From assembly GCA_003554965.1 (NCBI GenBank), contig PWHR01000038.1, positions 15,495-79,494 of the forward strand: a stretch of DNA of 64,000 bases, in the 5' to 3' direction. The position numbers and the translations under genes were made by a program. Source of the stretch: Thermoplasmata archaeon (GTDB lineage Archaea > Thermoplasmatota > Thermoplasmata > Halarchaeoplasmatales > Halarchaeoplasmataceae). Shown here one piece after another: positions 1-64,000 of this stretch; within the stretch, counting starts at the first letter, position 1, and each line of letters starts with the position of its first letter. Under the pieces are notes generated by a model. It ran no database searches. It saw only the letters and a program-made list of their open reading frames with translations, and was not told where the DNA came from.

Positions 1-698
1 CCGGCGATCCTGAACTTAACTCCTTCCATCTCGCCGAAGAGATCGACCAGCTCTGGAAACATCCTTGATTCGTGAAGTAAACCGATATAGGAGAAAGTCG
101 GAACATCATTCGAAGGCGCTTCGTACTCCTCGAAAACCAAAGGTTTGGTGTTCCTCACGATATCTAGCGGCCTATCGGTAACTTCATCAAGATGTTCGTA
201 AAACGGCCTGCTCGTGGTGATTATGTGATCGGCGTTAGATGCTAGCAACTTTTCGAACAATATCGCTCCCTCAGCCAGGAATCGAGAACGATCTTTTTTT
301 ATCATCAGGCCGAAGATCTCGTGAGCATCATAGATTAATTTGAGACCGCGCTTCTTCTTCAATAAAACCCCGGGTAAAAGAGTATCTAGATCATGGCAAT
401 GCACCGCATCGAAATCTACCATATCGTCCAGCTTGACCGCTTCTTTATAACCACGCCACCACCACTTCATATTGCCCAAAAGAGGCCTTTGAGTCATATC
501 TTCCCCAGATCCTGAAAGGTGAATATACCTTACCTCTATACCGTCGTGCTCCTCCATCTCAGGAAGCTCGTTCTCAGTGTCATGCCTGGCCCAAACTAAC
601 ACCACTACTTCATGCCCAGCCTCGGTCAGAGCTTCCGCTTCGTAGTATACGCGGGGATCGTTCCTGAATATCTTCGTCAGGAGCATCAACACCTTCAT
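1..698 (-). CDS. Glycosyltransferase family 4 (GT-B), N-terminal part; runs off the left edge of the window
   Basis: Not in the ORF track. Manual translation from ATG at 698 gives MKVLMLLTKIFRNDPRVYYEAEALTEAGHEVVVLVW..., the typical GT4 N-terminus (DPRV..EA..L...G.EV). Confidence 0.85.
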   Translation of the reverse strand, partial: MKVLMLLTKIFRNDPRVYYEAEALTEAGHEVVVLVWARHDTENELPEMEEHDGIEVRYIHLSGSGEDMTQRPLLGNMKWWWRGYKEAVKLDDMVDFDAVHCHDLDTLLPGVLLKKKRGLKLIYDAHEIFGLMIKKDRSRFLAEGAILFEKLLASNADHIITTSRPFYEHLDEVTDRPLDIVRNTKPLVFEEYEAPSNDVPTFSYIGLLHESRMFPELVDLFGEMEGVKFRIA

Positions 699-737
699 AC
701 TTTCTTCCTCAGAATTTCTTCTTTCACACACATCTGT

Positions 738-1991
738 CTAGACCAGGTCGTAATAACTAATCCACCATTCAGAGTTTTCAAGCCTGCTCTTCAAACCGTC
801 ATCTTCGATCACATCCCACATAAGTAAGTTGTTCTCGAGTTCAGCCCAACCTCCTCTCGGTTTGTCTCCAGCCATGAATGTGATCATATCTCCACCCTCT
901 TCCCGCGCCACGGTTTCGATCTCTTCTACCAGTGTATCATATGTTTTTCTATCTTCATATAACATATCCAGCACTTTGAATTTTGAAACCGTACCTCTCA
1001 AACCAGGTCTTTTACCTATAGCTGCCATGCCTTTCAACTCATCATCTCCTTCCACTGCGACCACCTCCACTAGATGCGGATAAGACAGCATGTGCTTCAC
1101 ATCTCTTCTCTCTCTCCTGAAATGATGATCCACATCTGACAGGACCCTGGAGTAGAGTTCCTCTATATCTTCGATATCTAATTTCTCAGTATCACCGTGC
1201 CTTCTGACTTCAAGATCCGCCTCAACAGGATCCGCAACGTCTCTCTCTTCATCACTACCAAAGAATACCTCATACAATTCTAGAAGTATTTCATCTAGGC
1301 TTTCAGCGTTTATAACCTTCTCGAAGAGCTTGTTGGTCGAATACTCGTTCAATTCCACCTCATGCGTGAAAAGCCTTTCAGCATCTTTTCCATCTTCAGA
1401 AAACCCTAAAAGCTCTCTCAAAGAATACTTTTCAGAACTATCTTCAAAATCGAGGATGATCCTCTTACCGAAAAGATACAGCACTCTCTCCAACCATCCT
1501 CTCTCTTCTAAGATCTCCTTCCCATACTCCCTGATCAGCTTAGCTGGAGAAAGGTACTTTGTATAGACGGGTAAAACTTTAGAACTCCTGCCCTTCTTCT
1601 CATGCACTTTGTGAGTTATACTTCCCTCCTCCACGAAGGCCATCAGAAGTTTTTCTTCTCCTACCTCAAATAGAGATCTTTCCTCTTTCAGCCGCGAAAA
1701 AAGTCCTTCGCCCTGGTGCTCTTCGGCCACAGCTGTATCTCCCCAGACGAAGACCGGTATATTCTCACCTCTCTCTCTATCCACCAATTCCCTAGAAAAC
1801 AGGCGGGTAAAAGCGATCACTTCACCTTCATCTTCTATGAACCAGACCTGTTTTTCCTCAAAATTCGGGAAATCATCATACTTCCAACTCAAATAAGCCT
1901 CGTCGCCCCAACCACCGAAGGCTGAATTCAGCAACTCCAACACCTTTTCCGAGTCGGGGAAACCTCTCTTGACCTCTACGTCTGAACACAT
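738..1991 (-). CDS. GNAT-family N-acetyltransferase (two GNAT-like domains), probably glycan-associated
   Basis: WKY...P N-terminal motif and acetyl-CoA motif DTAVAEEHQGEGLFSRL; lies directly upstream of the GT4 gene on the same strand. Confidence 0.7.
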   Translation of the reverse strand: MCSDVEVKRGFPDSEKVLELLNSAFGGWGDEAYLSWKYDDFPNFEEKQVWFIEDEGEVIAFTRLFSRELVDRERGENIPVFVWGDTAVAEEHQGEGLFSRLKEERSLFEVGEEKLLMAFVEEGSITHKVHEKKGRSSKVLPVYTKYLSPAKLIREYGKEILEERGWLERVLYLFGKRIILDFEDSSEKYSLRELLGFSEDGKDAERLFTHEVELNEYSTNKLFEKVINAESLDEILLELYEVFFGSDEERDVADPVEADLEVRRHGDTEKLDIEDIEELYSRVLSDVDHHFRRERRDVKHMLSYPHLVEVVAVEGDDELKGMAAIGKRPGLRGTVSKFKVLDMLYEDRKTYDTLVEEIETVAREEGGDMITFMAGDKPRGGWAELENNLLMWDVIEDDGLKSRLENSEWWISYYDLV

Positions 1992-2082
1992 GACAGCGGT
2001 TAATCTACTTCCATCTATTAATCTCTAATGGAGAAAACGAGCTGTTTGTAAAGTTTATCCCAACATCAAAAGACTGAACACT

Positions 2083-2523
2083 CTAAACACCAGCTAGCAA
2101 TTCCTCCTTACTCATGGTATTCCGATGTCTTTGATCGGCCCACAATTTCCTGTAATTGTAGAAGTATTCGTGCATACCCAACATGTCGGCTGTGTAGACC
2201 ACTTCATGTTCCTCTATGATATCATACTGTATATTAAGGGGAAGCTCTTCGAAGATATGAACATCGTAGTTTTTTGAGACCGTGTTTACTTCTCTAAATA
2301 CCTTTAACAGCACATCCTTGATATCTACACTTTCATCACTCAAGCCCTTGCAGTCAAAATAAAAATAAGAAGCTCCCGGAACGACCAACGTGAGGTCTAT
2401 ATCGCTTTTAAGATGCTCTTCGTCTTTGACAAAGGAACCGAACAAAAGTACAGCTAACACCCTTTCATCTTTCTCGACCCAAGAGAAATCATTTTTCAAC
2501 TGATCTACTGTTTCCCTATCCAT
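2083..2523 (-). CDS. mntA: Minimal nucleotidyltransferase (MntA-type antitoxin)
   Basis: LFGSFVKDEEHLKSDIDL matches GSx10DxD; 146 aa; overlaps the HEPN gene. Confidence 0.85.
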   Translation of the reverse strand: MDRETVDQLKNDFSWVEKDERVLAVLLFGSFVKDEEHLKSDIDLTLVVPGASYFYFDCKGLSDESVDIKDVLLKVFREVNTVSKNYDVHIFEELPLNIQYDIIEEHEVVYTADMLGMHEYFYNYRKLWADQRHRNTMSKEELLAGV

Positions 2524-2912
2524 ACTCTGATCTCCTCCAAAACTCCCGTGATCTTCGAATTCGTTCTTTCTATCGAGTCGAGAGCTATCTTCTTCTCTAA
2601 CCCATTATATTCATGGACAAGCCTGTTCCGAAGTCCATTTGATTCCTTCATGACACCTTCTTGTTCTGGGTCTAACAGTCCTTTTTCTCTCAAATTTTCT
2701 ATATTCGTATAATCGTCCTCAACCACTTCTCCCATATCTTTGAGGATCATCGCGAATAGATCTGTAAAGGCTTCTATCATCTCCTGATAGGCCTTGTATA
2801 CAGCTAAAGTGCTTTTTTCATCTCTATCCTGTATCCAAGAAGAGATATTATCTCTTCGTTTGGTTATAGTAGATATTTTATCTCTATATCGTGAAAGTCG
2901 TTCTTCATCCAT
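2505..2912 (-). CDS. hepT: HEPN (DUF86) RNase toxin, HepT-type
   Basis: GLRNRLVHEY matches Rx4HxY; 135 aa; paired with the MNT gene. Confidence 0.88.
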   Translation of the reverse strand: MDEERLSRYRDKISTITKRRDNISSWIQDRDEKSTLAVYKAYQEMIEAFTDLFAMILKDMGEVVEDDYTNIENLREKGLLDPEQEGVMKESNGLRNRLVHEYNGLEKKIALDSIERTNSKITGVLEEIRVWIGKQ

Positions 2913-3026
2913 CTTATTACCACATAATAGCCTGTTTCTATTTAAATCATTTTAATGTCGAGCTAATCAATCTGGAATGAGTTCTCCGTCAGTCATGCTG
3001 GATGATCTTTCTTCTTTACTATTAAA

Positions 3027-3079
3027 ACGTTAATCTCAATTAACGTATTTTTACAAAAAACGTTAAACACAGTTAACGT
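3027..3079. promoter_or_regulatory. Two tandem palindromic operator-like sites ACGTTAA-N6-TTAACGT
   Basis: 3027-3046 ACGTTAAtctcaaTTAACGT and 3060-3079 ACGTTAAacacagTTAACGT; identical arms, 33-bp period, immediately followed by a TATA-like TTTAATATA. Confidence 0.75.
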
Positions 3080-3260
3080 AAATTTAATATACCTTGATTA
3101 CAATTATTCAGTATTGAAGCGACAGATATCATCCAGTTCAATCCCTGGTGGTCTTCTGGTAGGGTACCTCAGCGGCTTTTAGAGGAGAAAAAAAGAGATC
3201 TTTTCTATGTGGTCAGAGATCTACTCTCCAATAGACAGATGTTTTCGATAGTGGGATTAA

Positions 3261-3472
3261 GAAGAACGGGAAAGAAGACTGTGACTTCCTCACCTCCCTA
3301 ACTGTTGGTTAGGAAGGTGCTTCTGACCAAAGCTGATGAGGTTGCATTCCGCTCGCCGACTTCACGAGAGAGTAGAAATCTCTCAGAGCGGTCAGGTCAT
3401 CGCTTCCAGCTCTGGGGCTAGCCACGAAGCCCCCTGCTCTTGAAAGAGGTCTCGAAAACTTTCCAAGAGCCC
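3261..3472 (-). ncRNA. Predicted TnpB omegaRNA (scaffold overlapping the tnpB 3' end, plus ~20-nt guide from the flank)
   Basis: Stacked hairpins on the minus strand: GCTCTTGGAAAG/CTTTCAAGAGC, GGGGCT/AGCCCC, GAGAGA/TCTCTC and the right-end hairpin ending in TCAC. Guide would be AGUCUUCUUUCCCGUUCUUC. 5' boundary approximate. Confidence 0.65.
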
Positions 3473-4597
3473 GCCGTCCGATATTGTGCGCTCCGTTCTT
3501 GTCCGAATGTATCTCCAGACCGCAGTTGTTGCACCTGAATAAACCCGCACTCCGTTTACCTTTTGCTCCACATCTCGAACAAAGTTGTGATGTCCAGGCC
3601 TCACTCACTTCAACGTAGCCAATACCGTTCCAGCGCGCCTTGTATTCCAACTGTCTTCTCAGCTCGTAATGCGGAAACCTGTGCAATTTCCTGTTCATCG
3701 TTTTACCGTTTTTCTGATCCTGTACTCCTTCCAGATCACCGACAACAATCAATAGATTGTTCTCTTCAGCATACTGAACTATCTTGTTGGTCAACTTATG
3801 AATACAGTCGTTCACCTTATCGTATTCACGCCTGTAGAAACGAGAACGGTTACTGCCGTAGTTTGTTTGTCTTCTAAGGTAGAAAAAATGTGTCTGAACG
3901 TCGCGTATACGGCACCCATCCAGCACCGTATCTCGGTCAGGTAACGCCACTGACGTTACTGGCTGTCTCAAGCCAAGATCGATGCCTAGAACGCCGTCGT
4001 AACGCTCACGCACAAACACATCCTTCTTGATCATGATATGGAGATGAAAGCGGCCGTTCCGTTTCAAGAGTTTGCTCTCACAAATTTCATATTTATCCTT
4101 TATGTCCATGTGAGTCTTTATCGGGACTTTGATCCCACCGTATCTTTGTTTAGACGGTATCTTGAAAAAATAATCTGCAAGGTCAGATTCACAGTCCTTG
4201 AATTCAATCAAATCCTTGCGGAGAAAGAGAGGATACACTTTACCGCCCTTCAGGTAGTCCATGTCAAGGTTCCGTTCGGCCTGCTGCCTGTGTGCACTGT
4301 ACACTCTATCTCCTCCTTTACCTGTATGCAGCCAACGCTGATAGTTTGACCACATCAGTTCAAGCTCTTCTTGCTTTATGTTGGTCAATTCGACAACAGC
4401 CGATTTGACAGTCTTTTCCGCTTTCATCCTTTTATCTTTACAAAATGTTCTGGATACTTAACTGTTTACTAGGGGGGTCAGTAAAAGTTGGTCGCCGATT
4501 CATCACCTACCTAATCTACCGATTAGCGAGGATTAAAACCATCCTCTTCATCCTCGCTTTCGCTACGGATAGGAAGGTGTCTTCTCGGTTACTTCAG
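3281..4597 (-). mobile_element. Non-autonomous IS200/IS605-family (IS1341-like, tnpB-only) insertion sequence
   Basis: Right end GAAG-CACCTTCCTAAC-caaca-GTTAGGGAGGTG-aggaagTCAC (ends at 3281). Related left-end hairpin GAAGACACCTTCCTA...TAGGTAGGTGATGAA (~4499-4585). TTAT lies directly outside the left end (4598-4601). No TSD, no tnpA; removal restores the flanking ATPase reading frame. Confidence 0.85.
3309..4427 (-). CDS. tnpB: TnpB RNA-guided endonuclease (372 aa, rearranged RuvC-II)
   Basis: RuvC-I GIDLG, RuvC-II VVGDL with downstream VSEAWTS, Zn finger CSRC...CNNC, RuvC-III HSDKNGAHNI. Confidence 0.93.
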   Translation of the reverse strand: MKAEKTVKSAVVELTNIKQEELELMWSNYQRWLHTGKGGDRVYSAHRQQAERNLDMDYLKGGKVYPLFLRKDLIEFKDCESDLADYFFKIPSKQRYGGIKVPIKTHMDIKDKYEICESKLLKRNGRFHLHIMIKKDVFVRERYDGVLGIDLGLRQPVTSVALPDRDTVLDGCRIRDVQTHFFYLRRQTNYGSNRSRFYRREYDKVNDCIHKLTNKIVQYAEENNLLIVVGDLEGVQDQKNGKTMNRKLHRFPHYELRRQLEYKARWNGIGYVEVSEAWTSQLCSRCGAKGKRSAGLFRCNNCGLEIHSDKNGAHNIGRRALGKFSRPLSRAGGFVASPRAGSDDLTALRDFYSLVKSASGMQPHQLWSEAPS

Positions 4598-4662
4598 ATA
4601 ATTTTTCATTCCCCAACGCTAAAAGGAAATAAATAAGTAGATTGCTCCGTTTTTGAGAAACG

Positions 4663-5541
4663 ATGAGCTTTCGATTTGTAGTACTCCTGCTTGTTATACA
4701 TCTCTTCGCCGCTCACATCCTGGTGATGGTGGTTTACAACATCGTCATCAATCCGTATGATGCCTCTATCTTCACCAAGATCTTCCCCTACCAGTTCCTA
4801 CACAATCTTTACAGGAGAAAGCCCGAAAGCGCTCTAAAATCCTACTTCTCATTCAGATTGGACATCGACACTAGCGAGGAAAATGTGAAAAAAAATGATG
4901 CTGGAGTACAGAAACTAATCCGCATCGCTGATGATCACGGGGTGCCGATAACTTTCTCTATAGCCACAGAGTACTTACCCTTTTTCTCCGAGAAGACGAA
5001 GGAGATGATAAAGAATGGTGAGCACGCCGTAATAACTCACGGTCACAGCCATGAAGGCTACATAACTGAAAAAGAGCAGGAAGAAGAGCTGCGAAGATCA
5101 AAAAGGATATTGGAGAGTGAATTCCAAACTGAAGTCAAGGGCCTCATCGCTCCAAAAGCAAAGCACGATTTCGAAACGTTGAAAGCCGCGAAAAAGAACT
5201 CTATAGAATACATCTCGGCAGGCTCACTCTCCTATATAAGATACTGGTCCTTTCCGTATCCCTTCAAAAAAAAGGACGTCTGGCTCTTGGGCGGGTGTGT
5301 TCCCAGCGATTATCATCTCTACGAGCGGAAGCGGAAGAGTCCAGAAGAAGCTTTGAGTCTTTGGAAGGAGGCCGTCGAACATAGAGTCAGAAATCAGTGG
5401 TTCATCCAGTTAGAATACCACAATTTTTCGACTTCTGAAGAAAAGTTGAAAGTTTTAGAAGAACTTTTGCGGTACGTAAAAGAAGACACTGAGGCAGTAC
5501 CTATCACTTTAGATGAAATCGTGGAGAGATCGCATACTTGA
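4663..5541 (+). CDS. Polysaccharide deacetylase (NodB/CE4-like) with N-terminal membrane segment
   Basis: RLDID acidic motif, THGHSH metal-binding motif, ITFSI strand, hydrophobic N-terminus. Confidence 0.8.
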   Translation: MSFRFVVLLLVIHLFAAHILVMVVYNIVINPYDASIFTKIFPYQFLHNLYRRKPESALKSYFSFRLDIDTSEENVKKNDAGVQKLIRIADDHGVPITFSIATEYLPFFSEKTKEMIKNGEHAVITHGHSHEGYITEKEQEEELRRSKRILESEFQTEVKGLIAPKAKHDFETLKAAKKNSIEYISAGSLSYIRYWSFPYPFKKKDVWLLGGCVPSDYHLYERKRKSPEEALSLWKEAVEHRVRNQWFIQLEYHNFSTSEEKLKVLEELLRYVKEDTEAVPITLDEIVERSHT

Positions 5542-5562
5542 TCCCTCATTGACATATAAAGT

Positions 5563-6279
5563 CTACTTTTCAATTGTTAGCGATATCGTGACGGTGTAGG
5601 AGTCGCTGTGGATCCTGAAATCCTCTATACCGATCTCGACATCGTCTATATCAAGATGTTTCAATTCGTACGGAAATTTATTGAAATCAGTGACCGATAG
5701 AAATTTCAATCGCAGTATCTTCTTCTCTCCATCTCCAGTTTTTCCTATTGTCTGTACACCTCTGTAGACCCTATCGATATCTTCTACTTCACTTTCGACG
5801 ATATCTTCTACGATCGATACGGCTTCACGAACATCTCTAGGTTTGAAGATCTCCTTTTCTCTACCGTTTTCTAAGTGAGATTTAAGCTTCTCTTCTATCA
5901 TCCTCAAGAATCTTTGGTTGGCCCAAGGTTTTTCAACAAAGCTATGAACGTTAGCTTCGTTTATCGCCTTTTTAGCGGTCTCTAGATCGGGATATCCAGT
6001 GACCAGCACTCTTAGAGTACTAGGATATCTTTTTTTAGCTTGCGCCAGCAGTTCGGTGCCTGTCATATCAGGCATCTTATGGTCAGCTATGATCAGATCG
6101 TATATACCTCTAGCTAGAAGATCTTTAGCTTCTTCAGGATCGCTTGCCGTTGAGACGACGCAGTCAAACCTTTTAGTGTTCTTCAGCATCCTCTCAACAT
6201 CTTTTAAGATCGCTACATCATCGTCTACGACCAATATACTGTAGAGAGAGATCTCTCCTTCCTCCCCTAGAGATGCCAT
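5563..6279 (-). CDS. Response regulator (receiver domain plus C-terminal domain of unknown type)
   Basis: ILVVDDD, ADHKMPDMTG (phospho-Asp), LVTG, EKPW. Confidence 0.85.
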   Translation of the reverse strand: MASLGEEGEISLYSILVVDDDVAILKDVERMLKNTKRFDCVVSTASDPEEAKDLLARGIYDLIIADHKMPDMTGTELLAQAKKRYPSTLRVLVTGYPDLETAKKAINEANVHSFVEKPWANQRFLRMIEEKLKSHLENGREKEIFKPRDVREAVSIVEDIVESEVEDIDRVYRGVQTIGKTGDGEKKILRLKFLSVTDFNKFPYELKHLDIDDVEIGIEDFRIHSDSYTVTISLTIEK

Positions 6280-6419
6280 GATATACCATTCATATTTGAA
6301 GATAAAGACTTTTCGGCTTTTTACTAAATTTCGGCCGTGATAGATATGGTCAGCAGAACACTTGAAGAAAAAATATATATAGAACCTCTTTTTTAGAACC
6401 TGCCAGAGAGGTGCAAACT

Positions 6420-8069
6420 ATGATGTCAGGACAGCAACCTATATTCGTGATGAAAGAAGATACTGAAAGGGAAAGCGGTAAAGACGCTCAGAAGAACAAT
6501 ATAGCAGCGGCGAAAGCTATAGCGGACACTGTACGGACCACGTTGGGGCCGAAAGGCATGGACAAGATGTTGGTGGACAGTTTGGGCGATGTGGTGATCA
6601 CAAACGACGGTGTTTCCATATTGAACGAGATCGATATAGAACATCCCGCGGCTAAGATGCTTGTAGAGGTAGCGGAAACACAGGAAGAAGAATGTGGTGA
6701 TGGAACCACTTCAGCCGTGATAGTTTCAGGTGAACTATTGAAGAAAGCTGAGGATAGGATCGATCAGCTTCACCCTTCAACCATAGCGAACGGATATCGG
6801 ATAGCCTCTGAAAAGGCTTCTGAAATTTTGGAAGATCTAAAGATAGAGATAGACCCTGAGGATAAAAACGAGCTTCAGGATATAGCCTCTACAGCCATGA
6901 CTGGAAAGAACGTAGAGGTGAATAAGGAGCAATTGGCAGAGATAGCTGTGCATGCGGTCCACCACATAACTGAAAAGACCGAAGACGGTTACGTGGTCGA
7001 CACGGACAATATCAAAGTGGAAAAGCAGCCAGGAGCGAGTGTTGACAGTACAGAGATGGTCGATGGAGTGATATTGGATAAAGAAAGACTCCATGACAAT
7101 ATGCCTAATGATATAGAAGATGCTAAGATAGCTCTGCTCAATTCAGCTTTAGAAGTGAAAGAGACAGAGATAGATGCCTCTATAGAGATTACCGATCCTG
7201 ATCAGCTTGAAAAGTTCGTCAATAAAGAGGAAGAGAGCTTGAAAACTATGGTGCAGCAGATAAAGGATGCTGGGGCCAATGTACTCCTATGCCAGAAAGG
7301 TATAGACGATCTGGCTCAACACTACCTTGCAAAAGAAGGCATCTTTGCTATAAGAAGAGTTAAGAAATCCGACATGAAGAAGCTCGCTAAAGCCACTGGA
7401 GGAAGCATAGTCAACAATCTAGAGGATCTTAGTTCAGAGGATCTTGGCACCGCTAAAAGGGTCCATGAAAGGCTCGTTTCCGGTGACAGGATGACGTTCG
7501 TTGAAGGGACTGAAGAAGCCAAAGCCGTTTCTCTCTTGCTGAGAGGCGGAACGGAACATGTCGTTGATGAACTAGAGAGAGCAGTAGAAGATGCTGTAAA
7601 AGTTGTCTCAGTAGCGATCGAGGACGGTGCTGTACTACCTGGAGGAGGCGCCACAGAGATAGAACTATCAAATAGACTCGCAGAGATGTCTGGCAGCATC
7701 GAAGGAAGAGAGCAGATAGCCTTTGAAGATTTCGCGAACAGTCTAGAGATCATCCCGAGGACTATAAGCGAGAATGCGGGACTAGACGGCATCGATGTTC
7801 TCATGAATTTGAATACGTCACATGAAAAAGAGGACAAGAAAGTCTATGGAGTCAACGTTGAGGACGGTGAAGAACCCGAAGATATGTTGGAGAAGGGAAT
7901 AATCGAACCTTACAGAGTGAAGAATCAGGCGATCAAGTCCGCCACCGAGGCCGCCAATATGATCCTGAGGATAGACGACGTTGTAGCCTCCAAAGGCGGC
8001 GATGAAGGAGGAGGCGGCGGTCCACCTGCTGGCGGACCAGGAGCCGGTGGAATGCCACCAGGTATGTAA
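6420..8069 (+). CDS. Thermosome (group II chaperonin) subunit
   Basis: [29 protein letters not shown]-terminal GGMPPGM; ATG at 6420 follows GAGGTG. Alpha versus beta not resolved. Confidence 0.97.
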
Positions 8070-8106
8070 AACAGTTATAAACAAAAAAAACCTTTATTTT
8101 TTCTTT

Positions 8107-8337
8107 TCAACTCTCGATCTTTTTTTGAGCTTCCATCACTTCTTCCCACGCCTCTAGACTCTTCTCTGCTTCCTCTTCTTCTAACTTCTCGATGGCATAA
8201 CCAGCATGGACTATAACGTAGTCTTCTTCTTCAACATCCACAAGAGAAATGTTGGCTGTGCGGACCACCCCACCGAAGTCTATCTCAGCTTCATCGCCAT
8301 CTATGCTTTTTATCAAACCGGGAACAGCTAGACACAT
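8107..8337 (-). CDS. hypC: Hydrogenase maturation chaperone HypC
   Basis: MCLAVP N-terminus, DFGGV, YVIVHAGYA. Confidence 0.93.
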   Translation of the reverse strand: MCLAVPGLIKSIDGDEAEIDFGGVVRTANISLVDVEEEDYVIVHAGYAIEKLEEEEAEKSLEAWEEVMEAQKKIES

Positions 8338-8385
8338 GACATATCGACCTACAAATACTTATAATATAAACATTTTGGACTATGT

Positions 8386-9462
8386 ATGGACGTTTTCATC
8401 GATAAATGCGATGATTACGAAAATTCATATAAGGTTGTCCAGGAAGCCTTCGATTCACTTGGGGGTATAGAAAGATTCGTGGAAAAGGGGGAGATAATAC
8501 TGGTGAAACCCAATCTTTTGAAAGGAGCTTCACCAGAAGATGCTGTTACCACTCATCCCGATTTCATAACAGCTGTCGTAAAACTTCTTGAGGAGGAGGA
8601 AGTTAATGTAGTTATAGCGGACAGTCCGGCGGGTAGAACGAGTAAAGGGAAACTCAAAAAGCACTATGAGAAAAGCGGATGGTTGAAGGTAGAAGAGGAA
8701 ACAGAGGCAGTATTGGCTTATGAATTCGGGAAAACAAATATAGATGTGCCCAAAGGCAATGTGAAAAGGTCATTTGAGTTGATGGAACTGGTCAAAGAAG
8801 TAGACGGCATCATAAATCTTCCTAAGCTGAAAACTCATTCTCTCACTGTCTTCACTGGTGCAGTGAAGAATCTCTACGGATTAGTGCCGGGGCTAGCAAA
8901 GGCAGCCTACCACGGACAGTTCATGAAGCTCAACGACTTTGGAAGGATGCTTCTCGATCTTGAAAGAACCGTTGAAACAAGGATCTCCATCATGGACGGT
9001 ATCCTGGCGATGGGGGGTTCAGGTCCCTCAGGCGGAGAACCTGTCGAGTTGGAGGCGGTGCTGGCCTCAGAGGATCCAATAGCGTGTGATTATGCAGCCT
9101 GCGAGCTCGCCGGAATACCCATGCAAAAGGTACCTACTCTGACCGAGGCGGATATCGACTTTGACTCTATAGAATATGTTAACAGAAAACCATCTTCTTT
9201 CGATCAGGATCTAAATTATCCTCCTGGAGGTTCACAGCCAGTCAGGGTCCCTGGCTTCCTGTCGAGACTATTTAGCAATTTTTACCTCGATAGACCTAAT
9301 CTCTTGATGGAACGATGCACTAGATGCTGGGCTTGTGAGGATATGTGTCCAAAGGACGCTATAAAGCGCAAAGACTACGGGCCGAAGATCAGCTGGTGGA
9401 AGTGTATAAGGTGCTACTGCTGTAAAGAAGTCTGCCCGGTTGAGGCGCTCGATGTTGGATAG
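8386..9462 (+). CDS. DUF362 protein with C-terminal 2x[4Fe-4S] ferredoxin domain
   Basis: LVKPNLL, TTHP, NLPKLKTH, GAVKNLYG; CxxCxxCxxxCP twice. Confidence 0.9.
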   Translation: MDVFIDKCDDYENSYKVVQEAFDSLGGIERFVEKGEIILVKPNLLKGASPEDAVTTHPDFITAVVKLLEEEEVNVVIADSPAGRTSKGKLKKHYEKSGWLKVEEETEAVLAYEFGKTNIDVPKGNVKRSFELMELVKEVDGIINLPKLKTHSLTVFTGAVKNLYGLVPGLAKAAYHGQFMKLNDFGRMLLDLERTVETRISIMDGILAMGGSGPSGGEPVELEAVLASEDPIACDYAACELAGIPMQKVPTLTEADIDFDSIEYVNRKPSSFDQDLNYPPGGSQPVRVPGFLSRLFSNFYLDRPNLLMERCTRCWACEDMCPKDAIKRKDYGPKISWWKCIRCYCCKEVCPVEALDVG

Positions 9463-9512
9463 CTAAAAAGTCTCAAAAAAAAACTTTTATAGTATCTTTT
9501 GATTTGGTGTCC

Positions 9513-10076
9513 ATGGACAGGAAACGAGTTGTGAAGGAAACTCTGCCGATGCTGTTCCTCTGCGTGCTTGCTGGCACACTAGCCGGTACAGTCCTGACCT
9601 TTATGGAAGAAGTTCTGGAAAATATAACCGGCCTGATCATCATAGTTCCTGCGATAATAGACATGCGAGGGAACATCTCCTCAGCGCTCGGATCCAGACT
9701 GGGATCTGCTTTTCATCTCGGGCTTTTACATCAAGGTCTGACTTCAAAGGTCGGTAAAGAGAACGTCAAAGGTTCTCTCGCTTTGAGTTTTTTTACTTCG
9801 GCTTTGTTCCCTTTCTTTTTGTTACTCATCAGCTTATTTTTACCCTTCCAGATCGGTCTTAATGATCTAGGTATAATATTTCTCATATCCGTGTTCACCG
9901 GTGTCACCGCAGGATTCATGCTGATAATCCTTACTTTCTTAATAGTGGGAGCTTCGATGAAGTTTAATATAGATCCAGATAATGTGAGCGGGCCCTTACT
10001 AACTACCGCCGGAGACGTATTAACTCTCGCGGTTATGTTCGGCTATGCAACATTGTTCTGGGGGGTGTTGTTTTGA
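9513..10076 (+). CDS. MgtE/SLC41-type divalent cation transporter membrane domain
   Basis: PAIIDMRGNI, SRLGSAFHLG, DPDNVSGPLLTTAGD. Confidence 0.88.
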   Translation: MDRKRVVKETLPMLFLCVLAGTLAGTVLTFMEEVLENITGLIIIVPAIIDMRGNISSALGSRLGSAFHLGLLHQGLTSKVGKENVKGSLALSFFTSALFPFFLLLISLFLPFQIGLNDLGIIFLISVFTGVTAGFMLIILTFLIVGASMKFNIDPDNVSGPLLTTAGDVLTLAVMFGYATLFWGVLF

Positions 10077-10624
10077 GTTATAACTGGAAAGAGATATTCA
10101 GAGAGAGCGCTCCCCTTTTGGCTCTGATGGGTTTTATAGGGGTCGCAGGTGGATTCTTTTTAGAGGGGATAGAAGATGAACTCTTAGAGTTTACCGTGTT
10201 GTTGTTCCTAATACCGATCATCAACGACGTTGGAGGTAATCTTGGAGCAGTATTGGGAGCAAGGCTCTGTTCAGCACTGCATACCGGTAAGATACCTTCA
10301 GATTTCAAAGATAAAGAGTTCCAAGAAAATGTTTGGGTGATGATGGGGTTGGGGTTATTCGTTTTCTTCATCTTTGGATTGGGTATGGGCATCGTTTCGT
10401 TTCTCCCTTTCATTGAACTTACATTCACACAGATTTTCACCATCGTGATAGGCGCAGGATTTATCACTACCTTCTTGATATCATTGATAACCGCTTTGGT
10501 ATCACTCTGGTCCTTCAAAAAAGGATTAGACCCAGATAATATAGTGATCCCCGTTGAAACCACTCTCTGCGATTTCATCGGGGTCGTCACTCTTGCTATG
10601 ATGGTAATATTGGTGGTGAGATAA
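10073..10624 (+). CDS. MgtE/SLC41-type membrane domain (second paralog)
   Basis: GGNLGAVLGARL, LDPDNIVIPVETTLCD; overlaps the previous gene. Confidence 0.88.
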   Translation: MSYNWKEIFRESAPLLALMGFIGVAGGFFLEGIEDELLEFTVLLFLIPIINDVGGNLGAVLGARLCSALHTGKIPSDFKDKEFQENVWVMMGLGLFVFFIFGLGMGIVSFLPFIELTFTQIFTIVIGAGFITTFLISLITALVSLWSFKKGLDPDNIVIPVETTLCDFIGVVTLAMMVILVVR

Positions 10625-10625
10625 A

Positions 10626-11264
10626 TTGAAAAATGAAAAAAAAGAATTGGAGGAGGATCACGCGAAGCTAAATTACGAGGAAAAATCGGTGAGGGAACTG
10701 CTGACTTACATGAAGGACAATTCGGAACTGATTGCTGATCTTGCCTACGCAGCGATAGTATTCGAGAACGAAGAATTGGCCGAAGAAGTCCATCACCTCG
10801 AATCGGAGATGGACAAGATGATGTACCAGATAAGATTGAAATCGATGTTGGGAGCGAGGAAAAGAGATGATGCGGAGCAGCTTAGCGGTCTTCTTCAGGT
10901 GGCTTCTGCAGCGGAGCAGATTTCCGATGCCGCAGAAGATATGGTCGAACTATTGAATGAGGATGTGGATCTCACTCCTTTGCTACCCCATATACTAAGC
11001 GAGGCAGAAGAGAAGGTATATACTCTCAAGATCGAGGAATGTTCCGATCTTGTTGACAGAAAGTTGGGGGAGCTAAGACTAGAATCCGTAACTGGGGTAA
11101 AGGTTCTAGCGATAAGGCACGAGCGGAAATGGTTCTACGGTCCTGATGCAGACATGGAATTGAAAGGCAACGATATGCTGATCGTTAGAGCTACAGAACG
11201 CGGCTACCGGAAGGTACACCCCGTAGCTCACTGCAAAAAATCTTGGAAGGAGGTGGAAAAATGA
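10626..11264 (+). CDS. PhoU-like plus TrkA-C (RCK-C) regulatory protein
   Basis: MKDNSELIADLAYAA, AAEQISDAA, C-terminal VLAIR...GPD. Confidence 0.85.
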   Translation: MKNEKKELEEDHAKLNYEEKSVRELLTYMKDNSELIADLAYAAIVFENEELAEEVHHLESEMDKMMYQIRLKSMLGARKRDDAEQLSGLLQVASAAEQISDAAEDMVELLNEDVDLTPLLPHILSEAEEKVYTLKIEECSDLVDRKLGELRLESVTGVKVLAIRHERKWFYGPDADMELKGNDMLIVRATERGYRKVHPVAHCKKSWKEVEK

Positions 11265-11818
11265 AAGAAGCTGAAGAAGAACTCCTTGAGATGAAAGACA
11301 CCTCAGAATTGATGCTCGGTCTCGCTTATTCCTCACTTCTATACCAGAACAAAGCTATAGCCAAGGAAGTCTTCAAGCTTGAAAATAAAGTGGATCAGCT
11401 CCATGGTTCGATCATCTCGAAGATCTTGGAAAACGAGATAGATATCGATCCCGATAGAAAACTCATATTCTTCAAAATGGCAGACTCTATAGAAAGGTTC
11501 GCTGACGCAGCTTTAGACATCGCTGATGTAGTTTTAAGAGATATCGAACTACATCCAGTCATAAAACAGAGTCTTCAAGAATCTGATGAATTCATGGTAA
11601 GAAAGCAGATAAAGAAAGGATCATATCTCGATGGGAAAACCCTAGAAGAATCGAAGATGGGGACCAAGATAGGGATGAAAGTGATCGCGGTTAGAAGAGG
11701 AAAGAACTGGGCTTATGGGCCCGATAAAACATTGGAGCTAAAAGGAGGAGACGTCATATTTGCTAGTGGCCCGCGGGATAGCGAGAAGCATTTGAACAAA
11801 TGGATAAAAAAGAGATGA
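11261..11818 (+). CDS. PhoU-like plus TrkA-C regulatory protein (second paralog)
   Basis: MKDTSELMLGLAYS, ERFADAA, VIAVRRG...GPD; ATG at 11261 after GGAGGTG. Confidence 0.85.
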   Translation: MKEAEEELLEMKDTSELMLGLAYSSLLYQNKAIAKEVFKLENKVDQLHGSIISKILENEIDIDPDRKLIFFKMADSIERFADAALDIADVVLRDIELHPVIKQSLQESDEFMVRKQIKKGSYLDGKTLEESKMGTKIGMKVIAVRRGKNWAYGPDKTLELKGGDVIFASGPRDSEKHLNKWIKKR

Positions 11819-11832
11819 AATTTCGAGGTATC

Positions 11833-12495
11833 TTATAAACCGCTTTCTAGATCTTTTATTACTTCTTTTTTGTCCTCTGTCTTGACCACACCAGAAGCGA
11901 GAAGGACTCCTTCCGTCCCCAACTCGATCGCCGCTTTTACGTCCTCACTATCTTTTACTCCGGCCCCACATAGAACTCCCACATCGGGATCGATTTTTTC
12001 AACTCTTTTTACGGCTTCTTCAACCAGTTCTGGTTTTGCCGTGGAAACGGAGATGTCTCCACCTATGAGTTCTGGTGGTTCGTAAGCTACGAAATCAGGT
12101 CCTAGTGCAGCGGCTGATCCCGCTACTAAAGGATTGTTGGCGCAGATTATCGTGACCATATCTTTCTCTTTGCAGCGGCCCACCACCTTCTCTATCGAGG
12201 AAAGCTTCAATCTCTTCTCCGAGTGATTGATGAGTGTACCCTCAGCCCCAGAATCCTTCATAGTTTCTAATAGTAGATCTCCTGTATTGCTACCGGGATC
12301 TATCGGATCGATATGTTGGGATAATATAGGCACATTTGTATTCTCTGACAGCATCCTCATATCATTCGGCTGCGGACACACAGCCCAATTCTTTTCGCTT
12401 GTTTTTTCGATGGTTTTTGTCAATTTTAAAGCATCTTTTCCGATCGATTGGCTGTAGGTCTTATAATTCACGATTATAATAGGCGATTCTAACAT
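11833..12495 (-). CDS. tpiA: Triosephosphate isomerase (archaeal short type)
   Basis: VNYKTY, INHSEKR, AYEPPELIG, LCGAGV, GVLLASG. Confidence 0.96.
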   Translation of the reverse strand: MLESPIIIVNYKTYSQSIGKDALKLTKTIEKTSEKNWAVCPQPNDMRMLSENTNVPILSQHIDPIDPGSNTGDLLLETMKDSGAEGTLINHSEKRLKLSSIEKVVGRCKEKDMVTIICANNPLVAGSAAALGPDFVAYEPPELIGGDISVSTAKPELVEEAVKRVEKIDPDVGVLCGAGVKDSEDVKAAIELGTEGVLLASGVVKTEDKKEVIKDLESGL

Positions 12496-12626
12496 AGCTA
12501 TCGTAGCAGCAAATCCTCGAACCTATAATAAACATTATGGGAAAAAGACCGAACTTACGTTCTAAAACCCTACTCTATCGGACAAAACTTAAATTACAAC
12601 CTTTATAATACCCTTACAGAAGGGAA

Positions 12627-14273
12627 ATGAAAAGGACCAAGAAGATCAAAAGGATGAGGGAATTGGCAAATATTCTTCTTGAACATGGTCTTGTCGATTT
12701 TATCAGAGAATTAGGTTTGATGAGTTTCATCTCAAAAGAAAAGATGGGGAGCAGACTAGAGAAGACGATGGGAGATATAAAAGCTCATGAACTTCGTTCC
12801 CTGTTCGAAGATCTAGGTCCAGCGTTCATCAAGTTGGGTCAGTTTTTAGGGAACAGACCGGATCTTGTTCCGCCACATTTTGCCAAAGAGCTGCAGAAAC
12901 TTCATGACGAGGCAGCTCCATTTTCTCCAGATAAGGCGAAAGAGATTATCGAAGAGGAATTGGGAGAAAATATAGAGAACATATTCGACGAATTCTACAA
13001 TGAACCACTTGCTTCAGCTTCTATAGGTCAAGTCCATGAGGGAAAACTGAAAAACGGTGAGGAGGTAGTGATAAAAGTACAGCGCCCCGATATCAGAGAA
13101 AAAGTTCAGGCCGATCTAGAACTTATCGAGAGATTCACTAAGATGTTAGAGGACATCTATCCTGAAAGTGAATTATATCAACCGCACGAAGTCACTAAAG
13201 AGTTCAAAAAGATGCTTGAAAAGGAACTCGATTATACTGTCGAGGCAAGGAATGCACAGAGGTTCTACAACTCTTTTGAAGATGATCCCACTATACAGAT
13301 ACCTAAAGTTCACTGGGAACATCTTACAAAAAAGGTTCTCATACTAGAAAATGTGGAAGGAGTGAGTATGAGGACCCTGATGGATGTGGATTATCCTGAA
13401 GAATTTAAAAAGGACATAGCCAAAAGATTGGCCCAGAATATGATGAGACAGTTCTTCTTACACGGCATCTTTCATGCGGATCCATCTCCCGGTAATATCC
13501 ATTTCAGGGAAGAGGAAGATGGGGCAGTTATAGTCTTACTGGATTTTGGAGCCATCGGCATGTTCACCGACGAGATGAGGAACAAACTCATCGATATCTT
13601 CATCGCCATGGTTGAGGAGGATATGGAGAAGGTCAAGGACATGCTTTTGGACATAGGAGAGGTCCGAGGTGAGTACGATGAAGACGAGCTGATATGGGAT
13701 ATAGAAAATGTTTTACATCTTTATAAAAATAAACCCGATCTCATGCTTAAAGAGGGTCTTGAAAACGAGATAATGGATATCGCAAGAACCCACAACATAA
13801 CTTTGCCGGTGGATTTTCTTCTGATGGAAAGGGCGTTGATGGAGATAGAAGGGATATGTACTACTTTGGACGAAAACTTTGACTTTTTTGAAGCCGCTAT
13901 CCCCGTGATGGAGGAGATCTTGAAAGAAAGATATAACCCAAAAAAGCAGCTCATGGAGGGCTTTCACACGATCAAAAATTATAAGGAATTTTTCACTAAT
14001 TTTCCAGATAGAGCCAGCAGTGTTCTAGACAATCTTGAAAAAGGTGAACTCAAGATAGAGATCGAGCACGTCGGATTGAAGGATATGGAGCAGCGGTTAG
14101 ATACCATCTCAAACAGATTGAGCTTCACGATAATCGCAGCAGCTATAATTGTGGGTTCGGCACTGGTCGTAGCATATGGGGAAGCCGAATTTTTTGGACC
14201 TTATATATTTTTAGTCTCTGTTTTCATAGGTCTGTGGGTTCTATACACCATGATCAGAAGAGGAGAGTTTTGA
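12627..14273 (+). CDS. UbiB/AarF/ABC1-family atypical kinase with C-terminal TM helices
   Basis: IKLGQ, ASASIGQVH, VIKVQRP, FHADPSPGN, LLDFG. Confidence 0.92.
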   Translation: MKRTKKIKRMRELANILLEHGLVDFIRELGLMSFISKEKMGSRLEKTMGDIKAHELRSLFEDLGPAFIKLGQFLGNRPDLVPPHFAKELQKLHDEAAPFSPDKAKEIIEEELGENIENIFDEFYNEPLASASIGQVHEGKLKNGEEVVIKVQRPDIREKVQADLELIERFTKMLEDIYPESELYQPHEVTKEFKKMLEKELDYTVEARNAQRFYNSFEDDPTIQIPKVHWEHLTKKVLILENVEGVSMRTLMDVDYPEEFKKDIAKRLAQNMMRQFFLHGIFHADPSPGNIHFREEEDGAVIVLLDFGAIGMFTDEMRNKLIDIFIAMVEEDMEKVKDMLLDIGEVRGEYDEDELIWDIENVLHLYKNKPDLMLKEGLENEIMDIARTHNITLPVDFLLMERALMEIEGICTTLDENFDFFEAAIPVMEEILKERYNPKKQLMEGFHTIKNYKEFFTNFPDRASSVLDNLEKGELKIEIEHVGLKDMEQRLDTISNRLSFTIIAAAIIVGSALVVAYGEAEFFGPYIFLVSVFIGLWVLYTMIRRGEF

Positions 14274-14450
14274 TATCAATTGAAGACTTCGTCTACCTCT
14301 CTCTATAGTTGATATATCTGAGATTTAGAGAATGTATCCTGACTCACGATTATCATCGATATGGATCTTCCGATTTTTACTTGATCTTCTCATTCATACT
14401 AGATGCTTCCGTTTCGCTTCTTTTAGGGCTTTCTTCGGGGGTAGCTGAAA

Positions 14451-16142
14451 CTATCCTTCTTGTTCAACATCGGTATCTTCAAGATGATACATAAACTCTC
14501 TCACCTGTTCAAGGGCTTTGACAAACTCCTTTTTCTTTATCAGAAGATTCGCCTGTTTTAGGTGGCTAACAGGCTTGGAGATATCCTCTCCTCTTTTTTT
14601 TGCTCTCTCCAAAGTTTTCATCCCCTTTCTCATCGTTTTCTGAAGTTCTTTAAGTACATGCCGCATCAGATTTTTTTTCGCTTTTTTGAGATATCTTTTA
14701 CTATCTGCTTTGTCAGAAGATGCATGAGCTTCTTTTGCCTTATCTATGAAATTTTCAGCTTTCACACATTCAATGCCTATACTTTCAGCTAAATTTTTTA
14801 TCCTGATTATCTCATCCACTCTCATGCCGTCAACTTTCAATCCTGTTTTTTCTGTATTTTCTTTACACTCAAGGATCAGCTCGTAGGCACGCTTAAAATC
14901 TTTATTTCCTTTTGCCTTCTCAGCTTTTTCCATAATCTCAACTAACTCTTTACTTTTTTTATCGCTCAAAACAGATTCTATCTCTCCTTTCACTTCTTCT
15001 AGTTTTTTATCGAGCTCCTCGTTCAATATCTCTGAAGACCGTTCCCGAGCCAACTCTAACTTATCGAGCACTTCCTGAACATCTCCTTCTCTTGATAATT
15101 CCAATGCGGTGGAGATAGTTCCTCTGATCTGTCTAAAGGGGATGCCTATCTGTTTGCCGACCTCTAATATTTTATTTAGATCTTTTATCGCTCGATAGAT
15201 CCTTTCTTTCAGACCTTTTTCCTCTCCTCTTTGTATATTTTTTGCAATCTTCATACCTTCTTTTAAAGTAGAAACGGCTTCTTCGATAGGTCCTTTCTTT
15301 ATCGCTCTTTTAGCCTCTTCTTCCTTTTTCACGATCTGACTTGCGTCGATACCTTCCTTTTTCATGTTCTCTATATTTTTCCTAACTTCTTCAAGCTCTT
15401 CACTAAATCTTTCCATATCTTCCCCGAATTCGATCGCTTCCTGGGCTTTTTCTATCGCATCGCTGTATCTGTTTGAATCGGCTAAATCCTCAGCTTCATC
15501 TATCAAAGATTCAAAACGATCCGTTGGGAGAGGTCGACTAGTGAAATCGGTCAATTTCTCACTAGCTTCATCTATTGATCTTCTAACCTCTTTTTCCAGT
15601 CCTTCATCTATTTCATCCGTTTCTGTATCTTCTTCAAAAAGAACTCCACAGTTCGGGCAGCGAACTGCATCCTGATCGACCTTGCTTTCACAGGCTGAAC
15701 ACTGAAATATTACTTCGTCTTCAATTGATTTTTCTTCTGATTCCTCTTTCTCTGGCTCTTCTTCGATCATCCCAGAGACATCATCGCTTTCGTCTGTTTC
15801 AGGTAGTTCCTCTATCTTTTCAGTCTTTTCTTCTAGTGTTCCGTCATCCTCTAGCTCTAATTCCTCTTCTAACTGTTCCATGGTATCATCGAGAGATTCA
15901 TCATCTATTCCCAATTATTCATCTATATCCAAAAATTCATCCTCTAAGATCTCATCCTCATCTATGTCTATTTTCTCTTCAAACCCTTCTATCAATTCCT
16001 CCAATTCTTCATCATTTTTATCCTCAAGCTCCTCGTCCACATCCATAGATCCCCTTTTCAGTCCACACTCTAGACATTCCTCATCGTCTTCAAAAACCTT
16101 CGAATCACATACCGGACATCTGATTTCTGAGTCTCGAGACAG
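14451..16142 (-). pseudogene. Double zinc-ribbon / acidic / coiled-coil protein interrupted by an in-frame TAA at 15915-15917 (or two adjacent ORFs)
   Basis: 16142-15918 (CTG start after GAGGTG) encodes CPVC...CLECG plus an acidic tract. It is in frame with ORF 15914-14451 (CSAC...CPNCG, then long helical repeats). Confidence 0.6.
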
Positions 16143-16315
16143 AGAGTTGCACCTCTAACCTGTGATGATTAGGATAAAAGGTATTCATATAACTTTCCAT
16201 CGTAATCAAAATGTGATTCGAAGCACACTTAACTTTGAATGTTTGCTAAGTATGTTTACAAAGGATATAAGTAAGGTCTCTAAAACTAGTATATTAAAAC
16301 AGAGAAAGAGGTGTT

Positions 16316-17458
16316 ATGATGAATTATAGAAACTTCGGCGAGATCGATTGGAAACCTTCTGCACTGGGTTTTGGAGCGATGAGACTTCCTTATAGAGGTG
16401 AAGATAGAGGAGAGATCAAGGAGGAGGAGTCCATAGAGATGATAAGAGCCTCAGTGGAAAAGGGTGTGAACTACATAGATACGGCATGGCCGTATCATGA
16501 TGGAGAAAGTGAGGAACTAGTTGGTAAAGCGTTGAAGGATGGTTTTCGAGAAAAGGTGAAAGTCGCCACCAAGCTTCCTTCTTGGGAGATAGAGGATTCC
16601 GAAGACCCAGACAAATATTTAGAGCAGCAGTTAGATAGGTTGGACATGGATAAGATCGATTTTTATCTCCTCCATGGGCTCAATGAAAAGCGTTGGGAAG
16701 AGTACATGGCCTTAGATATAGACATATTCGATTGGATGAAAGAAAAGAGAGAGGAGGGCAAGATCGATTATCTAGGCTTCTCATTTCACGACGATCTTGA
16801 AACCTTCAAAGATATAATCGATTCCTGTGATTGGGATTTCTGTCAGATCCAGTACAATTATCTAGACCAGCGATTTCAAGCCGGCAAAGAGGGATTAAAA
16901 TACGCACACTCCAAAGATATCGGCGTGATCATAATGGAACCACTCAGAGGTGGTAAATTAGCTAAGGAACCTCCGGCACTTATAAAGGAGGTATGGGAAC
17001 AATCAGATCGAGAATGGACTCCAGTCGAATGGGCGCTTAAATGGTTATGGGATCAACCAGAAGTCTCTCTGGTTTTGAGTGGGATGAGCGATCTAGAACA
17101 GGTGATGGAGAACGTCAGATATGCTTCTGAATCTAAACCGAATATGTTATCAGAAATGGATAGAAAAACAGTAGACAAAGCAGCTAGAAGATACAAAGAG
17201 CTTTCTCCCGTCGACTGCACTGGATGTGATTATTGTTTACCCTGCCCTAACGGTGTTTCGATATCTAGGAATTTCCGAATGTACAACCAGGCTAAGATAT
17301 ATGAGGAATATGAAAAGTATAAAAATATGTGGGATGAAAAGATGAAAGACGAGTCCAAAGCCACCAACTGTGTGGAGTGTAAGGAATGTGAGGAAGCCTG
17401 TCCTCAAAATCTTCAGATAACCACATTTCTTAAAGAGATAGGAGAATACTTCGAATAA
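16316..17458 (+). CDS. Aldo/keto reductase with C-terminal 4Fe-4S dicluster
   Basis: LGFGAMRLP, YIDTAWPYH, ATKLP, GFSFH, QIQYNY, CTGCDYCLPCP, CVECKECEEACP. Confidence 0.92.
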   Translation: MMNYRNFGEIDWKPSALGFGAMRLPYRGEDRGEIKEEESIEMIRASVEKGVNYIDTAWPYHDGESEELVGKALKDGFREKVKVATKLPSWEIEDSEDPDKYLEQQLDRLDMDKIDFYLLHGLNEKRWEEYMALDIDIFDWMKEKREEGKIDYLGFSFHDDLETFKDIIDSCDWDFCQIQYNYLDQRFQAGKEGLKYAHSKDIGVIIMEPLRGGKLAKEPPALIKEVWEQSDREWTPVEWALKWLWDQPEVSLVLSGMSDLEQVMENVRYASESKPNMLSEMDRKTVDKAARRYKELSPVDCTGCDYCLPCPNGVSISRNFRMYNQAKIYEEYEKYKNMWDEKMKDESKATNCVECKECEEACPQNLQITTFLKEIGEYFE

Positions 17459-17556
17459 AGGAGATCAAGACTAGTTATATTTTGAGCTGGAAAACTTGAA
17501 AAAACTTTTTCAAAAATCTTTGATAAGATTAATTAACCACCTTAAATCTTACATAA

Positions 17557-18048
17557 ATGATGAAAAAAATCCTCTCGATAATAACAGTTCTACTTATAGT
17601 GACCTTACTTTTGGGTTGTTTAGACGCACCTAGTGTTCCTGGATTTGATTATCCTGATGTGATAGTCTATCATCCTGAAGATAGTGAGGACGAAACTATA
17701 ATAAATCTAAGGGCGATGGAACTGGTGATGTTCGAAAACGTCGTGATTTATATAAATAGCACAGAAAATGATGAGACGAGAAGGGTGGAGAGGAATGATA
17801 CGTTTGGTCCTGAGGTCAGCACTACTCATTCTCATTTCGAGTTGGATATTTTCGTCCGCCAGGAGGAAGAAAGATACAATTTCAATGCTACTTTTGAGCT
17901 GTACCCTGAGGAAAATGTCCCAGAGGAATATCAGGATGAAGAATTGGTATACAGGATAACATTTTATGATGGGGAGGAAGATTATATAACTAGAGACGAT
18001 TTACCATTTACTGAAACTTTGAATCGGATCGAAGAGGATGATAATTGA
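17557..18048 (+). CDS. Acidic lipoprotein of unknown function
   Basis: MMKK plus hydrophobic stretch plus LLLGC lipobox. Confidence 0.7.
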   Translation: MMKKILSIITVLLIVTLLLGCLDAPSVPGFDYPDVIVYHPEDSEDETIINLRAMELVMFENVVIYINSTENDETRRVERNDTFGPEVSTTHSHFELDIFVRQEEERYNFNATFELYPEENVPEEYQDEELVYRITFYDGEEDYITRDDLPFTETLNRIEEDDN

Positions 18049-18353
18049 TGAAAAGACCCCCTCTCTCCTTGACTTTGATCAGTATCACCGTTTTAGTGGT
18101 GGGTATTTTAGCTATTGCCTTCGCAACTGGATGGATTCCCTTAGCGGATATAAGAGGACATTTTGCAACATTCGTATTTTTATTGGTATTTATATCCATA
18201 TTGGCTATAATAGGGGCTATATTTGTCGGGATGTTCATATCGCATCGTATCTTTTCAGATAGTGGATTTACCACTTTTGAAGAGGAGATGCTACAGATGA
18301 GAAAAGATGTCCAGGATATCAAAGAAAGATTGGAAGAAGAGGAAGAAGAATAA
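18045..18353 (+). CDS. Small two-TM membrane protein with C-terminal coiled coil
   Basis: Two hydrophobic helices, then FEEEMLQMRKDVQDIKERLEEEEE; overlaps the lipoprotein stop. Confidence 0.7.
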   Translation: MMKRPPLSLTLISITVLVVGILAIAFATGWIPLADIRGHFATFVFLLVFISILAIIGAIFVGMFISHRIFSDSGFTTFEEEMLQMRKDVQDIKERLEEEEEE

Positions 18354-19349
18354 TCAAGCTAAAGATTCTGGACATATGTCTCTTCTCGAGCAGTTAGCAC
18401 ATTTTCCTTCTCTGTGATGGTTTCTGTGAACTTCTTCGGTATCCAGCTTGTCTCTCATCAGCTCCAGCTTCTCCAATAGTAGTTCCTTTAACGATTCGTC
18501 ATAATCGATATCGAATTCAGTTTCACCATATCTTATCAAACCATAAGGAGGTTTCTCTCCCATATCTTCCTCTATAAGGAGGCAGTACGCCGCTAACTGT
18601 AAAATGTGGGAAAAGAAGGGTCCTTTAGGAACTCTACCCGTTTTCACTTCTACAGGTACGAGTCCCTCATCTTTTTCTAAGATGTAATCAGGTCTTCCTC
18701 TCAATTTATACTTTTCTGAAATAAGAAGATCGCTTTCTTCATCCAAAGCGTCAACATACTTTACGTCACCATCTTCGACTTTCAATTCTTCTCTAGTAGA
18801 TTCAGCCTCGTTCTTGAGGGTGAAAGAATGTTTCAACCAGTAACTGGCTCCGATCAGCCAAGAAAGAGACATAACATGGAGTATCTGGGCAAGAACATCA
18901 TCTTCTCTGAGCAAAGAGAGACTGAAACCCGTTAATATAGTGGCTCCGATTGCTAATATCAAGATGATCCTTTCGAAACTCGTTTTCTCAGCCTTGTCCC
19001 GATGCTTTTCAGTTATTATCAAGAAAAATAAAGCGGCCAATATCCAGATCAATGATAAGGCTCTAAAAACAAAACTAAGCGTCGGCCCAGGGAATATCAA
19101 AGTTAGTCCAAAAAAAGACACCAAAGAAGCGGATATAGCTAGAGCAAAAATTATATTCTCCAAAATATTCAGTTTTTTTTCGCTTTCTTGGACGGACTTG
19201 AGTTTATCTCCCATCTCTTGGTGTTCTTCCTGCCCCTTTTTCAGGTTCTCTCCTTCAGCCTCTTCCTCTTTGCTCAAGCTCAACCACCAGCTCAGAGGAC
19301 AGTAACCGAATTTTTCAACGTCACTAGCAGAGATCCATTCGTCTTCCAT
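18354..19349 (-). CDS. Solo Cas4-family PD-(D/E)XK nuclease with four inserted transmembrane helices
   Basis: ISASDVEKFGYCP (Cys1), G...H, GRPD, VEVKT, QLAAY, KCANCSRRDIC (Cys2-4); about 110 hydrophobic residues between the His and the nuclease core. Confidence 0.88.
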   Translation of the reverse strand: MEDEWISASDVEKFGYCPLSWWLSLSKEEEAEGENLKKGQEEHQEMGDKLKSVQESEKKLNILENIIFALAISASLVSFFGLTLIFPGPTLSFVFRALSLIWILAALFFLIITEKHRDKAEKTSFERIILILAIGATILTGFSLSLLREDDVLAQILHVMSLSWLIGASYWLKHSFTLKNEAESTREELKVEDGDVKYVDALDEESDLLISEKYKLRGRPDYILEKDEGLVPVEVKTGRVPKGPFFSHILQLAAYCLLIEEDMGEKPPYGLIRYGETEFDIDYDESLKELLLEKLELMRDKLDTEEVHRNHHREGKCANCSRRDICPESLA

Positions 19350-19405
19350 TACAGTAGATATATTTGTGTAAAAAAGCTAAATACTTTTGGGTGGTTTCTT
19401 GATCA

Positions 19406-20395
19406 TCAAAACATGTCATCTAGTTCAGAAGGTGAAAAGATCCCTTTTTCAGTTATGAATCCCGAAATGTATTCAGCAGGAGTTACATCAAATGCTGGAT
19501 TCCTTGCAGGTGAGTCTTTAGGAGCGATCAATGAATTGTTGATCATTTTTATCTCCTTTTCATCTCTGTTTTCGATAGGTATATCTCTTCCGGTTTCGGT
19601 AGAGCTGTCATAGGTGGTCACGGGAGCGGCGACGTAAAAGGGGATATCATTCTCCTTTGCAACAACGGCTTTTTCGTAGGTACCTATCTTATTAGCTATA
19701 TCTCCGTTTGATACTATCCTATCAGTTCCGACTATAACGAGGTCGATTTCCCCTCTGAACATGTAGTGTCCTGAAGCGTTATCCACTATGACTGAATGAG
19801 GTATACCTTCATTGTGAAGTTCCCATGCGGTCAATCTAGCTCCTTGGAGCCTGGGCCTGGTTTCGTCAACGAACACATGTATGTCCTTTCCCCGCTCAGA
19901 TGCGATCCTAATCGGAGCCAAGGCGGTCCCGTAATCAACAGTGGCCAAGGCTCCTGCATTACAGTGAGTCAATATGCGGTCCTCGTTCTCTATAAGCTCC
20001 GACCCGTGTTCTCCTATTTTCCTGCATTTTTCGATCACGTTCGAGGCATAATCTTCTGCAGCCTTAACTGGTTTTTCCGCATGGTCTAACATGAATTCTA
20101 CCGCATTAAAAAGATCGTAAGCGGTCGGTCTAGCTGATTTTATGTGCTCAGCCACCTTTTCTATTTTTTTCTCCTGGATAATGGCCTGAGCCATGCCGTA
20201 GGCCGCTGTAACTCCTATCGCTGGAGCCCCCCTCACCATCATTTTCTTGATAGCTTTATGTATATCTTTGTAATCACCAGCAGTGTAGAATTTCAGTTCA
20301 CTAGGCAAAAATCTCTGATCTATCATCTTAACTTTATTATCATCCATCCAAACAGCTTTCAGATCTTTTTCACCTTCTTCCATCTTAACTTTCAT
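19406..20395 (-). CDS. mtnA: S-methyl-5-thioribose-1-phosphate isomerase
   Basis: DQR.LP, VRGAPAIG, RPTA, LTHCNAGALAT, DETRPRLQG, NKIGTY, NPAFDVTP; likely ATG at 20395. Confidence 0.93.
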   Translation of the reverse strand: MKVKMEEGEKDLKAVWMDDNKVKMIDQRFLPSELKFYTAGDYKDIHKAIKKMMVRGAPAIGVTAAYGMAQAIIQEKKIEKVAEHIKSARPTAYDLFNAVEFMLDHAEKPVKAAEDYASNVIEKCRKIGEHGSELIENEDRILTHCNAGALATVDYGTALAPIRIASERGKDIHVFVDETRPRLQGARLTAWELHNEGIPHSVIVDNASGHYMFRGEIDLVIVGTDRIVSNGDIANKIGTYEKAVVAKENDIPFYVAAPVTTYDSSTETGRDIPIENRDEKEIKMINNSLIAPKDSPARNPAFDVTPAEYISGFITEKGIFSPSELDDMF

Positions 20396-21158
20396 CTTCA
20401 CACCTCGCAGAGAGATAAGCATCCCAGAGTTTTGGGACCGTGTTCATCTCTTTCATCTCCTCAGGTTTCACCCATCTGTAATCTTTGTTTTCCCAATTCA
20501 GTTCGGGTTCTCCGTCAGTTTTGAAGATATATGGATTGATCTCCCATATCATTTTTTCTCCCCGGTATCTAACTCTTACTGGTTTACCTTTAGAGACTAA
20601 TTCGGCTTTTAACCCTGTTTCTTCCTCGATCTCTATCAGAGCCTGTTCAAAGGGATCTGAACTTTCCAAATAACCAGAGACGGCTGACCACATCCCCTGA
20701 TAACTACCTACCCTCTCACTCCTTCTCAAGAGTAATACTTGTTGATTCTTCTTCAGAAATGCGGTAACGACCGGTTGTTTATCAACCTCTTTTAGATCCA
20801 ATTTTCCAACTTCACCGTCAAGATCGATCAGGTCGCCTTCTTCGATGAGGTCTATATCGATCTTATCTACAAGAGGGATTTCTGATATTATAGCCCCAGA
20901 AGCAACTATCGTCTCACAACTTTCATTTATGATGGCTTTGGGTGCAGTATCGTTCTTCTTGAGCTGATATATCACGTACGAGCCTACTGTGCTTCCCTTA
21001 CCACCAGGGAAAACGAATATGGAATCAGATATATCTTTTTCTTTGAAAACTTTTCCCGTTTCTGGATCGACATCTCCCAAAAAGGAAACTCTCTCATCCA
21101 CTTTAACAGCCTCACCCTGGACCTTTCCGGCTGAGATGCCCCGACCTTCCAAGATCAT
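20385..21158 (-). CDS. Aconitase X swivel subunit (DUF126, phosphomevalonate dehydratase small subunit) fused to a Nudix domain
   Basis: N-half: SFLGDVDPETG, FPGGKGSTVGS, IISEIP. C-half: VVTAFL...LLLRRS...WSAVSGYLE...EIEEETGL...LNWEN. Confidence 0.85.
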   Translation of the reverse strand: MILEGRGISAGKVQGEAVKVDERVSFLGDVDPETGKVFKEKDISDSIFVFPGGKGSTVGSYVIYQLKKNDTAPKAIINESCETIVASGAIISEIPLVDKIDIDLIEEGDLIDLDGEVGKLDLKEVDKQPVVTAFLKKNQQVLLLRRSERVGSYQGMWSAVSGYLESSDPFEQALIEIEEETGLKAELVSKGKPVRVRYRGEKMIWEINPYIFKTDGEPELNWENKDYRWVKPEEMKEMNTVPKLWDAYLSARCEDES

Positions 21159-22321
21159 CTTATCATCCCCAGCAAAGTATCTAAGTCAGCGTACACAACC
21201 TTCTGATCGGCGAGCTTTGGAAGATAAGCACACGCCTTTCCAGAATCTGTTGCCGCTACTTCGTACTCATCCTCAAGAGGTGAGACCACCATACAGGTAT
21301 CAGTGATGACTTTCCCGAACTTTTCAATTTTCTTTACACTTTCAGGAGACCTGTCCTTTACTTTCCTGCTCGTAAAAACAAATAGGTCCGGCCCAGTACC
21401 TTTTGGCTCTTTGGTCTTCAAATTTTTTGCTATACGCTCCAATTCTTTCTTGGACAGATGTGGACATCCTATCACTATCACGTCCGGTTCCGGACCGTTT
21501 TTCAACTCCTCCTTAACTTCCTCCATCGCTTTATCATCTATCTCCCTTTTTTCGATCCCTTCGATCGAAAAATCGTCAGCTTCTGGAGTGATACCTTCAA
21601 CATGATACATGGCCACCGACCCAGTAGCCGCCATCGCAGCCCCGAGACTCTTAAGTTCCTCCTCAGAAAGCGTCAAGTTCAAAAAATATGGGATTTCATC
21701 TCTGATCTCATTTCCAACCAGATAGCCGAGTATGGACGGCGAAACTTCTTCGGCTTGAACGTCATAGACGATTTCAGGTCTTCTATTTTTCTTTTTATGA
21801 AGTCCGTAATCTGGAGTCTTCCCTATTATCGCTGACATGAGAGCGGAGGGACCTCCTTCTCTGTTGGTCCTAGCACCGAGTACTGAGTTCGCAAAAGAGA
21901 CCGCAGAACTCTCACTCCAGGCTAGATGTTCACCTTTTGTTGGTCTGTTACCTACAAGGTAAGGAGTACATGTACAACTCAACTCTATCCCCATATCTGA
22001 ATAAGCGTTGACGAGCTGGATCTGCTTTTTTCTAAAATCTTCTGATTCGTATGATTCTCTCTCTAGATCCATACCCGCAGGATTGAGCATCGATCTGACC
22101 TTTACCTCTGCACCCTTTTTCTTAGAAAAATCACTTACGAACTCAAGACCTGCGTCACCCATAGTCTTGTAAGATACTCCGGATATCTGAGCCGACTCGA
22201 TAGGGATCAATCCGTCAGCATCATAGATCTTTCCCAGTGCTACAAGTAGCTCCATCGCCTTCGCTGGGGCCTCTCCATGTTCGCCCTCCAGAATCCTCTC
22301 TTCCTCTTTTGTCATATACAT
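21155..22321 (-). CDS. Aconitase X catalytic subunit (DUF521; phosphomevalonate dehydratase large subunit)
   Basis: ISGVSYKT, CTCTPY, WSESSA, GARTNREGG, GCPH, DTCMVV; true start MYMTKEEE at 22321. Confidence 0.9.
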   Translation of the reverse strand: MYMTKEEERILEGEHGEAPAKAMELLVALGKIYDADGLIPIESAQISGVSYKTMGDAGLEFVSDFSKKKGAEVKVRSMLNPAGMDLERESYESEDFRKKQIQLVNAYSDMGIELSCTCTPYLVGNRPTKGEHLAWSESSAVSFANSVLGARTNREGGPSALMSAIIGKTPDYGLHKKKNRRPEIVYDVQAEEVSPSILGYLVGNEIRDEIPYFLNLTLSEEELKSLGAAMAATGSVAMYHVEGITPEADDFSIEGIEKREIDDKAMEEVKEELKNGPEPDVIVIGCPHLSKKELERIAKNLKTKEPKGTGPDLFVFTSRKVKDRSPESVKKIEKFGKVITDTCMVVSPLEDEYEVAATDSGKACAYLPKLADQKVVYADLDTLLGMIR

Positions 22322-22339
22322 GGGATCAAAACCAAAAAG

Positions 22340-22412
22340 TGCCGCAGGCCGGACTTGAACCGGCGACATCCACGTCTTCAGCGTGGCACTCTCCCAACTG
22401 AGTTACTGCGGC
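22340..22412 (-). tRNA. tRNA-Phe(GAA), intronless, CCA not encoded
   Basis: GCCGCAG acceptor pairs with CTGCGGC-A; anticodon arm CCACG-CTGAAGA-CGTGG; T arm GCCGG-TTCAAGT-CCGGC. Confidence 0.97.
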
Positions 22413-22465
22413 TTGTAGGACACTAAAGTTTAATCGGATTTGAATTTTACGCTTCTTCGGATCAA

Positions 22466-23038
22466 CTAATCTCCAAAAAACATCTTATCTTTGTTCTTGT
22501 AGAAATAGTATACCACGTATCCCAACCCCACTATGTTGATAGTCAATGCCGGCCAGATCCACCAGTAGCTTTCTGGAGTGGCGCTTGCTCTATTTGAGGT
22601 CACGTTTATTCTTTCGCTCCCATTGATTTCTTGCCCTACAGCTTCCACCTGATAAGTGTACTCGACCCAGTTATCAACTCTTTCGTCTAAATATGAATGT
22701 GAAGTTTTACTCACGTTCAATCGTATTATAGGTTCTTCATCCCTCGTGATGTTGTAATAATCGACCTCCATCTCCTCGCTCTTGTTTTCGGATAGACTCC
22801 AATAGAGCTCAACTTCGCCATCTCTAGGGACCGCTGTCAAGGTCAAGTTCTCTTCTGGTTCTTCCTCCTCTTCTGGGGTGGTTGGATTCGATGAAGATGT
22901 CGTAAAGTCCTGTCTTTCTAAAAGCTTCTCCAAGGAAGCATTAGCTGTACCCATCATCATGACAAGGAGAAGTATGAGTATCACGAAAGTCAGAACGCAT
23001 GATCTTGATGGTATCAACAGTTTTTCTGATGACATCAT
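22466..23038 (-). CDS. Membrane-anchored fibronectin type III domain protein
   Basis: Signal-like N-terminus, VELYW...YYNITR...YLD...YTYQVEAV, C-terminal TM helix. Confidence 0.75.
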   Translation of the reverse strand: MMSSEKLLIPSRSCVLTFVILILLLVMMMGTANASLEKLLERQDFTTSSSNPTTPEEEEEPEENLTLTAVPRDGEVELYWSLSENKSEEMEVDYYNITRDEEPIIRLNVSKTSHSYLDERVDNWVEYTYQVEAVGQEINGSERINVTSNRASATPESYWWIWPALTINIVGLGYVVYYFYKNKDKMFFGD

Positions 23039-23080
23039 CTCATCTTTAAGTGCTAGGGATATAAATTTATTCCTGACTTC

Positions 23081-23884
23081 CTAACCGTATTGCTTCCTTA
23101 TCTTTTCAGGTGCATCCGCCACTTTGATAAGAGAATCGATCTCCATGAAATGAAGGTCTCCAAAGACGACCATGCAGTGTAGTCCGGGACCGAAGTCATG
23201 ATCCAAGAGATTTTTTGGAGTGTTAGCTTTTATCTCAGGTGATGAAGAGCCGACTCTCGCCAGTCCTGCGATCAGTGTATCGTCACTGATAACGTCCTCT
23301 TTTAAACGATCCTCTAGTTTCATCAAAGCTATGAGACCTTCTGACACAGACATATATTCTTCTTTTTCGGAATTTATGTCTAAAAGTACTAGGGTGTGAA
23401 GTCCTCTTTCTCGATTCTCATTTATATTTTTGTAAGGACTAGGGGGATAATCTCTATCATCTCCAAAATAGGGGAGCGTGACTGTTCTACCGAACTTGTA
23501 GTGTTGGACACCTAAAAGTGAAGGGGCGGCGGAAAATATTGAAGAGGAGTGTACGATCGAGGTGGTTATGCCTTCTTTAATAGCTCTCATCCTGAGATCA
23601 ATGTGGGTTGTAGCGGCCATAGGGTCCCCAGCTGTCAGGAAAGCTACTCTCTCCCCGTCTAAAGCGTCTTTTAAAGGTAAAGCCTTTCCTTCTACATGCT
23701 CGCGGGTCAGTTCTTTCACTTCTCTTCCAATCTGATCTTCTATGTCCTTCAAAGTGGAGCCGGCTAAACTGCTGGTATAGAATTCAGAATAGATCTTGTC
23801 CGCTTTTCTAGCTTCTTCAACTCCTTTAACGCTGATATCCTTCTCGTCATAGAGACCAAGACCGATGAATATTAATTCTCCCAT
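23081..23884 (-). CDS. dph5: Diphthine synthase
   Basis: FIGLGL, EFYTS, GDPMAATTH, QHYKFG, HTLVLLDI, LHFME. Confidence 0.95.
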   Translation of the reverse strand: MGELIFIGLGLYDEKDISVKGVEEARKADKIYSEFYTSSLAGSTLKDIEDQIGREVKELTREHVEGKALPLKDALDGERVAFLTAGDPMAATTHIDLRMRAIKEGITTSIVHSSSIFSAAPSLLGVQHYKFGRTVTLPYFGDDRDYPPSPYKNINENRERGLHTLVLLDINSEKEEYMSVSEGLIALMKLEDRLKEDVISDDTLIAGLARVGSSSPEIKANTPKNLLDHDFGPGLHCMVVFGDLHFMEIDSLIKVADAPEKIRKQYG

Positions 23885-23901
23885 ACTTATTACCTCTCAA
23901 C

Positions 23902-24927
23902 ATGCTGTGTCTCAAAGTTCCGAAACATGAAGGAGAAAAGGTTAGAAATAAGCTTTTGGAAAAGGATCTACTTTACCGGAAGGGTAGGATAGAATCTTCT
24001 GAAGATCACGATTATTTATTCCTCCCTTTGAAAGAGAAACCTAGGGGGAAAATAGATGAGCTAGAATACGAGGTAGTCGAGAAAGATGTGGAAGAAAGAA
24101 AGAAGATAGAAAGAGATTATACCAAACTTGCTGAAGTACCTAATGAGTTGAAAGATCACCTTCCAAGAAGTTTCGATATAATAGGAGATATAGCGATAAT
24201 AAAACTACCGGAAGAAGTGAAAGAGTACAAACGGGAGATAGGTGAATCCATCCTTGAGACCCAAAAGAATCTAACCACTGTTCTTGAAGATAGAGGTGTT
24301 CAGGGGCGATTCAGGATTAGAGATGTAAAGCAGATAGCAGGTGATAAGAAAACGGAGACCGTTCATCGAGAGCACGGGACCGAGTTAGAAGTAGATGTAA
24401 GTGAGGTTTATTTCTCTCCAAGATTGGCGACGGAAAGATGGCGAGTAGTGAAATCGATCGGACAGAATGAAAGCATTCTTGATATGTTCGCCGGAGTCGG
24501 ACCTTACACTGTTCTCATAGGCAAGAACGTCGACGTGGAGCATATCCATAGCGTAGATTTGAATCCTGTAGCTGTTAAGTATCTTAGAAGAAACGTGGAA
24601 AGGAACAATATCAGCGATAAAGTCACGATCTACGAAGAAGATGCTAGAGATGTTGCTCCGGAGTTAAGATGTGATAGGATAATAATGAATCTACCTCATT
24701 CCTCAGAGAAATTCATAGTCCCGGCAGTGAAAGCACTGAAAGAACAGGGCACGATACATTATTATGAGATCATAGAAGAGGACGAGAAAGAAAAAAGTTT
24801 AGATGACCTTATAGATGAGATAAAAAAACTCGGCTTTGAAACCGATGTGTTAAGAAAAAGAGAAGTAAGAACATATTCAGCAACTATGGTTCAGATGGTA
24901 TACGATCTAGGATTGAAAAAAATCTGA
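23902..24927 (+). CDS. trm5: tRNA (guanine-37-N1) methyltransferase, Trm5 family
   Basis: SFDIIGDIAI, VYFSPRLATER, DMFAGVGP, RIIMNLP, IHYY. Confidence 0.9.
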   Translation: MLCLKVPKHEGEKVRNKLLEKDLLYRKGRIESSEDHDYLFLPLKEKPRGKIDELEYEVVEKDVEERKKIERDYTKLAEVPNELKDHLPRSFDIIGDIAIIKLPEEVKEYKREIGESILETQKNLTTVLEDRGVQGRFRIRDVKQIAGDKKTETVHREHGTELEVDVSEVYFSPRLATERWRVVKSIGQNESILDMFAGVGPYTVLIGKNVDVEHIHSVDLNPVAVKYLRRNVERNNISDKVTIYEEDARDVAPELRCDRIIMNLPHSSEKFIVPAVKALKEQGTIHYYEIIEEDEKEKSLDDLIDEIKKLGFETDVLRKREVRTYSATMVQMVYDLGLKKI

Positions 24928-24941
24928 TATCAAATCCTCAT

Positions 24942-25406
24942 TCAAGCCATCCCTAGTTCCTCTTCTATCTCTTCTTCCAATTTATTCAGGGTTTCTAGGG
25001 GATCTTCTTCTGGTTCTTCTCTTTTTTCTTCTCCGACTTCCTTCTCTTTTTCTAACTTTTCTATGGTATCTAAAACTTTACCTTCTTTGAAAGGTTTGGT
25101 TATGTACCCATCGGCCCCTATCTTTTTAGCGATCTGGATCTTTTCATTCTGATCCACTGATGTAGACATCACCACCAAAGGAGGGAAGTCCATCGATTTT
25201 ATCTGAGCCAATGCCTCAAAGCCGTTCATCTTGGGCATGACCACATCGAGAGTGACCAGATCAGGATCAAGTTCTTTTACCTTTTTTACTCCCTCTTCTC
25301 CATTCTCAGCTTCCCCCACGACTTCATAACGGTCTGATAATATGTCGGTCAGAACCTTTCTCATGAATTTTGCATCATCCACGACGAGAATTTTTTTGAT
25401 CATCAT
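24942..25406 (-). CDS. CheY-like single-domain response regulator with acidic tail
   Basis: LVVDDA, VGEAENG, TLDVVMPKMNG, ITKPF. Confidence 0.88.
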   Translation of the reverse strand: MMIKKILVVDDAKFMRKVLTDILSDRYEVVGEAENGEEGVKKVKELDPDLVTLDVVMPKMNGFEALAQIKSMDFPPLVVMSTSVDQNEKIQIAKKIGADGYITKPFKEGKVLDTIEKLEKEKEVGEEKREEPEEDPLETLNKLEEEIEEELGMA

Positions 25407-25509
25407 TTGGTTATATGAGGGGTAAGGTTATTTAATATTTCTGATTTTTTACCTAATTTAAATAGTTTTTTGATAAACGACCCAATCTTTTATAAACTTA
25501 AATCGGGAA

Positions 25510-26442
25510 TCAGATCGGAATAGCCTTTTCAAGTTTTTCCACACTGGACCAGTGATTGATCTCAGTAGCCAAATAAGGGAGAGCCACTATCAATCCAAAA
25601 AGAATCGCGTAGCCGGCTATCTGGATGAATACTTGAAGAGGCACTCCTAAAACCGGGATGTCAGCGATCCCAACATATCCCAGGACAACCGCGTCGATGA
25701 GCCATAAAGTGAGGGCTATAGGTACGAGCATCAAACCAACGATGATTATCGATCCACACTTTGGATCGGCAATCCTGTACTTCACCATCTTCCAGCCGAT
25801 AAGACCTCCTAATGCCGAACCAATAGAGAGGGTTATATACACTTCAGCCCCTAAAAAGAATCCTGTGATCGATAGGATCAGAGCCACACCGAACATCGCT
25901 GAGGTGGATCTTCTTTTTTTGACTTGTACGGCCAAGTATACGAGTAAGGTACCGAGGATTGCACCTAGAATAACGTCCCCCAGATAATGTAGTCCGAGCA
26001 CAACTCTGGAAAGAGCAATGGCGATGATGAGGAGCCCCGCTCCCACATATCTCAACACCCTTAATCTTTCGTTCTTAAGGGCTGCAAACCCTCCATAAAC
26101 CGCGGTAGCCCCCATCGCATGGGCACTCGGTGTACTCCACCCGGGATAGGTATCTGGAGCGAACTCAAGGGTCTCCACTTGAAACGGTCTAGGTATTTCT
26201 AAAAAACCTTTCAATCCCATTACTAATGCCAGGGTGGCAACTGTCAAGGCAAGTATCGTGACACGTTCTTCTCTGCTATCTTCAGGAGAGAACCAGTAGA
26301 TCAAAGCAGCGAAAGCGAACAACACCGGACCGTTTCCCAGAATAGTTATGATCTCTAAGAACCTTACCACACCCCAGGGTAGAGCTTCGCGGATGACGAT
26401 ATTGATCTCTGGATCGAACAGTAGTTCAAATATCTCTAACAT
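25510..26442 (-). CDS. PAP2-family membrane phosphatase
   Basis: K......RP, PSAHA, SRVVLGLHYLGD; multiple TM segments. Confidence 0.9.
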   Translation of the reverse strand: MLEIFELLFDPEINIVIREALPWGVVRFLEIITILGNGPVLFAFAALIYWFSPEDSREERVTILALTVATLALVMGLKGFLEIPRPFQVETLEFAPDTYPGWSTPSAHAMGATAVYGGFAALKNERLRVLRYVGAGLLIIAIALSRVVLGLHYLGDVILGAILGTLLVYLAVQVKKRRSTSAMFGVALILSITGFFLGAEVYITLSIGSALGGLIGWKMVKYRIADPKCGSIIIVGLMLVPIALTLWLIDAVVLGYVGIADIPVLGVPLQVFIQIAGYAILFGLIVALPYLATEINHWSSVEKLEKAIPI

Positions 26443-26529
26443 CTATAATCTGGTATCTAGGACGATATTTAAAAAATTAACGTATTTGTTCTAAAAGGTT
26501 CCCTTTGAGTTAAGCCATAGCGGTACGAT

Positions 26530-27015
26530 TTACATTGCATGTCTTTCAATCGTTTTGATCACTCTTTCCGGGTTTTTTGTGGAAAACACTATCTCTCTAA
26601 CCAATCCATCCCTTAACGATATCACGACTCTAGGACCTCCTACTACATTATACACAGTCCTCCAATTTCCACCGCCTCTTCCTAACCTGACTCCCCAACC
26701 TCCGTACCAAAGGGTTGAAGTTTCATCTAAATAACTATCTTCGATCTCATGCCAGGAGACCTTACTTTTAAGCAAACCGTAACCGACCTTCAATCCATCA
26801 TGATCCATCTTGATCGTCAGCTTCAGGAAGTTGATAGTCAACCCCAAAAATAGCAGGGCCATAACTGGCCAGAACCATACAGGTAGGGACTCATCCCATT
26901 CCATGCCTACCAATATCTCGTATCCTCCTAGAATAAAAAAAATAGCGGTAATAGAACCTAAAACCAAGGATATCCACTTTGAATATAATTTTTCTTCGTA
27001 AATCTCGGTAGTCAT
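26530..27015 (-). CDS. Membrane protein, two TM helices plus bacterial PH-like domain
   Basis: Two hydrophobic helices, YGGWGVR, FSTKNPE; ATG at 27015 after AGGTG. Confidence 0.65.
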   Translation of the reverse strand: MTTEIYEEKLYSKWISLVLGSITAIFFILGGYEILVGMEWDESLPVWFWPVMALLFLGLTINFLKLTIKMDHDGLKVGYGLLKSKVSWHEIEDSYLDETSTLWYGGWGVRLGRGGGNWRTVYNVVGGPRVVISLRDGLVREIVFSTKNPERVIKTIERHAM

Positions 27016-27208
27016 TTTTTCCACCTTCTATGATTATCTATCTGATCCTATCATAATCGGTAGTATATATTTTTAATTAAACCTAGCTATTCATGATACA
27101 CGCCCTAAAGTTAGGGACCCTCCCTCCCCAACACTACTCTTTAAACACATTTCTCTATTTATAATCATGTTCAAAAGATGGTTGAAAAAATGGACATATT
27201 ATTTAAAA

Positions 27209-28108
27209 TCAATCATCCAATTTTTCTTTCAAAAGATCCTTTCTCCAAGTCTCAAAATAATGGATATCATAGAACATCCTGGTTTTCATCGAATCGAAGA
27301 GTTCTGTACTTTTTAATCCCTCTCTCAACTTTTTGAGCTTATTGAGATTCCTCGCCCACGTATTCAATATTATGCTATCAGGATCATTTCCTGCTACATC
27401 GAATTCAAAAACATTTGGGTAGTACTTCCTTTTTATCTCCGTCAAGACACCTTCTCTATTTTTCGACCGTAAATTCCCATGGATGATACCTATGAAATCG
27501 TCGGAGTATACCGGATACCATCTGATCGAGAAATCTATCGCCTCAGCATCTTTCATCTTATCGATCCTTCTCCTTACGGTCTTGGTTGAAACGCCAACAT
27601 CATCTGCCACCTGGGAGAAAGATTTCCTCGAATCTTCATGAAGCGAATCTATGATCCGGTAATCAGTCTTAACAAATCTGAAATCTGAATCATTCGATCT
27701 TTCTTTAGAAAATAAAAATACCTTTGAATCTCTCAAATCTAGAGATTCAGGTATACTCGCAACGTACTGACTCATCTCCGCCATATCACGGATCAATCCA
27801 TAGACATAGAGGTAATCATCACTGGTAGTTACGAGCCGGAACGTGTTCTTATCATCCTCCAGTTCCTCCAAGATCTCTTCGGTGTCATCCTTCTCCGAAA
27901 AACCGTGTATCATCAACTCAAGACTTCTAGGGAACGCGTTTTGACCAATATTAGCTTTGAATCCACCTATAATACCTTTATCTTTCATATCTTTTATCCT
28001 GCTGTGGACAGCATTGACTGAAAGGTCCACTTCGTCCGCCAATTCGCGATAAACCGCTCTTGGCTGCTCCCGAAGAAGCAAACATAATCTCAGATCTATT
28101 TCGTCCAT
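27209..28108 (-). CDS. Tandem (double) Lrp/AsnC-type winged-HTH regulator
   Basis: MDEIDLRL...ELADEVDLSVNAVHSRI and DYRIIDSL..DSR...VADDVGVSTKTVRRRI; likely ATG at 28108. Confidence 0.85.
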   Translation of the reverse strand: MDEIDLRLCLLLREQPRAVYRELADEVDLSVNAVHSRIKDMKDKGIIGGFKANIGQNAFPRSLELMIHGFSEKDDTEEILEELEDDKNTFRLVTTSDDYLYVYGLIRDMAEMSQYVASIPESLDLRDSKVFLFSKERSNDSDFRFVKTDYRIIDSLHEDSRKSFSQVADDVGVSTKTVRRRIDKMKDAEAIDFSIRWYPVYSDDFIGIIHGNLRSKNREGVLTEIKRKYYPNVFEFDVAGNDPDSIILNTWARNLNKLKKLREGLKSTELFDSMKTRMFYDIHYFETWRKDLLKEKLDD

Positions 28109-28158
28109 CAATGCCTTAATGATAAAAAAGGATAAATGTTTTTTGATGACTTCCCCTT

Positions 28159-29430
28159 TCACCTAGATAACTTATCTATCAGACCACCTTTTTTACTCAT
28201 GCTCCCCGTTACAAGCTTATCGCTGTCAAATATTTTCGTGACGAGTGCTATCATCACGATAGAGAATATCGTCGAGTAAAGTATACCTCCAAAGACTATG
28301 GTATAGTTGTCAAACATCAATCCTCTCATAGCGATTATCGGATGGGAGAAAGGTATAGCGTACATTACTCCCTGTAATACAGTAGGTAGATTGCCTATAT
28401 CAGTGAACATGAACACGAACATCGGTATCAGAGCTAAAGCTGTGACCGGGAATAGTAGAGTTTGCGCGGACTTGTAATTCTTGGCAAAAGTGCCGAGGAG
28501 TAGACTCAAAGCTAATCCTGCTAGAAGGGCAGTGAATAGAGATATTCCGACCAATATATAATCGGATAAACTCAATGCTAAGCCGTAATCTGCGAGATGC
28601 ATATCTGATACCTCTAGTGTCTGCATATAAAATCCAAAACCCAACATGTATATCAGGGCCATTATGAGACCCACTACGGCGGCTCCCACCAATTTACCTA
28701 CAACGATAGAACTTCTTTTTATAGGCAGTGTCAACAGAGTTTCAAGTGTTTTGTCTTCTTTCTCCATACCCATCGACGATATTATTGTGCCACCGGCCAT
28801 CATTATAAGCATCATCGTTATTATTGGTATCATTATCGACTGAGAACTCATCAATCCTCCCAATATCGAGGGCGATATGTCTTCTAATTCCCTCTCTTGG
28901 ATGATAGTACTCTCTTCTTTCAATATCGGTCTTTGGAGATGGCTTGAAGGCAGATGTGTTTCTCTTTCTATCAAAGTTGCGGATACCTCCCTGTTTATCT
29001 CCTCGATAAGTCCTTCAACGACCCCTGAAGATACCGTATCCATGACCCCCATTCCTTTCATAAACCATCTTACCATGATATACCCAGTTTCCCCATCATC
29101 AATTTTATTAGAAAAATTTTCAGGGATGATCAGCAGAGCTGTTCCTCCTTTTTCTTCAACATATTTTGACCCGAGTTCTCTATCTGTACCATTATAGACC
29201 ATTTCGCTTTTCTCTTCTAGTACGGACATAACGGTCTTTGAATGCTCTCCTGAATCTTCATTTACTATTCCGATCACAGGCTTCTCTTCCACCTCCTCTT
29301 GGAATCCCCCCATTATGTTACCCATGGAAGCGAAAAATAGAGCTATGACCAAAACAGGTACTATCGTTGACGGTGTTAATAATTCCTTTATCTCCTTCCT
29401 TGTGATATTCAATAGACCTTTAGATCTCAT
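28159..29430 (-). CDS. ABC-2 exporter permease (NatB-like)
   Basis: KEIKEL, EKEDKTLETLLTLP, IPFSHP; multiple TM segments. Confidence 0.88.
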   Translation of the reverse strand: MRSKGLLNITRKEIKELLTPSTIVPVLVIALFFASMGNIMGGFQEEVEEKPVIGIVNEDSGEHSKTVMSVLEEKSEMVYNGTDRELGSKYVEEKGGTALLIIPENFSNKIDDGETGYIMVRWFMKGMGVMDTVSSGVVEGLIEEINREVSATLIERETHLPSSHLQRPILKEESTIIQERELEDISPSILGGLMSSQSIMIPIITMMLIMMAGGTIISSMGMEKEDKTLETLLTLPIKRSSIVVGKLVGAAVVGLIMALIYMLGFGFYMQTLEVSDMHLADYGLALSLSDYILVGISLFTALLAGLALSLLLGTFAKNYKSAQTLLFPVTALALIPMFVFMFTDIGNLPTVLQGVMYAIPFSHPIIAMRGLMFDNYTIVFGGILYSTIFSIVMIALVTKIFDSDKLVTGSMSKKGGLIDKLSR

Positions 29431-30149
29431 CTAACCACCTTCGTGAAAACTTCTTCAATATTTTCTGCATCATACTTATTTTTCAATCCTTTTGGTGAAC
29501 CGCTTTCGACTATCTTCCCATCATCTATAAGCGATATCCTCTCGCACAGAAAATCCACTTCAAGCATATTATGGGAAGAAAGCAAGATCGTAGTACCGGC
29601 CCCGGCATATTCTTTGATCAGCTGTCTGATCTCTCTCGCATTTATCACGTCTAGACCAGAGGTAGGTTCATCTAATATCGCTAGTTTAGGGTTTATCATG
29701 AAAGTCCTGCCCACTAGTAGCCTTCTCTTCATACCCTTACTATAGGTGTCTATCTTATCGTCTATCTTTTTATCTAGATCAGCTATATCCACTCCTTTTT
29801 TCACCATCTTAGATGCGAGTACTTTCCCATCAAAAAACTCGGCTATAAACCTAAGATACTCCCTGCCGGTGAGATTCTTATAAGCTCCAGCATCTTCAGG
29901 AAGATAACTTATCTTCTTTCTGATCTCAGCAGATTCCTTGTCAAGATCACATCCATCTATAAGCACTTCACCTTCGCTTATTTTTAGTAAAGTAGATAAG
30001 ACCCTCAAAGTGGTAGTTTTTCCAGCACCGTTCGGACCTATCAGCCCGAATATCTCACCCTTTTTGACTTGAAATGAAATCTTATCTACAGCCGTAACGT
30101 CTCCATATTTTTTTATAAGTTCTTTTACCTCTATCATGTTTTCACGCAT
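29427..30149 (-). CDS. ABC exporter ATP-binding subunit
   Basis: GPNGAGKTT, YSKGM, ILDEPTSGLD, SSH. Confidence 0.95.
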   Translation of the reverse strand: MRENMIEVKELIKKYGDVTAVDKISFQVKKGEIFGLIGPNGAGKTTTLRVLSTLLKISEGEVLIDGCDLDKESAEIRKKISYLPEDAGAYKNLTGREYLRFIAEFFDGKVLASKMVKKGVDIADLDKKIDDKIDTYSKGMKRRLLVGRTFMINPKLAILDEPTSGLDVINAREIRQLIKEYAGAGTTILLSSHNMLEVDFLCERISLIDDGKIVESGSPKGLKNKYDAENIEEVFTKVVR

Positions 30150-30171
30150 TTTTACATCCTCCTGGTTATCA

Positions 30172-30534
30172 CTAAACCGCTAGGTCTTTTAACAGAGAAA
30201 ACAATTTTTCATATTCCTCTTTGAGTTCACTTTCAGTCAAATTTTTTTCACAGATGATCGAATTGTCTTCTCCCCATTTTAGCGTATACCCGAAGATCTC
30301 AAATTCTTTTAGTGCCGATAGTCTTTTTTCCAATGAAACAAAATCCAACTCATTGTCTTCACCACGGAGAGAAACTACTATTTCTAAAAAAAAGATGGGT
30401 CTTTTATCCATTCTAGCACCCGCCCCGATCTTATAGCCATTTTTACGGTCGATGGTCTCAAAGTATTCTTTTAATTCGTGACATTGAGCCTTCTCTATCA
30501 GTTTTCCCGTGTCTAATTCAAGTATTTTATCCAT
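30172..30534 (-). CDS. Hypothetical protein, first gene of the ABC operon
   Basis: Acidic ORF co-oriented 22 bp upstream of the ABC ATPase; likely ATG at 30534. Confidence 0.55.
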   Translation of the reverse strand: MDKILELDTGKLIEKAQCHELKEYFETIDRKNGYKIGAGARMDKRPIFFLEIVVSLRGEDNELDFVSLEKRLSALKEFEIFGYTLKWGEDNSIICEKNLTESELKEEYEKLFSLLKDLAV

Positions 30535-30704
30535 CCTATCAAGCCCTAAAAAGAGCAGTGCACACCGACTATTTGAAATGATGTTCCACGACAAGATTAA
30601 AAAACAGAATCAAATTTGAATACCAAGTTAGATTTTCAACAGAAAGATTCACATAACGGACACCGATAGGTATTACCAAAAGGGAAGAAAGTCATGATCT
30701 GATA

Positions 30705-31526
30705 TCAATTATCGATAAGTTTTATCTTCCTGCCATTGACCTCGGCAAATTTTCCCTGGTTCCCGTCTCGATAATTGGATATAGAAAATATCGAGAGCAA
30801 TTTTTTATCGAAATAGTACCTATATCCTTCTGGATAGAATTCGTGAGCTCTTATCACCATCGATAGACCATTTCGATCTAAAAATTCTTTGACCGCCTTC
30901 TCCCCGTAGAGTTGGTAACCACCTCGCCTGAAGTTCGGTTCGTATCGATCCACTTCTTCGCCGGGGTCGTTCCAAAATATCTCCTTGTAACCTTCTTCTC
31001 GATGTTCCAGCTCCTCTATATCTTTATAATCATCTACACCGCTCGAGATCCCACCGTGGGCCAAATAATACTCTTCATTCAACACCGCCACGACCGGCAA
31101 TTTTTCGTAAAGAGACACGATCCTATGGAAGAGACTCGAGGAATATCTCGTTTTCACCACCCTCTTGAAACCGTAACTCCTGTTAATCCTCTCGGTCTCG
31201 TGGTTACCTCTCAAAAGCACCACTTTTCCCGGCCTCTGAATCTTTAAAGAGAGTACGAATGCGAGGTTTTCGAGCTGGTCGTTTCCTCTATCGACATAAT
31301 CACCGAGATATATTATCGGTAAACCTTTAGTAATGCTCCGTTCCGCAGGCCTTTTAGCAGATTCTAGATCGCCGTGTGTGTCGCCAACCACTAAAAATTC
31401 AGACCAGTCCTTCTCGACTAGATTTTTACCCTCTAGATATTTTTCCGCTTCTTCTATAAACTCGAGATACTGTTCCTCACTCACAGAGCGTATACCTTCT
31501 TTCAGTATGGAATCGACTAAATCCAT
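30705..31526 (-). CDS. PPP-family Ser/Thr protein phosphatase
   Basis: GDTHG, GDYVDRG, LRGNHE, HGG, WNDP, IRAHE. Confidence 0.92.
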   Translation of the reverse strand: MDLVDSILKEGIRSVSEEQYLEFIEEAEKYLEGKNLVEKDWSEFLVVGDTHGDLESAKRPAERSITKGLPIIYLGDYVDRGNDQLENLAFVLSLKIQRPGKVVLLRGNHETERINRSYGFKRVVKTRYSSSLFHRIVSLYEKLPVVAVLNEEYYLAHGGISSGVDDYKDIEELEHREEGYKEIFWNDPGEEVDRYEPNFRRGGYQLYGEKAVKEFLDRNGLSMVIRAHEFYPEGYRYYFDKKLLSIFSISNYRDGNQGKFAEVNGRKIKLIDN

Positions 31527-31596
31527 CTATATGAAATTAAAGAATGGGTATTTGTATGATTTGGTCCAATCGGTGCCAAAACTAGAAGAATTCAGC

Positions 31597-33441
31597 TCAG
31601 TCCAGTCGTTCTTCGGCCTTTTCGATGACTCTCTCCTTCTTTTCCTCGTACTCTTCCTTCAACTTTTCGCACTCCTCAAGTTTCTTCTCGACGAACTCTT
31701 CGTCATTAACATCCCCTAAATTTATCTTGACGTTCGCTATACCGCCGATTAAACCAGAATAAGCCATCTGCGCCGCTACCAAAGCGTCGCTGACCGCGTC
31801 TTTTTTACCGTGTTCGGCTGCTTCTTCTGCGATATCGATAACATCTGCAGAAGTCTTCGCCGTCTCCATCGGGACTTCAACAGCGTGCTTCAATCCATCC
31901 TGCATCGCTTTCTTCCTTTTCTCCCTTTCTTCCTGAGTAGATTTCGGCATCCTTTTCGCTTCCATGTACTTATCGAAGGCGCTAGTGTCCTCGTCGACAC
32001 TTCTCAACAACTCTTTTTTCAACTCCTGGGCCTTATCCGCTACGGGCATCAGGATCGGATCTACTTCTCCAGTACCTCTACCTCCAGTGCTGAGATTCGC
32101 GACCATAGAAGTAAGTGCGGCACCTAATGAACCTGCAAGAGCTGCGATACTGCCCCCGCCAGGAGTAGAAGAATCTCTTGAAACTTCGTGGACGAACTCA
32201 TCCACGTCCATCTCAACTAGAGCGTCCTCCGGCCTGGTGGGTCCACCGATCAACTTCTCTTCAGTATCGAATTTTGCCACATCCCTCAAACCTAGAGACT
32301 GTATCGCGGTCTCTATCACATCTTGCTCGGGCACTCCCGTGGGCATGTTCATCTTTTCAAGATAGTATTTTCCAGTCCTTTTCAAAGCATCATAGGGAGC
32401 CAACCCGACGATCTCACTTCCAGTCACTCTCACACCCATCTTCCTGGCTCTTTCTCTGGCAAATTCATACACGTCGTGAAGCGAAGTTTTCTTGTAATCC
32501 GTGAGGTTTATCGATATCTGAGCTCTTTCATACTCATCGACGTACCAACCTATCGCTTTGCAGTGATCGAACTCACCTCTTTTCTTCACTGCCTTTCCTT
32601 CTAGGGACTCTACATCATAGTCATATTCTTTTTCAAGGAACTCCTTTAAGTCGTATTCATGCTCTTGCTCAGTATGTTCATGCACCTCCTCGAATGAACT
32701 TCCGACGAAGTCACATTCACCGCATGGAAATTCGTCCTCACCGTATCTAACGATCCTTCCTTTCCAGTAATGTTGATCGTGACTTCCTTCCCTTTTTGCA
32801 CGCCCTCTTCTCCTCATCTCTAGCGCGATATCCCATGCGACCTTCTTGTTTTTTGTATTAAGATTGATATTGTAAGCGATCAGGAACTCTCTAGCCCCTA
32901 TGACAGTAGCTCCGGTTTTCTTAACATTTTCATTCCATTCCGCGGGACCATAGTCGGGCTCCCACTCAGGATCAGTCAATTTTTCATCTAAACCCTCATA
33001 TTGCCCGCTCCGGATGGTCGCAAGGTTCTCTCTTTTTTTCTCCGTCGCCGCTTCCTCATACATGTAAACAGGTATCTCCAATTCTTCCCCGACCTTTTTA
33101 GCTAATCCATGAGCCATCTCGGCGCAGTCTTTCATTGTTACTCCCTTCACCGGGACGAGAGGACAAACATCTGTAGCTCCCATCCTAGGATGACTCCCTT
33201 CATGTTCGCTCATATCTATCAATTCTGAAGCTTTTTTGATCATATTGAAAGCAACTTCTTTGACTCCTTCAGGTGTGCCTACAAAGGTGACTACAGTTCG
33301 GTTAGTGTCGGCTCCCATATCAACATCTTTCAATTCTACCTCGTCCGAACTCTTAGCTTCGTCGGTGATCTCATCTATAACAGCTTCATCACGCCCTTCC
33401 GAGAAATTTGGTACACATTCTACTAGTTCCATGTTATCCAC
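31597..33441 (-). CDS. ftcd: Bifunctional glutamate formimidoyltransferase / formimidoyl-THF cyclodeaminase
   Basis: ECVPNFSEGR, HPRMGATDVCP, GAREFLIAYN, TPGGGS in the C-terminal cyclodeaminase. Confidence 0.93.
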   Translation of the reverse strand: MDNMELVECVPNFSEGRDEAVIDEITDEAKSSDEVELKDVDMGADTNRTVVTFVGTPEGVKEVAFNMIKKASELIDMSEHEGSHPRMGATDVCPLVPVKGVTMKDCAEMAHGLAKKVGEELEIPVYMYEEAATEKKRENLATIRSGQYEGLDEKLTDPEWEPDYGPAEWNENVKKTGATVIGAREFLIAYNINLNTKNKKVAWDIALEMRRRGRAKREGSHDQHYWKGRIVRYGEDEFPCGECDFVGSSFEEVHEHTEQEHEYDLKEFLEKEYDYDVESLEGKAVKKRGEFDHCKAIGWYVDEYERAQISINLTDYKKTSLHDVYEFARERARKMGVRVTGSEIVGLAPYDALKRTGKYYLEKMNMPTGVPEQDVIETAIQSLGLRDVAKFDTEEKLIGGPTRPEDALVEMDVDEFVHEVSRDSSTPGGGSIAALAGSLGAALTSMVANLSTGGRGTGEVDPILMPVADKAQELKKELLRSVDEDTSAFDKYMEAKRMPKSTQEEREKRKKAMQDGLKHAVEVPMETAKTSADVIDIAEEAAEHGKKDAVSDALVAAQMAYSGLIGGIANVKINLGDVNDEEFVEKKLEECEKLKEEYEEKKERVIEKAEERLD

Positions 33442-33523
33442 TAAAAGAGAAAAAAATATGAAAGATAAAAATGTTTGGGAGACCCCTTATACATTAAGGA
33501 ATGGCAGGAGTGTCGAAATCCGA

Positions 33524-33688
33524 TCACTTAAGGACCATCTCATCTCCACAGCATTGGAATTCACAGGGTGCGCACGTTTCATCTTCGGTATCGCAGCATT
33601 CTTCACATTCATTTACTACTTTAAGTTCCAGTCCGCAGTCTTCACAGGCGTATACCTGTCCTTTTTCCATATCATGGCAGTTAGGCAA
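33524..33688 (-). CDS. Small Cys-rich metal-binding protein (desulforedoxin/metallothionein-like, 54 aa)
   Basis: TTG start after GGTGA; MPNCHDMEKGQVYACEDCGLELKVV...CCGDEMVLK; 10 Cys. Confidence 0.75.
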   Translation of the reverse strand: MPNCHDMEKGQVYACEDCGLELKVVNECEECCDTEDETCAPCEFQCCGDEMVLK

Positions 33689-33806
33689 ATAAATCACCGT
33701 TATCGAATGGGAGTTTCTATAAATAAATCTTTTGCACACTACCTACTCGACGAATCACCAACCTTGACCCGAAATTTTAATAGTTCCAGTTTTGATTATA
33801 CCGACG

Positions 33807-34763
33807 ATGCAAGAACTTTGGACAGAAAGATACAGGCCTGAAGAATTGAACGGGGTGTTGGGTCAACAAAACGTGATCGAAAAGCTGAAAGTATATATAA
33901 ATGAAGAGAGCGTCCCCCATCTTCTATTTTCAGGTCCACCTGGCGTAGGTAAGACCACCACCGCTTTAGCTTTCGCTAAGGAGATTTACGAGGATGGGGT
34001 GGGTGCAAATTTTATCGAACTCAACAAGAGCAGGGAAAGGGGCATCGATGCCATCAGAGGGAGAGTGAAAGAAGAAGCTAGGTCCCGGACTCTGTCTGAT
34101 AAAGATATAAAGATCATATATATGGATCAGGCTGATGAGCTGACCGATGAAGCCCAGGCAGCATTCCGGAGAACGATGGAAAACTTTTCTAAAAACGTGA
34201 GGTTCATACTATCCTGTAAAAGTTCTTCCAAGATCATCGATCCCATCAAGTCTAGGTGTGCGACCTTCCGGTTTCGTCCTTTAGGAAAGGAGATGATCCG
34301 AAGATGGATTGAAAATATCCAAAAGAACGAGGGATTCGATATAGACGAGAACGCGGTCAATGTATTGATAAGGGTATCTGAGGGAAATCTGCGCAAACTG
34401 ACAAATCTACTACAGATAGCGTATAACATCGATACGGATATAAATGAAGAGGTGATCAAAACCGCGCTGAAACAAACCAAGAACGCTGACATAAGAGGTT
34501 TGATCTTAAGGGCGCAGCGTGGAAGATTTGAAGAAGTTAGGGAGGAACTTTTTGACCTGTTGATCGAGGAGGGTTATCCTGCTGAAAACATATTGAAGAT
34601 GATAAAGGAGGAGATTTATAACCTTCCTATGGATGAGGAGAGAAGAAAAAGGATAATTTCAGAACTAGGAAAGATAGATTTTGATATGACCAGAGGTTCT
34701 AAAGAACAGATACACCTGCAGAGATTGATGGCCTTTTTATCCTTTCTGGGAGAACGTAGGTGA
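33807..34763 (+). CDS. Replication factor C small-subunit paralog (divergent)
   Basis: WTERYRP, GPPGVGKTT, AQAAFRR, SRC; but Walker B reads MDQAD and sensor-1 reads SCK. Confidence 0.88.
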   Translation: MQELWTERYRPEELNGVLGQQNVIEKLKVYINEESVPHLLFSGPPGVGKTTTALAFAKEIYEDGVGANFIELNKSRERGIDAIRGRVKEEARSRTLSDKDIKIIYMDQADELTDEAQAAFRRTMENFSKNVRFILSCKSSSKIIDPIKSRCATFRFRPLGKEMIRRWIENIQKNEGFDIDENAVNVLIRVSEGNLRKLTNLLQIAYNIDTDINEEVIKTALKQTKNADIRGLILRAQRGRFEEVREELFDLLIEEGYPAENILKMIKEEIYNLPMDEERRKRIISELGKIDFDMTRGSKEQIHLQRLMAFLSFLGERR

Positions 34764-34830
34764 GGGCAAACAAACTAAGGGAGGGGCAGAAAAGTTATAA
34801 ATAGGGCGTGTTTATGGAATTGTTGATAGT

Positions 34831-35328
34831 ATGCCACAAAAACCGGGCAGTATGTACAGAGAAGTTAAGGGTCAATCTTACACCCGTAAGGAGTACATCG
34901 GTGGAGTACCGCATGTCAGAGTCGGTCAGTTCACGATGGGCAACAGACAGGCGGATTTCGATCATGAAGTCACTCTTATCTCAGAGGAAAGATGCCAGAT
35001 CAGGGATTCAGCACTCGAAGCTGCTAGAGTAACCCTAACGAGAGTCCTGACCAAAAACCTTGGTGAAGAAAATTTCAGAGCGAAGATACTAGTTTACCCT
35101 CATCATGTGTTGAGGGAAAATAAACAGGCAACCGGTGCAGGAGCGGACAGATTGTCTGAAGGTATGAGGCGTTCCTTTGGTAAAAAAGTAGGCAACGCTG
35201 CTAGAGTCGATCCAGATCAGCCGATAATCAAAATTTGGGTCGATGAAGAAGGTCTAGAAGTCGCCAAAGAGGCTGCAAGGAAGGCCTCGATGAAGCTGCC
35301 GACGCCGTGCAGGAAAAAAGCTGACTGA
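34831..35328 (+). CDS. rpl10e: 50S ribosomal protein uL16 (L10e)
   Basis: YTRKEYIGGVP, ALEAAR, YPHHVLRENK..TGAGADR...GMR.SFG. Confidence 0.96.
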   Translation: MPQKPGSMYREVKGQSYTRKEYIGGVPHVRVGQFTMGNRQADFDHEVTLISEERCQIRDSALEAARVTLTRVLTKNLGEENFRAKILVYPHHVLRENKQATGAGADRLSEGMRRSFGKKVGNAARVDPDQPIIKIWVDEEGLEVAKEAARKASMKLPTPCRKKAD

Positions 35329-35343
35329 GAACTGATTTTGACT

Positions 35344-35769
35344 TCATCTTCCGCTTACTACCGCAACGGTAGTTTCTGTGTTTTTTAACACCCTCTCGGT
35401 AGTGCTACCGAGGAACAAATGGCTGAATCCCGAGAGGCCGTGCGTACTTATATAGATTATATCGTTCTCTTCGCTTATTTCTGTTATGCGCTTGTATGGA
35501 GTCCCATCAATGAGCTTGGTTTCAAGCTCGACATCTCTCTTTTCGGCGGCTTCTTTCACTTTCTTAAGAGCTTCTTTCCCCTTCTTTTTGAAGCCCCCCT
35601 TGACGGAACGCTTTATGCTTTCATGATGTAGGCCCTCATACTCGGAACGATCTATTACGTATATGGCAATAGCCTTGATGTCCAGCTTTTGAGCCATATC
35701 GAGTCCTTCGATCACTCCCCTCATCGCACACTCTGAGCCATCCGTCGGCAATATAACTCTGTCATACAT
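35344..35769 (-). CDS. Universal stress protein (UspA family)
   Basis: ILPTDGS, G.P...I, THG.SG...LFLGSTTERVL. Confidence 0.92.
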   Translation of the reverse strand: MYDRVILPTDGSECAMRGVIEGLDMAQKLDIKAIAIYVIDRSEYEGLHHESIKRSVKGGFKKKGKEALKKVKEAAEKRDVELETKLIDGTPYKRITEISEENDIIYISTHGLSGFSHLFLGSTTERVLKNTETTVAVVSGR

Positions 35770-35870
35770 ATTTTTCAGTTACTGTAAAGATACTACTCTA
35801 TAAAAAATCTGTGGGAGCGATATCCTCCTGACCAATATCTTTTTAAACCATACCTTTCTTAATACCTACT

Positions 35871-36539
35871 ATGTCCAACGAGTCAGATGAACCATCAGGA
35901 TCAGAAGAAGTCAACTCATATAACGATTACGACAGCCTACTCAAGGAGGCTAGAGAGAACCTACCTGAAGATATATCCCATCACGATCGATTTCAAGTGC
36001 CTGATATAGATATACTTCAGGAAGGTAACACGACCATATTCAAGAATTTTACCGATGTGGCAGACATGATCAATCGCTCCCCAGAAAAGATTTTGAAGTT
36101 CCTCCTAGGTGAATTGGGTACGGCGGGAGAGAAGGAGAACGGAAGAGTAGTATTCAAAGGAAAGATCAGTCCGTCGAAGATAGAGGAAAAGATGGAAGAT
36201 TACATAGAAAAGTTCGTATTATGTTCAGAATGTGGTAGACCCGACACCCGATTGGTCAAGGAAAACCGGATCGACATAATAAAATGCGATGCCTGTGGAG
36301 CTCACCGCCCGATAAAAGGCAAACAGGTGAAGACCGGAGCCTCGAAAAAGTCTGAAAAACTGGAAGAAGGTGAGATATACGAGCTTCTGATCCAGGATAT
36401 CGGAAAAGAAGGTGATGGTGTAGCTAAAAAAGCCGGATACACCATATACGTCCCTGGGACGACGAAAGGGGATAAAGTAAAAGTAAGGATCAACAACAAA
36501 ACTGGCAATCTGGCTTTTGGAAGTGTAGTCGGAGGTTGA
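35871..36539 (+). CDS. eif2b: Translation initiation factor aIF-2 beta with C-terminal TRAM domain
   Basis: RFQVP, ELGTAG, CSECGRPDT...CDACGA, DIGKEGDGVA. Confidence 0.93.
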   Translation: MSNESDEPSGSEEVNSYNDYDSLLKEARENLPEDISHHDRFQVPDIDILQEGNTTIFKNFTDVADMINRSPEKILKFLLGELGTAGEKENGRVVFKGKISPSKIEEKMEDYIEKFVLCSECGRPDTRLVKENRIDIIKCDACGAHRPIKGKQVKTGASKKSEKLEEGEIYELLIQDIGKEGDGVAKKAGYTIYVPGTTKGDKVKVRINNKTGNLAFGSVVGG

Positions 36540-36549
36540 CCGGATTTAA

Positions 36550-37509
36550 ATGATAGAGATAAAACAAAAACATATTCCCGCTGTAGCGATAATCTGTATG
36601 CTCGTTATAGTTCACATGATAGCACTGAACGTGGTTCAGATCTATCCTCAAGAATATCAAGCATTGGGTGAAGAGGGTGCAGAGAATCCTTTCATCCCAC
36701 TTTTATACATCGTTTTCATACTTGCTTTTACCGGTTTCATGCTTTTTCTTTTCAAATATAAGAAAGGTAATGTTATTCAATATTTGATTTTAGCTGTTGT
36801 GGGGTTGACCCTTTTCTATGTTTTCTATCCCGTGTTATTTTATGCTGGAGCTAGGATAGGGATATTGCCATTCGATTGGCCCTTCTTCGCTTCGGTCTCG
36901 TTAGGGATCGGTTTGACATACCTTCTTTACAAGAAACCAGAATGGTATGTGGTGAACGGTTTGGGTATAATAATGGGGGCCGGAATTGCTGGTATATTCG
37001 GCATGACCTTTGGGATTTTACCGGTTTTCGTATTACTGATAGTTCTAGCAGTTTATGATTTTATCTCAGTCTATAAGACAAAACATATGCTGTCCTTAGC
37101 TTCGGGAGTGATGGAACTCAAGACTCCTGTGATGATGGTCGTTCCTCAAAAGAAGGATTATTCCTATGCGAAGAAGAAAAAGGTTATGGATGAAGTTAAA
37201 GGGAATAAGGAAAGAGAGGCTATGTTTATTGGCCTTGGCGATATAATAATTCCTGGAATCCTACCTGTCTCGGCTAGTGTATATCTTGACCCTGCTGTTC
37301 AGGCAGCGGGGCACCCCGGACCTTTACTCGTGGCCGTAGGAAGTATAGTAGGTGCGGTATGCGGTATGATAATCCTCACTCGCTTCGTTCTGAAAGGCAA
37401 ACCTCATGCAGGACTGCCTTTATTGAATTCAGGAGCAATATTGGGTTACTTGGTTACTTATCTGATAATTTATCAGGATCTTACTTTTGGTATCACGATA
37501 CCGTGGTAA
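36550..37509 (+). CDS. Presenilin-like intramembrane aspartyl protease (PSH)
   Basis: AVYDFISVYKT, IGLGD, PHAGLP; about nine TM segments. Confidence 0.92.
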   Translation: MIEIKQKHIPAVAIICMLVIVHMIALNVVQIYPQEYQALGEEGAENPFIPLLYIVFILAFTGFMLFLFKYKKGNVIQYLILAVVGLTLFYVFYPVLFYAGARIGILPFDWPFFASVSLGIGLTYLLYKKPEWYVVNGLGIIMGAGIAGIFGMTFGILPVFVLLIVLAVYDFISVYKTKHMLSLASGVMELKTPVMMVVPQKKDYSYAKKKKVMDEVKGNKEREAMFIGLGDIIIPGILPVSASVYLDPAVQAAGHPGPLLVAVGSIVGAVCGMIILTRFVLKGKPHAGLPLLNSGAILGYLVTYLIIYQDLTFGITIPW

Positions 37510-37560
37510 ATATTCTCAGACCGACAGTTTAAATAATCTAAGACCATCTTTTATCTACAG

Positions 37561-38214
37561 ATGAGTACAAAGAAGAAAAAAGTCAAAAAGAGATACGAGA
37601 GATGGACACCTCTTTACGATAAGATCGACAATTTTCCATTTATTTCTAGATATCAGAAGAAATGGAAAAAGAACGCTTTAGAAGCTCTTGATCTATCTGA
37701 TGGAGATAAAGTTTTAGATATCGGAACCGGGACCGGTGAGATACTTCCATGGATAGTTGATAGGATGGAAGAAGGTGAGGTTATAGCTTCAGATATAAGT
37801 GAGGGCATGCTCGAAAGAGCGAGAGGTAGATTAAAAAAACTGGAGAATCTTCCTTTAGGAGTAGATATCAAAGTGGTGAAGGACGATATAGAATCATCAA
37901 AATTTCCAGATGATCATTTTGACAAGATGATCGCCACTTTTACTTTCACTACCGTGCCTCATCTAGAGAAAGCTGTATCGGAGTGTTCAAGGATTTTAAG
38001 GTCAGGAGGAAAGATGATAATCCTGGACACTGGAAGACCGGATTCGGTCTACGGTTATCTTTTGTTTTATCCCATGATGATATCGGCAAAAGTATTCGGG
38101 AAGACTCATATCGACAGGAACGTAAAAAATGCCTTAGCGGAGAAGTTCGAAGTACAGCCGATCCAGAAGAACATGATGGGCATGGCCTATACTTTGGAAT
38201 GTAGATCACCCTGA
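37561..38214 (+). CDS. Class I SAM-dependent methyltransferase
   Basis: VLDIGTGTG, DISEGML, RILRSGG. Confidence 0.88.
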   Translation: MSTKKKKVKKRYERWTPLYDKIDNFPFISRYQKKWKKNALEALDLSDGDKVLDIGTGTGEILPWIVDRMEEGEVIASDISEGMLERARGRLKKLENLPLGVDIKVVKDDIESSKFPDDHFDKMIATFTFTTVPHLEKAVSECSRILRSGGKMIILDTGRPDSVYGYLLFYPMMISAKVFGKTHIDRNVKNALAEKFEVQPIQKNMMGMAYTLECRSP

Positions 38215-38306
38215 TTTATGATCGTTTTTTCCATCCGTAATTAATAAGTACCATTAATGTTAATCCGTCAACAGTTGTCGATAATAACGAAAATAAAACA
38301 AGGAGT

Positions 38307-40334
38307 GTGGTAAATTTGACAAAAAATGTTGCGAGTAAGAACGAAGAGGCAGGCAAGAAGTGGGTTAAAGAGGACCCTGATAAAGAAGACGTTTATTGGC
38401 CTAGTGAAGAACTGAAGAAGAAGGCGTGGATAAGCGATCCCAAGATATACAAGAAGGCCAAAGAGGATCCTAAGAAATTCTGGGCGGAGAAAGCCAAAGA
38501 GGCTTTGGACTGGTTCGAGGAGGGGGATGAGATATATGAAGAAGATCCACCCTATTTCAACTGGTTCATAGGAAGCAAGACAAATCTGGCTTACAACTGC
38601 TTGGATAGACACCTCGAGGATAGAAGGAATCAGGCCGCTATAATATGGGAGCCAGAGCCGACGGATGAGAGCAATAGGATACTCACATACCAGGAACTCT
38701 ACAGGGAAGTCAACAAGTTCGCCAATGCTCTCAAGGACCTTGGTGTCGAGAAAGGCGATGCAGTAACATTCTGGATGCCGATGATCCCCGAAACAGCGAT
38801 AGCCGCTTTAGCGTGTCAAAGGATAGGAGCATGGCATTCGATAGTGTTCACAGCATTCAGCCCTGATGCGGTCAAAGATCGTATGGATGATGCAGGTTCT
38901 GAACTCCTGATAACCGCAGACGGTTTCTACAGAGGAGGTAAGACCGCAACTCTGAAAGAAAAGATAGACCCGATACTTGAAGAACTCGGCACAGACAACT
39001 GTGTCGTCGTTAACAGGGCCGGTACAGAACCTGAGATGAAAGAAGGTAGAGATCATTATTTCGATGAGTTGATCGAAGATAAAGAAAGTTATTGTGAACC
39101 GGAAAAACTTGATGCTGAAGATACTGGTTTCCTTCTGTATACTTCAGGAACAACCGGTAAACCGAAAGGGATCAAGCATTCTGTAGGCGCTTATGCGGCC
39201 CAGGCAGCTCTGACCACAAAATGGGTCTTCGATCTTCATGAAAATGACGTGTATTTCTCGACTGCTGACATGGGATGGATAACCGGTCACAGTTATTCAC
39301 TTTATGGACCACTATTGAACGGCGGAACCACGTTGTGGTATGAGGGTTCACCGTACTATCCGAACCCAGACCGCTGGTGGGATATAATAGAAAAATACGG
39401 AGCCAACATATTCTACACAGCTCCAACAGCGATAAGGGCTTTGAGGCAGAAAGGATCGGATTGGATAGAAGATCATGACCTAAGTTCTTTGAGACTGTTG
39501 GGCTCTGTCGGAGAACCTATAGATCCGGATACCTGGAAATGGTTCTTCAATAAAGTGGGAGAAGGAAGATGTCCGATCGTAGACACTTACTGGCAGACCG
39601 AAACAGGCGGCATATTGTTGACCTCTTTGCCTGGTATAGGTCCGTTCGTGCCCGGTGTAGCCGGTCCAGCACTGCCCGGAATAACTTATGATGTGTTGGA
39701 TGCAACAGGCGAACCGGTTGACGTAAACGAGAGCGGCAAGGTCGTGCAGAAGCCCCCGTTCGGTATAGGATTGCTGCGCGGTGTTTACAAAGCCCACGAA
39801 AAGTACAAAGCAGAGTACTGGAGTGAATACGGCGACAAGATCTACTTCTCCGGAGACGGAGGAAGGAAAACAGAACATGAAGTCGGCGGTAACAGATTGA
39901 TAGAGATAACCGGAAGGATCGACGACGTTCTAGAAGTCTCTGGACACCGTCTAGGTTCTGCGGAGATAGAGGACGCTATAAGCGATCTAGATGAGATCGT
40001 AGAGGTGGCTGTAGTACCGAAACCGCACGATGTGAAAGGAGAAGTTCCCGCTGTGTTCGCACTCTTGAAATCAGATGTTGAAGTGAGCGAAGAAATCGAA
40101 GAGAAGATAGTCAACATAGTCAGGGAGAAAGTCGGTCCTGTCGCGACTCCTGGAGCTATATACTTCGTGCCGGACGTACCGAGAACCGAGAGCGGTAAAG
40201 TGATCAGAAGATTCCTGAAGGGACTTGTGAAAGACGGCGAGCTAGGAGACATGACCACTGCCAGCAATCCAGAATGTCTGAAGGAACTGGCTGAAATAAC
40301 AGAATACAACGGACCAGAAGAATTCGAGTTCTAG
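38307..40334 (+). CDS. acs: Acetyl-CoA synthetase (AMP-forming)
   Basis: YNCLDRH, LYTSGTTGKPKG, TADMGWITGHSY, DTYWQTETG, SGHRLG, SGKVIRR. Confidence 0.93.
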   Translation: MVNLTKNVASKNEEAGKKWVKEDPDKEDVYWPSEELKKKAWISDPKIYKKAKEDPKKFWAEKAKEALDWFEEGDEIYEEDPPYFNWFIGSKTNLAYNCLDRHLEDRRNQAAIIWEPEPTDESNRILTYQELYREVNKFANALKDLGVEKGDAVTFWMPMIPETAIAALACQRIGAWHSIVFTAFSPDAVKDRMDDAGSELLITADGFYRGGKTATLKEKIDPILEELGTDNCVVVNRAGTEPEMKEGRDHYFDELIEDKESYCEPEKLDAEDTGFLLYTSGTTGKPKGIKHSVGAYAAQAALTTKWVFDLHENDVYFSTADMGWITGHSYSLYGPLLNGGTTLWYEGSPYYPNPDRWWDIIEKYGANIFYTAPTAIRALRQKGSDWIEDHDLSSLRLLGSVGEPIDPDTWKWFFNKVGEGRCPIVDTYWQTETGGILLTSLPGIGPFVPGVAGPALPGITYDVLDATGEPVDVNESGKVVQKPPFGIGLLRGVYKAHEKYKAEYWSEYGDKIYFSGDGGRKTEHEVGGNRLIEITGRIDDVLEVSGHRLGSAEIEDAISDLDEIVEVAVVPKPHDVKGEVPAVFALLKSDVEVSEEIEEKIVNIVREKVGPVATPGAIYFVPDVPRTESGKVIRRFLKGLVKDGELGDMTTASNPECLKELAEITEYNGPEEFEF

Positions 40335-40372
40335 ATGGCTGAAATCCTTTAAGGTCCCCCAAACCCCTTTAT

Positions 40373-40993
40373 TTACTCTTTTTCTCTCATCTCTTTTTTC
40401 CTTTTTTGAAGCCTTTCGTACTTTTCTTCATATAGTTCCTTACAGGAAGAGCAGCAGAGATAGTGCTCCTTACCGTCCTTTTTCCACTTCACCGGTTCTC
40501 CTTTTATGGGCTTGTTGCAGTAGTAGCAGTTTATATCTAAAGGAACGTTCTCGTCCAAAGGAAGCCAAGGCACCTTCTTTTCTTCCTCTTGAACTCTCCA
40601 AAGATCTGATATCTTGACTCCTTCTTCTTCCTCTATCAATGTGGTGGCTTCGTCTACTTGGTTGAAATGATTTACAAAAAGGGTCAATAGATAGGGTCCG
40701 CCTTCCAACTTTTCTAAGGCGCGAAACCTCTTATGAGAATCTACTAATTTTCTTAATCCTTCTTCCATATCTCCTTCAATTTCGACCTTGAGATAGTATT
40801 TTTGGAACCCTATCTTACTGTGATCCAATTCTACTCGAAAACCTTCGATGATACCCATATTTTCCAACTTTTCCAGTTTTGAACTGACCGTAGGTGTGCT
40901 CACCCCGACTTTATCCGCCAAGATCCTGCGGGACTGCCTTCCCTCTTTTTGAAGTTCGATAAGCATCTTCAATTCGGTTTCGTCGAGCTTCAT
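40373..40993 (-). CDS. Lrp/AsnC-type HTH regulator with C-terminal TRASH domain (archaeal copper regulator-like)
   Basis: N-terminal HTH; CYYC...YLCCSSC; divergent from the Cu-export operon. Confidence 0.88.
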   Translation of the reverse strand: MKLDETELKMLIELQKEGRQSRRILADKVGVSTPTVSSKLEKLENMGIIEGFRVELDHSKIGFQKYYLKVEIEGDMEEGLRKLVDSHKRFRALEKLEGGPYLLTLFVNHFNQVDEATTLIEEEEGVKISDLWRVQEEEKKVPWLPLDENVPLDINCYYCNKPIKGEPVKWKKDGKEHYLCCSSCKELYEEKYERLQKRKKEMREKE

Positions 40994-41117
40994 ATATCCT
41001 TCAGGGACGTTTGGATTACTTAGATTTTTTGTTTGTAAAGATATCGGCAGATTGTTTTAACATTTGTATACCGAAAGTGCCTTTTATACCGGCAACAATG
41101 TTATAACGGTGTTAAAA

Positions 41118-41261
41118 ATGGCTGTAGATCCCGTATGTGATATGAAAGTCGACGAGGAGGATGCAGAGTTCAAGACCGAATATAAAGGTAAAAAGTACTA
41201 CTTCTGCGCTCCCGGATGCAAGACCCTATTCGAGGAGGACCCAGAAAAGTACCTCGAGTAG
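41118..41261 (+). CDS. YHS/TRASH small metallochaperone
   Basis: MAVDPVCDMKV...YYFCAPGCK..F..DPEKY. Confidence 0.9.
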   Translation: MAVDPVCDMKVDEEDAEFKTEYKGKKYYFCAPGCKTLFEEDPEKYLE

Positions 41262-41301
41262 GGTAAACCCCCTTTCCATTTGATTTATGAGGTTGATATT
41301 T

Positions 41302-43794
41302 ATGACTGAAAAAAACAAAAAGGAGAAAGAAAAGGTCCCTATCGAGGGGATGACGTGCGCCTCCTGTGCTCAGACTATAGAAGGGGCTTTAGACAAACAG
41401 GAGGGTATTGAGAAAGCTGACGTTAACCTGATGACGGAGAAAGCGAGTATAGAATTTGATCCTAAAAAAATAGATATGGATAAGATCAGCGAGACGGTTG
41501 AGAAAACAGGTTATAAAGTGGCGGAGAAAGAGGAAGAAAAAGGAGAGACCACGTTAGAAGTTACCGGTATGACTTGTGCTTCCTGTGCCGATACCGTTGA
41601 TAAAGCTCTTTCCGGAGTTGAGGGGGTTGAGAATGTCACGGTCAACATAAGTACTGAAAAAGCAAAAGTAGTATATGAACCTAATCTGGTTTCTAAAACA
41701 GATTTGATAAAGACTATAGAAGAAGTAGGATATGGAGTTGCTTCAGAAGATGAAAAAGAGACAGATGCAGAGATGAGATTGGCAAAGACCAAGCAACTCA
41801 TGATCTATGCATGGATAGGCACTGGTTTACTTTTGGCATATGAATTTTTGTTTCTTCAATTTATAGACTTACCTGATCAGACAGCGATGATCATTTCGGG
41901 TATTATAGCTACTCCAGTTGCATTGATCATAGGATGGCCCACCGTGCACTCAAAGACCTTTTCCGCATTAAAAGGCGGTAATATCAACATGGAAACCCTG
42001 ATAACTCTTGGTGTTCTCTCTGCATGGACCACCGGTATATTGGCGATCTTGATAGAAATCCCTGGTTTTTTCATGGTCTCTGCCATGATTCTGTCATTCC
42101 ATCTCATAGGACAGTACTTGGAAGATAAAGCTAAAGGAAGAGCTTCTCAAGCGATCCAAAAATTGCTGGAATTGGAAGCCGATACCGCTCGAGTCATCAG
42201 AGAGGGAGAAGAGAAGGAGATCCCTCTTGAAGAAGTGGAAGTGGGAGAGTCTATGATCGTAAAGCCCGGTGAAAAGATACCAACAGATGGTGTAGTTAAA
42301 GAAGGAAGTTCAGCTGTCGATGAGTCGATGGCTACGGGTGAGTCCGTACCCGTAGAAAAGAATGAAGGCGATGAAGTCATCGGTTCTACTATAAATCAGG
42401 ACGGCATTTTGAAAGTCGAAGCGACAAAGATCGGGAAAGATACGTTCCTATCTCAGGTAGTCGAGATGGTCGAAGACGCTCAGGCCACAAGACTTCCGGT
42501 CCAAGCCCTTGCAGATAAGGTGACTTCAAAGTTCGTTCCCGCGGTTATTTTGATCTCTTTAGCTACTATGGTCAGTTGGGTGCTTTTTACCGGTCAATTA
42601 CAGGGAGTTCTAGAATGGGCAGGTAACTTTTTGCCATGGGTAAATCCAGATTTGGGTACTCTCGGCCTTGTACTCTTTGCAGGTATAGCTGTCTTAGTTA
42701 TCTCATGTCCCTGCGCTTTGGGTTTAGCAACGCCAACTTCAGTTATGGTTGGCACCGGGAAGGGAGCGGAAAATGGGATACTTTTCAGAGAAGGCTCCGC
42801 TCTTGAGTACATACAGGATCTAGATATCATCGTGTTCGATAAAACCGGGACCTTGACTAAAGGTAAGCCGGAATTAACGGACGTTTGGCCCTCTAGATCG
42901 AATCTTTCTCAAAAGGAACTCCTTCGGAAGGCAGCTTCTATTGAGAACGCCTCAGAGCATCCGATAGCTCAGGCTGTGGTTAGAGGAGCTACAAAACAAG
43001 ATATAGAAATAACCCAGGTGAAAGATTTCGAAAATGTTAGAGGAAAAGGTGTGAAAGGAAAAGTTGACGAAGAATTAGTGATCGTCGGAACTAGGAAACT
43101 TATCGAAGAGGAATTGAACGGAAAAAAAATCCCTGACAAAGCTATGAAGAGAAGAGCTCAACTTCAGGATGAGGGTAAAACTTCGTTCTTTGTCGCGGTT
43201 GAAGGTGAAATCAAAGGAGTTATCGCCGTTGCCGACGAGTTGAAGGAGGGCGCCAAAGAAGCGATACATCAGATAAAAGAGTTCGGTATCAAGACCGCCA
43301 TCTTGACCGGCGATAATCAGAGAGTCGGGGAAGCGATAGCATCCCAAGTTGGTATAGAAGAAGTCGAAGCTGACGTTCTTCCTGACAGGAAAGCCGAGAG
43401 GATAAAAGAGTTACAGAAAAGAGGCGGAAGGAACAAGATTGCTATGGTCGGTGACGGTATCAACGACGCTCCCGCACTAACCCAAGCAGATATCGGCTTT
43501 GCCATAGGGACAGGGACCGATATAGCGATAGAGTCGGGCGATGTGACCCTTGTAAGAGGTGAACTGGAAACCATAGCTCAGGCCTTCAAATTGTCCAAAG
43601 CGACCATGAAGAACATAAAACAGAACTTATTCTGGGCCTTCGGTTACAACTCTGCAGCGATCCCTGCTGCTGCGTTAGGATTTTTGCACCCAGCTATAGC
43701 AGCCGGAGCGATGGCCATGTCATCGGTGACCGTCGTGTCAAACGCATTGAGGCTGAAAAAAGTTGACATCGGAACGGAGGAGGATAAAAGATGA
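41302..43794 (+). CDS. copA: Cu(I)-transporting P1B-type ATPase
   Basis: Two GMTCASC HMA domains, TGES, CPC, DKTGT, SEHP, GDGIND, YN and MAMSS. Confidence 0.96.
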
Positions 43795-44174
43795 TCGAGG
43801 AAACGCTTTCTTCTGCAGCATCGATCTGTTTGAACGCCAACGGTAATCACCATATGGACGGCTGGTCCATGATGGGGGGATGGTGGTTCATATGGCCGAT
43901 AATCTGGATAGCGATAGCCTTAGTCATTGGTCTTTTGGTCTACAGAGATGCAGAGAAAAGAGGCATGAACGGACTTCTATGGTTCATACTTGTCCTGCTC
44001 CCGATGGTCGGCTTACTGTTCCTGGTTATCTACATAGTACTTAGGGAAGAGAAAAGAACGGTCTCAAGGAGGAGAACGGAAAAGAGCGCAGGGAAGATAC
44101 TTGACGAGAGGTATGCGAGAGGAGAGATATCTGATGGAGAATATAAAAGGAAAAAGAAGGAGATTAGAAAATAG
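43791..44174 (+). CDS. Membrane protein with C-terminal SHOCT domain
   Basis: HHM..MMGG N-terminus, [21 protein letters not shown]. Confidence 0.8.
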
Positions 44175-44224
44175 AAGATGAGAAGCAACCAACAAATATA
44201 TATAGCCTATAACGGTGTTATAGG

Positions 44225-44521
44225 ATGATGTCAAAGAACAGAAAACTGCTTGCAGGAACGATCGCCCTGGTACTGGTCATAAGTTTATTTGTGGGAACCA
44301 GCTTAATAATGGCCCAAGAGAGTGACGAACTCTCCAACGGTGAAGAGCCTGGTGAGTATGAGGAACCATGGTATTGTCATGATCAAGAGGAACATGAGGA
44401 CCATTATGAGGATCATCATGAGGATGATGATCACCACCATGGAGGAAGACACCATCACGAAGACGGTTCCTTTGGTGGAGGGTTCACCCGTATGATAAGA
44501 CGGATGTTCCCTGGTCATTAA
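44225..44521 (+). CDS. Secreted or membrane-anchored His/acid-rich small protein
   Basis: Signal-like N-terminus; CHDQEEHEDHYEDHHEDDDHHHGGRHHH. Confidence 0.7.
   Translation: MMSKNRKLLAGTIALVLVISLFVGTSLIMAQESDELSNGEEPGEYEEPWYCHDQEEHEDHYEDHHEDDDHHHGGRHHHEDGSFGGGFTRMIRRMFPGH
44393..44428 (+). repeat. Three imperfect 12-nt tandem repeats encoding HEDH/YEDH/HEDD
   Basis: CATGAGGACCAT TATGAGGATCAT CATGAGGATGAT. Confidence 0.7.
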
Positions 44522-44610
44522 AGAACGAAGTCGAACCGATAGGTGCCAGTGTGATCAAAAACCTCTTCATTTTATTTATTTGCTTCTTAAATACTGGTAA
44601 GTGATGAAAT

Positions 44611-45201
44611 ATGAATTCTTTGGCCCTCAAAAACCTATCGAAAAAAAGGAATCAGATCATCGTAGTCTTGTTCGTGCTATCCCTTGTCTATACTTTGAGC
44701 ATTTTCATAGCTCCCTTGACTCTTGAATCTGGTACTGTCTCTGAAATAAATGGAAGCGCCAATCAGGTTGTCAATGAGGAAAAGTGGGAAGAACTAACGT
44801 TTTACCATCGAAAGGTGTATTACTTCGGTGATTTGAACTGCCACCAGATGAGTTCCCGTTCTTATCACATCAATGATAACCAGATGCCCATAGCCGGTAG
44901 ATCGACGGGCATATTCATGGGATTGACAGCGGGCTTTTTTACCATGTCTTTCGCGGAAAGTGCTGGAGATTTCAAACATACTTTGCTCGGTCTGCTAGAT
45001 GCGGATCCGGATCTCTCCGAAAATAAAGAATGGCTTCTGCTCTTTCTTTTCGGTTCTTTGTTCGCTCTCCCTATGATCTTGGACGGCGGTCTTCAGTTCA
45101 TAATCGACTACCACAGCTTCAACGAATTCAGGACCTTCACAGGAATTTTGTTTGGCATAGGATTCTCAAGTTTTATATCCTCGATGATCATATCTTCATG
45201 A
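44611..45201 (+). CDS. DUF2085-family membrane protein
   Basis: GDLNCHQ...RS......QMP...R..GI, PMILDG..Q, RTFTG. Confidence 0.8.
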   Translation: MNSLALKNLSKKRNQIIVVLFVLSLVYTLSIFIAPLTLESGTVSEINGSANQVVNEEKWEELTFYHRKVYYFGDLNCHQMSSRSYHINDNQMPIAGRSTGIFMGLTAGFFTMSFAESAGDFKHTLLGLLDADPDLSENKEWLLLFLFGSLFALPMILDGGLQFIIDYHSFNEFRTFTGILFGIGFSSFISSMIISS

Positions 45202-45211
45202 GGGGAGTAAA

Positions 45212-45820
45212 TTGTTTGAATCGAAAAATTCAGAAAAGAACATCTTCAATCTGCTAGCGCCATGGTACGATAGATTCAGAAAGATCGTTGAATCAGGTGA
45301 GATTGTAGAGATAAGTCAAGAGATAGAGAAAATCGAAAGAAGCAATGATAGAACTCTGAAGATACTAGATGTAGGGGGAGGAACAGGAAATCATTGGCGA
45401 GAAAAAGTCAGTGATGGAAAGGATTTTTACTTACTTGATGAGAACAGGTCCATGTTGAGTCACTCCGAAGAAGAAATAAGGGCCATCCAGGGCGATGCAC
45501 AAAGTACACCTTTCAAAGAGAAGACATTTGACGTTGTTCTGTGTGTTGACGCCTTACATCATTTTGATGATAGACTTGGCAGCTTGGAAGAGATGGACAG
45601 AATGTTAAAACCAAAAGGTAAAATAATATTTGTCGATTTCGATCCAGAAAATATCTTAACTAGAGGTATCTCTTTGATCGAACGATCATTTGGCGAACCC
45701 GGTACTTTTATTCCTCTCCATAGTCTAAAAAATTTTTTCGAGAAAAAAGGTTACAGTTCTAAGTTGAAAAGGTTGAATTCCTATATGTATCTCTTTACTT
45801 TCCAAAAAAATGATGCCTAG
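45212..45820 (+). CDS. Class I SAM-dependent methyltransferase
   Basis: ILDVGGGTG, GDA, DALHHF, LKPKG. Confidence 0.88.
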   Translation: MFESKNSEKNIFNLLAPWYDRFRKIVESGEIVEISQEIEKIERSNDRTLKILDVGGGTGNHWREKVSDGKDFYLLDENRSMLSHSEEEIRAIQGDAQSTPFKEKTFDVVLCVDALHHFDDRLGSLEEMDRMLKPKGKIIFVDFDPENILTRGISLIERSFGEPGTFIPLHSLKNFFEKKGYSSKLKRLNSYMYLFTFQKNDA

Positions 45821-45858
45821 GCGTATCTTCCTAAAAACATTTAAATACTCCTCCATTT

Positions 45859-45872
45859 TTAGGTATGCCTAA
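45859..45872. promoter_or_regulatory. DtxR/IdeR-type operator TTAGG-TATG-CCTAA upstream of the iron ABC operon
   Basis: TTAGG-N4-CCTAA palindrome between a TATA-like TTTAAATA (~45840) and the ATG at 45890. Confidence 0.75.
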
Positions 45873-45889
45873 CATAACGGTGTGATAAG

Positions 45890-46945
45890 ATGAGCGGATT
45901 GAAGAAGAGAAACGGTCGAGATGAAGAAGGGGGCCAAGTACTTTGGACACTTTTGATGATAGGCGTGGTGTTCCTCATTTCGTCCGTATTCTATCTGTAC
46001 GTATTGGAAGGATCGAGCGATGACACCTTGGTCCTCTATTCAGGTCGGAGCAGAGAATTGATCAGTGATGTGGTCGACGAGTTCGAAGAAGAAACGGGTA
46101 TCGATGTTGAGATACAATACGGCTCGACGACGGAGATTGCGAGTACTCTTTTAGAAGAAGGAGAAGACAGTCCGGCAGATGTTTTCTATGCACAAGATCC
46201 TGGTGGTATAGGCTCGGTTCAACATATGTTGCGTACTCTTCCTCAAGAGCTTTTAGAACAGGCACCTGAAGAATTCCATTCAGCCCAGGATGACTGGGTT
46301 GGGATCTCTGGAAGAGCACGTGTTGTGGTCTACAATACTGAGGAACTGAAAGAAGAAGAACTTCCCGACGACATGTGGGCCTTTACCGAAAGTGAATGGG
46401 AAGGTCGTATTGGATGGGCACCCAGCAATCCTTCATTTCAGACTATGGTCACAGCGATGAGAGCCGAATGGGGTGAAGAAGAGACGGAAGACTGGTTAGA
46501 AGCTATCCAAGAGAACGATCCAGTAGAATATACCAGGAACACACCGACTGTACAGGCGGTTGCTGACGGTGAGGTCGATGTCGGATTCGTGAATCATTAT
46601 TACCTTTATCGATTCCTAGAGGAAGAAGGGGAGGAGTTTCCAGCTCGGAATTACTATCCAGATAGCGGAGGACCAGGGACCACTATGATGATCTCTGGAG
46701 CCGGTATACTAGAGTCCTCAGATAACGAACATAATGCTGAACGCTTTTTAGAATTCCTGCTTTCAGAAAATGCTCAAGAATACTTTGCTGAAGAGACTTT
46801 CGAATATCCTGTTAGAGAAGGGATCGAGACTTATGAAATACTGCCCGATCCGGCCGAGATAGATTTTCCCGATATCACCATGGAAGAGATGGACGATCTG
46901 GAAGGAACTTTAGATATGCTTCGCAGCATCGGAGTGATATCTTGA
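45890..46945 (+). CDS. Fe(III) ABC transporter substrate-binding protein (FbpA/FutA-like)
   Basis: LYSGR, EEG..SPADVF, SGRARV, VNHYY iron-ligand Tyr pair. Confidence 0.9.
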   Translation: MSGLKKRNGRDEEGGQVLWTLLMIGVVFLISSVFYLYVLEGSSDDTLVLYSGRSRELISDVVDEFEEETGIDVEIQYGSTTEIASTLLEEGEDSPADVFYAQDPGGIGSVQHMLRTLPQELLEQAPEEFHSAQDDWVGISGRARVVVYNTEELKEEELPDDMWAFTESEWEGRIGWAPSNPSFQTMVTAMRAEWGEEETEDWLEAIQENDPVEYTRNTPTVQAVADGEVDVGFVNHYYLYRFLEEEGEEFPARNYYPDSGGPGTTMMISGAGILESSDNEHNAERFLEFLLSENAQEYFAEETFEYPVREGIETYEILPDPAEIDFPDITMEEMDDLEGTLDMLRSIGVIS

Positions 46946-46946
46946 G

Positions 46947-48572
46947 ATGATCTCTTTGAATACTTCATCGGTAAGGAAAAAGATAGATAGGGTTCCGCTG
47001 CCTATTTGGCTCCTAGGTTTTCTTATAATAACTGCCATATCCTTACCTATAGTTTATCTGATCGTGAGAGCGCTGGGAGCCGGCGTAGAAACGTGGGATA
47101 TAATTTTCCGCTATAGAACTCTTATCACCTTTGGAAGGACCATGGCTTTGGTGATCGCAGCACCCCTTCTTTCTCTTGCTATTGCACTGCCTTTGGCTTT
47201 TTTGACCACCAGGACGGATCTGCCTTTCAGAAATGTTTGGTCGATCCTGGGTACTCTTCCACTGGTGATACCCAGTTATATCTACGCTTACGTCCTTATT
47301 TCCGCTTTCAGTCCTAGAGGTATCTTCCACGAGTTCCTAGCTTCGCCTTTAGGTATAGAGAGTTTACCGCAGATCTATGGTTTTCCTGGTGCTCTATTAA
47401 GCGTTACAGCAGTAAGCTATCCCTACCTGTTGCTTCCGTTGCAGTCCTCTTTAAAAGGCATGGACAGATCCGTTGAAGAGGCCTCTAGGAGTCTTGGTCG
47501 CGGTCATATCACGACCTTTAGAAAAGTTACCCTGCCTCTTTTACGCCCCGCCATCGCCTCAGGCGGTCTACTCATAGGTCTCTATTCACTTCGCGACTTC
47601 GGAGCCGTTTCCCTGATGAGATATGAAACTTTCACCTGGACCATTTACAACCAGTACTTCACTCCATTTGGTGGTAGGATGATCGCCGCAGCTTTGTCTT
47701 TGATACTCCTTATATTTGCTTTGTTCATACTTTACTTAGAATCGAGAACTAGGGATAAAACACGTTACTACAGCAGCGCCGAAAGCAACAGTGAGCCAGA
47801 TCTTATAGAGTTGGGAAGATGGCGTTGGCCCGCACTTATCTTCTGCGCCTTAGTAGTTATCATATTTCTGATATTACCCATGGTCGTTCTGGGGTTCTGG
47901 GGGTTGAGAGGTATGTTTGATGGAGTCTCTCTCAAGATGTTTTGGGATCCCGCTTTCAATTCACTTCAAGCATCATTTTTGACGGCTTTGGTCGTAGTGT
48001 TAGCGGCTGTTCCTATAGGTATCATAACGGCTCGTTTTTCGGGAAAGATGAGCCAGATCATGGAGAAATTCACTTATCTTGGTTTTGCACTACCCGGTAT
48101 AGTGATAGCTCTCGCTCTTGTATTCTTTTCAGTAGGTACGCCCCTGTACCAAACTATGTTTATCCTGATATTTGGATACATGATATTGTTTCTACCTTTA
48201 GCCCTTGGATCGATCAGGACATCAATACTGCAGATAAATCCTGCCGTAGAAGAAGCCTCTAGGAGCTTGGGAAAGAGTCCTGGACAGACTCTAAAAGAAG
48301 TGACCCTGCCGCTCTCAAAAAATGGAATATTGGCAGGAGCGGCTCTGGTATTTTTGGTCACTATGAAGGAACTTCAAGCCACGTTAATACTAAGTCCAAG
48401 GAATTTTGAGACCTTGGCCACCTCAATCTGGCATGCGACGTCTGAAGCTTTCTTTGCTAGAGCTGCAATACCAGCTCTACTTCTCATATTCTTATCTTCG
48501 GTTCCGATGATGGTATTATTGATATTTTGGCATAGGAGAGGTAATCATGAAAGGATCAGCGGTTCGTTGTGA
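46947..48572 (+). CDS. Fe(III) ABC transporter permease (FbpB-like)
   Basis: Two EEASRSLG EAA motifs; duplicated TM bundle. Confidence 0.92.
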   Translation: MISLNTSSVRKKIDRVPLPIWLLGFLIITAISLPIVYLIVRALGAGVETWDIIFRYRTLITFGRTMALVIAAPLLSLAIALPLAFLTTRTDLPFRNVWSILGTLPLVIPSYIYAYVLISAFSPRGIFHEFLASPLGIESLPQIYGFPGALLSVTAVSYPYLLLPLQSSLKGMDRSVEEASRSLGRGHITTFRKVTLPLLRPAIASGGLLIGLYSLRDFGAVSLMRYETFTWTIYNQYFTPFGGRMIAAALSLILLIFALFILYLESRTRDKTRYYSSAESNSEPDLIELGRWRWPALIFCALVVIIFLILPMVVLGFWGLRGMFDGVSLKMFWDPAFNSLQASFLTALVVVLAAVPIGIITARFSGKMSQIMEKFTYLGFALPGIVIALALVFFSVGTPLYQTMFILIFGYMILFLPLALGSIRTSILQINPAVEEASRSLGKSPGQTLKEVTLPLSKNGILAGAALVFLVTMKELQATLILSPRNFETLATSIWHATSEAFFARAAIPALLLIFLSSVPMMVLLIFWHRRGNHERISGSL

Positions 48573-49599
48573 AGGTCTAACAAAAAAATTCGGAGAAACC
48601 ACTGCGGTGAATGATGTATCTTTTGAGTTGAAAGAAGGAGAGATCCTAGCCTTGGTCGGTCCAAGCGGATGCGGAAAAACCACTCTTCTGCGGCTTATAG
48701 CAGGATTCGAGTATCCTGACAAAGGTTTGGTTGAGATAGGTGAGCAGAAAATTGTAGATGAAGGAAGATACATACCTCCAGAGAAGAGAGATGTTGGGAT
48801 AGTCTTTCAGGACTACGCTCTCTTTCCACATCTTTCAGTCGCTGAGAACATCTCTTACGGTCTATCCTCAGATTCTATTCAATCCAAAAAAAGATGTGCG
48901 GAGATGTTGACTCTGATAGATATGGAAGATCATGCTTCAAAGATGCCGCATGAATTGTCAGGAGGTGAACAACAGAGAGTTGCTTTAGCCCGGGCCATGG
49001 CTCCAGATCCAGAAATACTTCTTATGGATGAACCCTTCTCCAACCTCGATGCCGAACTTAGGATGAGGATACGATCAGAGGTGAAGAACATACTTAAAAG
49101 GACCGACGCGAGCGTGATATTTGTCACTCACGATCAGGATGAGGCACTGTTCATGGGTGATCGGGTCGGAGTGATGAAGGAGGCTGAACTGATACAGATA
49201 GAAGAACCCACTGAGATATTTCATTTCCCTGATCATCCCTTTGTGGCAGACTTCATCGGTACTGCCGATTTTATTTATGGAAAGATAAAGGATGAAACCA
49301 CGGTCAAAACAGAGATCGGCGGACTGGCCTACCACGGTACTTTTCCTTCAGAATATACTGTGGATGTCATGATCCGCCCTGACTTCCTTGATATAGAACC
49401 TTCTCAAGAAGGCAAAGGTAAGATAAAAGACAGGATATTCAAAGGTATGCACTACCTTTATGAGATCCTTCTACCCTCCGGTTCGAAGATAAGAACTTTA
49501 CAGCACCATACCGAGAGATATGAGATAGGTACCAAGGTGACCTTTAATCTGAATCCAGAGCATAAAGTTATCTGTTTCCCAAAAAGACACAAAAAGTAA
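48547..49599 (+). CDS. Fe(III) ABC transporter ATP-binding protein (FbpC-like)
   Basis: GPSGCGKTT, FQDYALFPH, LSGGEQQR, LMDEP, TOBE-like C-terminus. Confidence 0.93.
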   Translation: MKGSAVRCEGLTKKFGETTAVNDVSFELKEGEILALVGPSGCGKTTLLRLIAGFEYPDKGLVEIGEQKIVDEGRYIPPEKRDVGIVFQDYALFPHLSVAENISYGLSSDSIQSKKRCAEMLTLIDMEDHASKMPHELSGGEQQRVALARAMAPDPEILLMDEPFSNLDAELRMRIRSEVKNILKRTDASVIFVTHDQDEALFMGDRVGVMKEAELIQIEEPTEIFHFPDHPFVADFIGTADFIYGKIKDETTVKTEIGGLAYHGTFPSEYTVDVMIRPDFLDIEPSQEGKGKIKDRIFKGMHYLYEILLPSGSKIRTLQHHTERYEIGTKVTFNLNPEHKVICFPKRHKK

Positions 49600-49635
49600 A
49601 TAGCGCGTGAAGATTGGCTGCTTAGGAGTGATAAA

Positions 49636-50154
49636 ATGCTGAAAGTATTCAGATGCTGGATATGTGGGGAAACATATCTTGGAGAAGAGAAACCGACTGA
49701 CTGTCCATACTGTGGAGCAGATAAAGAATTCCTGAAACCTGGCGAGGAATATGAGTTACCAGAAGTTGAGCTTACTGAAAGATCAAAAGAAAATCTCGAA
49801 GAAGCCCTGGAATTGGAAGTTGACAACGCTACCTTTTACTACTGCGCATACAACAAGGCAGACGATACCAGGACCGAAGGGATGTTCAAAAGGTTAGCGA
49901 AAGTGGAAGCTGAGCACGCCGAGGCGATCTGTCTATTTTTGGACAGGGAAGAACCAGAGATAGATAAGCACATCGAGAAGTGTTCCGAGGATTTCATAGA
50001 GAACGTGGAAGATGCACATTCTAGAGAATCTAGAGCTATAGAACATTACCGTAAGTTCGCTGAAGAGGCAGAAGAACCACGTGTTCAGGAATTCTTTGAA
50101 GCACTTGTAGAGATAGAAACGGATCACCTCGAATTGCATGAAAGCGAGCTATAA
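49636..50154 (+). CDS. Rubrerythrin-like protein (N-terminal rubredoxin plus ferritin-like domain)
   Basis: CWIC...CPYCG; EAEH, E..A...Y, ETDH. Confidence 0.88.
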   Translation: MLKVFRCWICGETYLGEEKPTDCPYCGADKEFLKPGEEYELPEVELTERSKENLEEALELEVDNATFYYCAYNKADDTRTEGMFKRLAKVEAEHAEAICLFLDREEPEIDKHIEKCSEDFIENVEDAHSRESRAIEHYRKFAEEAEEPRVQEFFEALVEIETDHLELHESEL

Positions 50155-50266
50155 GCGGCCCGACCATATAGAAACCCCTTTCTTTTTTTAAAATCCAAAA
50201 TCAGGAAAAATTTTATTAGGCTCATTTTAGATATAATAGTTTGGACAGGATCTGAAAGGTGTTAAC

Positions 50267-50452
50267 ATGCACAGGAAGATAGAAGTCAAAAAAGAGGAAA
50301 AGAAAGAAGACTCAGAAAAGCACATCCTGACCGCGAAAACATTATCAAAAGCGGCTGAAGTGAACGAAAATCTGGACCGAAGGGGGAGAGAGATACATAC
50401 CATGATGAAAAAGTTGTGTCAGAACGAAAAAAACAGAATCTCGAAGGAATAG
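50267..50452 (+). CDS. Small charged hypothetical protein
   Basis: AGGTG RBS before ATG; own intergenic slot. Confidence 0.45.
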   Translation: MHRKIEVKKEEKKEDSEKHILTAKTLSKAAEVNENLDRRGREIHTMMKKLCQNEKNRISKE

Positions 50453-50548
50453 ATGATTAAAAAATTAAAAAGTGAAAGATACGGGATTTTTACCCCCTAA
50501 AGATTTTTAGCCTAATTCACTACACAACATCCAGATGGATGAGTAATC

Positions 50549-50743
50549 TCATTCTATCTTTTCGACGTTGATCGCTCTAGGCCCCTTTTCACCCTCTTCG
50601 GTATCGAATTCTACTCGATCGCCTTCTTTGAGAGTGTTACATTCCATGCCGCTGCGATGGACGAATAAGTCCTCATCGCCTTCATCGGGCTCTACGAAAC
50701 CATAGTTCTTCATATCATTGAAGAACTTAACTGTTCCTTTCAT
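50549..50743 (-). CDS. cspA: Cold-shock protein
   Basis: GTVKFF, KNYGFV (RNP1), LFVH (RNP2), KGPRA. Confidence 0.93.
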   Translation of the reverse strand: MKGTVKFFNDMKNYGFVEPDEGDEDLFVHRSGMECNTLKEGDRVEFDTEEGEKGPRAINVEKIE

Positions 50744-50883
50744 ACGATTTCACCTCCTAAAGATCGGAAAGCAGTCTACCAACATGACGACCTTAATAAA
50801 TCTTTTGTGATATACTCCTTCCATGAAAAATGTATCGTTCGAAAAAAGAAAAAAGTTAATAGGCATACCTTTTAGACTAGCAC

Positions 50884-52245
50884 ATGAATCTAGAAGGGAT
50901 GTTCTTCCCAGAAAGCGTAGCGGTCATAGGGGCATCAAACAGAGAAGGGAAAGTAGGAAATGCTATAATGAAGTCTCTGAAAAGAAAGTACTCCGGTAGG
51001 ATTTATCCTATAAATGTTAAAGAGGATAATGTTTTGGGTATCGATGCTTTCTCTTCCATCATTAATATCGAGGATGAAATTGACCTAGCTATAATAGCTC
51101 TACCGGCAAAGATAGTGCCAAAAATAGTGGAAGAATGTGGTGAAGCTGGGGTTGGGAATTTGATAATAGTCAGTGCCGGTTTCAGTGAGGCTGGCAGAGG
51201 CGATCTAGAGGAAAAGATAAAAGAAACGGTCGAAGATTATGATATGAATCTCATTGGGCCAAACTGTTTGGGTATATACAATCCCTATAATGAACTGGAT
51301 ACGATATTTAATCCTCCAAAGAGACAGGATAGACCAGAACCTGGTTCAGTAGCCTTTCTATCTCAGAGCGGAGCTTTTGGAGCAGCTACACTAGACTGGT
51401 TTTCAGAGGCAGACATCGGACTCAGCAAATTCGTGAGTTACGGAAACAGGGTAGATATCGACGAAGCTGACCTGATCGACCACCTTTCAAATGATGAAAA
51501 AACTGAATTCATAATATATTATATCGAAGGGGTCAAAGACGGGAGAAGATTTTTCGAGGCAGCTAGGAGGAGCACGAAGCCTATATTAGCTGTAAAATCG
51601 GGTAGAACAGAAGAAGGGTCCTCTGCAGCAACTTCACACACCGCTTCTTTGGCGGGAAAAGATAAGGTCTATGAGGGAGCATTTAAGCAATCTAACGTGA
51701 TAAGAGCTTATGATCTAAGAGAGATGTTCAACATCGCCAAAGCTTTTTCTTTCCAACCTCTGCCGCATGGGGACAACGTAGCTATCGTCACTAACGGTGG
51801 TGGAGCAGGAGTTATGGCAACAGACGATCTCGTTGATAAAGGGCTGAATTTAGCCCGATTCACCAAAAAAACAAAGGAAGATTTCGATCATGCAGTGGAG
51901 GAGGGTATTATCCCGGAACACGCTACTTTAGATAATCCTGTAGACATAATCGGCGATGCCCCATCAGACAGGTACCAGAAATCCATAGATATCGTGCTTA
52001 AGGATGATAATGTAGATGTAGTGATCGTGGTACTCCTATTCCAGTCCCCAGCTATCGAGGAAGATATAATTGAGAAGCTAGACGGTTTGCAAGGTGAAAA
52101 ACCTATAATCGCAGTAGCTCCTGGTGGCAGGTACACTCACAAGTTGACAGAAAAGATAGAAGAAAAAGGTATACCTGTATACCAAACCCCCGCTGAAGCA
52201 GTAGAAGCAGTATGGGGATTGACTAGATGCTGTCCTAAAACTTGA
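50884..52245 (+). CDS. acdA: Acetate/acyl-CoA ligase (ADP-forming) alpha subunit
   Basis: VAVIGAS, GPNCLG, SQSGA, SHTASLAG (phospho-His), TNGGG.G, NPVD. Confidence 0.9.
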   Translation: MNLEGMFFPESVAVIGASNREGKVGNAIMKSLKRKYSGRIYPINVKEDNVLGIDAFSSIINIEDEIDLAIIALPAKIVPKIVEECGEAGVGNLIIVSAGFSEAGRGDLEEKIKETVEDYDMNLIGPNCLGIYNPYNELDTIFNPPKRQDRPEPGSVAFLSQSGAFGAATLDWFSEADIGLSKFVSYGNRVDIDEADLIDHLSNDEKTEFIIYYIEGVKDGRRFFEAARRSTKPILAVKSGRTEEGSSAATSHTASLAGKDKVYEGAFKQSNVIRAYDLREMFNIAKAFSFQPLPHGDNVAIVTNGGGAGVMATDDLVDKGLNLARFTKKTKEDFDHAVEEGIIPEHATLDNPVDIIGDAPSDRYQKSIDIVLKDDNVDVVIVVLLFQSPAIEEDIIEKLDGLQGEKPIIAVAPGGRYTHKLTEKIEEKGIPVYQTPAEAVEAVWGLTRCCPKT

Positions 52246-52312
52246 TCAACCGTCTCTAGACTAAAAATATATAAAACATAAAATTGTCACTATTCCAGAG
52301 AAAGGTGATAGA

Positions 52313-53086
52313 TTGGTAAAGAAAGCTATAGTGCTTGCGGCAGGTGAAGGCACAAGATTGAAACCGATAACCAATGCGATCCCTAAGGAGATCATAAGAG
52401 TTGGTAAGAATCCCGCGATAGAACACGTACTGAAGGTACTGAAAGCGGGCGGGATAAAGGATGTTTTGATAATAGTGGGCAGAAAAAAGCATGCCTTGAT
52501 AGATTATCTTGGCTCCGGGGAGAGGTTAGGCTTGAAGATATATTATAGGTTGCAGGAGGAGCCTAAAGGGACTGCTCACGCGGTTTCATTGGGAGAAGAT
52601 TTCATAGGCGAAGATGAAGACTTCGTGATAATGTATGGTGACAATTACATAACCCCTTACAGTGCGATGGAGGACATAGTTGACTTCCATGTAGAAAAGG
52701 ATGGTGGTGGAACACTTGTTTTGCACCCAGTGGATGATCCGACAAGGTTCGGTGTTGTAGATATCGATGGAGACAAAGAGATACACGGCATGATAGAAAA
52801 ACCCACGATGGAGGAGGCTCAACCTTTCAAAGTGAATGATCACTGGTTGAACATCGCCGGTCTGATGATATTGAACTCAAAGATATTTTCTTTCATAGAT
52901 AGAACTGAACCTGGCAAGAAAGGTGAGATATGGCTTACTGATTCTATAGAGATGATGAGGCAGGCTGGGAACAGGATATTCGGCTACCAGTTCGACGGAA
53001 GAAGGTTCGATATAGGAACCTTCGACTCTCTGAAAGAAGCGGATGAATTGGAACTCAAAAGAAGACAGGAGAATGAGTCAGGATGA
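52313..53086 (+). CDS. Sugar-1-phosphate nucleotidyltransferase
   Basis: LAAGEGTRLKPIT..PK, QEEPKGTAHA, EKP, DIGT. Confidence 0.9.
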   Translation: MVKKAIVLAAGEGTRLKPITNAIPKEIIRVGKNPAIEHVLKVLKAGGIKDVLIIVGRKKHALIDYLGSGERLGLKIYYRLQEEPKGTAHAVSLGEDFIGEDEDFVIMYGDNYITPYSAMEDIVDFHVEKDGGGTLVLHPVDDPTRFGVVDIDGDKEIHGMIEKPTMEEAQPFKVNDHWLNIAGLMILNSKIFSFIDRTEPGKKGEIWLTDSIEMMRQAGNRIFGYQFDGRRFDIGTFDSLKEADELELKRRQENESG

Positions 53087-54186
53087 ATGTAGGCGTGGTT
53101 TTAGGAACCAGACCAGAGATAATCAAGATGAGTCCTCTGATCAGGGAACTAGAAAGTAGGGGGATCGAACACGATATAATCCACAGCGGTCAGCACTACG
53201 ATGAGGAAGTATCGGACATATTTTTCCAAGAGTTGGAATTGGATGAACCTGACCGTTATTTGGGTGTAGGCTCGGGGTCTCAGGGTGAGCAGACAGGTAA
53301 AGCTCTCATAAAGCTGGAAGAAACTTTTAGAGAACTAGATACAGATATTGTCTTAGTGCAAGGAGACACTAACACTGTTTTAGCCGGAGCCTTGGCCGGA
53401 GTGAAGATGGGACTAACAGTGGGCCATGTAGAAGCAGGCCTCAGGAGTTATGATTACAGGATGCCGGAAGAATACAATAGAAGATTAAGTGATCATTCAT
53501 CCCACCTGCTGTTCGCGCCAACGGCGGAGAGCAAAAGAAAGCTTGTTTCTGAGTCAGTTTGGGGCGAAATCTATGTCACCGGAAACACTGTGATCGATGC
53601 CTGCATGCAGAACATGGAGATCGCAGAAAGAAAAGCCAGCTTCGATTTTGATATCCCAGAACATTTTGTACTCGTGACCGCACATCGAGCCGAAAATGTA
53701 GATGATCCAGAGGTGCAGAAAAACTTCATCCGTTCCTTCGAAGATATTGACACTCCCATGATCTATCCGATCCATCCTAGAGCAGAGGAGAGATTCAAGA
53801 CGGAAGAAAATCTAGAAGAACTTAGTGAGATAGAGAACATGAACCTAGTGCCCCCTCAGGGCTATCTAGAATTCCTAGTGCTGATGAAACGATCCGAGTT
53901 CATATTGACCGATTCTGGAGGTATACAAGAAGAGGCTACTGCACCAAATATAAAGAAGAAAGTTTTCGTACTGAGAGAATCAACTGAAAGACCGGAAGCG
54001 GTCGATGCAGGATACTGCGAAGTGGTCGGAACGGAAACGGAGGCCATAATCGAGTCGGTGAGTGATTTTGATATGAAAACTTGGGATCCTAAAGGGTGTC
54101 CGTATGGAGATGGAAAGGCGGCAGAGAAGATCGTCGATGTGTTAAAAAAAGGGAGTGAGTGTGGTTTATCTTTCCGAATTTATTAG
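53083..54186 (+). CDS. wecB: UDP-N-acetylglucosamine 2-epimerase (non-hydrolysing)
   Basis: GTRPEIIK, GQHYD, QGDT, HVEAGLRS, PEE.NR, TDSGGIQEE, TERPE, YGDG. Confidence 0.95.
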   Translation: MNVGVVLGTRPEIIKMSPLIRELESRGIEHDIIHSGQHYDEEVSDIFFQELELDEPDRYLGVGSGSQGEQTGKALIKLEETFRELDTDIVLVQGDTNTVLAGALAGVKMGLTVGHVEAGLRSYDYRMPEEYNRRLSDHSSHLLFAPTAESKRKLVSESVWGEIYVTGNTVIDACMQNMEIAERKASFDFDIPEHFVLVTAHRAENVDDPEVQKNFIRSFEDIDTPMIYPIHPRAEERFKTEENLEELSEIENMNLVPPQGYLEFLVLMKRSEFILTDSGGIQEEATAPNIKKKVFVLRESTERPEAVDAGYCEVVGTETEAIIESVSDFDMKTWDPKGCPYGDGKAAEKIVDVLKKGSECGLSFRIY

Positions 54187-55700
54187 GTGAAGAAAGCTAG
54201 AAGCTGTTCCCAATAGATCATGGCCATGAATATTAAAGCAGCCACTGATATAACGGTGGCTAAAAGACCAGCTTTCGTCATCTCCGCTGTTTTAAAAAAT
54301 TTACTCTGATAAACGAGTGCATTCGGAGGAGTGTTTGCCGGCAGTAAAAAGGCGAAACAGGCCGCCATCCCCGCCACTGAGGCTAGTAAAAGCTGATCGT
54401 GACCTAAATCTGAGGCTAATTCTATCGCTACAGGTACGAAAGTGCTTGAAGTGGCTGTCAAGCTGGAAAATAGAGTGATACTAAAAGCGGTAACGAAGCC
54501 GATAGCTGCTACAACAAGAAGTAATCCCGCTCCCATCAATATGATTTCCATATTGTAAGCGATCAGTTCTATCACACCGGTTTTTTCTAGTCCAGAACCT
54601 AAAGCGAGTCCCCCTCCAACTAAGATGAGAACTCCCCAACCTATCTCACTTCCTGCTTCTCTCCATCCTATAGCACCTATCTTTGGAAGTGTGAATATGA
54701 GAGAGATCAATAAAGAGGCTATATACATCCAATTATCGGCTAAAGGGGATAAAGGAGAGAGAGTATCAATAAATCCGCTAGAAAAAAAGGGTAAAATAAA
54801 CGGTCCTACAGCATCAACTAACCACAGCCCGAGTGCCAATACGAAAAGGATCACGACATGTCTCTGTTCAGTGCTCAATTCACCCATCTCAGCAAGTTCC
54901 TTCTTAACTTCTTCAGTCCCTCCCTTTATCCTCTTAACTTCCGGTTCATAAATCGTGATCATAAGTTTCCAGATAAGAGGTATCAGGATCAAAACAATAG
55001 GGACCGCTCTAACGAGCCATTGTCCGAATGTAACGTTTATACCGGCGAGGTCGTTCAAAAATCCTATAGTTATAGGTACTGGTGGTGTGCCGACCGGGGT
55101 CCCCATCCCGCCTACATTCGCGATGAAGGCGATCCCGATCACCATAGCTTTGCCCATATTGGTTCCCCTAGGATTTTCCTTGGCCTTCTCCAAGATGCCT
55201 ATCCCTATCGGGAGCATTATGGCTGTAGCTGCGGTGTTTGAGATCCACATCGAAAGGATCGCCGTCCCGATCATAACTCCTAGAATCAATCGACTAGTCT
55301 TCTCCCCCATAAAAGAGATGAATTTTAATCCTATCCTCCTATCGAGACCATGTTTCTTCATAGCTCCCGCGATTATGAAACCCGCGAGTAATAGAGTGTT
55401 GACGGGATGCGCGACAAAAGCGATGCCCTCGTGAAAAGGCTGGATCCGGAAAATACCCTGTAATATTATCACCATCAATGCGGTCATCGGTATCGGTATA
55501 ACCTCAGTGATCCAAAATGCCGCGGCAGCGAAGGCTATGGCTATCATCAATCTAGCATCTAGAGCGAGAGATGAAAGGAAAGGAAGCTGGATTATCGAGG
55601 CTGAAGCTAGAAAAGTGATCAAAAATATCATCTTTCTTCGATCCAACTTAAACATGCTATCTTTCCTGCTTGCTCTATCAAGCCGTCCGGGGAACTCCAT
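54183..55700 (-). CDS. SLC13/DASS-family anion symporter
   Basis: WITEVIP, SMWISNTA, GGMGTPVGTPP, LPANTPPNA. Confidence 0.92.
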   Translation of the reverse strand: MEFPGRLDRASRKDSMFKLDRRKMIFLITFLASASIIQLPFLSSLALDARLMIAIAFAAAAFWITEVIPIPMTALMVIILQGIFRIQPFHEGIAFVAHPVNTLLLAGFIIAGAMKKHGLDRRIGLKFISFMGEKTSRLILGVMIGTAILSMWISNTAATAIMLPIGIGILEKAKENPRGTNMGKAMVIGIAFIANVGGMGTPVGTPPVPITIGFLNDLAGINVTFGQWLVRAVPIVLILIPLIWKLMITIYEPEVKRIKGGTEEVKKELAEMGELSTEQRHVVILFVLALGLWLVDAVGPFILPFFSSGFIDTLSPLSPLADNWMYIASLLISLIFTLPKIGAIGWREAGSEIGWGVLILVGGGLALGSGLEKTGVIELIAYNMEIILMGAGLLLVVAAIGFVTAFSITLFSSLTATSSTFVPVAIELASDLGHDQLLLASVAGMAACFAFLLPANTPPNALVYQSKFFKTAEMTKAGLLATVISVAALIFMAMIYWEQLLAFFT

Positions 55701-55754
55701 CGGCAGGTGATTTAAAAATACTTCGAAAGTGAACTACGTAAGTAGATATAGTGA

Positions 55755-56243
55755 TCACCTATCGATCAATCGCACGGACGCCGCAGCTATAAACGAGATC
55801 ACAGCCGGTAAAACATCGGTACTGAGATAGACGCCAGAAATGACAGGTCTATAGTCGGTCAATGGCCAAAAGATCGCATAAGTATGACCAGAAGCAGTTA
55901 TCAACAACGCATCAAGAAAAAGGTGGGATACCATACCTGCAAATAATACGAGAAACAATCTCTTAGAGCCTTCTGAATTCGCATCCTCTTTGAAAAGCAT
56001 CGTTAAAATCAAGACGATCAGTATTGAACCACCCAATGTGTGTATAGGGTCCCAGGAAAAAGGGATCCCCAGCAGATCCTCGATAGCATGGGATGGGATC
56101 AGAAGCCTGATCCTGACAAGATCAGGAATGGCGGCGCCCACCATCATCATGGTCACATGATGAGATTTGATCCATCTGTATTTCCATGAAAGAACTATGC
56201 CGAGGGTATACGCGACCAAAACATGGGTCAAAAGATCAGCCAT
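55755..56243 (-). CDS. Membrane metal-dependent hydrolase (YdjM-like)
   Basis: TH, GAAIPDL, HT, SHLFLD, FWP. Confidence 0.85.
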   Translation of the reverse strand: MADLLTHVLVAYTLGIVLSWKYRWIKSHHVTMMMVGAAIPDLVRIRLLIPSHAIEDLLGIPFSWDPIHTLGGSILIVLILTMLFKEDANSEGSKRLFLVLFAGMVSHLFLDALLITASGHTYAIFWPLTDYRPVISGVYLSTDVLPAVISFIAAASVRLIDR

Positions 56244-56766
56244 GCCCTTTCCCTCCTCTATCGTTCTTTCTGATCATATCTTTTAATTCGAGATCCTCAT
56301 CTCGCTTTTGGAAACTGAAAGAATCGCTGTCCCATCTCCAACTCTTGAACAAACGTACTCCTACCCAAACAGCCGCTCCCACTGAAACAGTGTACATATA
56401 GATATATCTCCAATATCCTCGAACGACCACATTTTCTGCAACAATTGTATTATTCTCATGAAGAGTTCCATAGACTGTTATCCTGTCGTTCTCATTCGCT
56501 TCTTCTTTTTCTCCCACTACTTGGAGTTCTATCTTTTCGCTACCGTATTCTATCTCTATTTTCAAAGGTTCTTCCTCGATGACTCTTCCCCCTACCTCAA
56601 CTTTCCTTCCCACATGTTCTCCATAATCCTGAAGTATCTCTTCTTCACCCGGGTAATGACCTTTTTCAGGATCCGGTTCTATAGACCCGTACCAGATGAA
56701 AAAAATTAGGAGTACTAGGATGAATATGATGAGAGATATTTTCTTCAGACTAGCATTTTTAAACAT
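56236..56766 (-). CDS. Membrane protein with extracytoplasmic OB-fold-like domain
   Basis: TM helix, VGRKVEVGGRV...ITVYGTL, second TM helix. Confidence 0.6.
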   Translation of the reverse strand: MFKNASLKKISLIIFILVLLIFFIWYGSIEPDPEKGHYPGEEEILQDYGEHVGRKVEVGGRVIEEEPLKIEIEYGSEKIELQVVGEKEEANENDRITVYGTLHENNTIVAENVVVRGYWRYIYMYTVSVGAAVWVGVRLFKSWRWDSDSFSFQKRDEDLELKDMIRKNDRGGKGHG

Positions 56767-56806
56767 CCAGACTAAAAATTATTACCTCGTATTTGGATTT
56801 ACCGAT

Positions 56807-59800
56807 TTATTTATCATCCTCGTGTTCATCCTCTTTTTTTTCTTCTTTGATATCTTTCTCTGAGTCATTTTCAACTTCATCCTTGCTGTCCCTATACCAC
56901 AAGATGTAGGTTGTAGATAGAGAAATGACAAAGATCATCAACAATATAATCTGGATGATCTGTTGGAGTGAGAGTCCTCCCTCACCATCTTCTTTTTCTT
57001 CTTCTGTAGTAAAGTTCCATGTATCCGAACTGATCTTGTTTTCTTCTTTATCTTCTACCACCACGTACCATTCATAATCAGTATCTTTCTCTAACTCTCC
57101 CCAATCTATCGAGACTATTTCATCTGAACTTATATTTTTTACGCTCTCGATGTGTTCTCTATCATTTTTATCTGATCGGTAGAAAGAAACTTCCATCTCC
57201 TTGTTTTCCGGATGGGTTATATTTACACTCAAGGTCGGTGCTGTGGAAACATTCTGAGCTCCGTCCTTTGGCTTCGGATCTTCTGGTGGGCTTGGCCTTG
57301 CATCTAATACATCTATGCTTTCTCTAAAGAGTACGTGATAATTTTCGTCCCGTATCTCTATCACTTTCTCACCACTTTCTTTGAAATGATGCTCAAATGA
57401 TAGTTCGTGTTCAACAATTTCAGCTGGTATATTCTCTGAATGCATTTTTTCCTCATTTATGTACAGATAAACCTCATGAGACTTTTCCTCTTGGTTCATC
57501 AACACCGCTTCGATTAAGGCAGGTTCCATCCTATAGATATTTTCTGATATGTCTAGTGATTTTGGTTCTATCGTCATCTCATCTACGATCCTCACTTTTT
57601 CTTCATCCTCTCCTATATTAACTATGAATACTCCTTCATCAGAAAACTGATGATTTTTCTCAATAGTTGTAGTCTCATCCCCCTCTAGAACTTCCTCCCA
57701 GGATCTTATCTGGTAGCCTTCTTCATCTTTTATCTCTAATTCGACCTTTTGATACGTCGAAAGATCGTTCTCGATCTCCGCCGTTATCGAAACACTTCGG
57801 CCGGCTTCACTGTAGATAGGATCTACATCTAATGTTTTAACTTCGATTTTTTCATTTAGAGGATATGTTCCAAAGTTCCAAGTATCTGATTTCGCACTGT
57901 TCTCACCATCATCTGCTACTGCATACCAATCATATCTCTCACCATATTCCAACTCATCCCATGTCACTATAGCTCTTTCACCGGATTCTATCCCTTCAAC
58001 TTTACCGATCTCGTTGTCATCGTTAGCACAATAAAAAATTACATCCATAACTTTATTATCTGCATGACTGACGTTCACACTCAATTCTTGGGATGAAGAG
58101 GCAAACTCAAAACCATCTTCTGGACTCGGGTCATATGGATTTTCGGGACCTATCTGCTTTTGAACAGTCTCAAATGACCATGCTCTCGAGGTTGTTTTAT
58201 CCGACTTATCTTCCACTTCTACATACCATCTATAGGTCTCGCCTAGAGAAAGATCCTCCACTTTTATGCTCGCGGCGTCTCCACTTTCGACCTCATTATC
58301 CTTTCCAAGAAGATCGCCATCTTCACGATAAAATCTTACTTCCATCGGGCTTTTTCCGTCATTGAATGCCTCGACTTGCAGAGTCGTATCCGGGCTCACA
58401 TCTGTTTCACCCTTTTCAGGGGAAAATAATTGAACAGTAGGGCTTTGCTGAGAAGCGACGACCGAGACCTCCACAGAATCTTCCACCTGATTACCAGCGT
58501 TGTCGATCGCTTTTACGGTCAGTGTATGTTCTCCATCGGTGAGAGGATCAAAGGTATGGTTCATCACACTGGAACTACTCGCCAAATAGAGCCACTCTTC
58601 TCGAATATCGCTCTTAACCTTGTAATGAGATATCCCTGAGTACTCATCCTCAGCATACCACTGTAGGAAGACGTTAGAAGTCACCTCGGATCCTTCTTTT
58701 GGCCTAATTATCTCAAGGGAAGGTGGATCTGTATCTTTGACCTCTATGTTTCTTATGACTTCGTTTTTATCCTCATTCCCTTCTCTATCTTCAGCTCTCA
58801 CAGCGAACTTATGTTCACCTATCTCTTCCACTGATATATCAGCCCATGTTTCCTCAGTAGTTTCTATAGTATCCTCAAAACACATATCTCCTTCTTCCAC
58901 ATGATATATATTGTAAGTTATAGGTTCAGAATGATCTGTGGCAGGAAGCCATTCTAGGGAGACTCGTTTTTCAGAATGATCTGAAACATAAAGGGATCTA
59001 AGCCCGTCAAACTCCGGTGGTCTTTCGTCCTCTAGCTCTATAGTTTTGACATCAGTTTCGTTGTTTTCTAAACCTAATGAATTAACCGCTGTGACTTTGA
59101 TCCTGTGCTCGGATCGAGGCTCCAAGTCTCTCAGTACGATGGAATCGTTTTTTGTGCTTTTTCTCCAATTAGAATGATCGAAGTCCTCTACTTCTTTTGC
59201 GACGTGCACACGGTAAGTTATCGGTTTTGAGAAGTCTTCAGCAACATTCCACTCCAGTTCTACAGAGTTGTTAGAGAGAATCGTATATTCACTTATACCT
59301 TCAAAATCAGGTGGATTCACGTCCTTCACGTTTATCTTTTCTTCCTGATAAGCCCTTGCTCCTGTCTGATTATGGGTCACCTTCAAAATAACATCATGGT
59401 GACCTACCTCTTCGAATACGTACTCAACGTTCTGTCCATATCTCTTTTCCTCTCCAAAGATCCATGTCCAGTTGAGGTCAGTTGATGTACTGGACCCGTA
59501 AAAGCTGGTCTCCTCGCCTAGTACAGGAGATTCGGAGTAAGAGAAGTTTACGTATGGAGGTACTGATTGCGTAGTCACCTTCCTTCTTCTATCAAAATCT
59601 GGAAATGGGGTCGAGAATATCTCTATGATCGAAGCATCAGGGAGATAATTCTGAAAGAGTCTAAAATCATCAAGGACTATGCTTTCAAGATATTCTGCTA
59701 TCTTCAAAGGCGAAGAACTCGAATTCAACGGCTCCATTTCTTTTAATTTAAAAGAATCAGTATAGTTCCAAAGATCCTCGTCACTGCTGATATTTACATC

Positions 59801-62800
59801 TCTGTTCGCGAGGGTTATATTGAGATATGATAGTTTTTCGTCTACCCGCTCGTAGCGGACACCGATGAAAAACCATTCATCGAACTCTACATCCTCAGCA
59901 TGGGTGGTTACTGTCCGTGTATCATCATTCCAGAGTTTTACAGATAATTCATCCTCCTCAAAACTCACTTGCCAAGAACCGTTTTTCTGGAACAGTTCGC
60001 CTTCAACCGGATCATCTTTTAATTTTATCAAAGAAGATAATGAGAATTCTTCACTATCATCAGTGACGTTCAGACTCGAACAGCTAGGGACTCTCATCAT
60101 ACCTGATGATCCTTCTGATGATCCTTCGAATCCCGCATAATTCCCGTGGGTGCGCATCTCTCCATCATGGTCTTTTATCGAATAGTTCTCTTTCAATAAG
60201 GCAGTATTTTCATTTTTGCTTTCATCTGAAACTTTGTTGGAATCAACACGGTTAAAATCGTAATGTGCTGCCTGCCATTTCTCGATGACTTCTTCTTTTT
60301 CCACATAGATCATCCTAGGTTCTTCGATTGAAAAATCGTTATCGAGCTCTCCATGTGAATACTCATCCTCTATTGAGATATATCTCAAATATCCCCAGCC
60401 GTCTCCTTTATTTTCAATTATCATAGGGGTCGCAGTTTCGCCTGTTTGAAAGGTGTAGAATTTTCCAGTATCGTTTTCATGAAAGGATAAACAGGATATC
60501 GTCCTTCCAGAGAAAACGGTTTCATTCTCTAATACAGTCCATACTCTCTGTCCATCAGTTTCTACTTCTGCTCTTTTCAGTGAGCTGTGATCTTCTATCC
60601 ACGAAACTGCGAGATCATCTTCATGCTTGGAAAGGACTACCTCAGAGATGGTATCTACAGTTTCTCTGACAATATACATTTCACTTTCCTTTAAATGGTC
60701 GTTAGAGGCCTCTATATCGACGATCACAGTTTCGTTGTAGCAATCTTCTTCCCCACCATCTTCGAATTCAACATTTCTTATAAAAGAAAGAGCTATATTT
60801 TCATTATTAGATATCACTGAAGGTGAGGAAGTGGCTGACATCCTTTCTTCAGTATGCCATACTTCCTCGACGCCTCTATTTTCTTGGGAAAAATCTCCCC
60901 TGATCAAACCGATGGTCCCCTCCGTGGTTGATCCTGTCTCAAAAATATCGAAGCCCACTTCTCCTCCTCTATATGAGATGTGAAACTCCTCGTCGTTCAA
61001 GCAGACATCATAATTGTTTATAGGCCCATCTTCATAAGAGTAGTTCAAGATCGGACTGGACCATCCTTCTGTTGGAGACCATGTTCTAGCCTTTATGGAG
61101 CTTTTCTCAAAAAAATCTTCACTGCAAGTTTCTTCGCCTATCTTTTCATCCACACCCATATAAAAAATGATCATCTCCTCACCGTTTCTCTTCATCAACT
61201 GGGGATCATATACCGATGCAGGCACGTCTTGGATGACTGATCTTTCTCCCCAACCATCTTCATCATAGACACGGGTATGTAGATCAGAAGTTGCGTCGCT
61301 GTTCGAAGTGGAGATCTCGCTCCATACAGCCATACCTGCTTCATCGTTCAAAAATGCAATCTCTGGATCGGAATCTGGAGACACGTAATCTCCCAGCCTG
61401 ACGACTCCTTCGGGAGTATTATCTTCTAGCTCTGTTTCGAACTCATCACTTACTCCATCCTGTCTTGTGAAGAGTCTATCTGTACTGAACACTTCTCTTT
61501 TTTTCATATCTTCTATATCTCTTGTCCTCTGGACTATATCAGAATCGATATCCACGCTGAAGAGAGGCCACGACTCAGATCTTTCCCAAAGTCCCCAGAG
61601 CGCCTCTGCCGTTACTTCGAATTCCCCATTTAAGTCTAGACCCCTTTCCATAGAAGGTATTTCGATACCTATATCGAGTTCACATATTAGTTTACCCTCT
61701 ATTCTAGCTAATCCTGCACCTGCTTCTGCATAGGGCCCTCCACCGAATTCGATCTCCATATCAATAGGAACATCCCCATCGGGAAGTTCTGGGTTGACCC
61801 TTTCTTCTCCATGGTCGTAGGAGAGGGAGCCTATCTCGAATTCTACCTCCATACCGCTTTCTATTCCAGCCGTCAGTCCCGCCTCTCCGATCCCTATAGA
61901 TTTTAGAGGTATGTCTATACTGATCTCGCTCTCGAATTCTAGTTCTAAACTACCTTCCGTTTTGATCTCTAAATCATTCGGATCGACGATCATATCTAGA
62001 TGTAAATTGATTGAGGTTCCGATCTCAGATTCTCCACTGTAATCCAATGTATTACCAAAATCACTTTTAAACTCTCCAGAGCCCATATGATCTTCAGCTA
62101 CATCCGTAGTGAAGCTCAATAATCTGGTCTCGACAGTGTTTTCATTATCGATGATCAACTCTTGATCTGGCCAGGCCTCAAGTTCGAATCCGTATGCTCC
62201 TCCAAAAAAGTCCGCGAGCTTATTTATGTTTGAATCGAGTATGGAAGAGATGTTTATCATATCAAGGGCCTCATCAGCCTGAACGTCCGGTTCATACTCC
62301 AGCTCCCATCCAGTGTAACGCTCCTCGTCTCTTTCATTCTCTATAGTCAATTCTCCGGAATGTTCCATCATATGATATGCCCAATCGGGCATATCCATGA
62401 TGTTCACTTCTTTCTCGTTATCATATATTGTTTCATCTTGATCAGAGTCGAATGGATTTTCGTATGAATTCCTATGTTCGTTATAGAGCAACGGCTCGGC
62501 CTTGACTTCACAGTCTTTCTCTGCATCACTGACTTTCATGGTCCGATTCCAGAAAGCTACATCTTCTTCGGTATGATCTATTTTTGGTCTTTCAGTGAGA
62601 TCGTTATCTCCGATCGATTGGTTTTCAAGACTTGGAGAGGTAAAATTTATCGCCCTATACGGCAGATCTTCGTGCCCCTTAAATACATAAGTATTTTTCA
62701 GCTCATTTTCATCGGACAATATCGGTAGAAGATCATCTGGGATATGGAAAAAGACCTCATTTGAGTCTTCTATCTCGTAGGTGGAGGTCAGTCCATATCG

Positions 62801-64000
62801 ACCCAGAACCCAAGCGCTCTGGAGACTCCTCCTTTTTACACCCTGATACTCTAGTTCTAACATCACGCTTTTTAGCCCTACATCCTCGTATTTTTCCGTA
62901 ACATCTATAGCGCCCGTTCTTTTTGAATCCCATTGTGTGCCTTCACTCTCATTGTATGCGAGATCCCATCTTATCTCAAATTCCTCCTTATTTGGTTCTT
63001 CATCCTCTTCCACAAATGGAAAGAATTCTTTGATCTCGTACGAGTTAGTTTTAGCACCGGTCATCTCATATTCGAAGTACTTAGCTCTCGTTCTAAGAAC
63101 GGTTGACTTCTCTCCTTCCCCCTTTCTGTTCACCGCCGTGATCTTATAGAGATGATCTTCAGTTTCATTATCTTCAGATATCTGATCTTTGTAGGTATTT
63201 GAAGGTGATGTATGATTTTCCTCTAAAAGCTCGAATCCTCCTAGTCCTTCCCTTTTCCTGTATATATTATACCCATCGATCCCGTCCTTCTCGGAGTAAA
63301 GACCGTCAAAGATCGGTTCATCCCATTCTAAGATGACATCGCCATATTTCGAATGAGTCTCAAAATTTTGTGGAGGAAATGGAGTTCTATTCTCCAGGAG
63401 AATACGACCATACAAAAGGTCCTCATTGGTTTTATCATGGTAACTCAGATGTGCCTCCATCCCCATATCCCCTATCTTAAGAGAAGTGTGAGTCCCTACC
63501 CTATCAGTAGAATCCACCTCTTTGATCGTCCATCCACCTTCTTTTTCCCTCCATGCCAATCTAAGATTTTCTTCATCCCAACGATGGTAACTGATCACCG
63601 GCTTTCCCTCTCCGGTCAGATCGATGGATGTATGCGTCCCGACAAAATCTGTTTGAGGGTCTACCTCCTCGATCTTCCAAGTTCCATCAACATTGGTGAT
63701 ATATTTTAGACTGTAATCCTCATTTGTCCATTCATAGCATGATATATGTGGATGGTCATCTTTATCTAGGACCAATGAAGCATGTCTACCTATCCGTAAA
63801 TTTTCTGCATCGATAAACTCATTCGACCATCCATCATCTCCTCTGTAGGAGTATATTAAATCCGTATTATACCATCCATGATGAGCTATTTTAGGTTCAT
63901 CATCTGAATCTAGGTCGATAGAGCTGTAAAGGCCAACTCCTTCACCTTTTCCTGTCATGACTTCTTCGGAATTCCAGCTGCTCTGAGAGGCTTTAGCATA
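56807..64000 (-). CDS. Giant multidomain cell-surface protein (propeller-like repeats, FN3, PKD, LamG-like, Ig-like repeats, C-terminal TM anchor); 5' end outside the window
   Basis: Frame stays open from 63958 to 64000 (YAKASQSSWNSEEV-M); S.DLD....P.I.Y repeats; FN3 LEW...YNIYR...YKITAVN; PKD WTWIFG; C-terminal IIQIILLMIFVISLSTTYILW plus charged tail. Confidence 0.85.
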   Translation of the reverse strand, partial: YAKASQSSWNSEEVMTGKGEGVGLYSSIDLDSDDEPKIAHHGWYNTDLIYSYRGDDGWSNEFIDAENLRIGRHASLVLDKDDHPHISCYEWTNEDYSLKYITNVDGTWKIEEVDPQTDFVGTHTSIDLTGEGKPVISYHRWDEENLRLAWREKEGGWTIKEVDSTDRVGTHTSLKIGDMGMEAHLSYHDKTNEDLLYGRILLENRTPFPPQNFETHSKYGDVILEWDEPIFDGLYSEKDGIDGYNIYRKREGLGGFELLEENHTSPSNTYKDQISEDNETEDHLYKITAVNRKGEGEKSTVLRTRAKYFEYEMTGAKTNSYEIKEFFPFVEEDEEPNKEEFEIRWDLAYNESEGTQWDSKRTGAIDVTEKYEDVGLKSVMLELEYQGVKRRSLQSAWVLGRYGLTSTYEIEDSNEVFFHIPDDLLPILSDENELKNTYVFKGHEDLPYRAINFTSPSLENQSIGDNDLTERPKIDHTEEDVAFWNRTMKVSDAEKDCEVKAEPLLYNEHRNSYENPFDSDQDETIYDNEKEVNIMDMPDWAYHMMEHSGELTIENERDEERYTGWELEYEPDVQADEALDMINISSILDSNINKLADFFGGAYGFELEAWPDQELIIDNENTVETRLLSFTTDVAEDHMGSGEFKSDFGNTLDYSGESEIGTSINLHLDMIVDPNDLEIKTEGSLELEFESEISIDIPLKSIGIGEAGLTAGIESGMEVEFEIGSLSYDHGEERVNPELPDGDVPIDMEIEFGGGPYAEAGAGLARIEGKLICELDIGIEIPSMERGLDLNGEFEVTAEALWGLWERSESWPLFSVDIDSDIVQRTRDIEDMKKREVFSTDRLFTRQDGVSDEFETELEDNTPEGVVRLGDYVSPDSDPEIAFLNDEAGMAVWSEISTSNSDATSDLHTRVYDEDGWGERSVIQDVPASVYDPQLMKRNGEEMIIFYMGVDEKIGEETCSEDFFEKSSIKARTWSPTEGWSSPILNYSYEDGPINNYDVCLNDEEFHISYRGGEVGFDIFETGSTTEGTIGLIRGDFSQENRGVEEVWHTEERMSATSSPSVISNNENIALSFIRNVEFEDGGEEDCYNETVIVDIEASNDHLKESEMYIVRETVDTISEVVLSKHEDDLAVSWIEDHSSLKRAEVETDGQRVWTVLENETVFSGRTISCLSFHENDTGKFYTFQTGETATPMIIENKGDGWGYLRYISIEDEYSHGELDNDFSIEEPRMIYVEKEEVIEKWQAAHYDFNRVDSNKVSDESKNENTALLKENYSIKDHDGEMRTHGNYAGFEGSSEGSSGMMRVPSCSSLNVTDDSEEFSLSSLIKLKDDPVEGELFQKNGSWQVSFEEDELSVKLWNDDTRTVTTHAEDVEFDEWFFIGVRYERVDEKLSYLNITLANRDVNISSDEDLWNYTDSFKLKEMEPLNSSSSPLKIAEYLESIVLDDFRLFQNYLPDASIIEIFSTPFPDFDRRRKVTTQSVPPYVNFSYSESPVLGEETSFYGSSTSTDLNWTWIFGEEKRYGQNVEYVFEEVGHHDVILKVTHNQTGARAYQEEKINVKDVNPPDFEGISEYTILSNNSVELEWNVAEDFSKPITYRVHVAKEVEDFDHSNWRKSTKNDSIVLRDLEPRSEHRIKVTAVNSLGLENNETDVKTIELEDERPPEFDGLRSLYVSDHSEKRVSLEWLPATDHSEPITYNIYHVEEGDMCFEDTIETTEETWADISVEEIGEHKFAVRAEDREGNEDKNEVIRNIEVKDTDPPSLEIIRPKEGSEVTSNVFLQWYAEDEYSGISHYKVKSDIREEWLYLASSSSVMNHTFDPLTDGEHTLTVKAIDNAGNQVEDSVEVSVVASQQSPTVQLFSPEKGETDVSPDTTLQVEAFNDGKSPMEVRFYREDGDLLGKDNEVESGDAASIKVEDLSLGETYRWYVEVEDKSDKTTSRAWSFETVQKQIGPENPYDPSPEDGFEFASSSQELSVNVSHADNKVMDVIFYCANDDNEIGKVEGIESGERAIVTWDELEYGERYDWYAVADDGENSAKSDTWNFGTYPLNEKIEVKTLDVDPIYSEAGRSVSITAEIENDLSTYQKVELEIKDEEGYQIRSWEEVLEGDETTTIEKNHQFSDEGVFIVNIGEDEEKVRIVDEMTIEPKSLDISENIYRMEPALIEAVLMNQEEKSHEVYLYINEEKMHSENIPAEIVEHELSFEHHFKESGEKVIEIRDENYHVLFRESIDVLDARPSPPEDPKPKDGAQNVSTAPTLSVNITHPENKEMEVSFYRSDKNDREHIESVKNISSDEIVSIDWGELEKDTDYEWYVVVEDKEENKISSDTWNFTTEEEKEDGEGGLSLQQIIQIILLMIFVISLSTTYILWYRDSKDEVENDSEKDIKEEKKEDEHEDDK

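Follow-up and report, generated by a model that had tools for sequence, protein, structure and literature searches.

The open reading frame at 18354..19349 on the minus strand of the window (the whole 64 kb stretch of DNA that was analysed) encodes what profiles, motifs and fold identify as a Cas4-family PD-(D/E)XK nuclease of the [4Fe-4S] type, with cluster and activity predicted, in which four predicted membrane helices (109 residues) sit between the N-terminal Cys/His segment and the catalytic core. The protein is one member of a large family, found in two phyla and apparently not described before, that is separate from the Cas4 enzymes of CRISPR adaptation and not CRISPR-linked. For its function, we infer a constitutive, membrane-tethered, metal-dependent nuclease that would act on DNA ends at the inner membrane face in a housekeeping capacity, with a probability of roughly 0.55. 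Cas4-type Fe-S nucleases have so far been regarded as soluble enzymes that serve CRISPR adaptation, DNA repair or mobile elements. The gene is divided as follows.

18354..19349, minus strand: whole gene, predicted membrane-embedded Cas4-family nuclease, 331 aa plus stop (start ATG, stop TGA)
19161..19349, minus strand: predicted cytoplasmic N-terminal segment, residues 1-63, a single helix continuing into TM1
19299-19301, minus strand: codon of C17, first cluster Cys, in the N-terminal segment
19221-19223, minus strand: codon of H43, metal-ligand His, in the N-terminal segment
19014..19160, minus strand: predicted transmembrane hairpin 1, residues 64-112 (TM1 64-85, short outer loop 86-90, TM2 91-112), from hydropathy, AlphaFold2 helices, repeat test and loop charges
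18972..19013, minus strand: basic loop joining the hairpins, residues 113-126, predicted as cytoplasmic from loop charges
18834..18971, minus strand: predicted transmembrane hairpin 2, a copy of hairpin 1 by hhalign, residues 127-172 (TM3 127-146, outer loop 147-152, TM4 153-172)
18357..18833, minus strand: stalk helix and PD-(D/E)XK Cas4 core, residues 173-331, from profiles, conservation and fold match
18687-18689, 18648-18650 and 18642-18644, minus strand: codons of the predicted catalytic residues D221, E234 and K236
18597-18599, 18585-18587 and 18582-18584, minus strand: codons of the core residues Q251, Y255 and C256
18399-18401, 18390-18392 and 18372-18374, minus strand: codons of the C-terminal cysteines C317, C320 and C326
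19350..19405, minus strand: AT-rich spacer of 56 bp preceding the ATG; a TTTTTTA run lies about 27 nt ahead of the start codon

The Cas4 hallmarks are all present, namely C17, H43, P220-D221, E234-x-K236, Q251-x3-Y255 and C317-x2-C320-x5-C326, and across 46 homologues (down to 30% identity) they are invariant save for E234 and H43, each of which is conserved in at least 90%. Within the N-terminal segment Y16 and G39 are likewise invariant, residues 11-20 reached a pLDDT of 94 in the AlphaFold2 (AF2) model, and an HMM built from this segment picked out the small stand-alone gene that occurs in the split forms described below. Pfam PDDEXK_1 (PF12705) matched at 1.9e-14 (54.6 bits against a cut-off of 22), Pfam Cas_Cas4 (PF01930) at 2.2e-9 (38 bits against 22.7) and NCBIfam TIGR00372 cas4 with 88 bits against 65, this last match being split over two stretches. 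For the AF2 model of the 331-aa protein (pLDDT 86.5, pTM 0.75), the top Foldseek match was the type I-C Cas4 8d3l_I (E 9.9e-6, rmsd 2.7 over 138 columns), further matches being SSO0001 4ic1 (E 3.6e-4) and the Cas4-Cas1 7mi5 (E 5.2e-4), with Dna2, AdnAB, ACE1, MGME1 and Exo5 ranking lower. On profile cut-offs, RecB-type motifs, four cysteines and fold, the protein thus falls within the Cas4 family as defined by sequence and structure.

Membrane helices were predicted from Kyte-Doolittle hydropathy, AF2 helices and loop charges. Four hydrophobic segments gave 19-residue peaks of 2.27, 2.2, 1.74 and 1.27, and the AF2 helices span residues 34-85, 89-115, 119-145 and 151-189. The original prediction, that four transmembrane helices separate an intact Cys/His segment from the core, is borne out by profiles, conservation, hydropathy and AF2, and the four hairpin strings that it quoted are found at residues 64-84, 98-110, 126-146 and 160-172. 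Its reading of the helices as a duplicated hairpin was also upheld, in that the profiles of hairpin 1 and hairpin 2 (52 sequences) aligned in hhalign with a probability of 99.0 and an E of 9.6e-18 over 60 ungapped columns, against probabilities of 7.4 and 8.4 (E about 4e-3) for reversed-profile controls. The four helices are two copies of one hairpin, with a similarity far beyond chance.

Mean K+R counts were 3.8 in the N-flank, 2.7 in the middle loop and 3.8 in the C-flank, as against 0.6 and 0.5 in the two outer loops of about 6 residues. This charge distribution predicts a topology with the short uncharged loops outside and, on the cytoplasmic side, the basic loops together with the two soluble parts; the nuclease would then face the cytoplasm, so that any action "at the cell boundary", such as the role in uptake or viral entry that had been proposed alongside membrane-anchored repair, would be on the inner face. 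In the AF2 model the N-terminal segment is packed against the core. It is highly improbable that the protein is soluble and that its hydrophobic segments instead make up a buried helical bundle or serve as an oligomerisation domain: the moderate hydrophobicity of TM4 would suit such an arrangement, but the four segments of 20-22 residues follow a positive-inside charge pattern, complete proteins of the family carry 2, 4 or 8 helices only, and the two halves of the split form have a single terminal hydrophobic helix apiece, the basic residues lying toward the soluble part. Within the membrane region, just 2 of 109 columns are conserved at 90% or more and almost no polar residues are conserved, and this part evolves like an anchor. 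A homodimer prediction (two copies, run without controls) scored 0.00 against a mark of 0.42 and gave no answer either way.

Far from being an oddity, the protein is a member of a phylum-wide family, with relatives in 283 of 401 sampled Thermoplasmatota genomes and in 122 of 162 genera. The caution that homologues might already be catalogued was justified, as a word-based search returned 1166 matches auto-annotated as Cas4 or PD-(D/E)XK; 77 representative clusters were obtained at E<=1e-30. In a split, two-gene form, gene A encodes the Cys/His segment with one helix and gene B one helix with the core. The core gene of this form (P0200) was matched in 93 of 301 sampled Chloroflexota genomes, and the Chloroflexota gene-B proteins are also auto-named "CRISPR-associated protein Cas4"; Anaerolinea, Thermoflexus and Herpetosiphon are among the Chloroflexota genera with relatives. 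Of the best 150 representatives, 146 allowed the core to be located, and among these two helices were counted in 25, four in 38, eight in 15 and one (split gene B) in 52. The argument that an even number of helices would keep both nuclease halves on one side of the membrane fits these counts, with 2, 4 or 8 helices in 78 of 83 multi-helix representatives; the other five comprise four fragments without the N-terminal Cys segment and one protein with an uncertain helix count.

A tree of the family (141 columns) left 46 of 96 inner branches open and the helix-number classes intermingled, so that the order of the changes is not resolvable from it. In 4 of the 15 eight-helix representatives the best-model matches alternate as h1, h2, h1, h2, which hints that the eight-helix forms may stem from a doubling of the four-helix unit. 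An 899-aa frame in L045, considered as a domain fusion, proved to be a spurious extension, in high-GC sequence, of a two-helix protein of about 275 aa. A search of viral contigs gave 64 pattern matches, with no relative among them. Literature searches turned up no account of a membrane-spanning Cas4, and none was found in passages of PMC5704561, PMC4158269 and PMC13621843 or in the PMC12501428 abstract, although the supplementary tables of PMC5704561 may list such sequences.

With respect to CRISPR, the claim that the window holds no cas1, cas2 or array was confirmed. PADLOC gave no Cas1 or Cas2 match in ORF 18354..19349, its two neighbouring ORFs and 56 further ORFs of the window, and no CRISPR array was found in the 64 kb, where Tandem Repeats Finder returned 3 tiny rows only; in addition, no cas genes were found immediately beside 50 homologues. 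The label "CRISPR-less" did not hold for the organism, since the same genome carries cas6-cas1-cas2 on another contig of 2951 bp. A further gene on that contig shows, as read from its sequence, a putative HEPN-like R-x-H motif.

A contrary reading is that the membrane protein serves this organism in trans as its CRISPR-adaptation Cas4, trimming prespacers for the cas1-cas2 of the other contig, perhaps on entering DNA. Consistent with this, the protein scores above the NCBIfam Cas4 equivalog cut-off, no cas4 adjoins the cas1-cas2 of the genome, and no other above-cut-off Cas4 was found in the assembly; however, with 93% completeness, 101 contigs and a very short cas contig, the assembly may simply have missed a canonical cas4. 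The wider distribution also argues against it. Cas1 was matched in only 98 of the same 401 Thermoplasmatota genomes; among 50 genomes that encode the full-length form, 28 gave no Cas1 match; and 18 of 20 genomes that have both carry, at the Cas1 locus, either a Cas4-Cas1 fusion or a canonical Cas4 of about 165-230 aa, the sister genus G096 included. These canonical proteins were found in 5 of 20 genomes with the membrane-family core HMM and in 18 of 20 with phmmer seeded with those. Furthermore, the branch dividing the membrane forms (85 rows) from the canonical Cas4s (14 rows) has a length of 2.22 and an SH-aLRT support of 100. Taken with these points, action in trans is very unlikely. Having no cas genes in the window or beside 50 homologues, the gene lies outside the functional definition of a CRISPR-adaptation Cas4, and as a Cas4-family gene outside any CRISPR-cas locus it falls under the definition of solo-Cas4 (Hudaiberdiev et al. 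2017).

Housekeeping genes immediately flank the family members at the 50 loci, with synteny maintained within clades; among them are an IF-2B-family isomerase, ribonucleotide reductase, GlmS and the ribosomal proteins S2 and L15e. A conserved archaeal partner was sought with Pfam and NCBIfam among 93 immediate neighbours, and then among 24 unexplained neighbours and 3 window ORFs, and none was found; as no partner gene is conserved across clades, the cellular process is a guess. Of 80 Chloroflexota loci, 17 have a RecN-like SMC_N gene nearby and 9 have SSB, which is a weak pointer to DNA transactions. The nadK-recN pair is common in bacteria, so the proximity of recN may be plain synteny.

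Two further associations bear on the substrate. Immediately upstream, 53 of 80 Chloroflexota loci have a translin-like gene (NF011160, 266 bits, below the 291 cut-off), and a C-terminal TRAM follows the core in L036 (26.5 bits), L038 (41.6 bits), L048 (57.1 bits) and the representative P0184 (57.2 bits), against a cut-off of 21 bits, with two matching stretches each in L048 and P0184. TRAM is expected to be a cytoplasmic nucleic-acid-binding domain. The TRAM fusions and the translin-like neighbour are no less compatible with RNA or single-stranded substrates than with DNA ends, and, together with the translation genes often seen among the neighbours, they speak for a membrane-bound nuclease of RNA or other single-stranded nucleic acid, with a role such as membrane-associated transcript turnover. 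This substrate is nonetheless distinctly unlikely, given that the TRAM fusions are limited to one clade, that neither the window nor any archaeal locus examined has the translin-like gene, and that the characterised fold and sequence matches (Cas4, AddB/AdnAB, Dna2, Exo5 and MGME1) have DNA-directed activities.

In the preferred reading, the nuclease would be constitutively present and tethered to the membrane, and would act, in a metal-dependent manner, at the inner membrane face on nucleic acid having free ends or single strands. The likeliest substrate would be DNA ends arising or arriving at the membrane, on which it may perform 5' resection or flap cutting as do other Cas4, AddB and Dna2-type domains; the role would be housekeeping repair, recombination or the processing of incoming DNA, and not CRISPR spacer trimming.

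A stand-alone innate defence nuclease, in which the expandable helix module senses membrane disturbance or DNA translocation (virus entry, conjugation) and triggers cleavage of the incoming DNA, would also suit the position at the inner membrane face that the model and charges suggest for the enzyme; this is a mode of action reported for membrane-embedded defence complexes. Another Cas4-family enzyme, ACE1, works in immunity with Argonaute (structures 9iab and 9iac), and Kiwa and Zorya are described as membrane-embedded sensors paired with DNA-directed effectors, as far as the consulted parts of these sources go. The protein corresponded to no known defence system in PADLOC-DB 2.0, in which the sole matches other than to Cas4 and Cas1 fusions were to Druantia DruK models, at 4e-10 or weaker, and the window neighbours gave no defence matches above generic ATPase and methylase models. 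Against a defence role, the family is vertically conserved in synteny with ribosomal and metabolic genes, outside variable islands; its presence in three quarters of the sampled genera is unlike that of patchy defence genes; no defence genes adjoin it among the immediate neighbours at the 50 loci; the helix region is nearly devoid of conserved polar residues; and the viral contigs yielded no copies. We therefore regard this role as unlikely.

A bolder extension, offered tentatively and as rather doubtful, is that the helix module (growing from 2 to 4 to 8) is not passive and couples DNA translocation, virus entry or envelope stress to cleavage. The family would then be a CRISPR-independent system of membrane-gated surveillance or uptake processing, of a kind not yet described and present in two phyla, with active site and cluster assembled across a hairpin and, in the split forms, from two membrane-anchored polypeptides.

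Compared with canonical Cas4 (TIGR00372/PF01930; SSO0001 4ic1, type I-C 8d3l), the membrane form has in common the PD-(D/E)XK core with D, ExK and QxxxY, the N-terminal Cys with C-x2-C-x5-C and the His on the N-terminal helix, as well as fold matches at E 1e-5 to 4e-4 and profile scores above curated cut-offs. It differs in the 109-residue four-helix insert between the His helix and the core, in its long separate branch and in its occurrence without a cas neighbourhood, whether in genomes lacking a Cas1 match or beside a separate canonical Cas4. The Fe-S PD-(D/E)XK domains of AddB/AdnAB, Dna2, Exo5, MGME1 and ACE1 share the nuclease fold (Foldseek ranks 9-40), and by analogy we infer that a DNA-end processing chemistry may be common to them and the membrane Cas4. 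Those enzymes are soluble and either helicase-fused or partnered with other proteins, and to our knowledge none is membrane-integral. EndA of Streptococcus and NucA of Bacillus are membrane-anchored competence nucleases of the beta-beta-alpha-Me fold, outward-facing and without an Fe-S cluster; these resemble the present protein in holding a nuclease at the membrane to act on DNA crossing it, whereas the core of ORF 18354..19349 is predicted to face the cytoplasm. The solo-Cas4s (Hudaiberdiev et al. 2017, PMC5704561; Methanosarcina mazei, PMC12501428) are likewise Cas4-family genes away from CRISPR-cas loci, and the M. mazei Solo-Cas4 is a [4Fe-4S] protein that cleaves DNA in the presence of Mn/Mg (PMC12501428). 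In the accessible portions of these sources the described solo-Cas4s are soluble, unlike the membrane-integral protein predicted here, and in that of PMC5704561 "transmembrane" occurs 0 times and "membrane" once, inside an unrelated gene name.

A large share of the Thermoplasmatota proteins auto-named "CRISPR-associated protein Cas4" would accordingly be membrane-integrated enzymes kept independently of CRISPR, and Cas4 counts used as a proxy for CRISPR adaptation capacity are probably inflated in Thermoplasmatota and Chloroflexota. The series of split, two-, four- and eight-helix forms provides a natural system for studying how a cofactor site may be assembled across a membrane hairpin, and is useful also for the growth of membrane modules by duplication. 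Additionally, a cytoplasm-facing membrane nuclease is a concrete candidate for the processing of DNA that enters or is attached at the membrane, in carrier lineages, apparently including small-genome groups, that have few recognised defence or uptake genes. A search of sequencing runs for the locus listed DNA runs and no RNA run. The AT-rich spacer at 19350..19405 is possibly the gene's own archaeal promoter, from which a leaderless mRNA would be transcribed.

By computation, the protein is a Cas4-fold nuclease whose catalytic and cluster residues are intact; a duplicated hairpin anchors it in the membrane, and its two soluble parts come together on the cytoplasmic side. The encoding open reading frame is:

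18354..19349, minus strand: Cas4-family nuclease ORF, 331 aa, ATG start, TGA stop

The ORF exceeded the Pfam cut-offs for PDDEXK_1 (1.9e-14) and Cas_Cas4 (2.2e-9) and that of the NCBIfam Cas4 equivalog TIGR00372 (88 bits vs. 65), the last in two matched stretches because the Cas4 domain is interrupted. Across 46 aligned homologues reaching down to 30% identity, C17, D221, K236, Q251, Y255, C317, C320 and C326 were invariant and H43, E234 and C256 were conserved at ≥90%; the Cas4 hallmarks reported in the original prediction are therefore intact, with catalytic and cluster residues invariant or ≥90% conserved. C256 (window 18582-18584) is a fifth cysteine, immediately following the QxxxY tyrosine.

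The AlphaFold2 model built from this alignment (mean pLDDT 86.5, pTM 0.75) places helices at residues 34-85, 89-115, 119-145 and 151-189 and an alpha/beta core after them; from these boundaries, the His43 helix is continuous with the first membrane helix (TM1), and TM4 is continuous with a stalk helix leading to the core. In Foldseek matches to the soluble part, solved Cas4 structures ranked first (8d3l, E 9.9e-6, then 4ic1 and 7mi5), ahead of Dna2, AdnAB, ACE1, MGME1 and Exo5; the nearest solved chain by sequence was 4ic1 (E 1.9e-4).

Hydropathy of the 331-aa protein shows four hydrophobic segments, agreeing with the modelled helices and with the four TM helices previously proposed ahead of the core; the four motif strings of that proposal fall at residues 64-84, 98-110, 126-146 and 160-172. 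Profiles built from 52 family members, one for hairpin 1 (residues 56-118) and one for hairpin 2 (119-180), aligned in hhalign with probability 99.0 (E 9.6e-18, 60 ungapped columns), compared to 7.4 and 8.4 (E ~4e-3) when one profile was reversed. The two hairpins are thus copies of one unit, as originally read, and composition does not account for the duplication. A rival reading, that the hydrophobic helices do not lie in a membrane, has to be weighed against the mean number of K+R per segment over the 46-sequence alignment:

Flank before TM1: 3.8
TM1-TM2 loop (~6 residues): 0.6
Middle loop between hairpins: 2.7
TM3-TM4 loop (~6 residues): 0.5
Flank after TM4: 3.8

Basic segments face the cytoplasm under the positive-inside rule, which for this pattern predicts that the N-terminal segment and the core are both cytoplasmic and that hardly any residues are exposed outside. 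The membrane part was the least conserved in this alignment, with 35% identity to the query (N-terminal segment 51%, core 59%) and 2/109 columns conserved at ≥90% (11/48 and 34/136, respectively), the pattern that an anchor shows, rather than a channel or an enzyme.

A word-based search returned 1166 relatives, automatically annotated as Cas4 or PD-(D/E)XK nuclease, so homologs are indeed catalogued, as had been allowed for. Among the best 120, nearly all were ~330 aa and covered the whole query, one exception being the homologue P0066 (214 aa, 64% covered); source names, where given, were from Thermoplasmatota (Natronoplasma, Saliniplasma, Thermoplasmata, 'Methanobacteriota'). Searched exhaustively, the 50% representatives yielded 1222 matches, 77 of them at E≤1e-30. 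Hydrophobic helices ahead of the core were counted in the best 150 representatives, with the core placed in 146:

4 helices: 38 of 146
2 helices: 25 of 146
8 helices: 15 of 146
1 helix: 52 of 146
0 helices: 11 of 146, fragments
3, 3, 5, 6 or 7 helices: 5 of 146

Within the last group, four lack the N-terminal Cys segment and are therefore truncated, and one 471-aa protein gave no clear count. Complete proteins therefore have 2, 4 or 8 helices, which upholds the even number originally proposed (the 471-aa protein being unassigned). Hairpin HMMs detected four modules in 11/15 eight-helix representatives. In twenty partial-match loci, the proteins were ~275-320 aa (2-helix), ~400 aa (4-helix) and 500-650 aa (8-helix), and an HMM of the N-terminal segment matched in the same frame in 19/20. 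Family matches (E≤1e-5) occurred in 283/401 sampled Thermoplasmatota genomes (4 of the 283 at E>1e-10), including 177/262 high-quality genomes and 122/162 genera. In one archaeal clade, 8-helix proteins extend past the core with one or two TRAM domains (26.5 to 57.2 bits vs. a cut-off of 21):

L036:2079-3884, minus strand: TRAM-bearing 8-helix Cas4
L038:2142-3887, plus strand: TRAM-bearing 8-helix Cas4
L048:1964-3901, minus strand: TRAM-bearing 8-helix Cas4
P0184, a representative: TRAM-bearing 8-helix Cas4

The 52 one-helix representatives are ~175 aa; in them, a hydrophobic helix at the N-terminus is followed by a basic patch and a Cas4 core with three C-terminal cysteines, and both the N-terminal Cys and His are lacking. 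At least 599 pattern matches came from Chloroflexota, the best 80 loci being named Anaerolineae, Thermoflexia, Caldilineae, Chloroflexia and Herpetosiphon. In 69 of these 80, a small same-strand ORF lies upstream of the core gene, mostly directly adjacent; it codes for the absent Cys/His segment (HMM matches as strong as E 7.9e-10), and its product terminates with exactly one hydrophobic helix. The Chloroflexota enzyme is therefore predicted to consist of two membrane-anchored halves. The core gene was matched in 93/301 sampled Chloroflexota genomes (E≤1e-10), and among five inspected Thermoplasmatota genomes with weaker matches, four had the split form and one the fused 2-helix form. The C256 equivalent is present in all split forms and ≥90% conserved in fused forms and in the one-helix core gene, whose products have no N-terminal Cys on the same chain.

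The original description of the gene as CRISPR-less held for the 64-kb window, in which no cas1, cas2 or array was found, but not for the genome, which has cas6-cas1-cas2 on a 2951-bp contig (C9, locus L001):

209-535, minus strand: cas2-like, 108 aa
507-1484, minus strand: cas1, 325 aa (PF01867, 6.8e-69)
1521-2207, minus strand: cas6-like 228-aa ORF, read from sequence by eye
2197-2931, minus strand: 244-aa ORF with R-x4-H HEPN-like motif, read from sequence by eye

This contig ends 208 bp past cas2, possibly because an array disrupted assembly there, and no cas4 lies beside its cas1. In this particular genome, a rival reading is that the membrane protein is an adaptation Cas4 acting in trans. 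At the family level the CRISPR link fails, and membrane Cas4 is a non-CRISPR family. Cas1 was found in 98/401 sampled Thermoplasmatota genomes; a full-length match occurred in 50 genomes, 22 with Cas1 and 28 without. A canonical Cas4 or Cas4-Cas1 fusion was present at the Cas1 neighbourhood in 18 of the 20 fetched (of 22), sister genus included, with neither found in the remaining two (G230 and G164). In an IQ-TREE quick-search tree built from 141 columns of 99 core domains, with SH-aLRT as the only support measure, a branch of length 2.22 and support 100 separated 85 membrane forms from 14 canonical Cas4s; inside the membrane clade, where resolution was poor, the helix-number classes were intermixed. 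Cas4-Cas1 fusions coexist with membrane Cas4 in Thermoplasmatota genomes, and several further Cas1 frames of 550-580 aa, also from genomes carrying membrane Cas4, are of this kind:

L141 (genome G168) 637-2379, minus strand: Cas4-Cas1 fusion
L142 (genome G305) 5235-6890, plus strand: Cas4-Cas1 fusion

Elsewhere in the window's own genome (contig C11, L003, 60207-60467), a weak Cas4-model match (8e-5, below cut-off) lies within a 946-aa frame that may be a helicase-nuclease of AddB/Dna2 type.

The window neighbours of the gene are housekeeping genes:

Aldo-keto reductase with ferredoxin domain
Two small ORFs without assignment
IF-2B-family isomerase, 57 bp upstream, same strand
AcnX subunits
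TP_methylase family methylase (PF00590), taken to be diphthine-synthase-like
Trm5/TYW2

Immediate neighbours of 50 homologues differed between clades and recurred within them: the window's own family has IF-2B, one family PF14811 and GlmS, and another ribonucleotide reductase, while ribosomal protein S2 adjoins the 400-aa forms and L15e four 8-helix forms, with Orc1/Cdc6, GyrB and primase large subunit as single cases. The Chloroflexota pair often lies between a translin-like gene (53/80 loci) and NAD kinase (20/80), with a RecN-like gene (17/80), SSB (9/80) and DUF3467 also recurring nearby. The translin-like gene (~210 aa; loci L054-L133; NF011160 266 bits, below the 291 cut-off; Pfam Translin 5e-5) is in most cases the immediate upstream gene, in the same orientation (e.g., L084:529-1161, plus strand).

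Membrane Cas4 is inferred to be an active metal-dependent nuclease acting on free-ended nucleic acid at the inner membrane face. Its target could, in a rival reading, be RNA; DNA-end processing, whether for repair and recombination or of incoming DNA, would be the most likely task, and is favoured because the characterised enzymes among its solved relatives act on DNA and because the gene behaves as a vertically inherited core gene. A membrane-triggered defence nuclease is a further rival for the same anchored enzyme; no cas or defence genes were found among the immediate neighbours of the 50 homologues, and no relatives were found in viral contigs.

Full-text literature searches returned no description of a membrane-spanning Cas4, and none appeared in the portions consulted of the 2017 Cas4 phylogenomics paper (PMC5704561), the archaeal 'dark matter' paper, the JCVI-syn3.0 paper or the M. 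mazei solo-Cas4 paper. The sequences are already public under the name Cas4. The enzyme family is known, but its integration into the membrane, its modular and split layouts and its CRISPR independence appear undescribed.

Several other ORFs of the window were recorded. A 102-aa ORF (18045-18353, plus strand), whose product has two hydrophobic stretches, an acidic tail and no Pfam, NCBIfam or PADLOC match, is convergent with the Cas4 gene, stop abutting stop; the sister genus (L005) has a 105-aa ORF at the same relative place, alike in size and position. A giant ORF of 2383 aa (56807-63958, minus strand) had no PADLOC match. A 372-aa ORF (3309-4427, minus strand) matches Cas12f/Cas12u (TnpB-like) models (8e-27); given that no array lies in the vicinity, it is probably a TnpB of the IS200/IS605 type and not a CRISPR effector. 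At 20385-21158 (minus strand), the swivel (small subunit) domain of AcnX, the archaeal mevalonate-pathway dehydratase, is fused to a NUDIX hydrolase domain, an unusual fusion, and the gene overlaps the upstream AcnX large-subunit gene.
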